DNA of 64,000 bases from the NCBI RefSeq assembly GCF_963921235.1, contig NC_086097.1, forward strand, positions 39,186,001 through 39,250,000. The letters are read 5' to 3'. Position 1 is the stretch's first letter, and each line of letters starts with the position of its first letter. Of the stretch, positions 1 through 64,000 are shown piece after piece. The position numbers and the translations under genes are program-made. Origin of the DNA: Mobula hypostoma (taxonomy: Eukaryota). The notes below the pieces were generated by a model that searched no databases, was not told the origin of the DNA, and saw nothing but the letters and a program-made list of their open reading frames with translations.

Positions 1-1
1 A

Positions 2-1588
2 ATTGCCACATTCTAGTTTATCTTTACCCTCTTTAGGAATAACTGAAATAATCGCTTCTCTCCAGGAAGGTGGAGTTTCTCCTCTCTGCAAGATCCAATT
101 AAAGGTGTTAAGTAGTAATGGGGCTAACTGTGTCTTCAGGGACTTGTACCACTCTGAGGTAAACCCATCAGAACCCGGGGACTTTCCAGCCTTTAACCTA
201 GAGATGGCCACATTCAGTTCTTTGACAGTTACTAGTTCTAATAAACTTTCATTTTGTAAATCTGTAAGTTTAGGTAGATCTAAAAAATTCAATACACTGT
301 CTATATAGGGCTCATTGGGGGCCCGGGGTTGGGAGTACAGCTCTCGATAATATGTTTCAAAACTCTCTTGAATTTTCCCTATTGTACTCTCCACAAGCTT
401 TGTCTTTGGATTCTTTATTTTATGAATTGTATTGTCTGCTTGTTGTTTTCGTAATTTATATGCTAATAATCTAGCTGATTTACCTCCTACTTCATAATTC
501 TTTTGTCTCAGGTAAAGAAAATTTCTTTGAGTTTCCAATGTATAAATATCATCAATTTCACTTTGCAATTTCCTAATTTCCTGTTTTCGATTTGAATTAC
601 TTTTGTTGCTATCTACAACTTGAAGTTGTTTTAATTTTCCTTGAAGGTCTGCTAATTTTTGTGCATTGATTTTTTTCATGTGAGTAGTAATGGAAATAAT
701 TTTCCCTCTCAGTACAGCTTTCAATGTATCCCATAAAATCACTGGTGATGTTTCTCCTGTGTCATTAAGGTCTAGATATTCTTTGATTTCTCCCCTTAAT
801 TTCTCCATTACTTTCGGGTTATTGAGTATATGTGAGTTTAGCCTCCATAGTGTTTTCCTCATTTTCCTTTCCAGGATTAGAGACATAAAGACTGGGCTAT
901 GATCCGACAGATCAATTGTTGCAATATTACAGTTTTTTATCCTGAGTCTATCTGTATTAAAGATAAAGAAATAGTCTATCCTTGAATAGGCTGAATGAGG
1001 GAAAGAGTAATATGTATAATCTTTACTAGTAGGGTGTAATTCCCTCCAGACATCTATAATTCCCAACTCCTCCATCAATGAATTCACTTTCCGAGTCAGA
1101 GGTTTATTCTGAGTAACTATTCTTGAAGAATCTAATATAGGATTTAATCTAATATTAAAATCCCCTCCACAAATTACTACCCCTCGAGAACTGACCATTA
1201 GGTCAAAAATGTGTCTATAAAATGACCATTCACTACCTGGAGGAGCATAAACATTCAGCAATGTTATTTCTGTACCTTCTATTCTTCCTGTGATTTTTAC
1301 AAACCGTCCTTCTTTGTCTCTAGTCTCTGAAATATGTTCATAATTAAGAGTACTTGATACTAAAGTAGCTACCCCTCTTTTGTGACTCAATTTATATGAT
1401 GAATAAAATACATGCTTAAAGCCCATTCTTTTTAATTTTCCATGTTCAGATTGGCTCATATGTGTTTCCTGGAGGAAAGCTATTTGTGCCCTCTCTTTTT
1501 TCAATTTAGACATGATCTTATTTCTTTTAATTGGATTCAAAACCCCATTGACATTATAGGAAATTATTTTTACCAATTCAGTTTGCAT
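2..1588 (-). CDS. L1 ORF2p N-terminal part (APE endonuclease up to RT start), open to the window edge
   Basis: Begins MQTELVKIISYNVNGVLNPIKR...FLQETH and ends ...EAIISVIPKEGKDKLECGN in the same frame. No stop-terminated ORF is reported for this frame. Confidence 0.88.
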   Translation of the reverse strand, partial: MQTELVKIISYNVNGVLNPIKRNKIMSKLKKERAQIAFLQETHMSQSEHGKLKRMGFKHVFYSSYKLSHKRGVATLVSSTLNYEHISETRDKEGRFVKITGRIEGTEITLLNVYAPPGSEWSFYRHIFDLMVSSRGVVICGGDFNIRLNPILDSSRIVTQNKPLTRKVNSLMEELGIIDVWRELHPTSKDYTYYSFPHSAYSRIDYFFIFNTDRLRIKNCNIATIDLSDHSPVFMSLILERKMRKTLWRLNSHILNNPKVMEKLRGEIKEYLDLNDTGETSPVILWDTLKAVLRGKIISITTHMKKINAQKLADLQGKLKQLQVVDSNKSNSNRKQEIRKLQSEIDDIYTLETQRNFLYLRQKNYEVGGKSARLLAYKLRKQQADNTIHKIKNPKTKLVESTIGKIQESFETYYRELYSQPRAPNEPYIDSVLNFLDLPKLTDLQNESLLELVTVKELNVAISRLKAGKSPGSDGFTSEWYKSLKTQLAPLLLNTFNWILQRGETPPSWREAIISVIPKEGKDKLECGN

Positions 1589-1950
1589 TTTTCTCTAGTA
1601 GAAAAAAAGCACTCTCCTTTTCTAACCAAACAGTAAGCAATCCCTTCTCAACTGTAAACCAAGACATATAACCACACCCTAGACATTTCTGAACGTATAA
1701 CATTTGAAAATTTTTCCCGACTTCCCACAGTGAGGCCTGAGCACCGACCCGCCTCAGTTCAGAGGGATAACCTCTATCTTCACCCTGTGTTAGAGGGCCC
1801 TCAGCAGTTTGAATAATCATAGAGAATTCTCTCCTATTTATGTCTCGACCATATTGCTATCATTCAAGTTATTCCGCCTAGTTTATTTTCAGTTACCAGT
1901 TTTCATTTTACTTTTAAGTCCGATTTACTCTTTTCAGTCATTTCTCTTAA

Positions 1951-2931
1951 TTAATCTGTATTCTCTGTACATTCGCGTCTGAATATTTGCAGCTTTTCCT
2001 TGTAGTTTGACACTCTGGTTCGAGTGGAGCGTCCTCGCCCCACTAACTGCCACGACTTCTGCCGAATCCTCTCCAGTAGCGACTCCGGTTGGGTGATAAC
2101 TTTAATAGGTAGTCCCCAGTCCGCCAGGTCCAACGTTGCCTCCTCCACCGTAGCGTAAGTTTTTGTCCCTTCGTCGTAAAAGACTCTCAGCCGAGCTGGA
2201 TACAGGGTCTGGAATCTGATGTTGTTTTCCTTCAGGACTCTCCGTGTTTCCGTATATTCCTTCCGTCTGGCAAGAATCCCCGGTGCGTAGTCGTGGTCTA
2301 AACTGATTTTGCAGTTGTTCCACATGAAACCTTGCTTTTGCCATGCTCTTTTAAGCACCTCTTCCTTCATTCTGTAACTGAGAAATCTGATCAGAATCGA
2401 TCTGGGCTGGGCGCCTGCCGGAGGCTGTGGTGCCAACGCGCGGTGAGTCCTTTCTATCTGTAGGTCTTTTGCGGCCAGTATATCAAGGTTCTCTCTAAGC
2501 AGCTTCTCTATGAAGGGAATCATCAATCCGGGTTTACCTTCGGTTCCTTCGGGAACTCCGTAGATCCTCACATTTTCCCTTCTCGAGCGGCCTTCTTGAT
2601 CTATTAGTTTCCACTGGAGTTGTAGCTTCAGCATTTCTGCTATCACTTCCTCGGCGTTTTGTAGCTTCTCTTCAATTCCAACAATCCTCGCTTCGGCTTC
2701 ATCTATCCACGAGTTAGTTTTTACTATTTCTCCTTTAATATCTTCCAGCTGTTTGCTGTTATCTTGTCGGAACTCGCGAATCTCTCCGAGAATCAAAGAC
2801 AGAGTCACCGATTCCCCCTCATTATCTCCGTCCTGGCTTGCCGTGGGGGAGCTAGGCCCGTCGCCTTGCTGCATCTCTTTATGTTTATCAGCCTTCGAAG
2901 CGGACTTTTTATTCTTGTTCTTAGACATCAT
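1951..2931 (-). CDS. L1 ORF1p (coiled coil, RRM and CTD; Transposase_22-like), 326 aa
   Basis: Motifs DQEGRSRRENVRIYGVPE, ERTHR and LYPARL. Confidence 0.9.
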   Translation of the reverse strand: MMSKNKNKKSASKADKHKEMQQGDGPSSPTASQDGDNEGESVTLSLILGEIREFRQDNSKQLEDIKGEIVKTNSWIDEAEARIVGIEEKLQNAEEVIAEMLKLQLQWKLIDQEGRSRRENVRIYGVPEGTEGKPGLMIPFIEKLLRENLDILAAKDLQIERTHRALAPQPPAGAQPRSILIRFLSYRMKEEVLKRAWQKQGFMWNNCKISLDHDYAPGILARRKEYTETRRVLKENNIRFQTLYPARLRVFYDEGTKTYATVEEATLDLADWGLPIKVITQPESLLERIRQKSWQLVGRGRSTRTRVSNYKEKLQIFRRECTENTD

Positions 2932-3067
2932 CCTTGCCCCTTTTATTAATATAGTTATGCAATATTAAGTATTTGTCTAAATTCGATTTTGGGGCAGTTT
3001 ACCTTCTTTTTTGTCGAGAGACCTTTTCCTTACGCCGCCATTCCCTTGGTGACCCGGAAGTCCCCCC

Positions 3068-3603
3068 TGGCCAAACATTTTAATTCTGATTCCCATTCTG
3101 ACATTTTGATCCATGGCTGGCTCTTGTGCTAAGATGAGGCCACCCTCAGGCTGGAGGAGCAACACCTTGTATTCCATGTGGGTAGTCTACAACGTGATGG
3201 TAAGAATATTGATTTCTCTTCCCATTTAAAAATAAAATTCCCTTCCCCCCCCCCTTCTATTCCCCACTCTGCCCTCTTACCTCTTCTCACCTGCCTATTA
3301 CCTCCTACCGGATCCCCTCCTCCCCTTTCCTCTGTGCTCCATTCTCCTTTCCTATCAGATTCCTCTCCAGCCCTTTATCTTTCCCACCCGGCTTCACCTA
3401 TCGCCTTTTAGTTATCCTCCTTCCTCTCCCCTACCTTTTTATTCTGGTGCCTTCCCCCTTCCTTTCCAGTTCCAAAGAAGTGAATATGCCTGAAATGTTA
3501 ACTATGCATTCATTTCCATAGATGCTGCCTTACTTGCTGAGTTCCTCCAGCATTTTGTCTGTTGCTTTGGATTTCCAGCAATCTGCAGCCTTAGTCGTGT
3601 TTA
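3068..3603 (+). mobile_element. Degraded Penelope-like element 3' fragment with pLTR
   Basis: GIY-YIG C-terminus-like sequence (LRLEEQHL), pyrimidine tract, decayed hammerhead and gatgctgcct...ctgcag tail as in the other copies. Confidence 0.8.
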
Positions 3604-3849
3604 TAAATCAGTCCTGTCTTTTACCTTTGACAAGTGACCTGATGTTTTTCTTCAATGCTTCGAAACAAGTTGTACCTCTTTGTCTCCTAAGTAGTATTGG
3701 TATCTAGTTGATTCTTTTAATTTTGAGAGGCATGGAATTCTGGTTTGCTTTCTCCAAGAGTTATTGCCTCTCTGTTTGAATACTGAATTTGGATTTGAAA
3801 TGTTAAACTATCTCATAGAATTGTGGGAGATGACAGGATGGAGGACTGA

Positions 3850-6690
3850 CTGTAAAAATGAGTGATCAGCTGGCTTGAGGGACGTGAGGGACGTAAGGGG
3901 CATCAGGGAAGGGTAGCACCTCTGGTGGGACAGACATGTTGAGCTCCCTTCAGAGTAGCCTGCCCACCATTGGTCCCCACTTGGCACTCAGCTGTCACCT
4001 ATGGCTCCAAGCAGCTGTTTGCTGGTGACAATGGTCACACCCTGGTAAACAGCTTTGAGTGTGCTAAACTTGAAGGTAACTGATGGGTCTTAAACCCTTG
4101 GTCAGTTTGGACTTGCCTACCCAAGCGAGTGAAGACTGGACCTGGCAGACTGTGCCAAGGTAACCACTAGTTTGGTTCCAGGGGCAGTAGGGTGGACCCA
4201 GCAAGGCACTGTGGAGTGCTTGGAGTGCAACAAAGCACTAAGGATGTCATGATCATCCTCTGCATCTAACCCCATCTCCAGTCGTCTTGACTTTGTCTTG
4301 CCATTGGATACACAGATGAGTGAGTGACACTGCGCAACTCTTCCTCACTTTAAACTGTCTTCGCGCAAGTCAGTCTCGTCTATCCTCCTCATCCCAAACT
4401 GGTGACAGGCTAGCAATGAAGCGACAAGTGTGGGTACACTGGCAGCCGTAGCTGCAAACCAGCACACTGGTGGTGGCTCAGGCCCTGGGGTCATTATCCA
4501 CTGACATGGAGCAGCAGTGACTTTCAGCAGCCACCTGGACGGCTGAACAGCCCTTGTCAGAAATGCACTGCTCACCTCCATGGTATGAGGTGTTCCTAGA
4601 AAGAGTGCCTTGAACGTTGGCTGCTCCATTCTATCCCTGGCTAGTTTACTGCAGCTGGTGGGGACCTTATCAAAGTGTCTGAAATACATCAAAGAGAAAA
4701 TTAAGGAGTATTCCACTCATTCTTGATACATGGAATGTGCACACACTGTTGGACAGAATCGATGCTGATAGACCTTAGAGGAGATCTGCTGTACTAGGGA
4801 GAGAGCCCGATATAACACTGATATCACAACCTTGAGTAAGACCTGGCTTGCAGGAGATGGCAAACTTTGTGAAAGGGCACAGGATACACATTCTTTTGGA
4901 TAGAAGAGGAAATTAAGACTGATGTGAGGCTGGGATTGGATTTGCAGCGAAGCACCTGGATCATATGCAATATGTGCTGAGGGTTACAAAGAAAGCAGTG
5001 CAGTGCTAACAGAAAAGTTCCATCAGCTTTTCCAACTCCTGTGGCAGCAAGTGACAATTTCACAGGTATTAAAAGACGCATCCATCATCCACCTGTATAA
5101 GCGAAAGGGAAACCAACAGTCCTGCAACAGCTACTGGGGAGTACCCTTGCAGTCTATCACAATCGAGATGTTTGCCAGCTTCTTCTCAACTATCTTACAT
5201 CAGACCTAAACTGGGGACTCCTACCAGAGAGCCAGTATGGATTCCTGAAAGAGAGTGGGACCATCAACATGGTGTTTGCTGCAAGAGAAATGTCAGGAGT
5301 AAAACGTTGACCTGCTCTCCCGCTATGTTGATCTGACTAAGGCCTTTGACACTGTTAGCAGAGATGATGTGTGGAAGCTCATGGTGCAGTACGGATGTCC
5401 AAGGAAATTCATCACCATGGTGTAGCAATTCCATGATGGCATGCAAGCTAGAGACCATGGTGAGACATCTGAGCCCTTCCCTGTTTCAAAGGTGGTCAAG
5501 CAGGGCTATATCTTGGTGCCAATGCTATTCAGTTTGGTGTTTACCACCATGTTGACTGATGCCTTCAGAAACAACGATGTACGATGTAGGCATCAGCATC
5601 AGATTCCGCACTGATGGGAATCTCTTCAACCTCAGGAGGCTTCAAGTAAAAAATTAGGTTATGACAGACATCATCAAAGACTTCCCTCTTTTCCGATGAC
5701 TGTGCCCTCAATGCTGGTTCAAGAGATGGAAAAGATGATGTGCAGCACTGTGCTGGTAAGTTTTCTGATGTGTGTACCAACTTTGGGCTTACTATCAACG
5801 CCAAGAAGACTGAAGTAATGCATCAGCTAGTTCCAAGGTAATCATACATTGAGCCAAGCAACAGAATCAATGGTCAAAGATTTAACCCAGTGAACAGGCT
5901 CACATATCTTGGCAGCACACTGTCCCAAAACATTGTTATTTATGATGAAGTAAATGGCCAGGATCGCCAAAGCAAGTGTAGCCTTTGGCAGACATTATAC
6001 CAATGTTTGGAACAGAAGATGGATAAGTCTACAGACAAAGCTGAAGGTGATATAGGACCATAGTACTTCCTACTCTGCTTTACACCAACATGGACAGTGT
6101 ACCAACAAATGCCAGGAAACTGAATCATTTCCACAAAGTCTGCCTCCAAGGCTCTTCAACATTAGGTGGAAAGACAGAATTGCTGACACTGAGGTATCTA
6201 CCAAGGTGGGCCTGCCCATTATTATACCACCCTGTAGCAGTCCCAGTTACACAGGGCAGTTCATGTAGCTTGTATGCCAGACCATTGGCTGCCCAAGAGG
6301 CTGCTTTACAGCAAACTACAGAAGGGAAAGCATTCCCATGGAGTCCAGAGGAAATGCTATAAAGATGCCCTGAAAACTTCACTAAAAGATTTTGGCATCA
6401 ACCCAGACACATGGGAACATTTTGCCAAGGTTGAGTGGCACTCCTCCTTCCATAAGGGTGCAGTGATTAGTGACACATGAGGCAGAAAACACAATTGCAG
6501 CAGAGAGACGTTGGCTGGCCAGGAAAGCCTGGGCCAACAACTCCCCAACCCAATGTGGCTGCCATCTTTTATCCACATTGCCAAAAATTGGCCTCTTCAA
6601 GTATCTGTGTACCCACAGCTCAATCCTGCCCCTACAAATCGCGGATGATTAGGGTAGTTCTCATCGTTGCACAATGGACGAACAAACTGA
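3850..6690 (+). mobile_element. Degraded RTE-clade (BovB-like) LINE
   Basis: Frameshifted EN/RT pieces: WNVHTLLD, GYTFFW, IHLYKRKGN, LPESQYGF, DLTKAFDTV, YLGSTLS, LPKRLLYSKL. The 5' boundary is approximate. Confidence 0.82.
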
Positions 6691-6758
6691 CTTGAAACTA
6701 AATTCTTATCTGTTATTACGTAGCCCCTTAAAAATCGGTCTTCACTGTTGCTTGTTAC

Positions 6759-6850
6759 CTTTGTTTTATGACCCAATGAGGTAAATGGGACTGCTTGCCT
6801 CTCTTGAGATTGGCTATTTCTTGTCATCTGTTGAATCGGTTCTTCCATGT
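6759..6850 (-). CDS. Second coding exon of the nested antisense gene ((D)MEEPIQQMTRNSQSQERQAVPFTSLGHKTK)
   Basis: tatttttgtattttag acceptor in phase 1 (G+AC gives Asp), AAG|GTAACA donor; 92 nt, open frame. Confidence 0.65.
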
Positions 6851-7639
6851 CTAAAATACAAAAATAAATATTAATTTCAACAATTTTTACTCTAGATTTT
6901 AAACAGGACAGAATAAAGTTACTGTGGAAATGTGAAATACACAATATATAAGCTTCCTTTTAAGAAACTTATGGAGTTTGTTTCTATTTGCTATTGCTGT
7001 GGAATTTAAACTGTTATTGTGTGGTTTACAACATCTGCGAATGATGCAGACTACTAAACTGTGTTTATTGAGAGGGATTATTATCTCTGTTGTTTAATGC
7101 CACGATGAGGTTATTTGCTTACCTTGATTCAGTCATTCAGAGAAATAAGATGCACTGCTTTGCAAGTATCTCATAATTGTTTTCCTTTCAGTGCATCAAT
7201 GGTAAATGCTCCAACATCTCATAACATCTAATTCTTGAGACAAAAAAAAAATTCTCCTCAATTTGCCAACTATTTTATTTGTGGTCTCCTAATGGAAACA
7301 TTTCTATTTTTTGTTTATCATATCAAACTCCTTCATAAGTTTAAAGATCTCTAGCAATCATTAGGTAATATTACACACAACATCTATTATAATGTGTATT
7401 ATAACTAAGAAAAACATGAATCTGGTCTTGATAGTTGGACACTTATCTTGTAGCGAAGAACATTTACAAGCAGCAAAATGGATAAAATGTGAAGCAGCCG
7501 CGCATCATACAGGGTCAAAATCACACATTTCGGATATTGACGAATAAGGGGAACAGGATCTTAAAGGATTGAAACCAATTAGGAAGGAGAAAAACAGAGG
7601 GAGCTGAAGATAATGGTTGGAGTTAGTTAGCAATAATTA

Positions 7640-7932
7640 CAACTCCATCACTAAGGATCTTCACCACTTGAGTCATGCCCTCGTCTCATTACTACCATCA
7701 GGTGGGGGTACAGGAGTCTGAAGACCCGCACTCATATGCTCTAAGAATGGCTTCTTCCCCTCTGACATCAGTTTCTGAATGGTCTATGAACACTAACTTT
7801 CTATTCCTATTGTGCACTGTGTATCTGTTACTTATTGTAACTTATAATATGTTTATGTCCTGCACAGTGTTGCCGCCACAAAGCAACTACTTCCACCAGG
7901 TAGGTCAGTGATAATAAAACTGGTTCTGATTT
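7640..7932 (+). mobile_element. Rex1/Babar-type LINE 3' fragment
   Basis: LLPSG...NSFFP-like end and ataataaa...ctgatt tail shared with other Rex copies in the window. Confidence 0.6.
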
Positions 7933-8862
7933 TGAGAGGAAACAGTACCCAAAATTACTTTTGATCAAAGCCACTCAATGTGAACGAGCCTACTGAATCT
8001 CCGTTTTCTTAGTTAAAGGCTAAGGCATATTTATGTTGATGATCATGTAAAAATTCTAAGCTTTGTATGAGTAACTGTTCCTGAAGTTTATTTTATATAA
8101 CAAGTCATTCCTGCCAGTTTTAAAAGGGATCTGGTATTTTGATTCAATTATCTGCTTCAGTTCAATTACTTTGAAACTGGACTGACAAGTATCTCCCAAG
8201 ACTAAAATCAGCTCTTTTTTTGGACAAAGGAGTCTTATTGATAGATCTCCAGTCATTCCTATCCTCCCAGAGTTTAGCTTTAATTATAGTTATTAAGTTG
8301 GATTTTTTGTTTCAAACTCCTTTGTTTTGCGTCCTACACAAGATGCTGAGCGCTTCTCATCGAAGAGTTTCATTTTTTTTTGGTACTGAGTAACAATCAA
8401 ATCAGTTCCTGAAAAAGGGTTCAGAGCTATCTTGCACTGATGGAAAATAAGTACTACGAGGTCGGGGGTGGGGGGGGGGAATTAATGGAGAAAATGAAAG
8501 TTTATGGTTGCTTTTATTTTACACAATTTATTTACTAATACTGATCAATTTTTTTGTAGAAGGGACTTTAAATTGACTATTTTCTTGATTTGGGTGTAGG
8601 ATCTAATTCAAATGGAAACAATCAGGTTGTTTTCTCCCAATTACGAAAGGTGTCCAATCGTAGTAAACTGGTCCTTGTAAAAATCTTACATTGGAGACCT
8701 GCCACAATAGCTGTTTTTTACAAGGTTGATTTGGATACATGTGGTAAATGTCGATTATATGAAACAGTAATGTTTCGTGTTAACAACCCCTATGACGGGA
8801 GAAGAAGTTGTTTTAAAATAACTGCTCAATTGCAATACAAACACGGAAATAATATATCCTAC

Positions 8863-9070
8863 CTCTTGGCACATCCACCTGGTGACAGCGGCCAACGTCT
8901 TGCCAGTATGTGAAGAGATCGTCGTCATCATGCGCGTTTTCGTCGTCTCCGCTGTTGTGGTAAACCACCTCCGACTCCGTATCATCGGTCACCGACTCTA
9001 AATCCTCCAGGCTGATCAGAAAGCGACCCGACCGCCTGCCGCTTTCAGCGCTCCGTCCCTGACCCTCCAT
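8863..9070 (-). CDS. First coding exon of an unidentified gene nested antisense in a FANCM intron (MEGQGRS...DDDDLFTYWQDVGRCHQVDVPR)
   Basis: CpG-rich ORF with no repeat similarity. ATG directly follows a tttcacag acceptor; G|GTAGGA donor in phase 1 matches the next exon. Confidence 0.72.
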
Positions 9071-9258
9071 CTGTGAAATCCGGATCGTTTTATGATAGAC
9101 CTTTAAACGAGCAAAAAAATAGTGCAGTAAAGACGTATTTTGTTAAAGGATACGTGAATGCAGGAGCCATGATACTTTCCAGAAGATAAAATTAATTAGG
9201 ACCATCTGGTATTGAACTCGGTCATAATGCTTTATTAGTTGCTTCTTTGGGGACTTAC

Positions 9259-9530
9259 CTCGAAGTGAAGCGCTGTCTACTCCCACGAGTTTGTTTCTGT
9301 CTGGAGCTGGGGCAGCTTGTGGCGATCACAGAGGGGGAGGGACTAAAATGAGAAACAAGTTTACGCTGATCAAGTGTCGAATAAGGGGAGGAACCATAGA
9401 TTGGAGCAACGTAACACAGTGAAAGGTTCTGGTCAGACTGAAATCGCTCAGCGTCTCCGAATGAATAAACTGAATTGCTAGACTGGCTTTCTTCATTACT
9501 GATGCGCTAAATCGGTTACCAGAACGCTTT
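9259..9530 (-). promoter_or_regulatory. Putative 5' UTR exon and promoter of the nested gene
   Basis: Consensus donor GAG|GTAAGT at 9259/9258; CpG-enriched; purine-rich GGGGGAGGG box near 9333; CCAAT on the minus strand at 9400-9404. Outer boundary is approximate. Confidence 0.45.
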
Positions 9531-10804
9531 CCAGATTATTATTCTGCACCACTGGGCTAAAGAGCATTAAATTTGAAATTTAGTGATACGAGCTAACATC
9601 TGGCAAAGGATCTTGATTGTTATTCATCCTTTGACCTGGAATGCTATTCAAAATTTATGTTTTGAAGTCCAGTTTCAAATCTATTCTAATTTAACTTTGC
9701 TGTATTATACAATATCTTGTAGACCTGCTGGAAGTCTAAGCTTGGATGTTTTCTTTTCAAATCTAAAAACTGATTTCTTTATATACCCTCAAATTCAGTG
9801 ATAAACCTGTGGCAATCTAGTTGAATGTCATTTGTACATGCCCTAATAAATTAGATTCTATAGAATATGCAAAACTTTATAGATAGTGCATTCTTAATGT
9901 GGGAAAACATCCTGAGGCAATTTGCTGAAGTGTAATTATCCACATACCAAAGAAATGCATGTATTTGCGCTCATTCAAAGCTTGCTTGAAGAGAGATGTT
10001 AAAGCATAGGGAAGGTTTTTTTTTGGGATTTAGACTGTCAAAGACATGGTTTTGACTGAAATAGTGAAGGGAATAGGAAAACCACAGTATTCTCAGGGCT
10101 GGAGAGGTTTCAGGTAGAGGGGGAAATCAGTGAAGAACTGAATCTAATATTCTACATTTATTGGTGTACAGGAAGCAGGTACAGATCAGTCAGTACAAAA
10201 ATGATGGGTTACTGAGGTGAAATAGGTAGCATAAGTTTGGATGAAGTCCAGTTTATGGATGATTGCTCAATGGAAGCCACAAATAAATATTTGTGTCTGG
10301 AACTGAACATCACAGCAGTGGGACATAAAGGTGGAGGGTGGGGCCTGGTGGCAGAGGGACAGATTAATCAGTGTAGAATATAGTTTGCATGAATTCAGAT
10401 TCAATAGGGATCTGAACTTTTGAACAACCTTCAACCTGAAGTATTGACTAAGGAGGAATAAATAATCAGTGGTGAAAGAATGGAGTTTGTGATGGTGACA
10501 AAAAAAATCCTCTATCAAATTAGGTCTGGTGAAGTTGGAGTGAGATTTGTTTAACAACTCAATGTAATCTCTCTATTTGTGGTAATAATACACCTTGTGG
10601 GGGTGGGGATAATTGGGACATTAAAATAAAAGCTGGAGGTTTTCTTTGAATTAGTGGAAGATCACAAGCCTCTTGTAAAGAAGTTCCAATACAAAGGATT
10701 ACCAGGCTGTGATGCAACCAGCCAGAAAAATGGTGAGCTTTATTTGTTACATGTACATCGAAGCACACAATGAAATGCTGCTGTCCATTTATAAAAAAAC
10801 TTAC

Positions 10805-10900
10805 ATAAAATACTGGAGGAACTCTGCAGGTCATGCAGCATCTATGGAGGGAATAAGCAGTTGATGTTTCAGGCTGAGACCCTTCATCAGGATTGAAAAA
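10805..10900 (-). mobile_element. Solo PLE pLTR fragment with decayed hammerhead
   Basis: Reverse complement reads CCTGATGAAGGGTCTCAGCCTGAAACATC. Confidence 0.75.
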
Positions 10901-10927
10901 CGAAGAAGCCGTCTATAGAAATTTGTA

Positions 10928-11632
10928 GAAACACAAACGCAAGAAAATCTGCAGATGCTGGAAATCCAAACAACACACACAAAATGCTGGAGAAACTCAG
11001 CAGGCCAGGCAGCATCTATGGAAAAGAGTAAACAGTCAAGGTTTCAGGCTGAGACCCTTCATCAGGACTGGAAAAAAAGATGAGAAGTTAGAGGAAGAAG
11101 GTGGGGGGAGGAGAGGAAGTGGTACGTTGATAGGTGAAACTGGGAGAGGGGGAGGGATGAAGTGGTGAAGTAGAGCTGGGAAGTTGATTGGTGAAAGCGA
11201 TGAATAGCTGGAGAAGGGGGATTCTGATGGAAGAAAGGGAAGGGGGAAGAAGCTACCAGAGGTAGGTGATGGGCAGTTAAGAAGATAAGGTGGGACAGAG
11301 TAATGGGAATGGGGAATGGTGAAAAGGGAGGGGGGGGGAGGGACAGTTACCAGAAGTTTGAGAAATCGATGTTCATACCATCAGATTGGAGGCTACCCAG
11401 ATGGGATATAAGGTGTTGTTCCTCCGTCCTCCACTTGATGGCATAAACATCAATTTTTCCAACTTCTGGTACCACCTGGTACTTCTTCCTCCCCTCCCCC
11501 GTCTTCTTACTCTGAGATCTCATCTTTTTTTCCAGTCCTGGTGAAGGGTCTTGGACCAAAAAGTTGACTGTTTACTCTTTACCATAAATGCTGTCTGGTT
11601 TACTGAGTTTCTCCAGTATTTTGTATGTGTTG
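10928..11632 (-). mobile_element. Truncated PLE with inverted pLTRs at both ends and a 14-bp TSD
   Basis: tatagaaatttgta at 10914-10927 and 11633-11646; EEQHL...LGSLQSDGMNIDFSNF; hammerhead-like motifs near 11034-11069 (-) and 11534-11569 (+). Confidence 0.85.
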
Positions 11633-12720
11633 TATAGAAATTTGTAAGACTTTGGTGATATACTGAATCTCCTCAAACTCTTAATGTTTAATGTGATTCA
11701 GGGGAGGTGTGATTTTGTTTATTATGTAATTAAATTATAAGTAGAATGTTGGTCTTTGCTTAGTTCTTCAACTGGTTTCCCTTGGGATTGTGACTATATT
11801 TTAAATTACTCCAGATCCAGGATTTCATTTTGTCTTTCTGAATGCCGATTGGTTAGTATGTAGGTCAGTACAATAGATTAAAACTAGCCTGTGATGAAAT
11901 ATTGAAAGATTCGTCTGCAGCTTTGTAGCAAATGTATGCTTGGCTTTAAGTACATCAAAATTTATTAAATGAAATTGCTAAATACCTTTCACAATAATCA
12001 GTACTTTAATTTCAAGTAGTAGGAAAACCATTTTTATTTAATTTACTACTAGAATAAGCCTAGCAGTTTATACTGTTGAACATTAAGTGGGAAAATATTC
12101 TCAGGCACACTCTTCCAGAATTCATTTTGACTTCTTGGGATTAAATAGTTTTGAAAGCTGTTGTTAAAATATATTATTTTGTCTGTGAACAATGCAATTA
12201 GGAAATTGCAAGTAAAGTACATGGTCAATTAATTTAGTTTGTATTGAATATGGTGAAAAATACAGCTTCATCCATTATTTTTGGATTTTCTGACAGTTTG
12301 TTATATTACTGGATTACAGCAACAATTCTACTCTTAATTCTATAATTAGAGTTAGTCATCATGGTACTCTGGATCCCAATAGGACTGTGATATGGAACTA
12401 CATCGTCAGATGGTCATTGCCTTAATTCTGTTTCCCTATGTCGTGGGTCATCTAAACCCTTATTTCTTTGCATCCTAAATTGTTTCTGAAGGGGAGGACA
12501 TCTGCTGGTTTACCAATTAATAGATCTATAGATCTTGAGGGTAGTCAAGTAGGTGATAGTTACTAGATCCTCTTCTGAAGTGGTGTACTGGCTTGTTTGT
12601 TATGAACCTGTAACTGCATTGTCATTATATTCTTCTCACAATATGGGCACTTTTCTGTAAGCTTGATTTTAATTTTAGCATGGGAGATGGAATTTGATTG
12701 TCTTCCCCTGAATGTGAATA

Positions 12721-13532
12721 CAGTGCCTTGTAAAAGTATTCAGTCCCTAACCCTTTGTTCACATCAATGAGTATTACAACCATGATTTTGAACAATTTAA
12801 CTGACAATTTTTATTTGTGCATCACATACTCCTTTTCTCACAGCAGAGCCCTCCAAAAAAAGAGAACATTGTAAAGCATGAAAAATTAATGTTTGCAGTT
12901 CAAAAGTATTCATTCCCCTTTGCTCAGTACGTAATTAAGTCACCTCTCGCAGCTATTACAGCCAGTAGTCTTTTTGGATAAGTCACTATGAGCTTTGTAC
13001 AACATGGTGGAGTAAGATTTGCCCATTCCTCCATGCAAACTGACTGCTATGAAGATCTTAGATGGTTGCTATATACGAATGCTCCGGATGGCTCTTGATG
13101 TGTGTTGGCGACAGCACATGATGAACGTCGAGCTCTATGACGACCTACCGATGCTCACCGCTAAAATCGAGGCGAGAAGACTGAAACTAGCGGGGCACTG
13201 TCTACGCAACCCCGAGCTACCTGCCAGCCTAGTCATCAGATGGGAGCCCAAGCATGGGAGGATGAACCCTGGGCGCCCTCCCAAGACTATGGTCAACATG
13301 CTCCTAGAAGACAGCGGCGCGGCTAATGTAGATGAACTGAACACACTGATGAGGGAGAGGGAGAAGTGGAGAGTCCGTCATTGTGCCCGATGCCGGCCTT
13401 TAGGCCTGAGTCAACGTAGTAGTAGTCCATGCAAAATTGCTCAAGCTGTGCCAGGTTGAGAGCTTGAGGTTGAGCCAGAGATGTTTGATTGGATTAAGGT
13501 CAGGACTGACTGGGCCACTCAAGGGCATCAAT
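12721..13532 (-). mobile_element. Tc1/mariner DNA transposon remnant (3' TIR and transposase C-terminus)
   Basis: TA|CAGTGCCTTGTAAAAGTATTCA TIR; inner direct repeat AAAAGTATTCA near 12902; minus-strand SPDLNPIKHLW motif. Confidence 0.85.
13040..13425 (+). mobile_element. 5'-truncated RTE-like LINE inserted into the Tc1 remnant, with (AGT)n tail and 10-bp TSD
   Basis: tccatgcaaa at 13030-13039 and 13426-13435; peptide RRLKLAGHCLR...GRP. Confidence 0.85.
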
Positions 13533-13534
13533 TT

Positions 13535-13900
13535 CAAGTCAACATCAAGTTCATGATGTGTTGTATGTTGTAGACGACCATGATTGTTCTCAGCAAATTT
13601 TTCTACAGAAGTGGTTTGCCATTGCCTTCTTCTGGGCAGTGATTTTACAAGACTAGTGACCCCAGCCGTTAGCAATACTCTTCAGAGATTGCCTGGCGTC
13701 AGTGGTCGCATAACCAGGACTTACGATATACACGAGCTGCTCATGTGACCACCTGCTACTGCTCCCACGGTGTCTTGTGACCTTGATCGGGGGGCTAAGC
13801 AGGGGGTGCTACACCTTGCCCAAGGGTGACCTGCAGGCTAGTGGAGGGAAGGAGTGCCTTACACCTCCTTTGAGAGAGATGTATCTCCACCCCACCTCCC
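13535..13900 (-). mobile_element. SINE or fragment with an RTE/BovB-related tail
   Basis: Minus-strand GAAGGCAATGGCAAACCACTTC motif, typical of RTE-mobilised SINE tails. Confidence 0.55.
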
Positions 13901-14147
13901 AAGCTTGCTACTTGCTGTGAGAGGATATTAACAATGCTTTCTACGTTTGTATAGGTAGCGACAATGTAGATGCTACTACATGAGTGTCTGGAGAGAGCAC
14001 CATTACCATAAGTTGTTATGATGGGATGATGGGAGGGAATAGCATTATCCAATTGGTAATGAATAATGTTATGACAAATCAAACTAAAAGAAATTGAATT
14101 TTTGTAAGTGCCTTTCAACTATATGATATTCTCTGCTTCAATTTTAG

Positions 14148-14279
14148 GTCTTGCAAACATTCACAAGACGGCTGCACAATACTGGAACACTTTTTCATAA
14201 AGAAGTAGGAAATTTGACGAAATATCAGCTTGTTCTTTCACGTGAACAATTTAGAAAAAATCCTCCAGCAAACATTGCG
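14148..14279 (+). CDS. FANCM: FANCM coding exon (about human exon 5): VLQTFTRRLHNTGTLFHKEVGNLTKYQLVLSREQFRKNPPANIA
   Basis: ttttag acceptor and gtaaat donor; 132 nt, phase 0/0. Peptide resembles human FANCM NLTKYQIILARDQFRKNP. Confidence 0.93.
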
Positions 14280-14689
14280 GTAAATAGCTGCGCTATGAAC
14301 TTTAACATATTTAGTAAATCTAATTTTCCTCTGCCATTTTGAAATTGTATAGGAGCTTTGATATTGTTACATGGATTTTCTTGTCCTTTTATAAATTGAT
14401 AATCTGTATATTTTTCCCATATTATGTTCCGACTTCAATACTTTTCTCACTAATATTAAATAATGTAAGTGTTGTAAATTTGTTCAGTAGATTAGACATT
14501 CTCTAAACATGTTCTGTGTATCGTGTTTCCCAACACTACGGTATTTTTTTGCTAGTTCCTGATTTGCTTAAGTACATTATATGGGAAGTTATGCATTAAT
14601 AACTGTGATTGAAAGTGATGAAGCAAAGAAAGATTTCCATTTTTTCCCCCTACTCCCTTTCACGAACGTAGGGAATCTGAAAGGTCTTT

Positions 14690-14955
14690 GCAGTGAATGT
14701 AATGTTTCTGAACTGTAGCTTATTGTGATGTAAGATGTATGGTAGCCAATTTATGAGCTAAAAACTTTGATAAACATCAATGTTATAGTGACCAAATAAT
14801 TTTCCTTCATTGAAATGAATGGACATTTTATATAGTTCCACAGATCTTTTTCATTCCTCTGATCTGAGATAGCAGAGGCTTGGTTTAGTGTTTACATTTG
14901 AAAGCTTGTGTGTCTACTGCAGCATGTACCTGTGTGGAGTGGCATATTCCTCACT
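14690..14955 (-). mobile_element. Old Deu-domain SINE (SacSINE/AmnSINE-like) remnant
   Basis: Degenerate match to recalled GATCTTTT..CTGAGA..GCAGA..GGTTTA..GAAAG Deu-SINE segment. Confidence 0.4.
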
Positions 14956-14956
14956 G

Positions 14957-15000
14957 AGAGGCAGAGAGGCAGAGAGGCAGAGAGACCGAGAGACCGAGCA
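14957..15000 (+). repeat. (GAGAGGCA)n/(GAGAGACC)n short tandem repeat
   Basis: Directly visible. Confidence 0.85.
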
Positions 15001-15383
15001 AGAGTAGAGTCCTAATTCAGTGAGCATGAGTAGGGTCGAGTGCTACCTCATCTAGGTGTGAATGGGTATTTAAACAGCCAAAGGAAGGAAGAGGCTTTAA
15101 AAACGCCTCCATCTGAGTATGACATTTTTACTGCAAACTGAAATTCCCATAACTACATAATACTAAAGAATTAGTGCCAGGAAACAGAGAAGTCTGTCCC
15201 TCGCCTTGCTGTCCAATAGATTATGCCTTATTTGGGAAGCAGCTTGATTGTTATCACTACCTTTTATGGATGTAAAACTGGAATTATTTCCTAACATCGC
15301 CTCAAACTTTGAGAGATACCACCATTGATTCAAAATCTTTTCCCAGCCTTGAGATGTGGACCTGCTTTAAAAAGAAATGTCAC

Positions 15384-15585
15384 AAACATGAGAAAATCTG
15401 CAGATGCTGGAAATCTAAAGCAACACATACAAAATGCTGGAGGAACTCAGCAGCTCAGACAGCATCTGTGGAAAAGTGTAAACAGTCGACATTTTGGGCT
15501 GACACCCTTCACCAGGACACGGTGAAAGAAGTGATGAAGAATCTCAGCCTGAAACGTTGACTGTTTACTCTTTTCCATAGATGCG
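15384..15585. mobile_element. Inverted pair of PLE pLTR fragments, each with a decayed hammerhead
   Basis: Minus copy about 15384-15518, plus copy about 15531-15585 (gtgatgaagaatctcagcctgaaacgttgactg). Confidence 0.75.
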
Positions 15586-17772
15586 TGCCCCAGGGGCTTT
15601 GTGCTCAGTCCTCTGCTGTTCACTCTGCTGACCCATGACTGTGCTGCAACACACAGCTCGAACCACATCATCAAGTTCGCTGATGACACAACCGTGGTGG
15701 GTCTCTTCAGCAAGAACGATGAGTCAGCATACAGATGAGGTGCAGCAGCTAACAGACTGGTGCAGAGCCAACAACCTGTCTCTGAATGTGAACAAAACAA
15801 AAGAGATGGTTGTTGACTTCAGGAGGGCACGGAAAGACCACTCTTTGCTGAACATCGACGACTCCGTTGAGATCATTAAGAGCACCAAATTTCTTGGTGT
15901 TCACCTGGCGGAGAATCTCACCTGGTCCCTCAGCACCAGCTCCATAGCAAAGAGAGCCCAGCAGCATCTCTACTTTCTGTGAAGTCTGTGGAAAGTCCCT
16001 CTGCCACCCCACCCCCCCATCCTCACCTCATTCTACTGAGGTTGTATTGAGAGCATCCTGAGTAGCTGCATCACTGGCTGGTTCGGAAATTGCACCATCT
16101 TGGATCGCAAGACCCTGCAGCGGATAGTGAGGTCAGCTGAGAAGATCATCGGCGTTTCTCTTCCCGCCATTACACACATTTACACCACATGCTGCATTCA
16201 TAAAGCAAACAGCATTATGAAGGACCCCATGCACCCCTCAAAAAAACTCTTCTCCCTCCTGCCATCTGGCAAAAGGCACCGAAGCATTCGGGCTCTCACG
16301 ACCAGACTATGTAACAGTTTCTTCCCCCCAGTCATCAGACTCTTCAATACCCAGAGCCTGGACTGACGCCAACCTACTGCCCTCTACTGTGCATATTGTC
16401 TTGTTTATTATTTATTGTGATGCCTGCACTGTTTTGTACACTGCTACTCAGATACCTATCAATCTCTGCCTTAAATACACCCAATGACTTGGCCTTCACT
16501 GCTGCCCGTGGCAACAAATTCCATAGATTCACCACCCTCTGGCTAAAAACATTTCTTTGCATTTCTGTTCTGAATGGGCACCCTTCAATCCTTAAGTCAT
16601 GCCCTCTCGTACTAGACTCCCCCATCATGGGAAACAACTTTGCCACATCCACTCTGTCCATGCCTTTCAACATTCGAAATGTTTCTATAAGGTCTCCCCT
16701 CATTCTTCGAAACTCAAAGGAATACAGTCCAAGAGCGGACAAACGTTCCTCATATGTTAACCCTCTCATTCCCGGAATCATTCTAGTGAATCTTCTCTGT
16801 ACCCTCTCCAACGTCAGCACATCCTTTCTTAAATAAGGAGACCAAAACTGCCCACAGTACTCCAAGTGAGGTCTCACCAGCGCCTTATAGAGCCTCAACA
16901 TCACATCCCTGCTCCTATACTCTATTCCTCTAGAAATGAATGCCAACATTGCATTCGCCTTCTTCACTACCGACTCAACCTGGAGGTTAACCTTAAGGGT
17001 ATCCTGTACAAGGACTCCCAAGTCCCGTTGCATCTCAGAACTTTGAATTCTTTCCCCATTTAAATAATAGTCTGCCCGTTTATTACTTCTGCCAAAGTGC
17101 ATAACCATACACTTTCCAACATTGTACTTCATTTGCCACTTCTTTGACCATTCTTCCAATCTATCCAAGTCTCTGCAGACTCTCCGTTTCCTCAGCACTA
17201 CTGGTCCCTCCACCTATCTTCATATCGTCAGCAAACTTAGCCACAAAGCCATCTATTCCATAATCCAAATCGTTGATGTACAACGTAAAAAGAAACGGCC
17301 CCAATACGGACCCCTGTGGAACACCACTGGTAACCGGCAGCCAACCAGAATAGGATCCCTTTATTTCCACTCTCTGTTTCCTGCCAATCAGCCAACGCTC
17401 CATCCACGTATGTAACCTTCCCATAATTCCATGAGCTCTTATCTTGTTAAGTAGCCTCATGTGTGGCACCTTGTCAAAGGCCTTCTGAAAATCCAAATAT
17501 ACAACATCCACTGCATTTCCCTTGTCTAGCCTACTGGTAATTTCCTCAAAAAGTTGTAGTAGGTTTGTCAGGCAAGATTTTCCTTTAAGGAATCCATACT
17601 GAGTTCTGCCTATCTTGTCATATGCCTCCAGGTACTCTGTAACCTCATCCTTGACAATCGACTCCATGTAGCACCATGGTCCTGAAAAACATTGTTTCGT
17701 TTTTACTGTGTACTGTACCAGCAGTTATGGTCGAAATGACAATAAAAAGTGACTTGACTTGACTTAACTTGA
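15586..17772 (+). mobile_element. Rex1/Babar-type LINE 3' part (RT C-terminus) with (GACTT)n tail, interrupted by a CR1 piece
   Basis: PQG..LSPLLF, KFADDTTVVG, KTKEMVVDFRR, KRAQQHLYFL, LLPSGKR, NSFFP; aataaa followed by gacttgactt. Confidence 0.85.
16444..17666 (-). mobile_element. CR1 LINE RT fragment
   Basis: YLDFQKAFDKVPH, SGVPQGSVLGP, KFADD, LVRPHLEYC, RRMRGDLIE. Confidence 0.92.
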
Positions 17773-17774
17773 AG

Positions 17775-18310
17775 TCATTGAAAGCCAACACGCAGATACA
17801 GTAAGTGAATAGGAAGGCAAAATGATTTGTTGACCTTTATCATGAGGAGATTTGAGTATTAGAGTATATATTTTACTGCAGTTATGTAGATTTTTGGTGA
17901 GACTGCACTTTCAAGAAAGATCTACTGGACTGATTTCAGGAATGTTGGGCTTGGTGTATGAGGAGAGAGACTGAATAGACTAGACCTGTATTCTCCGAAG
18001 TTTAGAAGTATAAGAGGAAATCTCATTCAATTCTTACAGCACTCAATGGGCTGAATGCAGGGAAGAAAGTTCTCTTGCCTATAGAACTAGGATGATAATC
18101 ATGGAATAAATTGTAGACTGTTTAGAATGTGGAAGAGGAGAAATTTCTTCTTGCAGAGATGGTGAGTCTTGGAATTCTTCATCCTGAAGCCCTGTAGAGA
18201 TTGTTGGGTTCATTCAAAACAGCGCAATGGATTTCTGGATGTTATGGGGATCTAGGAAAATGTGAACAGTGCCAGAAAATAACATTGAGGTAAAAGATTA
18301 TTCACGATCT
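17775..18310 (+). mobile_element. Old CR1 3' fragment
   Basis: Degenerate GLYS-EFRR-RGDLI and RRNFF-QR segments. Confidence 0.6.
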
Positions 18311-18339
18311 TCTCAAAAAAGGCAAGCCAACTTCTTTTC

Positions 18340-18910
18340 TTTTGTAGAAGGTTAAGGAAGTTCAGCATGTCACCAAACATTCTAATAAGCTTCTACATAT
18401 ATATTGAAAGTATCCTGACTGATTGCATCATGGTCTTCTACAGAAATTTGAATGAAAGAAGCTGCAGAGAGCGTAGTGGACTCAATGCGGTATTGCATGC
18501 GTACACCCCTCCCTACCATTGGTAGTATCGACATGAGGGCTACCTCAAGAAGCAATATCTGTTATCAAAGAACTCCACCATCCAGGCCATACAATCTTTT
18601 CACAGCTACCACTGTGCAAGATGTACAGAAGCCTGAATCTTAACACTACCAGTTCAAGAACAGCTACTTTCCTTCAACTATTTGGTTCTTGAACCAGTCT
18701 GCGCAACCATAATTACTATTCCAGTATATCAACTCTTGACCACTCTGCATTACAATGGAATGTTTGTTTTTTGGGTTCAAATTGTGTTCTTTCTTATAAA
18801 AATTATGTTTAATTTGTTGTTCTTGTGAATGTGGTTTATCTGATGCTGCGTGCTGGGAATACTGCTACAAATAAAATTTTCATTGCACTTGTGCATGCAT
18901 GTACTTGTGC
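18340..18910 (+). mobile_element. Old Rex1/Babar 3' fragment
   Basis: IESILT..I, HPGH, FKNSYFP-like segments. Confidence 0.6.
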
Positions 18911-19472
18911 AAAGGACCAAATGGTCTGTTACTGGTCCTTGGTCTAGAAAAACACAAGAAATGTACGTTACTTAACGAGAGAAACTGATGAAGCAAACAA
19001 GAGAAGAAATATGAATAATTTTTTTGAGAAGGTTGTATGGTGTTCTTAAGTTCAGTTTTATTGTCATCCAACTATTTACATGTATACTGACAAACAAACG
19101 GTGTTCCTCTGGACCAAGGTGTACAACACAGTACATATACTCACAACTCATAGTAAAATTACCACAAATATATTCCAAATAATAAAATGTATTCCATAAG
19201 GTTTTCTATTTAGCATAAGGTGCGCTTACAATACAAGTTAAAAGTAAATTGTGCTTCACACTGTATGTGGTGAGATATGGGTGGTTGCAGGGAGTTCAGT
19301 AGTTTCATAGCCTAGGGGAAGAAGCTTGGCCAATAGGGCAATTTTCCCTGAAAGACTATCAAGAACATAACCATATTTATAGCAGAAATTCAAGGTGAAA
19401 TTTGCTAAAATGAATAAGTAGCATTAACATGTCAGCTTTCTGACCTTCTCATTACATTTTTTTTCTTGTCAG

Positions 19473-19605
19473 GGAGTTCAACGAGGTATGATAGAAGGAG
19501 ATTATGCTATTTGTATTAGTCTTTATCATGGATATGAACTTCTGTTACAAATGGGAATGTGGTCCTTGTATACGTACCTTGAAGGCATCATGGATGGGTC
19601 CAAAG
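19473..19605 (+). CDS. FANCM: FANCM coding exon (about exon 6): GVQRGMIEGDYAICISLYHGYELLLQMGMWSLYTYLEGIMDGSK
   Basis: Polypyrimidine tract plus tcag acceptor, gtaag donor; 133 nt, phase 0/1. Resembles human GIIEGEFAICISLYHGYELLQQMG. Not in the ORF track. Confidence 0.95.
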
Positions 19606-20135
19606 GTAAGACTGTAGTGATGTGAGTTCTGAGTACTGAACCAAGGGACCAAATCTATCTTCAGTTTACTAAGTGAACATGCAGACAATAAACAAAGTGG
19701 ATATCTGTTGCATTTCATATACAGTGAATTAATCTTTCCTAAGCTTGAGTGAAACTTTTAGCTGTAAATTTAGTATGTTTTTTTAATAGAACCTGTGTAG
19801 TTAGAATTAGCTAATTGCATGGAACATTTCTCATTTGAATTCCGGGACAAAATTATTTGTTTCTATTTTCTATTTATGAATCATGTACCAAAGGTACCTA
19901 AGGCAGTACAGTAGAGTTACTTTTGATAAATTAGCATGTTGGTCATGAATTTTTGGTAGGCAGCAAGTAAACCGTCCTCTCCACCATTGTCCAAGTTCTT
20001 AGCGGGAACTTGCAGAGAGAATCTGACTCCTTTATTCCACTGAGGTCCTACACAGTGACAGAACCTTCCACAATGTAATTACATCACATGGGAAGTGTGC
20101 AGGCAAACTCAACTTACAAAATGGTTGAATAAACT

Positions 20136-20900
20136 TTAAACACATGAGATTCTGCAGATGCTGGATACCCAGAGCAGCACACATAGATTGCTGGAGGAAC
20201 TCAGCAAGTCAGGCTGTATCTGCGGAGGGGAGTAAACCGTCAGCATTTTGGGCTGAGACCCTTCATCAGGACTGGAAAGGAAAAGGAAAGAAGCCAAAAT
20301 AAGAGGGGGAGGGGAAAGAGAAAGATTCCAAGTTGGCAGGTGATAGGTAAAACCAGATGAGGTGGGTGGGTGGGTGGGTGGGGGAGGGCTGGATAAAGTG
20401 AGAAGCTGGGAGGTGATAGCTAGAAAAGGCAAAGGGTTGAAGATGGAATATGATGGAAGAGAAAACTGGACCGTAGGAGAAAGGGAAGGAGGAGGGGCAC
20501 CAGGGGGAGGTGAGGAGAAGAGGAGGGGAGCCCGAATGGGGAATAGAAAAACAGAGAAGGAGGAGGGGGAAAGAAACTACTGGAAGTTAGAGAAATTGAG
20601 GTTGGAGGCTACCCAGACAATATGAGGTGTTCCTCCTCCAACCTTGAGAGTATGGCCTTAATGTGGCAGTAGAGGAGGCCATGATAGAATGGGAACGGGA
20701 AGTAGATTTTAAATGGGTGGGCACCAGGGAGACCAAATGTGCTTGACATAGAGTAGATTGGTTCCCCAATCTATATTGCATCTCAGAGATGTACTATGGA
20801 GGGTACTTCACCAGGTACACCTGATAGACGCAGGTGAAGTGTTGCCTCACCTGGAAGAACGGTCTGGGGTCCTGAATGGTGCTGAAGGGGTTGGTATAGC
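20136..20900 (-). mobile_element. Degraded PLE 3' fragment with pLTR and hammerhead
   Basis: Reverse complement AGTCCTGATGAAGGGTCTCAGCCCAAAATGCTGAC; LGSLQP remnant. Confidence 0.82.
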
Positions 20901-20983
20901 ATTTGTCCCATTTATGTGAAACAAATCAATAACCCGAAGCGTTTTTGTATATGAAATAACCAATCAAACTCTACTCTATGCAG

Positions 20984-21094
20984 GAATGACACGTGCATGC
21001 AATGAACTTTGCAAGAATGCTGTTTTTATGGAGATGTATGAGCAGTTGAAAGCCATGTTCTCAAGTAGAAGTAGTCCTGCCAGTTCTCATATGG
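20984..21094 (+). CDS. FANCM: FANCM coding exon (about exon 7): GMTRACNELCKNAVFMEMYEQLKAMFSSRSSPASSHM
   Basis: gcag acceptor, gtaact donor; 111 nt, phase 1/1. Resembles human GMTRSKNELGRNEDFMKLY. Confidence 0.9.
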
Positions 21095-21759
21095 GTAACT
21101 TAGTTTTACTCTATCTTATGATATGTGCATTGAATACTGTAATAATAATGAAATGAAAACATATTTAATATGCAGGGAAAAATTATAACTATGCTTCATT
21201 TCATCACAGAAATGCCTTGGATAATTTATGGGCACCTATATATTTTGATCAAGGTCTGGTTTCAAGGATTTCTTGCTGAATTTCTTTTTGAATTGCATTT
21301 TCCATGATCATGCTGGCAAATGTGGCAAACTCCCAAAAATAGCCAAGTAAATGAATTTTCCTAACAATATTGGCACGGGGATCAGTGCTACCTTGGGCAC
21401 CACGGGGTAGTTTATCAACATTTAATTAAACTTGAAAATTGAGAAAACAGCAATCACTGCAAGTGGTAAACTGAACACATCTGTGGAAAGTGAAATAAAT
21501 AACATTTTTGTGTCTTGGACTACCGCTGTGGAAAAGAAATACTTTTTTTCTCCTACCACAGATGCAGCCTGACCTGTTAGGTTTTCCCAGCATTATCTGC
21601 ACATGCAAATCCAGTTGAAAATTTTCTTCTCTCACCTTAAAAGTTATGCCCTCCAGTATTTGAATCTTGACTATTTTTTCTAGTGCAGAATTCAAACTAT
21701 GGGAAAGAAGGAATGACCTTTTATCATTAATGTTTTTATATTCCATTTTTGATGTTTTT

Positions 21760-22135
21760 GTGATGTCTCAAACAATCTTACAGCTGATTTAATAGTCCTC
21801 CAGGTGTCATCTGTATTGTAATATGAAGACCAAGTTGCTCATTGCAAGTTTTCATTGATAGTATGTACGATGACCAGAATTCCTATATTGTGAGTGAGGT
21901 GTAATTAATGACAGTGGCACAAGGAGTAGCTCTGTTCTCTTTTGGAATAATTCCGCAGGTTCTTTATGCTCATCTGAGAGGGCACATTGATTCTCTTTAA
22001 AGTCTCACCTGAAAGATGGTAAATCCACAGCAGCTTTTCCTCCATACTCCACTGGATTGGTAACCTCAATTTTGACTAAGGTTTCTGGAATGGAACCTGA
22101 GCCCCGACACTCTTAACACTGAATGAGAGCGTTAT
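21760..22135 (-). mobile_element. Deu-domain SINE (SacSINE1/AmnSINE1-like) remnant
   Basis: ctgagagggca...tttaaagtctcacctgaaagatgg...cagc...actccactgg matches the recalled Deu-SINE core. Confidence 0.55.
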
Positions 22136-22650
22136 CACAGTTGAAATATATTGATTGGCAGTTCAGGGGTGATATCAAGCAGCAATTCTTTTCAAAAAAA
22201 AAAAGTTTAATGAATTTCTGGAACTATCAATGCCAAAAAGCCACTGTGGCAAGATTAATGGGTTTTGTTAGACAAATTTACTAAATTTTGAAACCAAAAT
22301 GGGTAAATGGAGTTGGAGGACAGGCTGTCAGTGATCTAAATAAAAGATTGAACCATCTGTAGAGACTGAATGGATTCCTACTGTTTCTGTCTATGGACAT
22401 ATTATGTAAAGGAGCAGGAAATAGTAAGGTGTGTGAACCTGGGTAGATTGGCTGGTGATGAAAAAAGGATTACTTTTTTAAACCCTTATATAATTGTGGT
22501 ACGTTGATCCTCAGTTTCAGCTCTTGAGTTGCAAGTATATGAGGATTAGTTTAGCCAGAAAATATGAAATGTGAACACAAAATGTGGTGATAACCTAAAC
22601 TAAAATATATATTTGCCTTTGTGATCCCAAAATGAAATGAAAAACTTATG

Positions 22651-23825
22651 AGCATCTGCTCTCAGGATGAGGCTTTTCATTCTAGGACGAGGGAGATTTC
22701 TTCCTTTTTTAAAGAAAGGGGCTTCCCTTCCTCCACTATCAACTCTGCTCTTAAATGCATCTCCCCCATTTCACGTACATCTGCTCTCACTCCATCCTCC
22801 CGCCACCCCACTAGGAATAGAGTTCCCCTGGTCCTCACCTACCACCCGACCAGCCTCCGGGTCCAACATATTATTCTCCGTAACTTCCGCCACCTCCAAC
22901 GGGATCCCAACACTAAGCACATCTTTCCCTCCCCCCCCCCGCATTCCGCAGGGATCGCTCCCTACGCAACTCCCTTGTCCATTCGTCCCCCCCATCCCTC
23001 CCCACTAATCTCCCTCCTGGCACTTATCCGTGTAAGCAGAACAAATGCTACACATGCCCTTACACTTCCTCCCTTACCACCATTCAGGACCCCAAACAGT
23101 CCTTCCAGGTGAGGCATCACTTCACCTGTGAGTCGGCTGGGGTGATATACTGCGTCCGGTGCTCCCGATGTGGCCTTTTATATATTGGCGAGACCCGACG
23201 CAGACTGGGAGACCGCTTTGCTGAACATCTACGCTCTGTCCGCCAGAGAAAGCAGGATCTCCCAGTGGCCACACATTTTAATTCCACATCCCATTCCCAT
23301 TCTGACATGTCTATCCACGGCCTCCTCTACTGTAAAGATGAAGCCACACTCAGGTTGGAGGAACAACACCTTATATTCTGTCTGGGTAGCCTCCAACCTG
23401 ATGGCATGTACATCGACTTCTCTAACTTCCACTAATGCCCCACCCCCCCCGTACCCCATCTGTTACTTATTTTTATACACACATTCTTTCTCTCACTCTC
23501 CTTTTTCTCCCTCCGTCCCTCTGAATATACCTCTTGCCCATCCTCTGGGTCCCCCCCCCCCGTCTTTCTTCCCGGACCTCCTGTCCCATGATCCTCTCGT
23601 ATCCCTTTTGCCTATCACCTGTCCAGCTCTTGGCTCCATCCCTCCCCCTCCTGTCTTCTCCTATCATTTTGGATCTCCCCCTCCCCCTCCAACTTTCAAA
23701 TCCCTTACTCACTCTTCCTTCAGTTAGTCCTGACGAAGGGTCTCGGCCTGAAACGTCGACTGCACCTCTTCCTAGAGATGCTGCCTGGCCTGCTGCGTTC
23801 ACCAGCAACTTTTATGTGTGTTGCT
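22651..23825 (+). mobile_element. Young 5'-truncated Penelope-like element (GIY-YIG endonuclease end, pLTR, intact hammerhead)
   Basis: VIYCVRCSRCGLLYIGETRRRLGDRFAEH; near-TSD tgaaaa(a/c)cttatg at 22638-22650 and 23826-23838. Confidence 0.92.
23726..23761 (+). ncRNA. Minimal type I hammerhead ribozyme (PLE pLTR)
   Basis: AGTC-CUGACGA-AGG(gtctcgg)CCT-GAAAC-GUC^GACU: complete core, stems I and II, palindromic ACGU stem III. Confidence 0.85.
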
Positions 23826-24410
23826 TGAAAACCTTATGCACAGATTTAAAAACAGAACTGGCAGATTGCCTGGCCATCTGTTCTATATTTACAGGCTCTT
23901 GTAATGTACACAGTTTTTTTTTGTCTCCCATAAGTACTACTGGTATTTGGCAACCTGCACAGATAATAGTTCCAGGGGCCAGTGCATAATTTACAGTGCT
24001 TCTGTTCACTTTGATACAAAAATAGAAATACAACTTTTAAATTCCGAAAAGGGGTTGCTTTTAGTCTTGTATCAATCAAGCAACAATACATAAATTGGCT
24101 CTTAAGGAATGATTGCAGCATTTTTGTTGGTTCATACTGATCCTAGTGGATTCAATTATTTATTACAACATAACAAAACTGAATTATTTGATTTACCCTT
24201 TCATTTAATGTCTATATAGAAAATAAACTGGTAGACAGCAAGGTATCTCCATTCATAAGGAGCACTGTAATTTTTTTTTGCCTGACATTGTAATTTTGGT
24301 GATTATTAATAATCCTGCTTATTCAATTATATCTTACTGTGAATGGTTTGCACCGTTTGACATGTTTGTCATTCCAATATTCATCAATTTGATAAAATGA
24401 TTTATTTTAG

Positions 24411-24509
24411 GATCGGAAAATAAAAAGCAATTCATCTACAGTCACCCTAAGTTAAAAAAGCTCGAAGAAGTTGTAGTGAACCACTTCCGATCTTGGGCAG
24501 CATCTAGAG
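24411..24509 (+). CDS. FANCM: FANCM coding exon (about exon 8): GSENKKQFIYSHPKLKKLEEVVVNHFRSWAASR
   Basis: ttttag acceptor, gtaatg donor; 99 nt, phase 1/1. Contains the YSHPKLKKLEEVV FANCM signature. Confidence 0.95.
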
Positions 24510-24614
24510 GTAATGTGGATCTGTGCATGGTTGTTGATTGTGAAGTCAAAAAATCCTGTAAATCCCTTTCTCACCCAGGTATAAAATATTATAGTTTTTT
24601 ATTTATGGAGATAC

Positions 24615-24797
24615 AGATCAGAATAAGCCCTTCTGGCCCTTCAAGTTGTGCTGCCCAGCAAGCCCCAATTTAATCCTAGCCTAATCACGGAATAAACAAT
24701 GACCAATTAACCTACCAACTGAATTGTCTTATGACAGTGGGAGGAAATTGGATCACCGAGAGGAAAACAGCATGGTTTCGGGGAGAACGTACAAACC
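24615..24797 (-). mobile_element. V-SINE (HE1-like) fragment
   Basis: GTGGGAGGAAA..GGA.CACC..GAGGAAA...GGGGAGAACGTACAAAC V-domain-like segment. Confidence 0.65.
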
Positions 24798-24939
24798 AGG
24801 CCACACGGTTCTTTGAGTTTACTTCACCATTCCATCATAGCGGATATATTATCCCTGTCAACCCTATTCTCCTGCCTTCTCCTCATAACGTTTTATGCTT
24901 TAACTAATCAAGAGCCTATCAATCTCCACTTTAAATATA

Positions 24940-27900
24940 ACATAGAAACATAGAAAACCTACAGCACAATACAGGCCCCTTCGGCCCACAAAGTTGTACC
25001 GAACATGTCCCTACCTTAGAAATGACTAGGCTTACCCATAGTCCTCTATTTTTCTAAGCTCTATCTACCTATCCAAAAGTCTGTTAAAAGACCCTATCGT
25101 ATCCGCCTCCACCACCGTTGCCGGCAACCCATTCCATGTGCTCACCATTCTCTGCGCAAAAAAACTTACCCCTGACATCTCCTCTGTACCTACTCCCCAG
25201 CACCTTGAAACTGTGTCCTCTTGTGGCAACCATTTCATCCCTGGGAAAAAGCCTCCGACTATTCACACGATCAATGCCTCTCATCATCTTATACACCTCT
25301 ATCAGGTCATCTCTCATCCTCCGTTGCTGCAAGGAGAAAAGGCCGAGTTCACTCAACCTGTTTTCATAAGGTATGCTCCCCAATCCAGGCAACATCCTTG
25401 TAAATCTCCTCTGCACTCTTTCTATAGTTTCCACATCCTTCCTGTAGTGAGGTGACCAGAACTGAGCACAGTACTCCAAGTGTGGTCTGACCAGGGTCCT
25501 ATATAACTGCAACATTACCTCTCGGCTCTTAAACTCAATCTCATGATTGATGAAGGCCAATGCACCGTATGCCTTCTTAACCACAGAGTCAACCTGCGCA
25601 GCAGCTTTGAATGTCCTATGGACTCGGCCCCCAAGATCCCTCTGATCCTCCACACTGCCAGGAGTCTTACCATTAATACTATATTCTGCCATCATATTTG
25701 GCCTACCAAAATGAACCACTTCACACTTATCTGGGTTGAACTCCATCTGCCACTTCTGAGCCCAGTTTTGCATCTTATCAATATCCCATTGTAACCTCTG
25801 ACAGCCCTCCACAATATCCGCAACAGCCCCAACTTTTGTGTCATCAGCAAACTTAATAACCCATCCCTCCATTTCCTCATCCAGGTCATTTATAAAAATC
25901 ACAAAGAGTAAGGGTCCCAGAACAGATCCCTGAGGCACACTACTGGTCACCGACCTCTATGCAGAATATGACCCATTTAGAACCACTCTTTGCCTTCTGT
26001 GGGCAAGCCAGTTCTGGATCCACAAAGCATTGTCCCCTTGGATCCCATGCCTCCTTACTTTCTCAATAAGCCTTGCATGGGGTACCTTATCAAATTCCTC
26101 GCTGAAATCCATATACACTACATCTACTGCTCTTCCTTCACCAATGTGTTTAGTCACATCCTCAAAAAATTTTAATCAGGCTCATAAGGCACGACCTGCC
26201 CTTGACAAAGCCATGCTGACTATTCCTAATCATATTATACCTCTCCAAATGTTCATAAATCCTGCCTCTCAGGATCTTCTCCATCAACTTACCAACCACT
26301 GGAGTAAGACTCACTGGTCAATAATTTCCTGGGCTATCTCTACTCCCTTTCTTGAATAAAGGAACAACATCCGCAACCCTCTAATCCTCTGGAACCTCTC
26401 CCGTCCCCATTGATGATTCAAAGATAATTGCCAGAGGCTCAGCAATCTCCTCCCTCGCCTCCCACAGTAGCCTGGGGTACATCTCATTCAGTCCCGGCAA
26501 CTTAACCAACTTGATGCTTTCCAGAAGCTCCAGCACATCCTCTTTCTTAATATCTACATGCTCAAGCTTTTCCGTCTGCTGCAAGTCATCACTACAATCA
26601 TCAAGATCCTTTTCCATAGTGAATACTGAAGTAAAGTATTCGTTAAGTACCTCTGCTATTTCCTCCGGCTCCATATACACTTTCCCACTGTCACACTTGA
26701 TAGGTCCTATTCTTTCACGTCTTATCCTCTTGCTCTTCACATACTTGTAGAATGCCTTGGGGTTTTCCTTAATCCTGCCCGTCAAGGCCTTCTCATGGCC
26801 CCTTTTGGGTCTCCTAATTTCCTTTTTAAGCTCCTTCCTGTTAGCCTTTTAATCTTCTAGATCTCTAACATTACCTAGCTCTCTGAACCTTTTGTAAGCT
26901 TTTCTTTTCTTCTTGACTAGATTTATTACAGCCTTCGTACACCACGATTCCTGTACCCTACCATAACTTCCCTGTCTCATTGGAACATACCTATGCAGAA
27001 CTCCACACAAATATCCCCTGAACATTTGCCACATTTCTTCTGTAGTTTTCTCTGAGAACATCTGTTCCAAATTTAAGCTTCCAATTTCCTGCCTGATAGC
27101 CTCATAACTCCCCTTACTCCAATTAAACACTTTTCTAACTTGTCTGTTCCTAGTTCTCTCCAATGCTATTGTAAAGGAGGTAGAATTATGATCACTATCT
27201 CCAAAATGCTCTCCCACTGAAAGATCTGACACCTGACCAGGTTCATTTTCCAATACCAAATCAAGTACAGCCTCTCCTCTTGTAGGCTTATCTACATATT
27301 GTGTCAAGAAACCTTCCTGAACACACCTAACAAACTCCACCCCACGTAAACCCCTTGCTGTAGAGAGATGCCAACCAATATTTGGGAAATTAAAATCTCC
27401 CATCACGACAACTCTTTTATTATTACACCTTTCCAGGATCTGTTTCCCTATCTGCTCCTCGATATCCCTGTTACTATTGGATGGCCTATAAAAAACACCC
27501 AGTAAAGTTATTGACCCCTTCCTGTTCCTAACCTCCACCCACAGAGACTCCGTAGACAATCCCTTCATGACGTCCACGTTTTCTGCAGCCGTGACACTAT
27601 CTCTGATCAACAGTGCCATGCCCCCACCTTTTTTGCCTCCCTCCCTATCCTTTCTAAAACATCTAAAACCCGGCACTTGAAGTAACCATTCCTGTCCCTG
27701 AGCCATCCAAGTCTCTAATGGCCACCACATCATAACTCCAAGTATTGATCCACGCTCTAAGCTCATCTGCTTTGTTCACAATACTCCTTGTGTTGCAATA
27801 GACACATCTCAAACTATCGATCTGAGTGTGTCCCTTCTCTATCACCTGCCTATCCTCCCTCACACACTGTCTCCAAGCTTTCTCTATTTCTGAGCCAACC

Positions 27901-29109
27901 GCCTCTTCCCCAGTCTCTTCAGTTCGGTTCCCACCCCCCAACAATTCTAGTTTAAACTCGCCCCAGTAGCCTTAGCAAACCTCCCCCTGGGATTTAAGTG
28001 CAACCTGTCCTTTTTGTACAGGTCACTTCTGCCCCAAAAGAGGTCCCAATGATCCAGAAATCTGAATCTCTGCCCCCTGCTCCAATCCCTCAGCCACACA
28101 TTCATCCTCCACCTCATTCTATTTCTATACTCACTGTTGCGTGGCACAGGCAGTAATTCCGAGATTACTACCTTTGCGGTCCTGCTTCTCAAATTCCTTC
28201 CTAACTCCCTGTAGTCTTTTTTCAGGACCTCTTCCCTTTTCCTGCCTATGTCATTGGTACCAATATGTACCACGACCTCTGGCTGTTTTCCCTCCCACTG
28301 CAGGACATCTTGGATGCAATCTGAAACATCCCGAACCCTGGCACCTGGGAGGCAAACTACCATCTGGGTTTCCTGTGTCCACAGAATCGCCTGTCTGACC
28401 CCCCTAACTATAGAGTCCCCTATCACTACTGCCTTCCTCTTCCTTTCCCTACCCTTCTGAGACACAGGGCCGGACTCTGTGCCAGAGGCACGGCCACTGT
28501 TGCTTCCCCCAAGTAGGCCGTCCTCCCCAACAGTACTCAAACAGGAGTACTTATTGTCAAGGGGGACAGCCACGGTACCTGACTCTTCTCCTTCCTTCTC
28601 CTGACTGTTACCCACTTGTCTGTCTCCTGTGGTCCCAGTGTGACCACCTGCCTGTACCTCCTTTCTATCACCTCCTCGCTCTCCCTGACCAGACGAAGGT
28701 CATCGAGCTGCAACTCCAGTTCCCTAACGCGGTCCCTTAGGAGCTGCAGCTCAACACACCTGGTGCAGATCTCGCCGTCCGGGAGGCTGGGAGGCTCCAG
28801 GACTTCCCACATCTGACACCAAGCACAGAACACTGGCCTCACACACATACTACTTCCTTTCCGCAATTAACACAGGTAAATCTACCTCGCCTCGTCCCGT
28901 TACCGCCTAAGCCTGTTGAGGCAAAGCCCTATCACTCTGCCACCTTTCACTCCGCTGCCCGCTGGATATGGCGGTCTTCTTTTTAAACTTTTCCCGCTCT
29001 ACTGGCTGACGTCACGCACCTGTACAGTCTTGCCTCTCTTTTACCCCGAGTAGTAAAATGCCTTCGCTCCAAAAATCCTGAGCTGTTCCACTTGCAGCCT
29101 TCTTGCTCC
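24940..29109 (-). mobile_element. Apparently full-length CR1 LINE (about 4.2 kb) with zinc-finger/SGNH-esterase ORF1 and disrupted EN-RT ORF2, nested in an older CR1
   Basis: 7-bp TSD aaatata at 24933-24939 and 29110-29116; (TTTCTATG)n tail; GDS..GTND..DRLH esterase motifs; GDFNFP, SDHN and KFADD. Confidence 0.92.
27947..28866 (-). pseudogene. CR1 ORF1 (CxxC/CxxC zinc finger, coiled coil, SGNH/GDSL esterase), frameshifted
   Basis: CAWCQMWE, CTRC, VIGDSIVRG, CLPGARV, HIGTND, DRLHLN. Confidence 0.85.
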
Positions 29110-32100
29110 AAATATACTCAAGGACTTGGCCTCCACAGCCGTATGGGGCAAAGAATTCCACAGATTCACCACCCTCTGGCTGAAGAACCTCTTCGTGATC
29201 ACTGTTCTAAATGGACATCCTTCTATTCTGAGGCTGTTCCTAGACTTCCCCACTATAGGAAATATTCTCTCCATATCCATTCTATCAAGGCCTTTCAAAA
29301 TTCAAAATGATAGAATGAGAGGGGAATCTCATTCAATTAAACTCCAGCAGGTACATGCCCAGGATCATCAAACACTCCTCATATGCTAACCCTTTCATTC
29401 CTGGAATCATTCTTATGAATCTCCTCAGGATCCTTTCCAATGCTAGCATATCTTCTTAGGTAAGGGGCCCAAAGCTGCTCACAATACTCCAATGCCTAAC
29501 CAATACCTTATAAAGCCTCAGCATCGCATCTTTGCTCTTGTATTCTAGTTCTCTAGAAATGAATGCTAACATTACATTTGCCTTCCTTCCCACTGCCTCA
29601 ACCTGTAAATTAACCTTTTGGACATCCTGCTCAAGGACTCCCAAGGACCTTTGCACCTCTGATTTTTGAATTTCATCCCTATTTAGAATATAGAATATAC
29701 TTTTATTCCTTCTACCAAAGTACATGAGTATATACTTTCCTGCACTATGTTCTGTCTGCAACTTACAGAAAACGCTGGAAGAACTCGGCAGGTAATGGAA
29801 ATGAACAAACAGTCGATGTTTCAGGCTGAGACCCTTCTTCAGGACTGGAAATGAAGGGAGAAGACACTAGAGTAAAAAGATGGTGGGAGGGAAAGAAGGA
29901 TAGCTAGAAAGTGATAGGTGCAGCCAGGTGGATGGGAAAGATAAAGGGCTGGAGATGGAATCTGACAGGAGAGGAGACTAGACCATAGGAGAAAAAGAAG
30001 GAGGAGGGCCAACAAGGGGAGATGATAGTTTGGTGAGAAGAGGTAAGAGGCTAGACTGGGGAACAGAAAGAGGGTTTTTCTTTACCAGTAGGAGAAATCA
30101 ATATTTCTGCCATCAGGATGGAGACTTACTGAGATGAAATACAAGGTATTGGTCCTCCACCCTGAAGGTAGCCTCATTGTAGCACGAGGAAGCCATGGAC
30201 CAACATGTTGGAATGGGGATGGGAATCGGAATTAAAATGTTTGGCCTCCAGGAAGTTCCGTTTATGGCGGAGGTGCTCAACGAAGTGATCTTTCAGTTTT
30301 GAATGGGTCTCACCATTGTAGAAGAGGTTGCACTGGGAGCACCGGACACAACAGCAGATTCGCAGGTGAAGTGTTGCCTCACCTGGAAGGACTGTACAGG
30401 GCCCTGAATGGAGGTGAGGGAGGAGTTGAGTAGGCAGGTTTAGCATTTTGGCTGCTTGCAGAGATATGTGCCAGGAGGGAGATTGGTGGGGAGGGAGGGA
30501 TGGACAAGGGGATTATGGAAGCAGTGATCCCCGCGGGTAGTGGAAAACCTTGGGGGGGTGGCGGGTAAAGATGTGTTTGGTGGTAGGAGTCCTTTAGTGA
30601 TGACGGAGGTTGGAGAGACTGATATATTGAAGGTGGAGGCTCATGGGGTGGTAGATAAGGATGAGAGGATTTGATCACTGTTAAGGTGTCGTGAAGATAG
30701 TGTGAGTGCCGGTGGTCATGGAATGGAGGAGATGCAAGGAAGAGCAGCAGGAAGGAAAACCCCACTCTTTGAAGAAGGAAGACATTTCTGATTTCCGAGA
30801 AAGGAAATGGATGCAACACTTTTCGAAGACTTTCTGAAAACCAAGTAAACACCATCCACTGACTCTCCTTTGTGTATCCTGCCTGTTACTTCCTCAAAGA
30901 ATTCCAACAGATTTGTCAGGCAAGATTTCCCCTCGATGAAATCATGCTGACTTTGGCCTACTTTATCATGCGCCTCCAAGGATGATCAAAGGATAATCAA
31001 CATCAAAGGATAAACTTTGTATTGAAAGGACAGGCAGGAAGGCATAGCCGGTGATGTGACTCTGTTGGTGAGAGATGGAATTACATCTTTAGAAAGAGGT
31101 GACATGGGGTCAGAGAACATTGAATCTTTGTGGGTGGAGTTAAGAAGTTGCAAGGGTAAAAAAAGCATTATGGGAATCATATAGGCCTCCAAATAGTAGC
31201 CAAGATGTGGGGTTGGTACTGCAAAAGGAGCCAGAAAAGACATGTAATAAGGGTAATGACACAATTGTAATGGGAGACTTCAATATGCAAAGGGATTGGG
31301 AAAATCAGGTTGGTGTTGGATTGCAAGAGAGGGGATTTATTGATGGTTTTTTAGAGCGGCTTGTGCTTGAGCCTATTCAGGGAAAGCCTATCTTAGATTG
31401 GGTGTTGTGTAATAACCCAGATCTTATTAGGGAGTTTAACTTAAAGCAACCCTTAGGAAACAGGTTCACGAGGATGGTTCTGGGAACGAAGGAGTTAACA
31501 CATGAAGAGCTTTGGGCCTGTACTGACTGGAATTTAGAAGAATGTGAGGGAGCTGATTGAAACCTACTGAATGTTAAAGGGATTAGATAAGGTGGATGTG
31601 GAGAGGATGTTTCCTATGGTGGGGCTATCCAGAACTAAAGGGCACAGCCTCAAAATTGAGGGGTGACCCTTTAGAACAGAAGTATGGAGGAATTTTTTTA
31701 GCCAGAGAGTAGTAAATCTGTGGAGTGCTCTGCAACAGACTGCGGTGGAGGCCAAGTCCATGGGTACATTTAAGGCAGAAGTTGATCATTTCCTGATCGA
31801 CCAGGTCATCAAAGGATGTGGCGAGAAGGCAGGTGTGTGGGCTTGAATGGGATCCAGGATCAGTCATGATGGAATGACGGAGCAGATTCAATGGGCTGAA
31901 TGGCCTAATTCTGCTCCTATGTCTTATGGTCTTATGGTACTGCAAACCTCATCCTTAATAATAGACTCCAGTATCTTCCCACGCACTGATGTCAGACTAT
32001 AACTGGCCTATAGTTTATTTTCTTCTGCCTCTCTCCCTTCATGGAGTGATATTAGCAATTTTCCAGTCTGCCAGAACCATTCCAGAATTCAGTGATTCTT

Positions 32101-33410
32101 TAAAGATGATTACTAATACCTATACAATCATTTAATCTACCTCTTTCAAAACCCTGGGCTGTAGTCCATCTTATCTCTCTTCAGACCTTTCAGCTTCCCA
32201 AGCACCATCTCTCTAGTAATAGCAACCACATTCACTTCTGCCCCTTGACACTCTTGAATTTCTGGCATACTGCTAATGTGCTACACAGTGAAAACTGTTG
32301 CAAAATACTTACCAAGTTCATCTGCCATTTCTTTGTCTCCCATTACTACGTAATTTTTCAGCTTAATTTTTCAGTGCTCCAATATCTACTCGGGCCTCTT
32401 TTTTCACTCTTTATATATTTGAAAAAACTTTTGCTATCCTCTTTGTTTTTTGTTTTGGCTAGCTTGCCTTCATATTTCATCTTTTCTCTTCTTATGGCTT
32501 TTTATTTGCCTTCTGTTGGGTTTTAAATGCTTTGCAACCCTCTAACTTTCCACTAATTTTGGCTGTATTATAATGTCCTCTCTTTTGCTTTTATGGTGTC
32601 TTTGACTTCCCTTGTCAGTCATGGGTGCCTCATCCTCCCTTTTGAATGCTTCTTCATCTTTGAAATGTATCTATTCTGCGCCTTCCTAATTTCTTCCATA
32701 AACTCTAGCCATTAATGGTCTCCTGTCATCCCTGATTGTGTCCCATACCAATCAACTTTGGCCAGCTCGGCTCTCATGCTCTTTAATTCCATTTACTCCA
32801 CTGTAATACTGATACATCTGACCTTATCTTTTCCCCCTCAAACTGCAGGGTGAATTCTTTCTTATTACAATCACTGCCTCCTTAGGGTTTCTTTACCTTA
32901 AGCTCCCTAATCAGATCTGTTTTATTGCACAATGCGCAACCCAGAAGTGATTCAACCACAAGCTGTTCTAAAAAGCCATCTCGTAGGCAATCTACAAATT
33001 CCCTTTCTTGGGATTCAATACCAGTCTGATTTTCCCAATCTACCTGCATATTGAAATCCCCCATGACTATTGTAATATTGCTCTTATTGCATGCCTTTTC
33101 AATATTAATTTATATCCCACATCCTGGCTACTGTTTGAGGGTCTGCATATGACTCCCATCAGAGTCTTTTTACCATTGCAGTTTCTTAACTCTACCAACA
33201 AGGATTCTATATGTTCCGATCTTATGTCACCTCTTTCTAAGGATTTGATTTCATTTTTTTTAACAAGCAGAGCCACTCCACCCCCTCTGCCCTGCTGCTT
33301 GTCCTTTTGATACAAGGTATGTCCTTGGATGTTAAGCTCTGAACTTTGATCTTCTTTCACTCATGACTCAGTGATGGCCACAACTTCATATCTGCCTATC
33401 TCTAACTGAT
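29110..33410 (-). mobile_element. Older fragmented CR1 host (also 24800-24939), interrupted by a PLE (about 29760-30800, -) and an internally deleted CR1 (about 30985-31940, +)
   Basis: CR1 RT/EN motifs resume collinearly after each insert (GKSCLTNLLEFFEEVT; MGDFN); the + insert ends in a (tatggtct)n tail. Confidence 0.78.
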
Positions 33411-33483
33411 AAAAGACCTTATTCTGTATACTGTGTGCAATCAAATATAACACCTTCCATCCTGTATTCATTACCCTTTTCGA

Positions 33484-34330
33484 TTTGGGGCCCTGAATGG
33501 TGGTAAGGGAGGAAGTGTAAGGGCATGTGTAGCACTTGTTCCGCTAACCACAAACAGTCCTTCCAGGTGAGGCAACACTTCACCTGTGAGTCGACTGGGG
33601 TGATATACTGCGTCCGGTGCTCCTGATGTGGCCTTTTATATATTGGCGAGACCCGACGCAGACTGGGAGACCACTTTGCTGAACATCTACGCTCTGTCCG
33701 CCAGAGAAAGCGGGATCTCCCAGTGGCCACACATTTTAATTCCACATCCCATTCCCATTCTGACATGTCTATCCACGGCCTCCTCTACTGTAAAGGTGAA
33801 GCCACACTCAGGTTGGAGGAACAACACCTTATATTCCGTCTGGGTAGCCTCCAACCTGATGGCATGAACATCGACTTCTCTAACTTCCGCTAAGGCCCCA
33901 CCTCCCCCTCGTACCCCATCTGTTACTTATTTTTATGCACACATTCTTTCTCTCACTCTCCTTTTTCTCCCTCTGTCCCTCTGAATATACCCCTTGCCCA
34001 TCCTCTGGGTCCCCCCGCCCCTGTCTTTCTTCCCGGACCTCCTGTCCCATGATCCTCTCGTATCCCTTTTGCCTATCACCTGTCCAGCTCTTGGCTCCAT
34101 CCCTCCCCCTCCTGTCTTCTCCTATCATTTTGGATCTCCCCTTCCCCCTCCAACTTTCAAATCCCTTACTCACTCTTCCTTCAGTTAGTCCTGACGAAGG
34201 GTCTCGGCCTGAAACGTCGACTGCACCTCTTCCTAGAGATGCTGCTTGGCCTGCTGCGTTTACCAGCAACTTTCATGTGTGTTGCTTGAATTTCCAGCAT
34301 CTGCAGAATTCCTGTTGTTTGCGTTTAAAT
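33484..34330 (+). mobile_element. Young PLE 3' copy with a 5' inversion and intact hammerhead
   Basis: Near-identical to 23090-23825; 33484-33545 is the inverted upstream-adjacent segment. Confidence 0.9.
34187..34222 (+). ncRNA. Minimal hammerhead ribozyme (PLE pLTR)
   Basis: Identical to 23726-23761. Confidence 0.85.
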
Positions 34331-34414
34331 ATCCTAAAACCATGTGCCTTCATTCCAGATTCCCCACAGGTGGAAGCATACTTTCAGCATGTCTTTGTGG
34401 CTTATTTTTCCTAG

Positions 34415-34605
34415 ATCCAAATACTTCTGGTGGAAAAGATGATAGTGGAAATACTCGTGTTATGATCTTCTCCTCGTATCGGCACAGCGTTCAAGAGATT
34501 GCTGAGATGCTTAGCAATCATCGGCCTCTTGTGCAAGTCATGACCTTTGTTGGGCATGCTTCCGGAAAGAACACTAAAGGATTTACACAAAAAGAGCAGC
34601 TTGAG
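34415..34605 (+). CDS. FANCM: FANCM coding exon (about exon 9), helicase motif IV: DPNTSGG...TRVMIFSSYRHSVQEIAEML...GHASGKNTKGFTQKEQLE
   Basis: ttttcctag acceptor, gtaac donor; 191 nt, phase 1/0. Near-identical to the human FANCM segment. Confidence 0.96.
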
Positions 34606-36071
34606 GTAACTTGGATTTGTGAACCAAGAAAATGATATAGTTAATGCATATAATTGCTAAAACAAATTATAGAAACATAGAGTTTTTACATTACAAGAGG
34701 CCATCAGTCTAGAATAGCTCTTAGAAAAGAATTCATTTTAGTGGTACAAACCCAAAGCCCTGTAAGTTTCTAGTTCTCACGTATACTTTCAAGACACTGT
34801 TTCTCTTTCCATCATCTTGACCGGTGGTGAATTCCTGATTATAAATATATTCTGAGTTTAAAAAAGTATCTGTTTTTATTTTTTTTAAATTTTGAATCTG
34901 TTTCCTGTTCTTCTTGGAGTATGTGCTGAGAAGAACAGCTATTTAAACCAGCATAATTTTGAACATTTGTATCGCACTTCCTCTCAAAATCTTTAATCGA
35001 AGAAAAAAAACACCTCATCTTCTTTACTCTAACTTTACAGCTACAATCTTAAATCTGTAAAATTACTCCTCACCATCTGGGAAGATGCACATTATTCCTA
35101 AAATGTGGTAGCAATAATACTTGAGGATACAATTATTCCAGTTTTTTATACAGCATTAATTTAACTTTACCACTCCTGATTTCTGTGCCACCTATTTATA
35201 AATCTTAGGAGTTTAATATGCTTTACCAACCACTCTCTCAACGTGCCTTGTCATTTCCAGGAATTCAAGTACATTTCTTCTTTCCTGTACACATTTTAGT
35301 GTTGTATTCCCAGTTTATATCATCATTCTTGCCAAACATCTATGATTTCACGCTTCTTACATTAAATTTCTTCTACCACTGTCTGTCTCTTCATCCAACC
35401 CCTATCTATGTCATCTTGTTGTCTTATACTAGACACTACAGGGTTCTACTATACTTTCAAGCTGTGTGTCATCTACAGTTGTGGAAATTATGCACTGTAC
35501 CTCCATGTCCAAGCATGTCTGCTGCCATCCTCCAATCTGGAGGGGGGTGAAAAAACAGCCGTTCACTACTGCTATTTGTTTTCTACCTTCAGACTGTGTT
35601 CTAATCAGTGCTGCCACTAACCCTTTATTTGCATGATAAGAGACATTCAATTAACCCCTGAAAAAATTGGGAACTTTATTGAATGAAAACTAGTGGATTG
35701 ACCCATGTTCTTAAAAACATCACCCATTAGTCACTTAATTAGACACTACTTGTAACTAGTAGTGAAGAGTTCCACAAAGCCACTTTCAATCATAGAATGG
35801 CAACATGACAGAAAGAGATTATTTGACCATTTGTTTATGTGTTGCTCTCAACCCTCACGTGGACACTTTTCTACAAGCCCTATGCACATCTCCTAGCCGT
35901 ATAATTACTGAGTTTCCTCTTAAAAGCAAGAGAACTTTTTCATCATGTATACAGGGAATATATTCCTCATTCCATAAAAAAGGGACAAATACTTGAATTT
36001 CTCTTACATTTAAAAAATTTTTTTGCCTGTCTGTATTCTCTCATCCTTGATTGTTCTACTAGTATTCTGTC

Positions 36072-38808
36072 CACTCAGTGGCCACTTTAATAGGTACACC
36101 TGCACACCTGCTTGTTACTGAAAATATCTAATCAGCAATTCAGTGCATAAAAACATGCAGGCATGGTCAAAAGTTTCAGTTGTTACTCAGACCAAACACC
36201 AGAATGGCAAAGTAATGTGATCTAAGTGACTTTGACCATGAAATGATTGTTGATGCCAGGCGGGGCAGTTTGAAAATCTAAGAAACTGTTGATCTCCTGG
36301 GATTTTCATGCACAACAGTTTCGAGTTACAGAGGATGGTGCAAAAAATAAAAAAAAATCTAGAGAGTGGCAGTTCTTTGGGTGAAAATACTTCATTCATG
36401 AGAGATGTCATAGGAGAATGGCCAGACTGGTTCCAGCTGACAAATAATCTCTTTTACTGCAGTGGTGTGCGGAAGAACATCTCTGAACACACAGCACATC
36501 AAACCTGGAAGTGGATGGGCTGTAGTAGCAGGAGGAGGTCAAAAACATAAACTCGGTGACCACCTTATTAGATACAGGACATCTTTACCTAAGATGAAAG
36601 GGTTATCATATGAGGAACAAACTATAGAAACATAGAGTTTTTACATTACAAGAGGCCATCAGTCTAGAATAGCTCTTAGAAAAGAACCCCTCCCCCCCAG
36701 GGCTGTGTGCTCAGCCCTCTGCTGACTCACAACTGTACTGCTAGATTCAGTTCAAACCATATCAAATTTGCTGATGCTACTACTAGTGGTTGGCCTCATA
36801 AGTAACAATGATGAGTTGGCCACTCTCCATTGCACATCAATGGCTCTACCGTGAAGAGAGTGAACAGCACAAAATTCCTTGGTGTGCATATAACAGGTCT
36901 GTACCCACTGGAATTCAGAGGGTTGAGTGGGAATCTCATTGAAACCTTTCAAATGTTGAAAGGCCTAGACAGAGTAGATGTGGTAAGGATGTTTCCTATA
37001 GTGGGGGAGTCTAGGACAAGAGGGCACAGCCTCAGGATAGAAGAGTGCCCTTTCAAAACAGAGATGCGGAGAAATTTCTTTAGCCAAAGAGTGATGAATT
37101 TGTTGCCACATGCAACTGTGGAGGCCAGATCGTTGGGTGTATTTAAGGCAGAGATTGATAGGTTCTTGAATGAACATGGCATCAAAGGTTACGGGGAGAA
37201 GGCCGGGAACTGGGATTGAGGAGGAGATAAAAAAAAAAAGGATCATCCGTGATTGAATGGTGGAACAGACTCGATAGGCTAGATGGCCTAATTCTGCTCC
37301 TATCTCATGGTCTTGTGGTCTAAGATGGACATCTTTAGCTCTCTGAAACAGTACGCTATCCCTGCAGGTTTTAAGGCAGCCACCAGCAATCCGGTGCCCA
37401 AGAGAGCAATGGTAACTGGCCTAAATAATTACAGCCCAGTGGCACTGACCTCAACAATCATGAAAGGCTTTGAGCGGCTGGTAATGGATCGTGTAAAATC
37501 CTATTTTCCAGCTACATTGGCCCCTTTACAGTTTGCCTACCACTCAGACTGGTCCTCTGATACCATAGCCTTGGCCCTCCGTTCCGTCCTGTCCTACCTA
37601 GAAAACAATACCTCATATGCCAGGATGTTGTTCATTGACTTCTGCTTGGCACTTAACCGGATCATCCCTCAGTGTCTGGTTGGTAAAGTGTCCTCATTGA
37701 GATTAAACACCCCTCTCTGTAACTGGATGTTGGATCTCTTGTCGGAAAGGCTCCCGTCAGTCTGAGTTGGCAGCAATATCTCAAGCTCCATCACACTGAG
37801 CACTGGTACCCACCCCTCCCCCCCAGGGCTGTGTGCTCAGCCCTCTGCTGACTCACAACTGTACTGCTAGATTCAGTTCAAACCATATCAAATTTGCTGA
37901 TGCTACTACTAGTGGTTGGCCTCATAAGTAACAATGATGAGTTGGCCACTCTCCATTGCACATCAATGGCTCTACCGTGAAGAGAGTGAACAGCACAAAA
38001 TTCCTTGGTGTGCATATAACAGGTCTAACCTGGACTCAAAATACTACCTCACCAGTCAAGAAGGCACAGCAGTATCTATACTTTCTGAGGAGATTGAGGT
38101 GTGCACAGCTCCTCACCCCCATTCTAAAAACATTCCACAGGAGCACGATTGAGTGAGTCCTATCTGGCTCCATCATTCTGTGGTATGGAAGCTGCAAGGC
38201 ATTGGACCGCAAGACATTACAGAGGATAGTAAAAGCAGTTGAGAGGATATTCAAGGTCTCCCTCTGCCCTGTTTGTGACATTTACTGAGAGCATTGCAGA
38301 CAAAGGGCCTGAAGCATTGTTGAGGGGCCCCTACCACCTGCCCCACAATCTCTTTGACCCACTACTGACAGGAAGGAAGTACAGAAGTATCAACACTAGG
38401 ACTACCAGACTGGGTAACAGCTACTTCCCTCAGGCTCTGAGACTAATGAATACCCTGTCACAACCAAGGTCTTGTCACTAGGACAGGAAGCTGTTTACTG
38501 CCCTGTTTATATGTGTTACACACTACATGCATTTTGAATTATATTTTATTAACTTGGTTTTGGAAATATTTGGTTTATGTGATGTGTGTAATGTATGTTT
38601 TGTGAATGCACCATGGCTTCAATCTCCTCAGAAAGTATAGATACTGCTATGCCTTCTTGATTAGTGAGGTAGCGTTGTGAGTTCAGGTTAGATCATCTGT
38701 TATGTGCGCACCAGTGTTTCATTTGGTTGTATGTATGTACAGTCAGATGAAAATAAACTTGAACTTGACTTGACTACAGGAGGTACCTAATAAAGTGGCC
38801 ATTGAGTG
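36072..38808. mobile_element. Non-autonomous Tc1-like element with TIRs, carrying nested CR1 (about 36583-37322, +) and Rex1 (about 37325-38775, +) fragments
   Basis: Left TIR CACTCAGTGGCCACTTTAATAGGTAC; right TIR reverse complement CACTCAATGGCCACTTTATTAGGTAC followed by TA; inner repeat near 36552; Rex RT motifs YSPVALTSTIMKGFERLV and ARMLFIDF. Confidence 0.8.
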
Positions 38809-39009
38809 TAATTCTGCAGGCTCTCCCCTTAATCATTTCTTCAAAGAAAACAGTCCAGTCTTTCCATTCTGTCCTTGTAACTTACCACACAAATATTTCT
38901 CATTAATCTTTTTTGGTCCGTCTCCAGTGTTTCAATATTCATCTTGTCATGGCATGTCTGAACACAATAAACCAATTCAGTGTTTCATAAAGTTTCAGCA
39001 TGACTTTTG

Positions 39010-39528
39010 TACACAAGAAAATCTGCAGATGCTGGTGATCTAATGCAACACACACAAAATGCTGGAGGAATGCAGCTGGCTAGGCAGCACCTATGGAGAA
39101 GATTAAACAGTCCGTATTTTGGGCTGAGACCCTTCAACTTTTTTGCTTTCATACCTATGTCTCTATTGATAATAGAGTGAAAAACATTACCAAGGATGCA
39201 TCTCACCCTAACCATGGACTTTTTACTCTCCTCCCATCTGGTAGGCGCTACAAGAGCCTCCACTCCTGCACCAGCAGGCACAGGAAGAGCTTCTTCCCTG
39301 AGGCTGTGACCCTGCTGAACCTCACATCACAGCGCTAAGCAGTGTTGCACCCATGTTGTACTGTCTCAGTACTTTTATATTTGTATGCTGTAGCACTTAC
39401 TTTTTATTTTCAGTTATTTTGTAAATAACACTATTCTTTGCATTTCTGGTTAGATGCTAACTGCATTTCATTGGCTTTGTATCTGTACTCAGCACAATGA
39501 CAATAAAGTTGAATCTAATCTAATCTAA
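39010..39528. mobile_element. PLE pLTR fragment (-, about 39010-39136) followed by a Rex1 3' end with (AATCT)n tail (+, about 39175-39528)
   Basis: pLTR text tctgcagatgctgg...gctgagaccctt; HPNHGLFTLLPSGRRY...SFFP. Confidence 0.75.
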
Positions 39529-40632
39529 TAAAGCCCATAGCTTTTGTGACTTTTAAACTGCTTTTATTGAAATAAGGTTAAAGGGGCCCTGGAACTGCAG
39601 ACACCTGTAGTTACCAAACATGAAATCTATGACAGCCCAGCAGATTTATCCAATACATCTTGACTGATGATTCGGTTGGAATCTGAATTAGGTCCTACCC
39701 CAATAGACTTCGGCATTGTAAGATGCTGTTTAGCCCTTCATACCTATCTGTGCATTCAACTTGCTACCATTCCCATATCCATGTAATTTTTCACTTTTTA
39801 AGTATTCCTTAAGTCTACATTTTCTTTTAAAGAGATCTAATTATGGATTCTGCCTCTTCTAATAACCCTCAGAGCCTTCCAGATTCTGTTAGCCTTGTCT
39901 GTTCACAATGCAAGCCACTTTCATTGTTCATTGACCTTAACATTCTCTAAATGTTGAAAATAGTTAAATGTTATGAAATATGCATCAGATTATGTTCACA
40001 CATATACCTTTATGTTTTTCCCAAATTTTTTCTGACTTTTGTCTCCACTGTTCCTCTGTGGCCTCCCAACCTCTCAATAGTCACAGCCAATTCAGAAATT
40101 GTTAAAAAAAATCTCTTGTATCTCTTAAAGTAATTAGATAAACACTGAGGCTCCAAACTGAGTACTCTCTTTCTGTTCTAGTCAAAGCACTATCAGTTAT
40201 TTATCCAATGCCATCATGCAAATAATGAGTCCATGATCAAGTCAACAAACTGAATTTTGGTGGGCGTGGGTAATGTATGAACAATCTGAAAGTCTAATCT
40301 TGTGCTTTGTTGATTTAAATAATCCACTTGACCCCGTGATGTCAAAAAATCAATTTTATCGTATGTGATTAAAATATTAAATGCCTGAAACAGGTTCCTT
40401 CAGTCATGGTGTCTGCTGGAAGTACAGTACAAGGCAGTCTGTCATTTTAGTTCAATGAACTTAGTTCGTTGATGAGGGGCTCTGGATAACTTCGTCCAGA
40501 TGAAATCTCTCAAAATCCATTAAAACATAAATATAATTGTCCTGATTTGATGTTGGAGAAACTCACTAGTATAAACTTAATATTCCATATTATGCTCTAA
40601 TATGTTCTTATTTCAATTATTTTTATTGTTAG

Positions 40633-40839
40633 GTAATGAGGTGCTTTCGTGAAGGTGGATATAATGTATTGGTTTCTACATGCGTTGGGGAAGAAGGACT
40701 GGACATTGGGGAAGTTGACCTCATTATTTGCTTTGATGCTCAAAAGAGCCCTATTCGAATGATACAAAGAATGGGCCGAACAGGCCGGAAGCGAGAGGGC
40801 AGAATTGTGGTTCTTCTTGCTGAAGGACGAGAAGAACGG
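40633..40839 (+). CDS. FANCM: FANCM coding exon (about exon 10), helicase motifs V and VI ([23 protein letters not shown])
   Basis: ttag acceptor, gtgagt donor; 207 nt, phase 0/0. Canonical SF2 motifs V and VI. Confidence 0.97.
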
Positions 40840-43800
40840 GTGAGTCTACTTTCGTATGTGTCTCAACAATCTTTTGGGATTGAGAATGATTAACCTTTGT
40901 GGATTCTGAGATGGCTAATGTGGGAACAGAAGACCTCTCTATAGATTGGGTAGGTGATGGCTGATGGAGAGTTTGGGAGGTGGAGAGCGCCTCCTGACAC
41001 TTACCTAGGACCTCTCGGTGCTTTTGATGCATGGCATTGGTTCTCAATACTCCTTGACTACTCTTACACTTGGAATGATATGGACCAAAGATTCCCAGGG
41101 TTTGGCGAAGTTGTTATGTTTCTTCAGAGAGGCTTAAGAACATTCACAAATGTTTTTTCTCTTTCTGACTAATAATGTCTTTCTATGACACAGCTTGGAA
41201 TGAAGTTCCTGTTCCAGGATTCTGCTGATGGACATGAGAATGATTTGGCTTGTCTAGCTTGGCTAAGTGCAACTAGAGCCCTAATACTGGAAAGGGAACA
41301 CTGAGAATAGTCCACTTCCCCTTCCAGTGAAATTGGCAGATTTTTCAGAAACGGCATTGACAATAGTTTTCCTATACCCTTTGAGATGCTTGGTCAAGCT
41401 TCAGAAGCATGTAGTAGGGCAAGGATCACTACTTCCTTGTGAGAGTTTGAGAGTATAAAAAAGGTAGGTCTCGGGGCTTGTGAGTTTCACTTTATGGAAA
41501 TTTAAGAGGTAAGTCAGCTAATTGTTAGTTAATTACTATTTATCAGGAGACATTAAAAAGAAGATTGTGTCAAGGTGGAACAGCTATTTTGGGAGCGGCC
41601 ATTATGAGAATGAGCCAGTGTAGAAGTAGAAGGCATTGGCATGAAGAGGCTGAATAAGTGGCCTGGGTTTGTGGAGTGAGAGCAGGAACATTAAAAAAGC
41701 AACTTTCATTCATTGACTAATTGGAGGGCACTTTAACCAATAAAATGCAGGGTACAAGGTTAAATGGAGCAGAAATAATGAGACAGAATTGAGCGTTGCT
41801 CAAGAGGCTTTGATGATGGAACACAAGTAAGAACAAATAAGGTTTTATTTTGCTTTTCATTCTTGGTACTTGATTGTGTAGCCAAGATGACAGTTCAGGC
41901 AGTAGAATTCTCCACCTGCAACATGTGGGAAGTCAGAGACCCTTGTGGTCTTCCTGATGATGATATCTGTGGGAAGTGTACCCAGATGTAGCTGCTAACA
42001 AACTGAGTCAAGGAACTGGATTTGAATGCATTCAGGACCATCTGGGAGGCTGATAATTTGATAGATGAGACTTTTAATGAGGTGGTCACACCCAAGGTAT
42101 AGGCTTCAGATAGATATATGGATGACCACAAGAAAAAGTAAGGGAAGTAGGCAGTAAGTGGCCATTCCCCTCACTAACAAATATTTCATTTTGGATACTG
42201 TTGAGCAGATGTTTAGTTTAGGGCAGAACTGGCAGCTCAATATTTCAGGATACAAATGCTACAGGCGTAACAGAGGTACAGATAAGTGAGGAGGGTTTGC
42301 TCCCTTTTTGATCAGGGAGGACATAACAGCAGTACTTGGAGATGACATTCTTGGTGATGACTGATGACCTTGCTTTAAGGTGACAAAACATTTATACCCT
42401 TAAGTCCCTCTGTTCCACTACATTCCCTAATGCCCTATGAGTACCTGGGTGTTAAAAGTTCCTGGGTGTCAACATTCCTGAAGATCTATCCTGGGCCCAA
42501 TATATATTGTTGCAATTATGAAAGGGGCATACCAGCAGAGTTTGAGCAGATTTGTTATGTCACCAAAGGCACTGGCAAGTTTCTACAGATGTACAATGGA
42601 GAGCATTCTGATTGATTTCATCACTGCCTGTTATGGAGGTGGCAATGCACAGGATCGGAAAAAGCTGCAGAGGGTTATAAGCTCAGTCAGCTCCATCATG
42701 AGCACCATCAGAGACATCTTCAAAAGTTGATACCTCATGAAGGTGGTAGCCCTTATTAAGAACCTTCACCATCGAGGACATTTCCACTTGTCATTACTAC
42801 CATCGGGGTGGAAATACAGGAGTTCAAAGACTCATACACCACGATTTAGGAACAGCTTCTTCACCTCCACTATCTGATTTTGAACAGTCCAGAACCCATA
42901 ATCAGTACTTTACCTCAATACCTCAATATTTTGCTCACTTTTTGCACTACTTTTTTTTTTATATTTCTTGTAACTTGTTTTACTTTTTATGTATTGCACT
43001 TTACTGCTGCAAGACAACAAATTTCACGACATGAGTCAGTGATAATAAACCTAATTCTGATTCTGATGTCTTGCAGTGGTTTGACTTTTCAAAATGCATC
43101 ACCTTACACCTATCTGTATTGAAATCCATTTGCTACTCCTTGGCCTCTTCCTTGAAATTTGTGACAACCTTCTTCATTATCAAGAACACCTCCTAATTTC
43201 AAGTCATCGTCAAGCTTACAGATCAAGCCTTGTGTATTTGCATCCAAGTCATTTACAAAAAAGATGATTAACAAAGGTTCCAACTCCAAATGATGCGACT
43301 CACCATTAATCATTGGCCTCTGTTCTGAAAAACAACCTTCAACCACCATCCTCATGTGGTGAGGCTATATGGATAGAACTTGAGGCTGAGAAGGGGAGTA
43401 ATATATCTTATTATACACTCTTGTGGGGCTGTATATAGACCCACCCCCTAGTAGTTAGCAGGAACTTGAAGAGCAGGTGTGTAGTATAATTGCTTTTAGT
43501 TGTAAGAATATTCAGGTTGTATGAGTGAATGATTTTAATTTGCCTGATATTGACTTGATTGTCCAGAATATCAAGGGCCTGGACAGGGTGGAATTTGTGA
43601 ACTATGTCCAGGAGTGAATATAGAGGGCCCTGCTCAGGAGGGTTGCAAAACTGGACATCCTTGTAAGAAACAAGGCAGGGCAAGTAACTGTGGTGGCATT
43701 CATGGAACAATTTGGCTCTAGTGACCATAATCCGGCAGATCCACAGATTAGGGTCCTAAACTGGAGCAGTGCTAACCTTGGAGGAATAAGATGGAATCTA

Positions 43801-44513
43801 GCTCAGGCCGATTGTGTAAGCCTATTTGGAGGGAAAGGAATGAATGGAGAGTGGGAGGCTTAAGAGTGTGGTAGCAAGTGTCCAGGAGCAGTATGTTCCC
43901 ATTAGGGTAAAGGGTAACTGGGGAGCCATGGCTGATGATAAATATTGAGGCCCTGGTCAAGAAAATGAAGGTGTAGGAAGTTGGAATCGAGTGAATCCCT
44001 CGATGACTGTAAAATAATTAGGAATATTTGAGAGGGAAAGGTATTTGCAGCCCTTACAGCACATTAAAGTGGACAAATCCTCAGATTGACCAATTGCCTC
44101 CTCAGGTTTTGTGGGAGGCTTGAGAGGAAATTGCAATGGCCCTTACTGAGATATATGTTTCTTTCTTTAAATCTTTTTATTGAGTAAGTATACAAAAAAG
44201 GTAAGCCATATAAACATTAATACAATGTTAAAGTATAATAAAATTCCAAAAGATATCAATACCAAAAAAAATACTACAAACAATGTAATTTAAACATAAG
44301 AAACCAAGATAACATAATAGTATACTAAATTTTATATATATCAATGGAAAAAAAAAGAAAAAAAACCCCCCAAAAAAAACCCACCGTGCAGCTAACTAAA
44401 AGCAAGGCAAAGCAATGGGCTAACTTGAAACCAAACAGAGTTAAACTTAAAATCACGTCCTCAATCCCGACCTCCATTAAAAACAGTGAAAAAAAAAACA
44501 AGAAGGGTAAATA

Positions 44514-47500
44514 TTACATTAAATGAAAATATCGAATAAAAGGTCCCCAAATCTGTTCAAATTTAAATGAAGAATCATAAAGGTTACTTCTAATTTTCTG
44601 CAAATTCAAACATAAAATCGTCTGAGAAAACCAAAAAAAGGTAGTTGGAGCATTAAGCTCTTTCCAATGTTGTAAAATACATCTTTTCGCCATTAAAGTA
44701 AGAAATGCAATCATTCTACGGGCTGAAGGGGAAAGATTACTAGAAATTTTAGGTAGTCCAAAGATAGCAGTAATAGGGTGAGGAGAGATATCTATATTTA
44801 ATACCTTAGAAATAATATTGAAAATATCTCTCCAAAAAGTTTCCAAAGTAGGGCAAGACCAAAACATATGAGTTAAAGAGGCTATCTGCCCCGAACATCT
44901 ATCACAGAAAGGATTAATATGCGAGTAAAAACGCGCTAACTTATCTTTGGACATATGTGCTCTATGAACCACTTTAAATTGAATTAGGGAATGTTTAGCA
45001 CAAATAGAGGAAGTATTAACTAATTGTAAAATCTGCCCCCAATCATCCACAGAAATGGTAAGCCCCAATTCCTGTTCCCAATCTACCCTAATCTTATCAA
45101 ATGGAGCTTTCCTAAGTTTCATAATAATATTATAAATCATAGCCGATGCACCTTTCTGACATGGATTAAGGTTAATTATCGAATCTAAAATATATGTAGG
45201 AGGAAGCATTGGAAAGGAAGAAAGTATAGTACTTAGGAAATTTCTAACTTGTAAATATCTAAAAAAATGTATTCTTGATAAGTTATATTTATTAGATAAT
45301 TGTTCAAAAGACATAAGGGAACCATCTAAAAATAAATCCAAAAACCGTAAAATGCCCTTAGTCTTCCAAGTTTGAAAAGCGCGATCCGTAAAAGAGGGAG
45401 GAAAAAATATGTTACCTAAAATAGGAATCGCTAACCCGAATTGATTAAGATCAAAAAATTTTCTGAATTGAAACCAAATGCGCAAAGCATATTTAACTAT
45501 CGGGTTAGAGACCTGCTTAAGACGTTTCGAATCAAAAGGGAGAGAGGAGCCTAAAATAGAACCAAGTGTATAACCCTGAACAGATTGTAATTCCAATGCT
45601 ACCCATTTAGGAATAGATAGTATGTCCTGGTCAAGTAACCAAAAATTCATATGTCGAATATTAATAGCCCAATAATAGAATCTAAAGTTAGGTAATGCTA
45701 AACCTCCATCTCTCTTAGCTTTCTGTAAATGTATTTTACCCAGTCTCGGATTCTTATTCTGCCAAATAAATGAAGAAATTTTAGAGTCAACTTTATCAAA
45801 AAAAGATTTTGGAACGAAAATTGGTAATGCCTGAAACACATATAAAAATTTTGGCAAAAAAAACATCTTAACTGCATTAATACGACCAATCAAAGTTAAA
45901 TATAAGGGAAACCATTTAGATGAAAGTTGAGTAATATGGTCTATTAATGGTAAAAAGTTAGTCTTAAATAAATCTTTGTATTTACAAGTAATTTTAATCC
46001 CAAGATATGAAAAGTAATTATTAATCAATTTAAATGGAAATTTATAATATAAGGGAAGATGTTTATTAATCGGAAAAAGTTCACTCTTACTAAGATTTAA
46101 ATTATAACCTGAGAAAAGACCAAATTGTGCTAATAACTCTAAAACAGCAGGAATGGATTTCTCAGGATTAGAAATATATAAAAATAAATCATCAGCATAG
46201 AGTGATAATTTATGGGACTTTAATCCCCGAGTTATCCCAGTAATATTTGAAGATTCTCGAATAGCAATTGCAAGAGGTTCTAATGCAATATCAAATAATA
46301 GGGGACTAAGAGGACAGCCTTGTCGAGTACCACGAAAGAGAGGAAAAAAAGGTGAGTTTAAAGAGTTAGTACGAACCGAGGCTACAGGGGAATGATATAA
46401 CAGTTTAATCCAGGATATAAATTTCAAGCTAAAATTAAACACTTCAAGCACCTTAAATAAATAAGGCCATTCTACTCTATCAAAAGCTTTCTCGGCATCT
46501 AAAGAAATAACACACTCAGGAACATTTTGTGAGGGAGTATAAACGATATTTAACAATGTACGAATATTATAAAAAGAGTAACGACCTTTAATAAAACCCG
46601 TTTGGTCTTCCGAAATAATAGAAGGAAGTACTTTTTCTAGTCTATTTGCTAATAACTTAGAAAAAACTTTAGAATCAACATTTAATAAAGATATTGGTCT
46701 ATAAGATGCACATTGAGCAGGGTCTTTATCCTTCTTTAGTATTAGAGAAATTGATGCTCTATTAAAAGATTCAGGAAGTTTACCAAGTTTCAAAGAAGCC
46801 TCAAAAACCCTACAGAGCCAAGGAATCAATAAAGAAGCAAAACATTTATAAAATTCAACGGTAAACCCATCAGGGCCAGGAGCTTTCCCCAGATTCATAG
46901 AAAAAATAACATTCTTAATCTCATCCATTGTAATGGAAGTATCTAATAAAGAAGACATATCCTGTGAAATCTGAGGGAAGTCTAACTTATCTAAAAAATC
47001 ATTCATATATTTAGAATCTCGAGGATACTCTGATTGATATAAAGAAGAATAAAAATCACAAAAGGTTTGATTAATCCCCACATGATCCAGTATCAATCGA
47101 TCATTTTGGTTATAAATCTGATTGATTTGAGATTTAACATAATTAGATTTCAATTGATTAGCCAGCAGCTTGCCAATTTTGTCACTGTGAACATAAAAGT
47201 CACTTCTTGTTTTCTTTAATTGGTTTACAATCGAGGACGAGAGTAGTAAACTGTGTTCCTTTTGAAGTTCAGTTCTTTGTTTGTATAACTCCTCAGAAGG
47301 AGCCATAACATATTTCTTATCAATTTCTTTAATCTTGTCCACAATTGCCATCTCCTCCTGCTTCTGTTTCTTCCTCAAAGCAACAGAATACGAAATAATC
47401 TGACCCCGAATATAGGCTTTAAAAGTGTCCCAAAGAGTGTTAACCGAAATATCTTCTGTATGGTTAATTGTAAAAAAAAAGCTCAATCTGTTCATTCATA

Positions 47501-48291
47501 AAATTAACAAAGTCCGAGTCCTGAAGCAACAGCGAATTAAAACGCCATTGTCTATTATTTGGTATATTGGCCATAATTTTAATAGAAAGCTTAAGTGGAG
47601 CATGATCCGAAATGGTTATAGAATCATAATCACATTTAATCACTGAAGGAATAAGACGAGAATCAATGAAAAAATAATCAATTCTTGAATAGGAATGATG
47701 AACATGTGAAAAGAAGGAAAAATCTTTTTCCTGAGGATGCAGAAAACGCCAAATGTCCATCGACCCAGAATCAGAAAGGAAAAAATTAATCAGATTTGCA
47801 GATTTATTAGGTAAAGTCCGTAAAGGAGCCGAACGGTCCAAAGCTGGAGACAAACAGGTATTAAGATCTCCGCCCCAGATCAATGAAAACTCGTTCAAAT
47901 TCGGAAACTGATCAAACAATGATTTATAAAATTCCGGACAATCCATATTAGGAGCATAAACATTAACCAAAACTACTTTTTTATTAAATAGTAAACCACT
48001 AACCAATAAAAATCTACCATTCGGATCAGAGATAATATCCTGTTGTATAAAAGTAACTGAGGAATCTATAAAAATAGAGACGCCTCGAATCTTAGCATTG
48101 GAGTTCGAATGAAATTGTTGTCCCTTCCAGAATTTGAAAAAACGTAGTCTGTCCCCCCTCCGTACATGGGTCTCTTGTAAAAATAAAATTTGTGCTTTAA
48201 GTCTCCGGAACACTTTAAAAACTTTTTTCCTTTTAATAGGATGATTAAGACCGTTAGTATTCCAGGAGACAAAATTAATAATAGACTCCAT
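44514..48291 (-). CDS. L1 ORF2p (APE endonuclease, RT, C-terminal Cys/His), split by one extra T in a T9 run at 47472-47480
   Basis: SWNTNGL, LQETH, GGDLN, SDHAP; YRPISLLN, DAEKAFD, QGCPLSP, YADD; CDRC..HMFWSC. Confidence 0.9.
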
Positions 48292-49012
48292 AAATCCTAA
48301 AGTCAACCCACAACAAGGAGGATTGACGATAGGCGCGACCCACAAACCCGGAGAGGAAACAGAACATACAAAAGATACCGGGAAAAAGGACGCAACCAGT
48401 ACTTCAATAATGTATATAGCCCAAAGAGAAACAAACTAAAACGTGAAGCCCCTCCCACCACCCTCCGCCCCAAGACTCCAAGGCAAAATCTAAAGCAGAC
48501 CCGCCAGAAAGAAGCAAGCGCTAAAACTACCCCCATGACCTTCCGGTATACGCTCCCTAAAAAAAAAGGTATAAATATGAAAAGGATCAGCTAATTGTAA
48601 AACAGTAAAAAAGTAAAAAAAAAGGTAGCTCAATTAAAATACACACAGAACAGAACAAAAGCCGGAAAATATATATTAAAAAAAAAACCACAATAAACCT
48701 CAAACCCATGAATAGACACAGCAACAAGAAAAAATAAGATTATTGACATAAAGTGGTTATAAAAAGCAAAACAGAATAAAATTTAAAAAAACTACAAAAT
48801 TTAAGGCCACACAAGAAATACGTAAGATGACAAAAGGGAAGTAACCACCCAGAATCCCCTGGGAAAAGAAAGAAATGACGCAGTTAAAAAGAAAGTTTAG
48901 CAACCATATTAAGAAATCAAAAATAAACTTTTCTGCCCAAATAGGGCACGAAAAAGTTAAAACCAACCAATTCACAGCCTCCGATCAACGGAGATAATTA
49001 AAAAAAAAGCAA

Positions 49013-49912
49013 TTAAGATGTTGAAGATGAAAGTTGATCCAGATAACTCTGGGCATCCGATGGAGAATCAAAAAAACGAAGGGCTCCATCTGACATGCGA
49101 ATCCTTAGACGTGCAGGGTACAGCAGCGCTGGTCTTAAGTCCATCTTATAGAATTCCGACATCACGGATCTGTAACGAACCCGTTGGTCCCAGATTCGTT
49201 TACTGAAATCTTCCACGAATCGGAACTTAAGATCCGAAAAATCAATGAAACCTTTAGATCGAGCGAATCGAAACAGTCTCTCCTTGTCTTGAAAGTAATG
49301 AAAATGTAAGATAACATGCCTAGGTCTATCTGACCTAGACGAGTATGATGGGATTCTGTGAACACGATCCAGAAGCGGTGGTTGGTCAGGAAATACAGTA
49401 GGGAATGCATCTTTTAAAAGTTGAGAAAAATATTTCATGGGGTTGTTAGATTCCACAGCTTCCCTCACCCCGATCATTCGTAAATTCTGCCGTCGCATTC
49501 TAGATTCCAAGTCAGAGTTTTTAAAAGTCAAAAAGTCAAGTTTCTTCTTCATTACATTAATTGTTTCTTCGATTTCCCCCATCTTAAACTCACTTTGTTG
49601 CGCGAATTTTTGAAGATCAGATATAGCTGACTGATGTTCCGCAATAAATGTTTGCATCTTATCAATTGAATCGGCAATTTTCTGGAGATTAGTTGAGATT
49701 TCCGTATGAATCAGGTCTTTAACAGGGCCTGCAATTTCCGTACGAATCATCTCCCTAACAGAGGTTGAAATTTCCCTCTGAATTAACTCCGATATCGCTT
49801 TCAAAATCACCGGTGATTCAGTCGGGGGGAGATCCGTAGCTTTCGGTTTAACCGGAGGTTTACCATCCTTGCCGTTTTTCCCGTTCTTAGACATAGCAGA
49901 TCTAAGTATCAT
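49013..49912 (-). CDS. L1 ORF1p, 299 aa
   Basis: DLESRMRRQNLRMIGV, DRVHR, LLYPARL. Confidence 0.9.
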   Translation of the reverse strand: MILRSAMSKNGKNGKDGKPPVKPKATDLPPTESPVILKAISELIQREISTSVREMIRTEIAGPVKDLIHTEISTNLQKIADSIDKMQTFIAEHQSAISDLQKFAQQSEFKMGEIEETINVMKKKLDFLTFKNSDLESRMRRQNLRMIGVREAVESNNPMKYFSQLLKDAFPTVFPDQPPLLDRVHRIPSYSSRSDRPRHVILHFHYFQDKERLFRFARSKGFIDFSDLKFRFVEDFSKRIWDQRVRYRSVMSEFYKMDLRPALLYPARLRIRMSDGALRFFDSPSDAQSYLDQLSSSTS

Positions 49913-50539
49913 CCAATTGTCGGAGAATTCAGTTTAATTCAAAGTATTGTAAGAATTGATGCCTTAATGGTTAATTAAAGTATAGCTGACCATAGAGAAA
50001 AAAAACTCAGAGGTAATGGAGCGAGTCAAGAACGCGACTTCACTCCATGAGCGCTACCGGAAGTCCCCGATATATGTTTCTGTATTAGCCATTGTTAAAG
50101 CTCTCAAAGTCTGGAATATGGCTGTAGTTGCTCCCTTGTTTAGGAAGGGTAGTGAGGACGAGCCAAGGAACTCCAGGCCTGTCAGTCTAACATAAGTAGT
50201 GGGGAAGTTACTGGAGGGAATTCTGAGTGACAGGATCTAGCAACATTTCGATAGGTAGTTTCTGATTAGGAGTCAGCATGGTTTTGTGTATGGAAAGTCA
50301 TAGTTGATGAACCTTTGAGAGTTTTTTTTTGAAGAAGTAACCAAAAAAGTAGATGAGGGTATTGTCTATTTGAAACTTTTGCAAGACCTCCAATAAGGTG
50401 CCACATTGTAGGACACCTGGAAGGTTAGATTCAATGGAATCCATGGAGGTAATGCAGATTCGTGGCTTGAAGGTAGGATACAGAGGAAGGTGGTTGTTGG
50501 GGTGTGTTCTAGAGTTATTGTATATAGCAAATACTAAGT

Positions 50540-52795
50540 TCTACAAGACCATAAGATATAGGACCAAAATTAGGCCATTTGTCTGATCGAGTCTGCTCTG
50601 CCATTTCAACATGGCTGATCCAATTTTCCTCTGTGCCCCAATTTCCTGACTTTCCCTTCTATCCATCGTGCCCTGACTAATCAAGAATTTATCAACCTCT
50701 GCCTTAAATATACATAGAGACTTGGTCTCCACAGTTGTCTGTGGCAAAGAGTTCCACAGATTCACCACCCTCTGGTTAAAGAAATTCCTCCTTATCTCTG
50801 TTCCAGAGGCTGTGTCCTCTGGTCTTAGACTCTTTCACCATAGGAAATATCCTCTCCACATCCACTCTATCAAGATCTTTCACCATTTGATAGGTTTCAA
50901 TGAGGTCACCCCTCATTCTTCTGAATTTCAGTGATTATAGGCCCAGAGCCATCAAATGCTCTTCATATGACAAGCCATTCAATCCTGGAATCATTTTCAT
51001 GAACATCCTTCGAACCCTCTCCAATCTCAGCACATCCTTTCTAAGATAAGGGCCCAAAACTGCTCACAATACTCCAAGTGAGGCCTCATCAATGCTTTAT
51101 AAAGTTTCAACATTACATCCTTGCTTTTATATTCTAGTCCTCTTGAAATGAATGCTAACATTGCATTTGCCTTCCTCTCCACAGACTCAACCTACAAATT
51201 AACCTTTTGGGAGTCCTGCATAAAGACTCCCAAGTCCCTTTGTGTCTCAGTTTTTTATATTTTCTCTCCATTTAGAAAATAGTCAACCCTTTCATTTCTT
51301 CTACCAAAGTGCATAGCCATGCACTTCTTGACACTGTATTCCATCTGCCATTTTTTTGCTGGTTCTCCTAATCTGTCTTAAGTCCTTCTGTCGCCTCTCT
51401 ACTTCCTCAAAACTACCTGTCCTCCACCTACCTTCATATCGTCTGCAAACTTTGCAACAAAGCCATCAATTCCATTATCCAAATCACTGACATATAACAT
51501 AAGAAGAATCGATCCCAACACAGACCCCTGTGGAACACCACTCGTCACTGGTAGCTAGCCAGAAAAGGCTCCCTTTATTCCTACTCTTTGCCTCCTGCAA
51601 ATCAGCCACCACTTTATCCATGCTTGAATTTTCCCTATAATACCATGGGCTTGTAGCTTGTTAAGCAACCTCATGTGTGGAACCTTGTCAAAGGCCTTCT
51701 GAAAATCCAAGTGCACAACATCAACCGATTCTCCTTTGTCTATCCTGCTTGTTACTATTTCAAAGAATTCCAACAGATTTGTCAGGGAAGTTTTCCCTTG
51801 AAACCATGCTGACTATGGCCTATTTTATCATGTAGCTCCAAGTACCCTGAGACCTTAATCCTTAATAATTGACTCCAACATCTTCCCAACCACTGAGTTC
51901 AGACTAATGGCTTTGGTTCCTTTCTTCTGCCTCCCTCCGTTCTTGATGAATGGAGTGACATTTGCAATTTTCCATCTTTTGGAACCATTCCGGAATCTAC
52001 TGATTCTTAAAAAATCATTACTTAATGCCTCCACGATATCTTCAGCCACCTCTTTCAGAACTCTGTGGTGTACACCATCTGGTCCAGATGAGTTATCTAA
52101 CTTCAGACCTTTCAGTTTCCCAAGAACCTTCTCTCTAGTAATGGTAACTTCACACACTTCATGCTCCCTGACACTTGAAACTTCCACTGTACTGCTAGTG
52201 TCTTCAACGGTGAAGACTATGCAAAATACTTATTCAGTTCATCTGCTGTTTCATTATCTTCCATTACCAGCTCTCCAGCATCATTTTCCAGCATTCCAAT
52301 GCCCACTCTCGTCTCTCTTTTACACTTTTGGTATCCTCTTTAAAAGTTTTGGCTAGCTTACTTTGTATACCCTCTTTATCTTAATGACTTTTTTAGTTGC
52401 CATCTGTTGGTTTTTAAAAGCTTCCCAATCCTCTAACTTCCCACTAATCTTTACTCTATGATATGCTCTCTCTTTGGTTTTATGTTGGCTTTGACTTCTT
52501 TTGTAAGCCATGATTGTGTTATCTTTCCTTCAGAATACTTCTTCCTCTTTGGGATGTATACATCTTGTGCCTTCAAATTGCTTCCAGAAATATCAGCCAT
52601 TGCTGCTGTGCCGTCATTCCTGCCAGTGCTCTTTTCCAGTCAATTCTCCTCTCTCATGCCTCTGTAATTTCCTTTACTGATACATCTCACTTTAGCTTTT
52701 CCTTCTCAAATTTTAGGGTGAATTCAATCATATTATGATCACTTGCCCCTAAAAGTTCTTTTACCTTAAGCTCGCTAATCAATTTTGGTTCATTG
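50540..52795 (-). mobile_element. CR1 LINE 3' half with (tatggtct) tail
   Basis: LDFQKAFDKVPH, GPDGVH, NLWNSLP. Confidence 0.85.
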
Positions 52796-54480
52796 AAGTA
52801 ACACACAAAAAATGCTGGAGGAACACAGCAGGCCAGGCAGCATCTATGAAAAAAAGTATTGTTGATGTTTCGGGCTGAAACCCTTCGGCAGGATTGGAGA
52901 TAAAAAGATGAGAAGTAAATTTAAAAGGTGGGGGGAGGGGAGAGAGAAACACAAGGTGATAGGTGAAACCTGAAGGGGGAGGGTAAAGTAAAGATCTTGG
53001 AAGTTGATAGGTGAAAGAGACAAAAGGCCATGGAAGAAAGTAAAGGGGGGAGGAGCACCAGAGGGAGTCGATGGGTGGGCAAGGAGATAAGGTGAGAGAG
53101 GAAAAGGGGGATGGGAAATGGTGAAGGAAAGGGGGCGTGGGGGGGCATTACCGGAAGTTTGTGAAATCAACGTTCATGCCATCAGGTTGGAGGCTACCCA
53201 AATGGAATATAAGTTGTTGTTCTTCCAACCTAAGTGTGGTCTCATCATGACAGTGGAGGAGGCCATGGTTGGACATACGGGAATGGGAATTGAATTAAAA
53301 TGTGTGGCCACTGGTAGATCCCACTTTTTCTGGCGAACAGAGTGAGGATGCTTGGTGAAGCGGTCTCCCAATCTACGTCGGGTCTCACACTTGCAGCACC
53401 GGACACAGTATATGACCCCAACAAACTCACAGGTGAAGTGTCGCTACACCTGGAAGGACTGTTTAGGGCCCTGAATGGTAGTGAGGGAGGTGGTGTTGGG
53501 GCAGGTGTGGTACTTGTTCTGCTTGCAAGGATAAGTGCCAGTAGGGAGATCAATGGGGAGGAACGAATAGACAAGGGAGTTGTGGAAGGGAGCAATCCCT
53601 GTGGAAAGCAGAAAGCCGGGGAGGGGGGGCGCGGTTTAGGTAAGGGTGTGCTTGATGGTGGGATCCCGTTGGAGATGGCGGAAGTTTTGAAGAATTAGGT
53701 GTCGGATGTGGAGGCTGGTGGGATGGTAGGTGAGGACGAGAGGAACCCTAACTTGGTAGGGTGGCGGGAGGATAGGGTAAGAGCAGACGTGCGTGAAATG
53801 GAAGAGATGCGGTTGAGGGCTAAGTTAATGGTAGAGGAAGGGAAGTCACTTTCTTTGAAAAAGGAGAACATCTCCCTCAGTCTAGAATGAAAAACCTCAT
53901 TCTGAGAGCAGATGCGGCAGAGGTGGAGGAATTGAGAGAAGGGGATGCACTTTACAAGTAACAGGGTGGGAAGAGGTATAGTCTTGGTAGCTGTGAGAGT
54001 CCGTGGGTTTGTAATAGACATCAGCGGATAAACTGTCTTCAGAGATAGAGACAGTGAGATTGAGAAAGGGGAAAGTGGTGTCAGAAATGGACCAGGTAAA
54101 TTTAAGGGCAGGGTGGAGGTTGGAGGCAAAGTGGATAAAGTCAATGAGTTCAGCATGGGTGCAGGAAGCAGCACCAATGCAGTCGACAATGTAGCGTAGG
54201 AAAAGTGTGGAGATGGTCACCAATGTAGGCTTGGAACATAGACTGTTCCACGTAGCCGACAAACAGGCAGGCATAGCTGGGACACATGTGAGTGCCCATG
54301 GCGACACTTTTTGTTTGAATGAAGTGGGAGAAGCCAAAGGAGAAATTATTTAGAGTGAGGATGTTCTGCTAGGCAGAGGAGAGTGGTGGTGGAAGGGAAG
54401 GTTAGGGCTGGTCCAGTCCCTATACACCTTCATCCCCCACCAGGAAGGCCTCAAAGCTCTCTGTTTCTTTCTGGAAAGTT
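52796..54480 (-). mobile_element. PLE with RT remnant, GIY-YIG end and pLTR
   Basis: Frameshifted PLE RT: AMGTHM..SYACLF, FLRYIVD, FTWSIS..FL, YYKPTDSHSY.DYTSSHP; hammerhead-like motif near 52860-52895. Confidence 0.87.
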
Positions 54481-55399
54481 CTGAGGATCTCTGGTTTATT
54501 GAATTTAATTTCAAGAACAACCAGTCTTCAGACCTGAAAGTGGATTTTAAATTGAGTTTAAGGTGCAGCTTGGAATAATGGTGTTCTTGGAGCTGCAGAC
54601 TGGGTTTCATTGCAAACCAAGAAGAACCCCATGAAGAGGCAGTAGTGATTAACATTCATTTTGGGTGTCTGGAGTGTTGGTGTTTGAAAACTATATGTAA
54701 TTCAAAAGGAGCATTATGGATGCAGTGTCAGTATAGAGTTATCCTTTGATCTTTAGCATCTAAAAATGTCATGTAAAATGGGGTCAGGGAGTCTCTTCTA
54801 AGAGTGTCTTGAGTATGAAGCCTGCTTGTGTGCTGAATAAAGGCTTTTTTTATCACCAGCTTCAGTGTCTCCTGATGACTTTGTGCACAGACACAGCAGT
54901 GGTTGAGGGTTATTTCTTGGAATGGAGGCCGGTGACTAGTCCTGGCTGCAAGGGTCAGTGTTGGGACCTTTTTTTATTAGTTTTTATATAAAGGACCTGG
55001 ATGCAAATGCACAAGGCTTGATCAGTGAATCTGTGAAATTAGGAGGCATTCTTGATAATGAAGAAGCTTGTCATAGATTACAAGAGGATCTGTATCAATT
55101 AGAATGTGGCTGAGGAGTGGCACACTAGCGTAGGATGTACTATAACAATTTGTTAGAATCTTTGGTGACATACCAAATCTCCTCAAACTCTTGCTGCTGA
55201 GCCCCTTTCATAACTCAACAATATACTGGGCCCAGGATAGATCTTCAGAGATGATGACACCCAGGCACTATGAACGGTGAGGCACTAGGGTGTGTAATGC
55301 AACAAAGGGTCTTAAAGTGCATTGTTCACTGAAGACAGGTTCACACGTAGAAGGGGTGGTGAAGAAGGTTAACCGTCATCAGCCGGGGCATTGAAGGAC

Positions 55400-56090
55400 A
55401 ACTGTCAAGATCTCTGAGGATCTAACCTGGTCCCAACATATTGATGTAGTCATAAAGAAGGCAAGACAGCGGCTATACTTTATTAGGAGTTTGAAGCAAT
55501 TTGGCATGTCGACAAATACACTCAAAAACTTCTATAGTTGTACCATGGAGTGCATTCTGATAGGCTGCATCACTGTCTGGTATGGAGGGGCTACTGCACA
55601 GGACCAAAAGAAGCTGCAGAAGGTTGTAAATCTAGTTAGCTCCATCTTGGGCACTAGCCTACAAAGTACCCAGGACATCTTTAGGGAGCGGTGTCTCAGA
55701 AGGGCAGTGTCCATTATTAAAGGCCTCCAGCACCCAGGGCATGCCCTTTTCTCACTGTTACCATCAGGTAGGAGATGCAGAAGCCTGAAGGCACACACTC
55801 AGCAATTCAGGAACAGCTTCTTCCCCTCTGTCATCCGATTCCTAAATGGACATTGAAGCTTTGGACACTACATCACTTTTTAAATACACAGTATTTCTGT
55901 TTTTGCACATTTTTAAAAATCTGTTCCATATACGTAATTGATTTACTTGTTTTATCTATTTTTATTTTATTTATCATTATTTTTTCTGTCTCTGCTAGAT
56001 TATCTATTGCATTGAACTGCTGGTGCTAAGTTAACAAATTTCACGTCACATGCTGGTGATAATAAACCTGATGCTGATTTTGATTCTGAT
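55400..56090 (+). mobile_element. Rex1/Babar 3' fragment
   Basis: KKARQRLYF, CITVWYG, HPGHALFSLLPSGRR, FRNSFFP; (ctgatt) tail. Confidence 0.82.
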
Positions 56091-57640
56091 ATTTTACACA
56101 GAAGGTGATGAGTACATGGAATGAGCTGCCAGCGGAAGACATTGAGCTATGTAGAGTTCTGTCATTTAAGAAACACTGGGATAGGAAGGATGGGTCTTAA
56201 AGGGATATAGGCCAAAGCCAGAAATCTAGGATTAGCTGAGTGGGACCGTGGTTGGCGTGGGCTCGTTGGGTTGAAGGGCCTGCGTCCATGCTCCTTTGCT
56301 CTATAACCATGAATTTTGTGTCAAGTTCCATGCCTCTATCTTCAAATATCCTTTAGCGCAAAGGCTGAGTCGGATTATTGAAAGCACGGTAAATTACATG
56401 ATTAGTGCCTGTCGTCACAGAGATGTGGGATGTGATCTAAGTTTTCTATGGTTTTTGAGGGCAGTGTGGTGCAGCAGAGAAGGGTCGGAAGAGAATCTTT
56501 CTCTTGCAGATGTTGACTATAATGCCCTTCCTTTCATGTGCTTTAGTAAAAGCATGGTATCTTTGGTGATATAAGTTTTTGTGTAGTTGAAACATTTTTG
56601 ATCTGTGCTCTCTATGAATTAAGTTTTGCAGCTAAATTGCAGTTTTATTTGTATCACTCTAATTTGCGCTGACGTTCCATTTGACTTTTAACATTGACTA
56701 CTAACCGCTAAGTATTATGTTTTCTAAGCAGCGCAGGAGTGTTCAGAACATTGGACATGAAGTGTATAATGAACAATTTTGTAAAAAGAACTGAACATTG
56801 AGAAATGTAGAACAGTTTTGTTTGCGTAGCCAGAGTTAGTTAGGGATAAGAATGCAGGATCAGATTTTAAAAAAGTGGAACTAATGAAATTATAGTTTAA
56901 GTTTTGTGAGAATAACCACAGTGTTTTCACAAACAAGAGAAAATCCGCAGATGCTGGAAATCCGAACAACACACATAAAATGCTGGAGGAATTCAGCAGG
57001 CCAGGCAGCATCTATGGAAAAAAGTACAGTTGATGTTTCGGGCTAAAACCCTTCAGTAGGACTGGAGAAAAACAGCTGAGGAGTGGATTTAAAAGGTGGA
57101 GGGGAGGGAGGGGAGAGAAACACCAGGTGATAGGTGAAAGCTAGACGGGGAGGGATGAAGTAAAGAGCTGGGAAGTTGATGGTGAAAGAGACAGAAGGCT
57201 GTGGAAGAAAGAAGAAGGGGGGGGAGGAGCACCAGAGGGAGGCGATGGCCGGGCAAGGAGATAATGTGAGAGAGGGAAGAGGGGATGTTTAATTGTGAAA
57301 GGGGGGGGGGCGGTGGAGACCATTACCAGAAGTGTGAGAAATCAATGTTCATGCCATCAGGCTGGAGGCTACCCAAACGGAATACAAGGTGTTTTTCCTC
57401 TAACCTAAGTGTGTCCTCATCACGACAGTGGAGGAGGCCAGGGATGGACATATTGGAATGGGAATGAGAAGTGGAATTAAAAACGGGTGGCCACTGGGAG
57501 ATCCCGCTTGTTCTGGCGGGCAGAGTGTAGATGCTTGGTGAAGTGGTCTCCCAGTCTATGTCAGGTCTTATCAATATACAGGAGCCCACACCGGGAGCAC
57601 CGAACACAGTAAATGACCCCAACAGACTCACAGGTGAAGT

Positions 57641-58482
57641 TAAAAACGCAAACACGAGGGATTCTGCAGATGCTGGAAAACCAGCAACTTTGATGTACTA
57701 CACATGCCCTTATACTTCCTCCCTTACCCCCATTCAGGGCCCAAGACAGTCCTCCAGGTGAGGCAACACTTCACCTGTAAGTCGGCTGGGGTGATATACT
57801 GCGTCCGGTGCTCCCGATGTGGCCTTCTACATTTTGGCGAGACCCGTCACAGACTGGGAGACCGCTTTGCTGAACACCTACGCTCTGTCCGCCAGAGAAG
57901 CAGGATCTCCCAGTGGCCACACATCTTAATTCCACATCCCATTCCCATTCTGACATATCTATCCACGGCCTCCTCTACTGTAAAGATGAAGCCACACTCA
58001 GGTTGGAGGAACAACACCTTATATTCCGTCTGGGTAGCCTCCAACCTGATGGCATGAACATTGACTTCTCAAACTTCCACTAATGCCCCACCTCCCCCTC
58101 GTACCCCATCCGTTATTTATTTATATACACACATTCTTTCTCTCTCTCTCCCTCTCTCTCTCCTTTTTCTCCCTCTGTCCCTCTGACTATACCCCTTGCC
58201 CATCCCCTGGGTTCCCCCCCCTTTTCCTTCTCCCTGGGCCTCCTGTCCCATGATCCTCTCATATCCCTTTTTCCAATCACCTGTCCAGCTCTTGGCTCCA
58301 TCCCTCCCCCTCCTGTCTTCTCCTATCATTTTGGATCTCCCCCTCCCCCTCCCACTTTCTAATCTCTTACTAGCTCTTCCTTCAGTTAGTCCTGACGAAG
58401 GGTCTCGGCCCGAAACGTCGACTGTACCTCTTCCTAGAGATGCTGCCTGGCCTGCTGCGTTCACCAGCAACTTTGATGTGTG
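57641..58482 (+). mobile_element. Young PLE inserted in opposite orientation into a PLE, with a 13-bp TSD
   Basis: tcacaggtgaagt at 57628-57640 and 58483-58495; GIY-YIG VIYCVRCSRCG. Confidence 0.9.
58388..58423 (+). ncRNA. Minimal hammerhead ribozyme (PLE pLTR)
   Basis: AGTC-CUGACGA-A-GGG(tctcgg)CCC-GAAAC-GUC^GACU. Confidence 0.83.
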
Positions 58483-59205
58483 TCACAGGTGAAGTGTTGC
58501 CTCACCTGGAAGGACTGTTTAGGGACCTAGATGGTAGTGAGGGAGAATTTGTAGGGGCAGGTGTAGCACTTGTTTCACTTGCAAGGATAAGTGCCAGGTG
58601 GGAGATCAGTGGGGATGGACGAATGGACAAGGAGGTTACGTAGGGGGTGATCCTTGCGGAAAGCAGGAAGTGGGGTAAGGGAAAGATGTGCTGGGTGGTG
58701 GGATCCCATTGGAGGTGGCAGAAGTTCCGGAGAATATGTGCTGGATGCGGAGGTTGATGGGATGGTAGGTGAGGACAAGAGGAACCCTATCCTTGGTAGT
58801 GTGGCGGGATGGATGGGGTTGCCCTTGGTCTTTTTTTTTTGACTTTTGCGATTACTTTGTGAGATAGATTGAACTTCTAAGTTGTTCCAAGTTAACATAA
58901 TCCCCTGTTACAATAAATTTTGTCAGGCTGAATTTCTGAAAGAAAGCATATAGACTGCTGTAACGCTTGTCAAAACTGTTTAGATTAATTATTGGAGGGT
59001 TGGGAGAAAATGGATCAAGAATTTATTAATTGCAACAAAATCTTTATAAAAATATCTTTGTGATAGTTCCAGCTTTGAGCAGTGGTTTTGGGTGGAGCAA
59101 ACATTAAAGTACTTTTTGAAGGAAAATATATTGAGGGCCAAATAGAAATTACTTGGGTATTTGAAAAATTGTTTTGAAATAATGGATATTTAAATCCAAT
59201 TTCAG

Positions 59206-59452
59206 ACCTACAACCAAAGTCAGTGTTCCAAGAGGAGCATTTACAAAACCATTATAGGAAATGGTAACAAGTCGTTTCGCCTTTACGCTAATAGTCCACG
59301 AATGGTTCCAAATGGTCTAAATCCTGCTGCATACAAGATGTACATAACTACTGGAGAATACGAATCAAATAATATATCAAGAATTACAACAAAGCATGGA
59401 AGAAAGTCGGGTGTTGTACTTCCAGAATCATTCATGTACAGCCGATGTCCAG
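59206..59452 (+). CDS. FANCM: FANCM coding exon (about exon 11): TYNQSQCSKRSIYKTIIGNG...SPRMVPNGLNPAAYKMYIT...SRCP
   Basis: tttcag acceptor, gtatga donor; 247 nt, phase 0/1. Resembles human IYNQSQSNKRSIYK...SPRMVPDGINPKLHKMFIT. The donor choice is less certain. Confidence 0.9.
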
Positions 59453-59809
59453 GTATGATGTATAGATAGCACATTTTTGAATTTTGTGCATGGATTAGTG
59501 AATCTTGCTTATTGATTTTAAATTTGGAAATAAGGGAATAATATTCCACTGTATTTACAAGAGACTTATTTAAACAGTGGTTGATTAAAATCAAAATTCT
59601 TGCCTACAGACTTAATATCTTTGGATGATATTTTGGAAAGCTTAAAATTGACTTTGATCAGCATCAAAGTTTAGTTCAAGGGATATGGAATGTAGCATGC
59701 AAGTACAATAATTGATCAAAAGGCTTTTTTGTCATGGTGCCATCAGCATACTTGCCCAATCATATTGCTGTTTGGAGTTGCAGCTTGGTTTAATGATCCA
59801 TAGCATTAT

Positions 59810-60285
59810 GCATTTCAAAGTTCAATGTAAATTTGTTTTCAAAGTACATAATATCACCATATACAACCCTGAGATTCATTTTCTTGGGGGCATACACAGT
59901 AACTCCAAGATTTTCCATAGAATCAATGAAAGACTGCACCTTGCAGACCAATGTGCAAATACAAAAGAGAGAAAAAAATATATCGAGAACATGAGATGAA
60001 GAGTCCTTGAAAGTGAGTCCGTCGTTTGTGGAAACAGTTCAGTGACTGGGTGAATGAAGTTATCTCCTCAGGTTCAAGAGCCTGATGGTTGGAAGGGTAT
60101 TAACTGTTCCTGAACCTGGTGGTGTGTGTTCTGAGGTTCCTGTACCTTTTTCCTGATGGCAGCAGCAAGAAGACACCACAGCCTTAGGTGGTGATGATGG
60201 ATGCTGCTTTCCTGCAACAACGCTCTGTGTAGATGTGCTCAATGGTGGGGAGGGCTTCACACACTGGGCCATATCCACAAACAAC
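59810..60285 (-). mobile_element. Rex1/Babar 3' fragment
   Basis: Minus-strand LLPSGKRYRNL...FRNS segment. Confidence 0.6.
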
Positions 60286-61764
60286 TTTGATGTTTTCCTT
60301 TTAAGTTAGAGCCCAGGTGAATTTCGAAGCATTTCAAGCTTTCCAAAAACTGTATGGCCTTTTAGTGCCACTAATCCGATATCCTTGACTTTAAGCAACC
60401 CCCACGTCCCCATTTTCAGTGAATGAATATTTAAGCAAAAATGCCAATTTTCCTTTAGAAGATCATTCAGTTTCGTTAGATAAGCCATCATGTCTGCATG
60501 TGTTTTTATTTATTCCTGACCAGCAATTCCTGTGCATGAGTTCCTTGGCTACAGAAGACCAGGCTTACTAAAATTCATCTTTACTCAAATTCTTTCCTAT
60601 ATCAGTCAATGTTTAGATGTGAATATTTTTTAGCCTAACAAATAGTATTGGAATGTTTGATATTCATTTAAAGGAGGGACTGGAAGTGCATGGACGGGAA
60701 CCAGCAGTTATCACTGGTTCCGTCTCGATGCCACATCCTGCTGGGTTTCAAATCATGAATGAATTATAAGCTTTGCCAAAGAAAATCACTACTGTGTGGT
60801 ATATTTTTAGGTTCTTCTCTGAGGTGGTAGACATTGTACAGATGGCAGGAACTGAGGGTTGCAAGCGTTTTAAAACTGGGCTGAACCTAATTTCTTTTGA
60901 TATTCAGTAATATCTAACAGATGGTGTTAATGAATAATAAGTCATGACAATCAAAAAATACAGGTCATAGTGTGATATAATTGCAGAGCCTTATTAGCCT
61001 TAGTTGTTAACTAATGGTGATGGGTCATATTGTCATTGTCAATAGAAGAGCTTAATATGTAGAAATTATTCCACAGCATTTATGCAGAAGTCATGAACAT
61101 GATCTGAGTGTAGCTTTAGTTGCCTCGACCCCCTAATCAATCAGTCAATCAAATCTTCAGTATCTCTCTTTAGCTGCAAGCAAATCAGTTTTTAATATGT
61201 AAATAGCATGCTCATGTGGTTTTATTATCATCCTACCATCTGGGTGGTAAAATATTGTAAGGAATGGAAGTACTGTTTCTAAACCAGGAAGAGGAGGCTC
61301 AACTGTTTCAGGCAATAGGTTTTTAAACTTGGCTTTGGCCGAAGCCCGAGTCTGTAAATCTTTGCTAGTTCGTTGGGAAAGTTGAAGGCCCAGTATCTGC
61401 GTGTCCCATTCACTGGAGGCTGGAGGCTGGAGGCTGAAGAAAGCCTGTTCTGGGGTTAGAGGACTGTGTTTGTGTGCTGGTGGGAGAGGGGAACAGGGCT
61501 TGTTTTGCTGTTGTTGTTTTGTTCTGTATTGTTCTGCCGAGCATTGAGGGTGTGCTATGTTGGCGCTGGAAAGTTGGCAAAACTTGTGAGCTGCCCCCAG
61601 CACACCCTCAAGTGTGTTGGTTGTTAATGCAAATGATGCATTTCCATGTATGTTTCAATATACACGTGATAAAAAAACTTGAATCTTCAATCCCTCAGTC
61701 CGCATACAGCTCCGTTCCCCCACTGTTCTTCTCAAAAGTCGCAGACCTAAGCATTGACTTTTAG

Positions 61765-63045
61765 AAGTCCTTTTAGAACAGAAATGAGGAGGAATTTCTT
61801 CAGCCAAAGGTTGGTGAATCTGTGGAATTCATTGCCACGGATGACAGTGGAGGCCAATTCATTGGGTATATTTAAAGTGGAAGTGGATATTTTCTTATGG
61901 GATTCATAGTTCAAAGTATATTTATTATGAAAGGTTGAAGGGTAATAACTATTCCTGAATCTGGTGTTGTGAGTGCCGAGGTTCCTGTACCTCCTTTTTG
62001 ATGGCAGCAGTGAGAAGAGAGCATGGCCTGGATAGTGGGTTTCCCTGAGGATGGATGCTGCTTTCCTGTGACAGATGTCTATGTAGATGTGCTCAGTGGT
62101 GGGGAGGGCTTTAGCTGTGATGGACTGGGCTGTATTCATTACTTTGTCTAAGCTTTTCTATTTAAGGGAATTGGTATTTCCATACCAGGCTATGATGCAA
62201 CCAGTCAATATACTCTCCACCACTGGTATGGGTTCTAAGGTCTCTTCTTGGCAGCAGCGAGAAGAGACCATGGCCTTGGGTGGTGATGATGCATACTGCT
62301 TTACTGTGTCAACACTCTGTGTAGATGTGCTCAGTGGTGGAGAGGACTGTACATGATGGACTGGGCTGTATCCACTACTTTATGTAGGATTTTCCGTTCA
62401 AGGGCATTGGTGTTTCCATACACTATGATGCATCCAGTCAATGTATGCTCCACTACCCATCTATTGAAGTTTGTCCAAGTTTTAGATGTCATGTCAAATA
62501 TTTGCAAGGTTTTAAGGAACACACACAAAATGCTGGAGAAACTCAGAGGGCCAGGCAGCATCCATGGAAAAAAGTAGAGTCGACGTTTTGGGCCGAGACC
62601 CTTCAGCAGAATTTCCGGCATCTTCCAGCCCATGATCTTTGCCGGCCTTTTAACATACCCCAAGATCAATCTAACCTTTCCCTCCCACATAGCCCTTTTT
62701 CTTTTCTTTCATCCGTGTCCCAAAGAGTCTCTTAAATGTCCCTAATGTATGCATCTCTACCACCACCCTGGGCAGTGCTTTCCATGCACTTTCCACTCTG
62801 TGTGACGGGGGAGAAAAACTACCTCTGACATGTTCCCTATAGATTCGTCTAATCACCTTAAAAGGTTGTCCTCTTCTATAAGCCATTGCCACCCTGGAAG
62901 AAAGGTGCTGGCCATTCTATGTATGCCTCTTATCAGCTTATAAACCTCTATCAAGTCTCTTCTCATGCTGCTTCATGCTGAAGTTAGAACCCCTAACTTA
63001 CTCAACTTCTCCTCAGGACATGCTCTCTAATCTAGGCACCATCCC
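61765..63045. mobile_element. Mosaic of CR1 (+, 61765-61900), Rex1 (-, 61910-62510), PLE pLTR (-, 62515-62608) and CR1 3' end (-, 62610-63045)
   Basis: Motifs shared with other copies in the window (RRNFFSQR; PGHALFSLLPS; pLTR hammerhead remnant). Confidence 0.65.
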
Positions 63046-64000
63046 CCAACTGTAGCTATAATCTTTCTGGCTATTAATAAGCTCTCCCTCCGATTGTTGA
63101 TACTGAGGGTGACTGCGAACATAATACCATTGAACGTTAATTGTGTTGGTTAGACTCTGGCTTTCTGGTCATCGCTCAGCACTTTGTTGTGAATATTAAT
63201 TGCCATTTACCAGCTTATTTGCTGAACATTGTCATGCTGCATGAAATTGAAAATTGAGCATTCACTGGTGAACACCCCATTGTTTACTTTCTGAAAGGCA
63301 GCTGTTTGTGTCTTGGAAACTGTTGTTAGGAATTCTTGCATTAATAATAACAGCCACCTTATTTTTGTGTGAGGTGTGACTCCAGCCATTTGCGTAGTTT
63401 TTGTCCTTGATGCATATTGATTGCAGTTTAATAAGGGGTTCATAATACCATACTACTTAGTGTCATGTCTCACTATTTACCTCTGGAGTTTAGCTTTTTG
63501 GTCCACGCTTGGACCAAGACTGTGATCAGGTTTGTAGTCTGCGTGCTTGATCTTTTCAACACAAGTTCGATTTTGTTTGTTTTTCTTCAGTAAATATGCA
63601 TCACTGACACTTTCAAGTCAAGAATTATCTACATTTTTTGCTGTTTTTTCCTTTATCAGTATTATCTTGCAGCTCAGCTCTTTATATTCCTTTTCACATG
63701 AGCAGCAAATGTGATTTTGTAAGTGAGAATTCAAATGAAATATCCCTAATCGTTTAACTTAACCATAAATAAGGTTCATTAGAAACTATGTCATTGCTTT
63801 GTATATATTCTAGTTAAAGACAAAGTAAATGATTGCTAGAATATCCCAGTGATTTGAAAGCTTCATTGTCTCTTCCAAGATACTGTACCTTTGGAGAGTG
63901 TTTTGAAGATGTGATACAATACCTAGTTCTCTGCCGGTGCTGCCTGGCCTTCTTTGTTCCAGTGTGAATAAAGTTAAACTGTAACCTAACTTTAAGTGAG

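Follow-up and report, generated by a model that had tools for sequence, protein, structure and literature searches.

The minus-strand region examined here, within a 64,000-nt window of Mobula hypostoma DNA (the window being the whole stretch that was analysed), is, with a probability of about 95%, the 5′ part of the annotated gene soul3. It comprises a 5′UTR exon and coding exons 1 and 2 of 5, and lies nested in antisense orientation in intron 4 of FANCM. The spliced 100-aa peptide is the same, residue for residue, as the first 100 amino acids of the annotated 265-aa "heme-binding protein soul3 [Mobula hypostoma]", which carries two protein accessions (XP_062903184.1 and XP_062903193.1), and the peptide of coding exon 1 matches it at 69/69 residues (100% identity). 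No difference separates the annotated gene from the flagged region; the region is that gene. A preliminary description made from the sequence had called the gene unidentified and proposed a similarity search with this peptide; the search returns a named gene of the same species, from the well-known SOUL/HEBP family. Membership in this family is supported by the profile of the SOUL domain (Pfam PF04832), which scores 153.7 bits, above the curated cut-off of 27 (E 6.5e-45), and aligns residues 92-261 with profile positions 6-172 of 173, a full-length match. A protein atlas search gave the same family assignment again. The identity to the species' annotated soul3 and an N-terminal extension of ~90 residues with its motifs place the protein in the vertebrate soul3 orthologue group, and named soul3 orthologues in other fishes share its length (about 263-285 aa), its extension and its SOUL domain. 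soul3 is an already known gene of a known family, and the gene model is correct.

The model starts with a 5′UTR exon (9259..9342, minus strand, as are all soul3 features below), delimited by the donor CGAG/GTAAGT and by contig reach. At its 5′ end lies a transcription start near 9317-9342 or, alternatively, an acceptor, ttttag/TCCC at 9343/9342; contigs extend over this part of the 5′UTR to 9323 (run X1), 9317 (X3) and 9349 (X4). The following 5′UTR intron occurs in two forms, a 158-nt GT..AG intron (9101..9258; joints in X1, X2 and X4) in organism A and a 188-nt form (9071-9258; joint in X3; acceptor tttcacag/ATGG) in organism B. The second exon (8863..9100), supported by translation, protein identity and contigs in all four runs, consists of 30 nt of 5′UTR (9100-9071) and coding exon 1. 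More specifically, coding exon 1 runs from the ATG at 9070 to 8863 (208 nt), encodes residues 1-69, supplies the first base of codon 70, and ends in phase 1 at AGAG/GTAGGA. A scan of the 114-nt soul3 5′UTR for ATG found none. A 2012-nt GT..AG intron (6851..8862; joint 6850/8863 in 4/4 runs) leads to coding exon 2 (6759..6850, 92 nt, residues 70-100), which was identified by translation, tblastn and contigs and is bordered by the acceptor ttttag/AC at 6851/6850 and the donor AAAG/GTAACA. The 2012-nt intron also holds a repeat at about 7620-7950, with high read depth in the runs. The minus-strand features listed in the preliminary description (the donor CGAG/GTAAGT with the exon end at 9259, the acceptors, the ATG at 9070 and the exons of 208 and 92 nt) could all be read in the sequence, and the 300 nt obtained by joining the two exons form an uninterrupted reading frame for exactly the peptide given there.

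The same description had proposed a real gene, spliced and protein-coding, that extends farther to the left, and three more coding exons were indeed found to the left of the window. Coding exons 3-5 were located by tblastn and genome search at window-equivalent positions -7063..-7215, -7730..-7915 and -10563..-10736, that is, 7.1-10.7 kb beyond the left edge of the window. Positions 1..6758 are the window part of the ~13.8-kb intron toward coding exon 3, as defined by tblastn, the genome search and Pfam. All five coding exons lie on one strand of one contig (E 1e-10 to 8e-39 in the genome search), and the next best matches elsewhere have E values of 0.15 or worse. Identity to annotated soul3 is 91-100% per exon, the shortfall stemming from alignment ends that reach beyond the exon borders. 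The ~13.8-kb intron additionally holds an L1-like element at 5-2964 (Pfam).

Transcript evidence was drawn from public runs. Five candidates were available, their kind guessed as "RNA?" with none recorded as RNA (word shares 0.12-0.20); four of them (X1-X4, from two studies) were used, and X5 was left out. We took the contigs as transcripts because their joints are spliced GT..AG, and stretches without contig cover (introns, upstream of 9397) carry no weight as evidence. Spliced contigs span the junction 8863>6850 in all four runs, and the 5′UTR intron from the donor at 9259 is likewise used in 4/4. Both junctions had been predicted, and the first stood throughout; the second, 9259>9070, appeared in one run of four (organism B), and the other three rely on an acceptor that lies 30 nt farther upstream. 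These three come from organism A, with listed exon pieces that differ from the window by 0-1 letters; the acceptor there reads tttaaag/G and yields the intron 9258..9101, with the joint recorded at 9098/9257 ("cut +2") in X1, X2 and X4. The joint 9070/9259 was found in X3 only; this run comes from organism B, a close relative and the sole user of the intron 9258..9071. The coding sequence is identical with either form. An earlier argument that splicing creates a strong Kozak context (GAGATGG) depends on 9259>9070 and loses its footing, as this junction is unused in the three same-species contigs. Furthermore, loose contig ends at 6759 in X2, X3 and X4, once reverse-complemented, continue into soul3 residues 101-110, i.e., into exon 3.

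One contig in one run (X4), together with splice motifs, points to an alternative upstream 5′ non-coding exon (10805..10887, partial, upstream end not defined), whose donor TATTTTAT/GTAAGT (10804-10799) is joined to the acceptor at 9343. This 2937-nt contig carries 76 loose letters at its 5′ end, the first 30 of which match 10812-10841 exactly. The sequence of the alternative exon looks repeat-derived.

A CpG island (8501..9500, without strand) covers the 5′ end of soul3 and is the presumed promoter. Its CpG observed/expected ratio in 500-nt windows is 1.02 at 8501-9000, 1.19 at 8751-9250 and 0.86 at 9001-9500, against 0.33 for the whole window, in agreement with the CpG-rich region in a CpG-poor background described before. 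The gene was also credited with its own promoter in the intron; its own CpG-island 5′ end is confirmed, and the promoter role is the presumed part. soul3 is transcribed on the minus strand from this CpG-island 5′ end within FANCM intron 4.

The 265-aa product begins with an acidic, disordered tail (residues 1-47), continues with two helices that are conserved (49-62 and 69-81) and ends in a complete SOUL/HEBP alpha/beta domain (92-263). Its AlphaFold model has a mean pLDDT of 71.9, with domain blocks mostly at 84-92 and residues 1-47 below 50, and places strands at 92-122, 157-179, 197-212 and 241-263 and helices at 126-145 and 217-230. The model thereby predicts the curved antiparallel sheet against two long helices that defines the HEBP fold, and the top 10 Foldseek matches in the PDB comprise only HEBP1 and HEBP2 structures (TM 0.77-0.84 with normalisation to the target). 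At the protein level, nine residues of the part encoded by exons 1-2 (W56, R61, H63, V65, V67, M71, P74, I75 and Q77) are invariant across 23 orthologues that span rays, teleosts and birds. The motifs ITLEDL and YWQxVGRxHQVDV are invariant or nearly so in the 23 aligned sequences, and the conserved extension motifs can be written as I-x-L-E-D-L and L-x-Y-W-Q-x-V-G-R-x-H-x-V-x-V. Relative to ray soul3, motif B (residues 52-80) has a mean identity of 73% and the linker one of 19%; across the full length of coding exon 1, conservation is weak (mean 42%). The SOUL domain, with a mean of 69% and many invariant residues, is the best conserved part.

By analogy with HEBP1 (p22HBP) and HEBP2 (SOUL), we lean toward the soul3 domain binding heme or another tetrapyrrole non-covalently in its hydrophobic cleft, as a cytosolic buffer or carrier. 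The soul3-specific extension from coding exon 1 may be a docking or regulatory module, as its conservation suggests. Roles of HEBP2 in cell death and ALG-2 binding have also been reported, and it is conceivable, if rather unlikely, that soul3 is a SOUL-fold protein mainly for protein-protein signalling instead of heme handling, with the conserved N-terminal extension as its working part. The solved ALG-2/HEBP2 complex (5gqq) is among the soul3 fold matches, and soul3-specific conservation is strongest in residues 49-81, the helical extension that the Pfam domain does not include. However, the SOUL domain itself is best conserved, which argues that the ligand-binding domain is under constraint. 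As a candidate docking site, residues 47-59 (an acidic run, then W-x-x-V) resemble an LC3-interaction motif, but the AlphaFold model puts this stretch in a helix, which speaks against it. In the parts of the literature available to our search, where most soul3 matches concern plant or algal SOUL3, we found no functional study of vertebrate soul3, the matches listed for SOUL heme-binding proteins in vertebrates contained nothing on soul3 evolution, and those for SOUL/HEBP paralogues in zebrafish were off-topic; a fish transcriptome paper, in the portion available, merely lists soul3 as a temperature-responsive gene (PMC11835285). In the accessible part of this literature, vertebrate soul3 is thus apparently unstudied functionally, though conserved from rays to birds.

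The location of soul3 was established relative to FANCM. Pfam searches of 86 window frames, mostly of at least 100 aa, returned only transposon-type domains and no helicase exon; FANCM was therefore located via its MHF-binding domain (PF16783), which lies downstream, and then with FANCM proteins. In tblastn with three such proteins, FANCM coding exon 4 maps to window-equivalent -19243..-19058 and coding exon 5, the right border of the host intron, to 14148..14279, both on the plus strand, which gives an intron 4 of about 33 kb. The soul3 coding exons (9070 to -10736, minus strand) and the upstream alternative exon (to about 10887) all fall between these two exons, an extent that covers the coding exons and the upstream alternative exon. 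Since coding exons 4 and 5 flank soul3 on the other strand, and every soul3 exon in this extent lies between consecutive host exons, soul3 is nested antisense in FANCM intron 4, confirming the proposed position just upstream of FANCM exon 5. This explicit nesting and the 5′UTR splice variants (the 158-nt versus the 188-nt intron, and the upstream alternative exon) are what is new here.

We take the nesting as a positional fact with no demonstrated regulatory meaning. It appears improbable that head-on transcription or shared chromatin links soul3 and FANCM expression and that selection has kept the nesting, even though the FANCM transcription unit, on the other strand, encloses soul3 entirely. 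The soul3 and FANCM products are on contigs of identical length in all four elasmobranchs where both were seen (Mobula hypostoma, Amblyraja radiata, Heterodontus francisci and Leucoraja erinacea), which bears only indirectly on whether the nesting is conserved. Their accessions are 2-3, 14 and 33-42 apart in three of these species and about 580 apart in Heterodontus; such closeness is no more than a weak hint, since accessions are not necessarily numbered in positional order. Against a functional role, long introns of vertebrates commonly contain antisense genes, and for most of these no interference can be demonstrated. A literature search for a nested gene in a FANCM intron, covering listings and abstracts, found none. 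Slightly more doubtful still is the wider proposal that the nesting is ancestral to jawed vertebrates and is maintained by selection, since head-on transcription couples a gene for heme handling to one for DNA repair, soul3 being later lost from the intron in mammals, and/or that the extension docks in a manner unlike any studied HEBP.

soul3 orthologues that carry this N-terminal extension were found among cartilaginous and bony fishes, amphibians, reptiles and birds; it is present in 22/22 aligned orthologues, the coelacanth sequence being N-terminally incomplete. No mammal is among the 103 named proteins of the best 120 matches, and soul3 is, from these matches, apparently missing in mammals. 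Earlier, the gene had been suggested to be lineage-restricted or lost in mammals; the range from cartilaginous fishes to birds contradicts restriction, whereas a loss fits. A novel lineage-restricted gene of no known family is very hard to sustain: Pfam finds nothing in the first 69 residues (the domain lying at 92-261), and these have no counterpart in solved human or mouse HEBP chains, whose alignments start at residue 71 or later, but the extension recurs in every aligned orthologue, the gene is named in public annotation and the remaining protein is a standard SOUL domain. Annotated identity, SOUL domain and orthologue spread refute this reading. Being already annotated and present across non-mammalian jawed vertebrates, soul3 is an ordinary gene and, its fold family being well characterised, of little importance beyond annotation quality.

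An open frame alone would not exceed chance here, because the window has 232 stop-to-stop frames of at least 70 aa; the soul3 model does, because of the 100% protein identity, the single genomic match of exon 1 and the spliced contigs. The window is rich in repeats, with L1-like, other LINE and Penelope-like domains (Pfam), yet the earlier statement that the region resembles no transposable element holds, as it is single-copy and matches no transposon family in Pfam. The alternative of no gene at all, only a random open frame or a piece of a transposon in which splice-like motifs arose by accident, for which the repeats and the many frames could speak, is refuted almost beyond doubt by the single match of exon 1 in the 3.48-Gb genome, the lack of a Pfam transposon domain in frames 8816-9142 and 6600-6959, the 100% match with annotated soul3 and its complete SOUL domain, the spliced contigs in 4/4 runs and the orthologues across jawed vertebrates. 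A tool-free reading of the raw sequence had thus recovered the correct two-exon gene start and the FANCM nesting.

Among proteins of known structure, heme-bound mouse HEBP1/p22HBP (7oon) is the best structural match to soul3 (E 4.6e-13, TM 0.84, 29% identity). HEBP1 (PDB 7oon, 2hva, 2gov) belongs to the same family, with a sequence match to 2hva at E 4e-19, but is shorter (chains of 186-195 residues) and has neither the acidic tail nor the two conserved N-terminal helices. Human HEBP2 (SOUL; PDB 4ayz, 3r8j, 5gqq) shares the Pfam family and the fold (TM 0.79-0.80), and its 4ayz sequence matches soul3 at E 2.8e-21. In the alignment, its N-terminus falls at the beginning of soul3 coding exon 2 (residues 72-77), and it lacks the 70-residue extension encoded by coding exon 1; human HEBP2 is not known to lie at the FANCM locus. 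Identity of soul3 to HEBP1 and HEBP2 is only 28-32%, which counts against a ready transfer of heme or tetrapyrrole binding to soul3. Because soul3 is about equally distant from both, it is, by sequence comparison, a third SOUL/HEBP paralogue and not an orthologue of either.

The spliced gene on the minus strand at 6759-9530, nested in an intron of FANCM, is the annotated heme-binding protein gene soul3 itself, not a soul3 relative. A protein search with the exon 1 peptide gave three matches to longer proteins, namely heme-binding protein soul3 of Mobula hypostoma (265 aa; 100% identity, 69/69 exon 1 residues), soul3 isoform X2 of Mobula birostris (96%), and soul3 of Pristis pectinata (74%). 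Residues 1-100 of the annotated Mobula hypostoma protein equal the entire 100-aa peptide of the preliminary description, and therefore both coding junctions inferred there match the public model. The finding was real and well read, yet already known: the supposedly unidentified gene already carries the name soul3 in the annotation of a species whose proteins are a 100% match to the window.

We read the minus strand of 6500-9800 directly and extracted the junction strings, and all previously listed splice motifs were present. More specifically, the 5'UTR exon ends at 9259 with the donor CGAG/GTAAGT, and the acceptor tttcacag/ATGG places the ATG at 9070. Coding exon 1 (9070-8863, 208 nt) ends in AGAG/GTAGGA, and the acceptor ttttag/AC at 6851/6850 opens coding exon 2 (6850-6759, 92 nt), which ends in AAAG/GTAACA. 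The exons translate to the same 69 and 31 residues as first described, and their phase 1 join is a stop-free 100 aa. By itself, such a frame length is unremarkable, because 232 stop-to-stop frames of at least 70 aa occur in the window. The reported CpG richness was borne out, with observed/expected ratios of 1.02, 1.19, and 0.86 for 500-nt windows spanning 8501-9500, against 0.33 for the whole window.

The gene had been proposed to continue leftward, and indeed it has five coding exons, of which these two come first and the other three lie left of the window (negative coordinates). When the 265-aa protein was placed by tblastn on the window and flanking sequence of its own genome, it gave five collinear minus-strand matches on the contig carrying the window, at 9070-8864, 6851-6756, -7063..-7215, -7730..-7915, and -10563..-10736. 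Coding exons 2 and 3 are separated by an intron of ~13.8 kb that crosses the left end of the window. This intron holds an L1-like element (5-2964, minus) with a 337-aa ORF1 frame and a 530-aa endonuclease frame running off the left end. Exon 1 has one match in the 3.48-Gb assembly, in keeping with the earlier remark that it resembles no transposable element, and the next best matches of the whole protein elsewhere in the genome have E values of at least 0.15; soul3 is thus single-copy and no repeat. Weak collinear matches to its SOUL domain at C45:104974292-104978355 (plus; E 0.15 and 0.63) probably mark a distantly related HEBP paralogue in this genome. Public entries for a related ray include soul3 isoforms of 231 and 195 aa, and the C-terminus of the 231-aa form differs after residue 210, which may reflect alternative 3' splicing truncating the SOUL domain.

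Five sequencing runs, whose RNA type is a guess, contained 12-20% of sampled words, and contigs of four runs from two studies were placed. Exon pieces from organism A (X1, X2, X4) differed from the window by 0-1 letters, and those from its close relative, organism B (X3), by few. Contig cover in the four runs was confined to exons and repeats and the joints were canonical, so the contigs were taken as transcripts. The predicted coding junction was recovered in 4/4 runs as a joint 6850/8863 that skips 2012 nt with GT..AG on the minus strand. Furthermore, loose contig ends at 6759 (X2, X3, X4), read in reverse complement, lead into soul3 residues 101-110. The predicted 188-nt 5'UTR intron (9259 to 9070) was found in X3, whereas X1, X2, and X4 use the same donor with an acceptor 30 nt upstream (tttaaag/G), giving a 158-nt joint after which the exon resumes at 9100. 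The argument that splicing creates a strong Kozak context accordingly holds for the organism B form but not for that of organism A. The 114-nt 5'UTR defined by the contigs contains no ATG, and 9070 is therefore the first start codon in both forms.

One X4 contig carries 76 extra 5' letters, the first 30 of which match 10812-10841 exactly. Together with the donor TATTTTAT/GTAAGT and the acceptor ttttag/TCCC at 9343/9342, this single contig from one run points to a non-coding exon further upstream, used as an alternative and lying in repeat-like sequence. The two accessions for the same protein (XP_062903184.1, XP_062903193.1) fit such 5' variants. Beside this exon, ctgatgaagggtctcagcctgaaac occurs twice, ~170 nt apart, within 10870-11080 (minus), a pattern resembling a short interspersed repeat present in two copies. 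At 7621-7953, summed contig depth is very high in 4/4 runs (reaching 387 in X1) and partial contigs and loose ends are numerous, which marks a transcribed or abundant repeat in a soul3 intron, outside the gene proper.

FANCM exons were located by tblastn with the proteins of Mobula hypostoma (isoform X2), Amblyraja radiata, and Heterodontus francisci. Plus-strand matches lie at -21912..-21562, -19243..-19058, 14148-14279, 19473-19613, 20983-21099, 24407-24508, 34414-34608, 40633-40872, and 59203-59451, and the FANCM-specific MHF-binding domain (PF16783, 85.3 bits) follows on the same strand 5.5-6.9 kb past the right end. In a whole-genome search, the Heterodontus protein placed the first coding exon ~42 kb left of the window, with four matches upstream and the fifth at 14124-14282. 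This places every soul3 exon, in antisense orientation, within the ~33.2-kb intron that separates FANCM coding exons 4 and 5; the exon matches agree with the original placement in intron 4, upstream of exon 5, though exons of very small size could be missed by a similarity search with a stricter first look. That the antisense nesting has a regulatory role is very unlikely, and the data bearing on it are indirect: the soul3 and FANCM products lie on equally long contigs in 4/4 elasmobranch species in which both were seen, with nearby accession numbers in three of these and numbers ~580 apart in the fourth. Our literature searches yielded nothing on a gene nested in FANCM.

The annotated FANCM isoform X2 of Mobula hypostoma has its own 29-residue first exon, which falls between coding exons 3 and 4 at -20205..-20119 (plus), and it has no DEAD-box N-terminal part; it is an alternative-promoter form that would be without helicase motif I. 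A near-complete L1-like element (44517-49933, minus) sits in the FANCM intron between exons 40633-40872 and 59203-59451, with three long frames: a 306-aa ORF1 (Transposase_22), a 323-aa endonuclease, and a 993-aa frame with reverse transcriptase and zf-RVT. A LINE of different type (25087-28699, minus) combines a GDSL-lipase/OSK-like esterase frame with subsequent endonuclease and reverse-transcriptase frames. A frame at 22917-23432 (plus) encodes a GIY-YIG nuclease domain (E 6.8e-5), a domain typical of Penelope-like retroelements.

The soul3 protein contains a complete SOUL domain (PF04832, residues 92-261, E 6.5e-45, 153.7 bits against a cut-off of 27), an assignment with which a protein atlas search concurs. 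Among solved structures, sequence search retrieved human HEBP2 (4ayz, E 2.8e-21) and HEBP1 (2hva, E 4e-19). An AlphaFold model built from a 23-sequence alignment reached a mean pLDDT of 71.9 (domain blocks mostly 84-92), and its ten best Foldseek PDB matches were all HEBP1 or HEBP2, led by 7oon_B (E 4.6e-13, TM 0.84 to target). The protein carries the SOUL profile, the HEBP fold, and the orthologue-specific extension; soul3 is a CpG-island-associated, spliced gene of five coding exons with a SOUL-fold product.

A search with the full-length protein yielded 229 relatives at E <=1e-5 among 571 candidates. The 103 named proteins in the best 120 of these come from cartilaginous and ray-finned fishes, coelacanth, lungfish, amphibians, turtles, crocodile, lizards, and birds, and none from a mammal. 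Sauropsid and amphibian members are labelled 'heme-binding protein 2(-like)' or '1-like', which we read as names assigned by similarity. In the alignment of 23 relatives, with identity measured against the ray protein, the part encoded by exons 1-2 comprises a near-invariant I19-x-L-E-D-L24 motif, a variable acidic linker (residues 27-51, mean identity 19%), and a conserved block (residues 52-80, 73%) with invariant W56, R61, H63, V65, V67, M71, P74, I75, and Q77; exons 3-5 (residues 101-265) average 69%. In the model, residues 1-47 have pLDDT <50 and helices 49-62 and 69-81 have block means of ~71-76.

By analogy with HEBP1 and HEBP2, the cleft of the soul3 domain would bind heme or another tetrapyrrole non-covalently, and the protein would serve as a cytosolic buffer or carrier (probability about 0.6), the pointer to heme within this analysis being only the titles of a heme-bound HEBP1 entry and of HEBP2 entries among the Foldseek matches. 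That soul3 is instead a signalling or protein-docking factor, the conserved extension mattering most, is a doubtful alternative. No functional studies of vertebrate soul3 emerged from the literature searches; one fish transcriptome study lists soul3 with genes up at warm temperature (PMC11835285). Compared with the solved mammalian paralogues, soul3 starts earlier: the N-terminus of human HEBP2 aligns to its residues 72-77, at the start of coding exon 2, and exon 1 therefore encodes an extension absent from those proteins.
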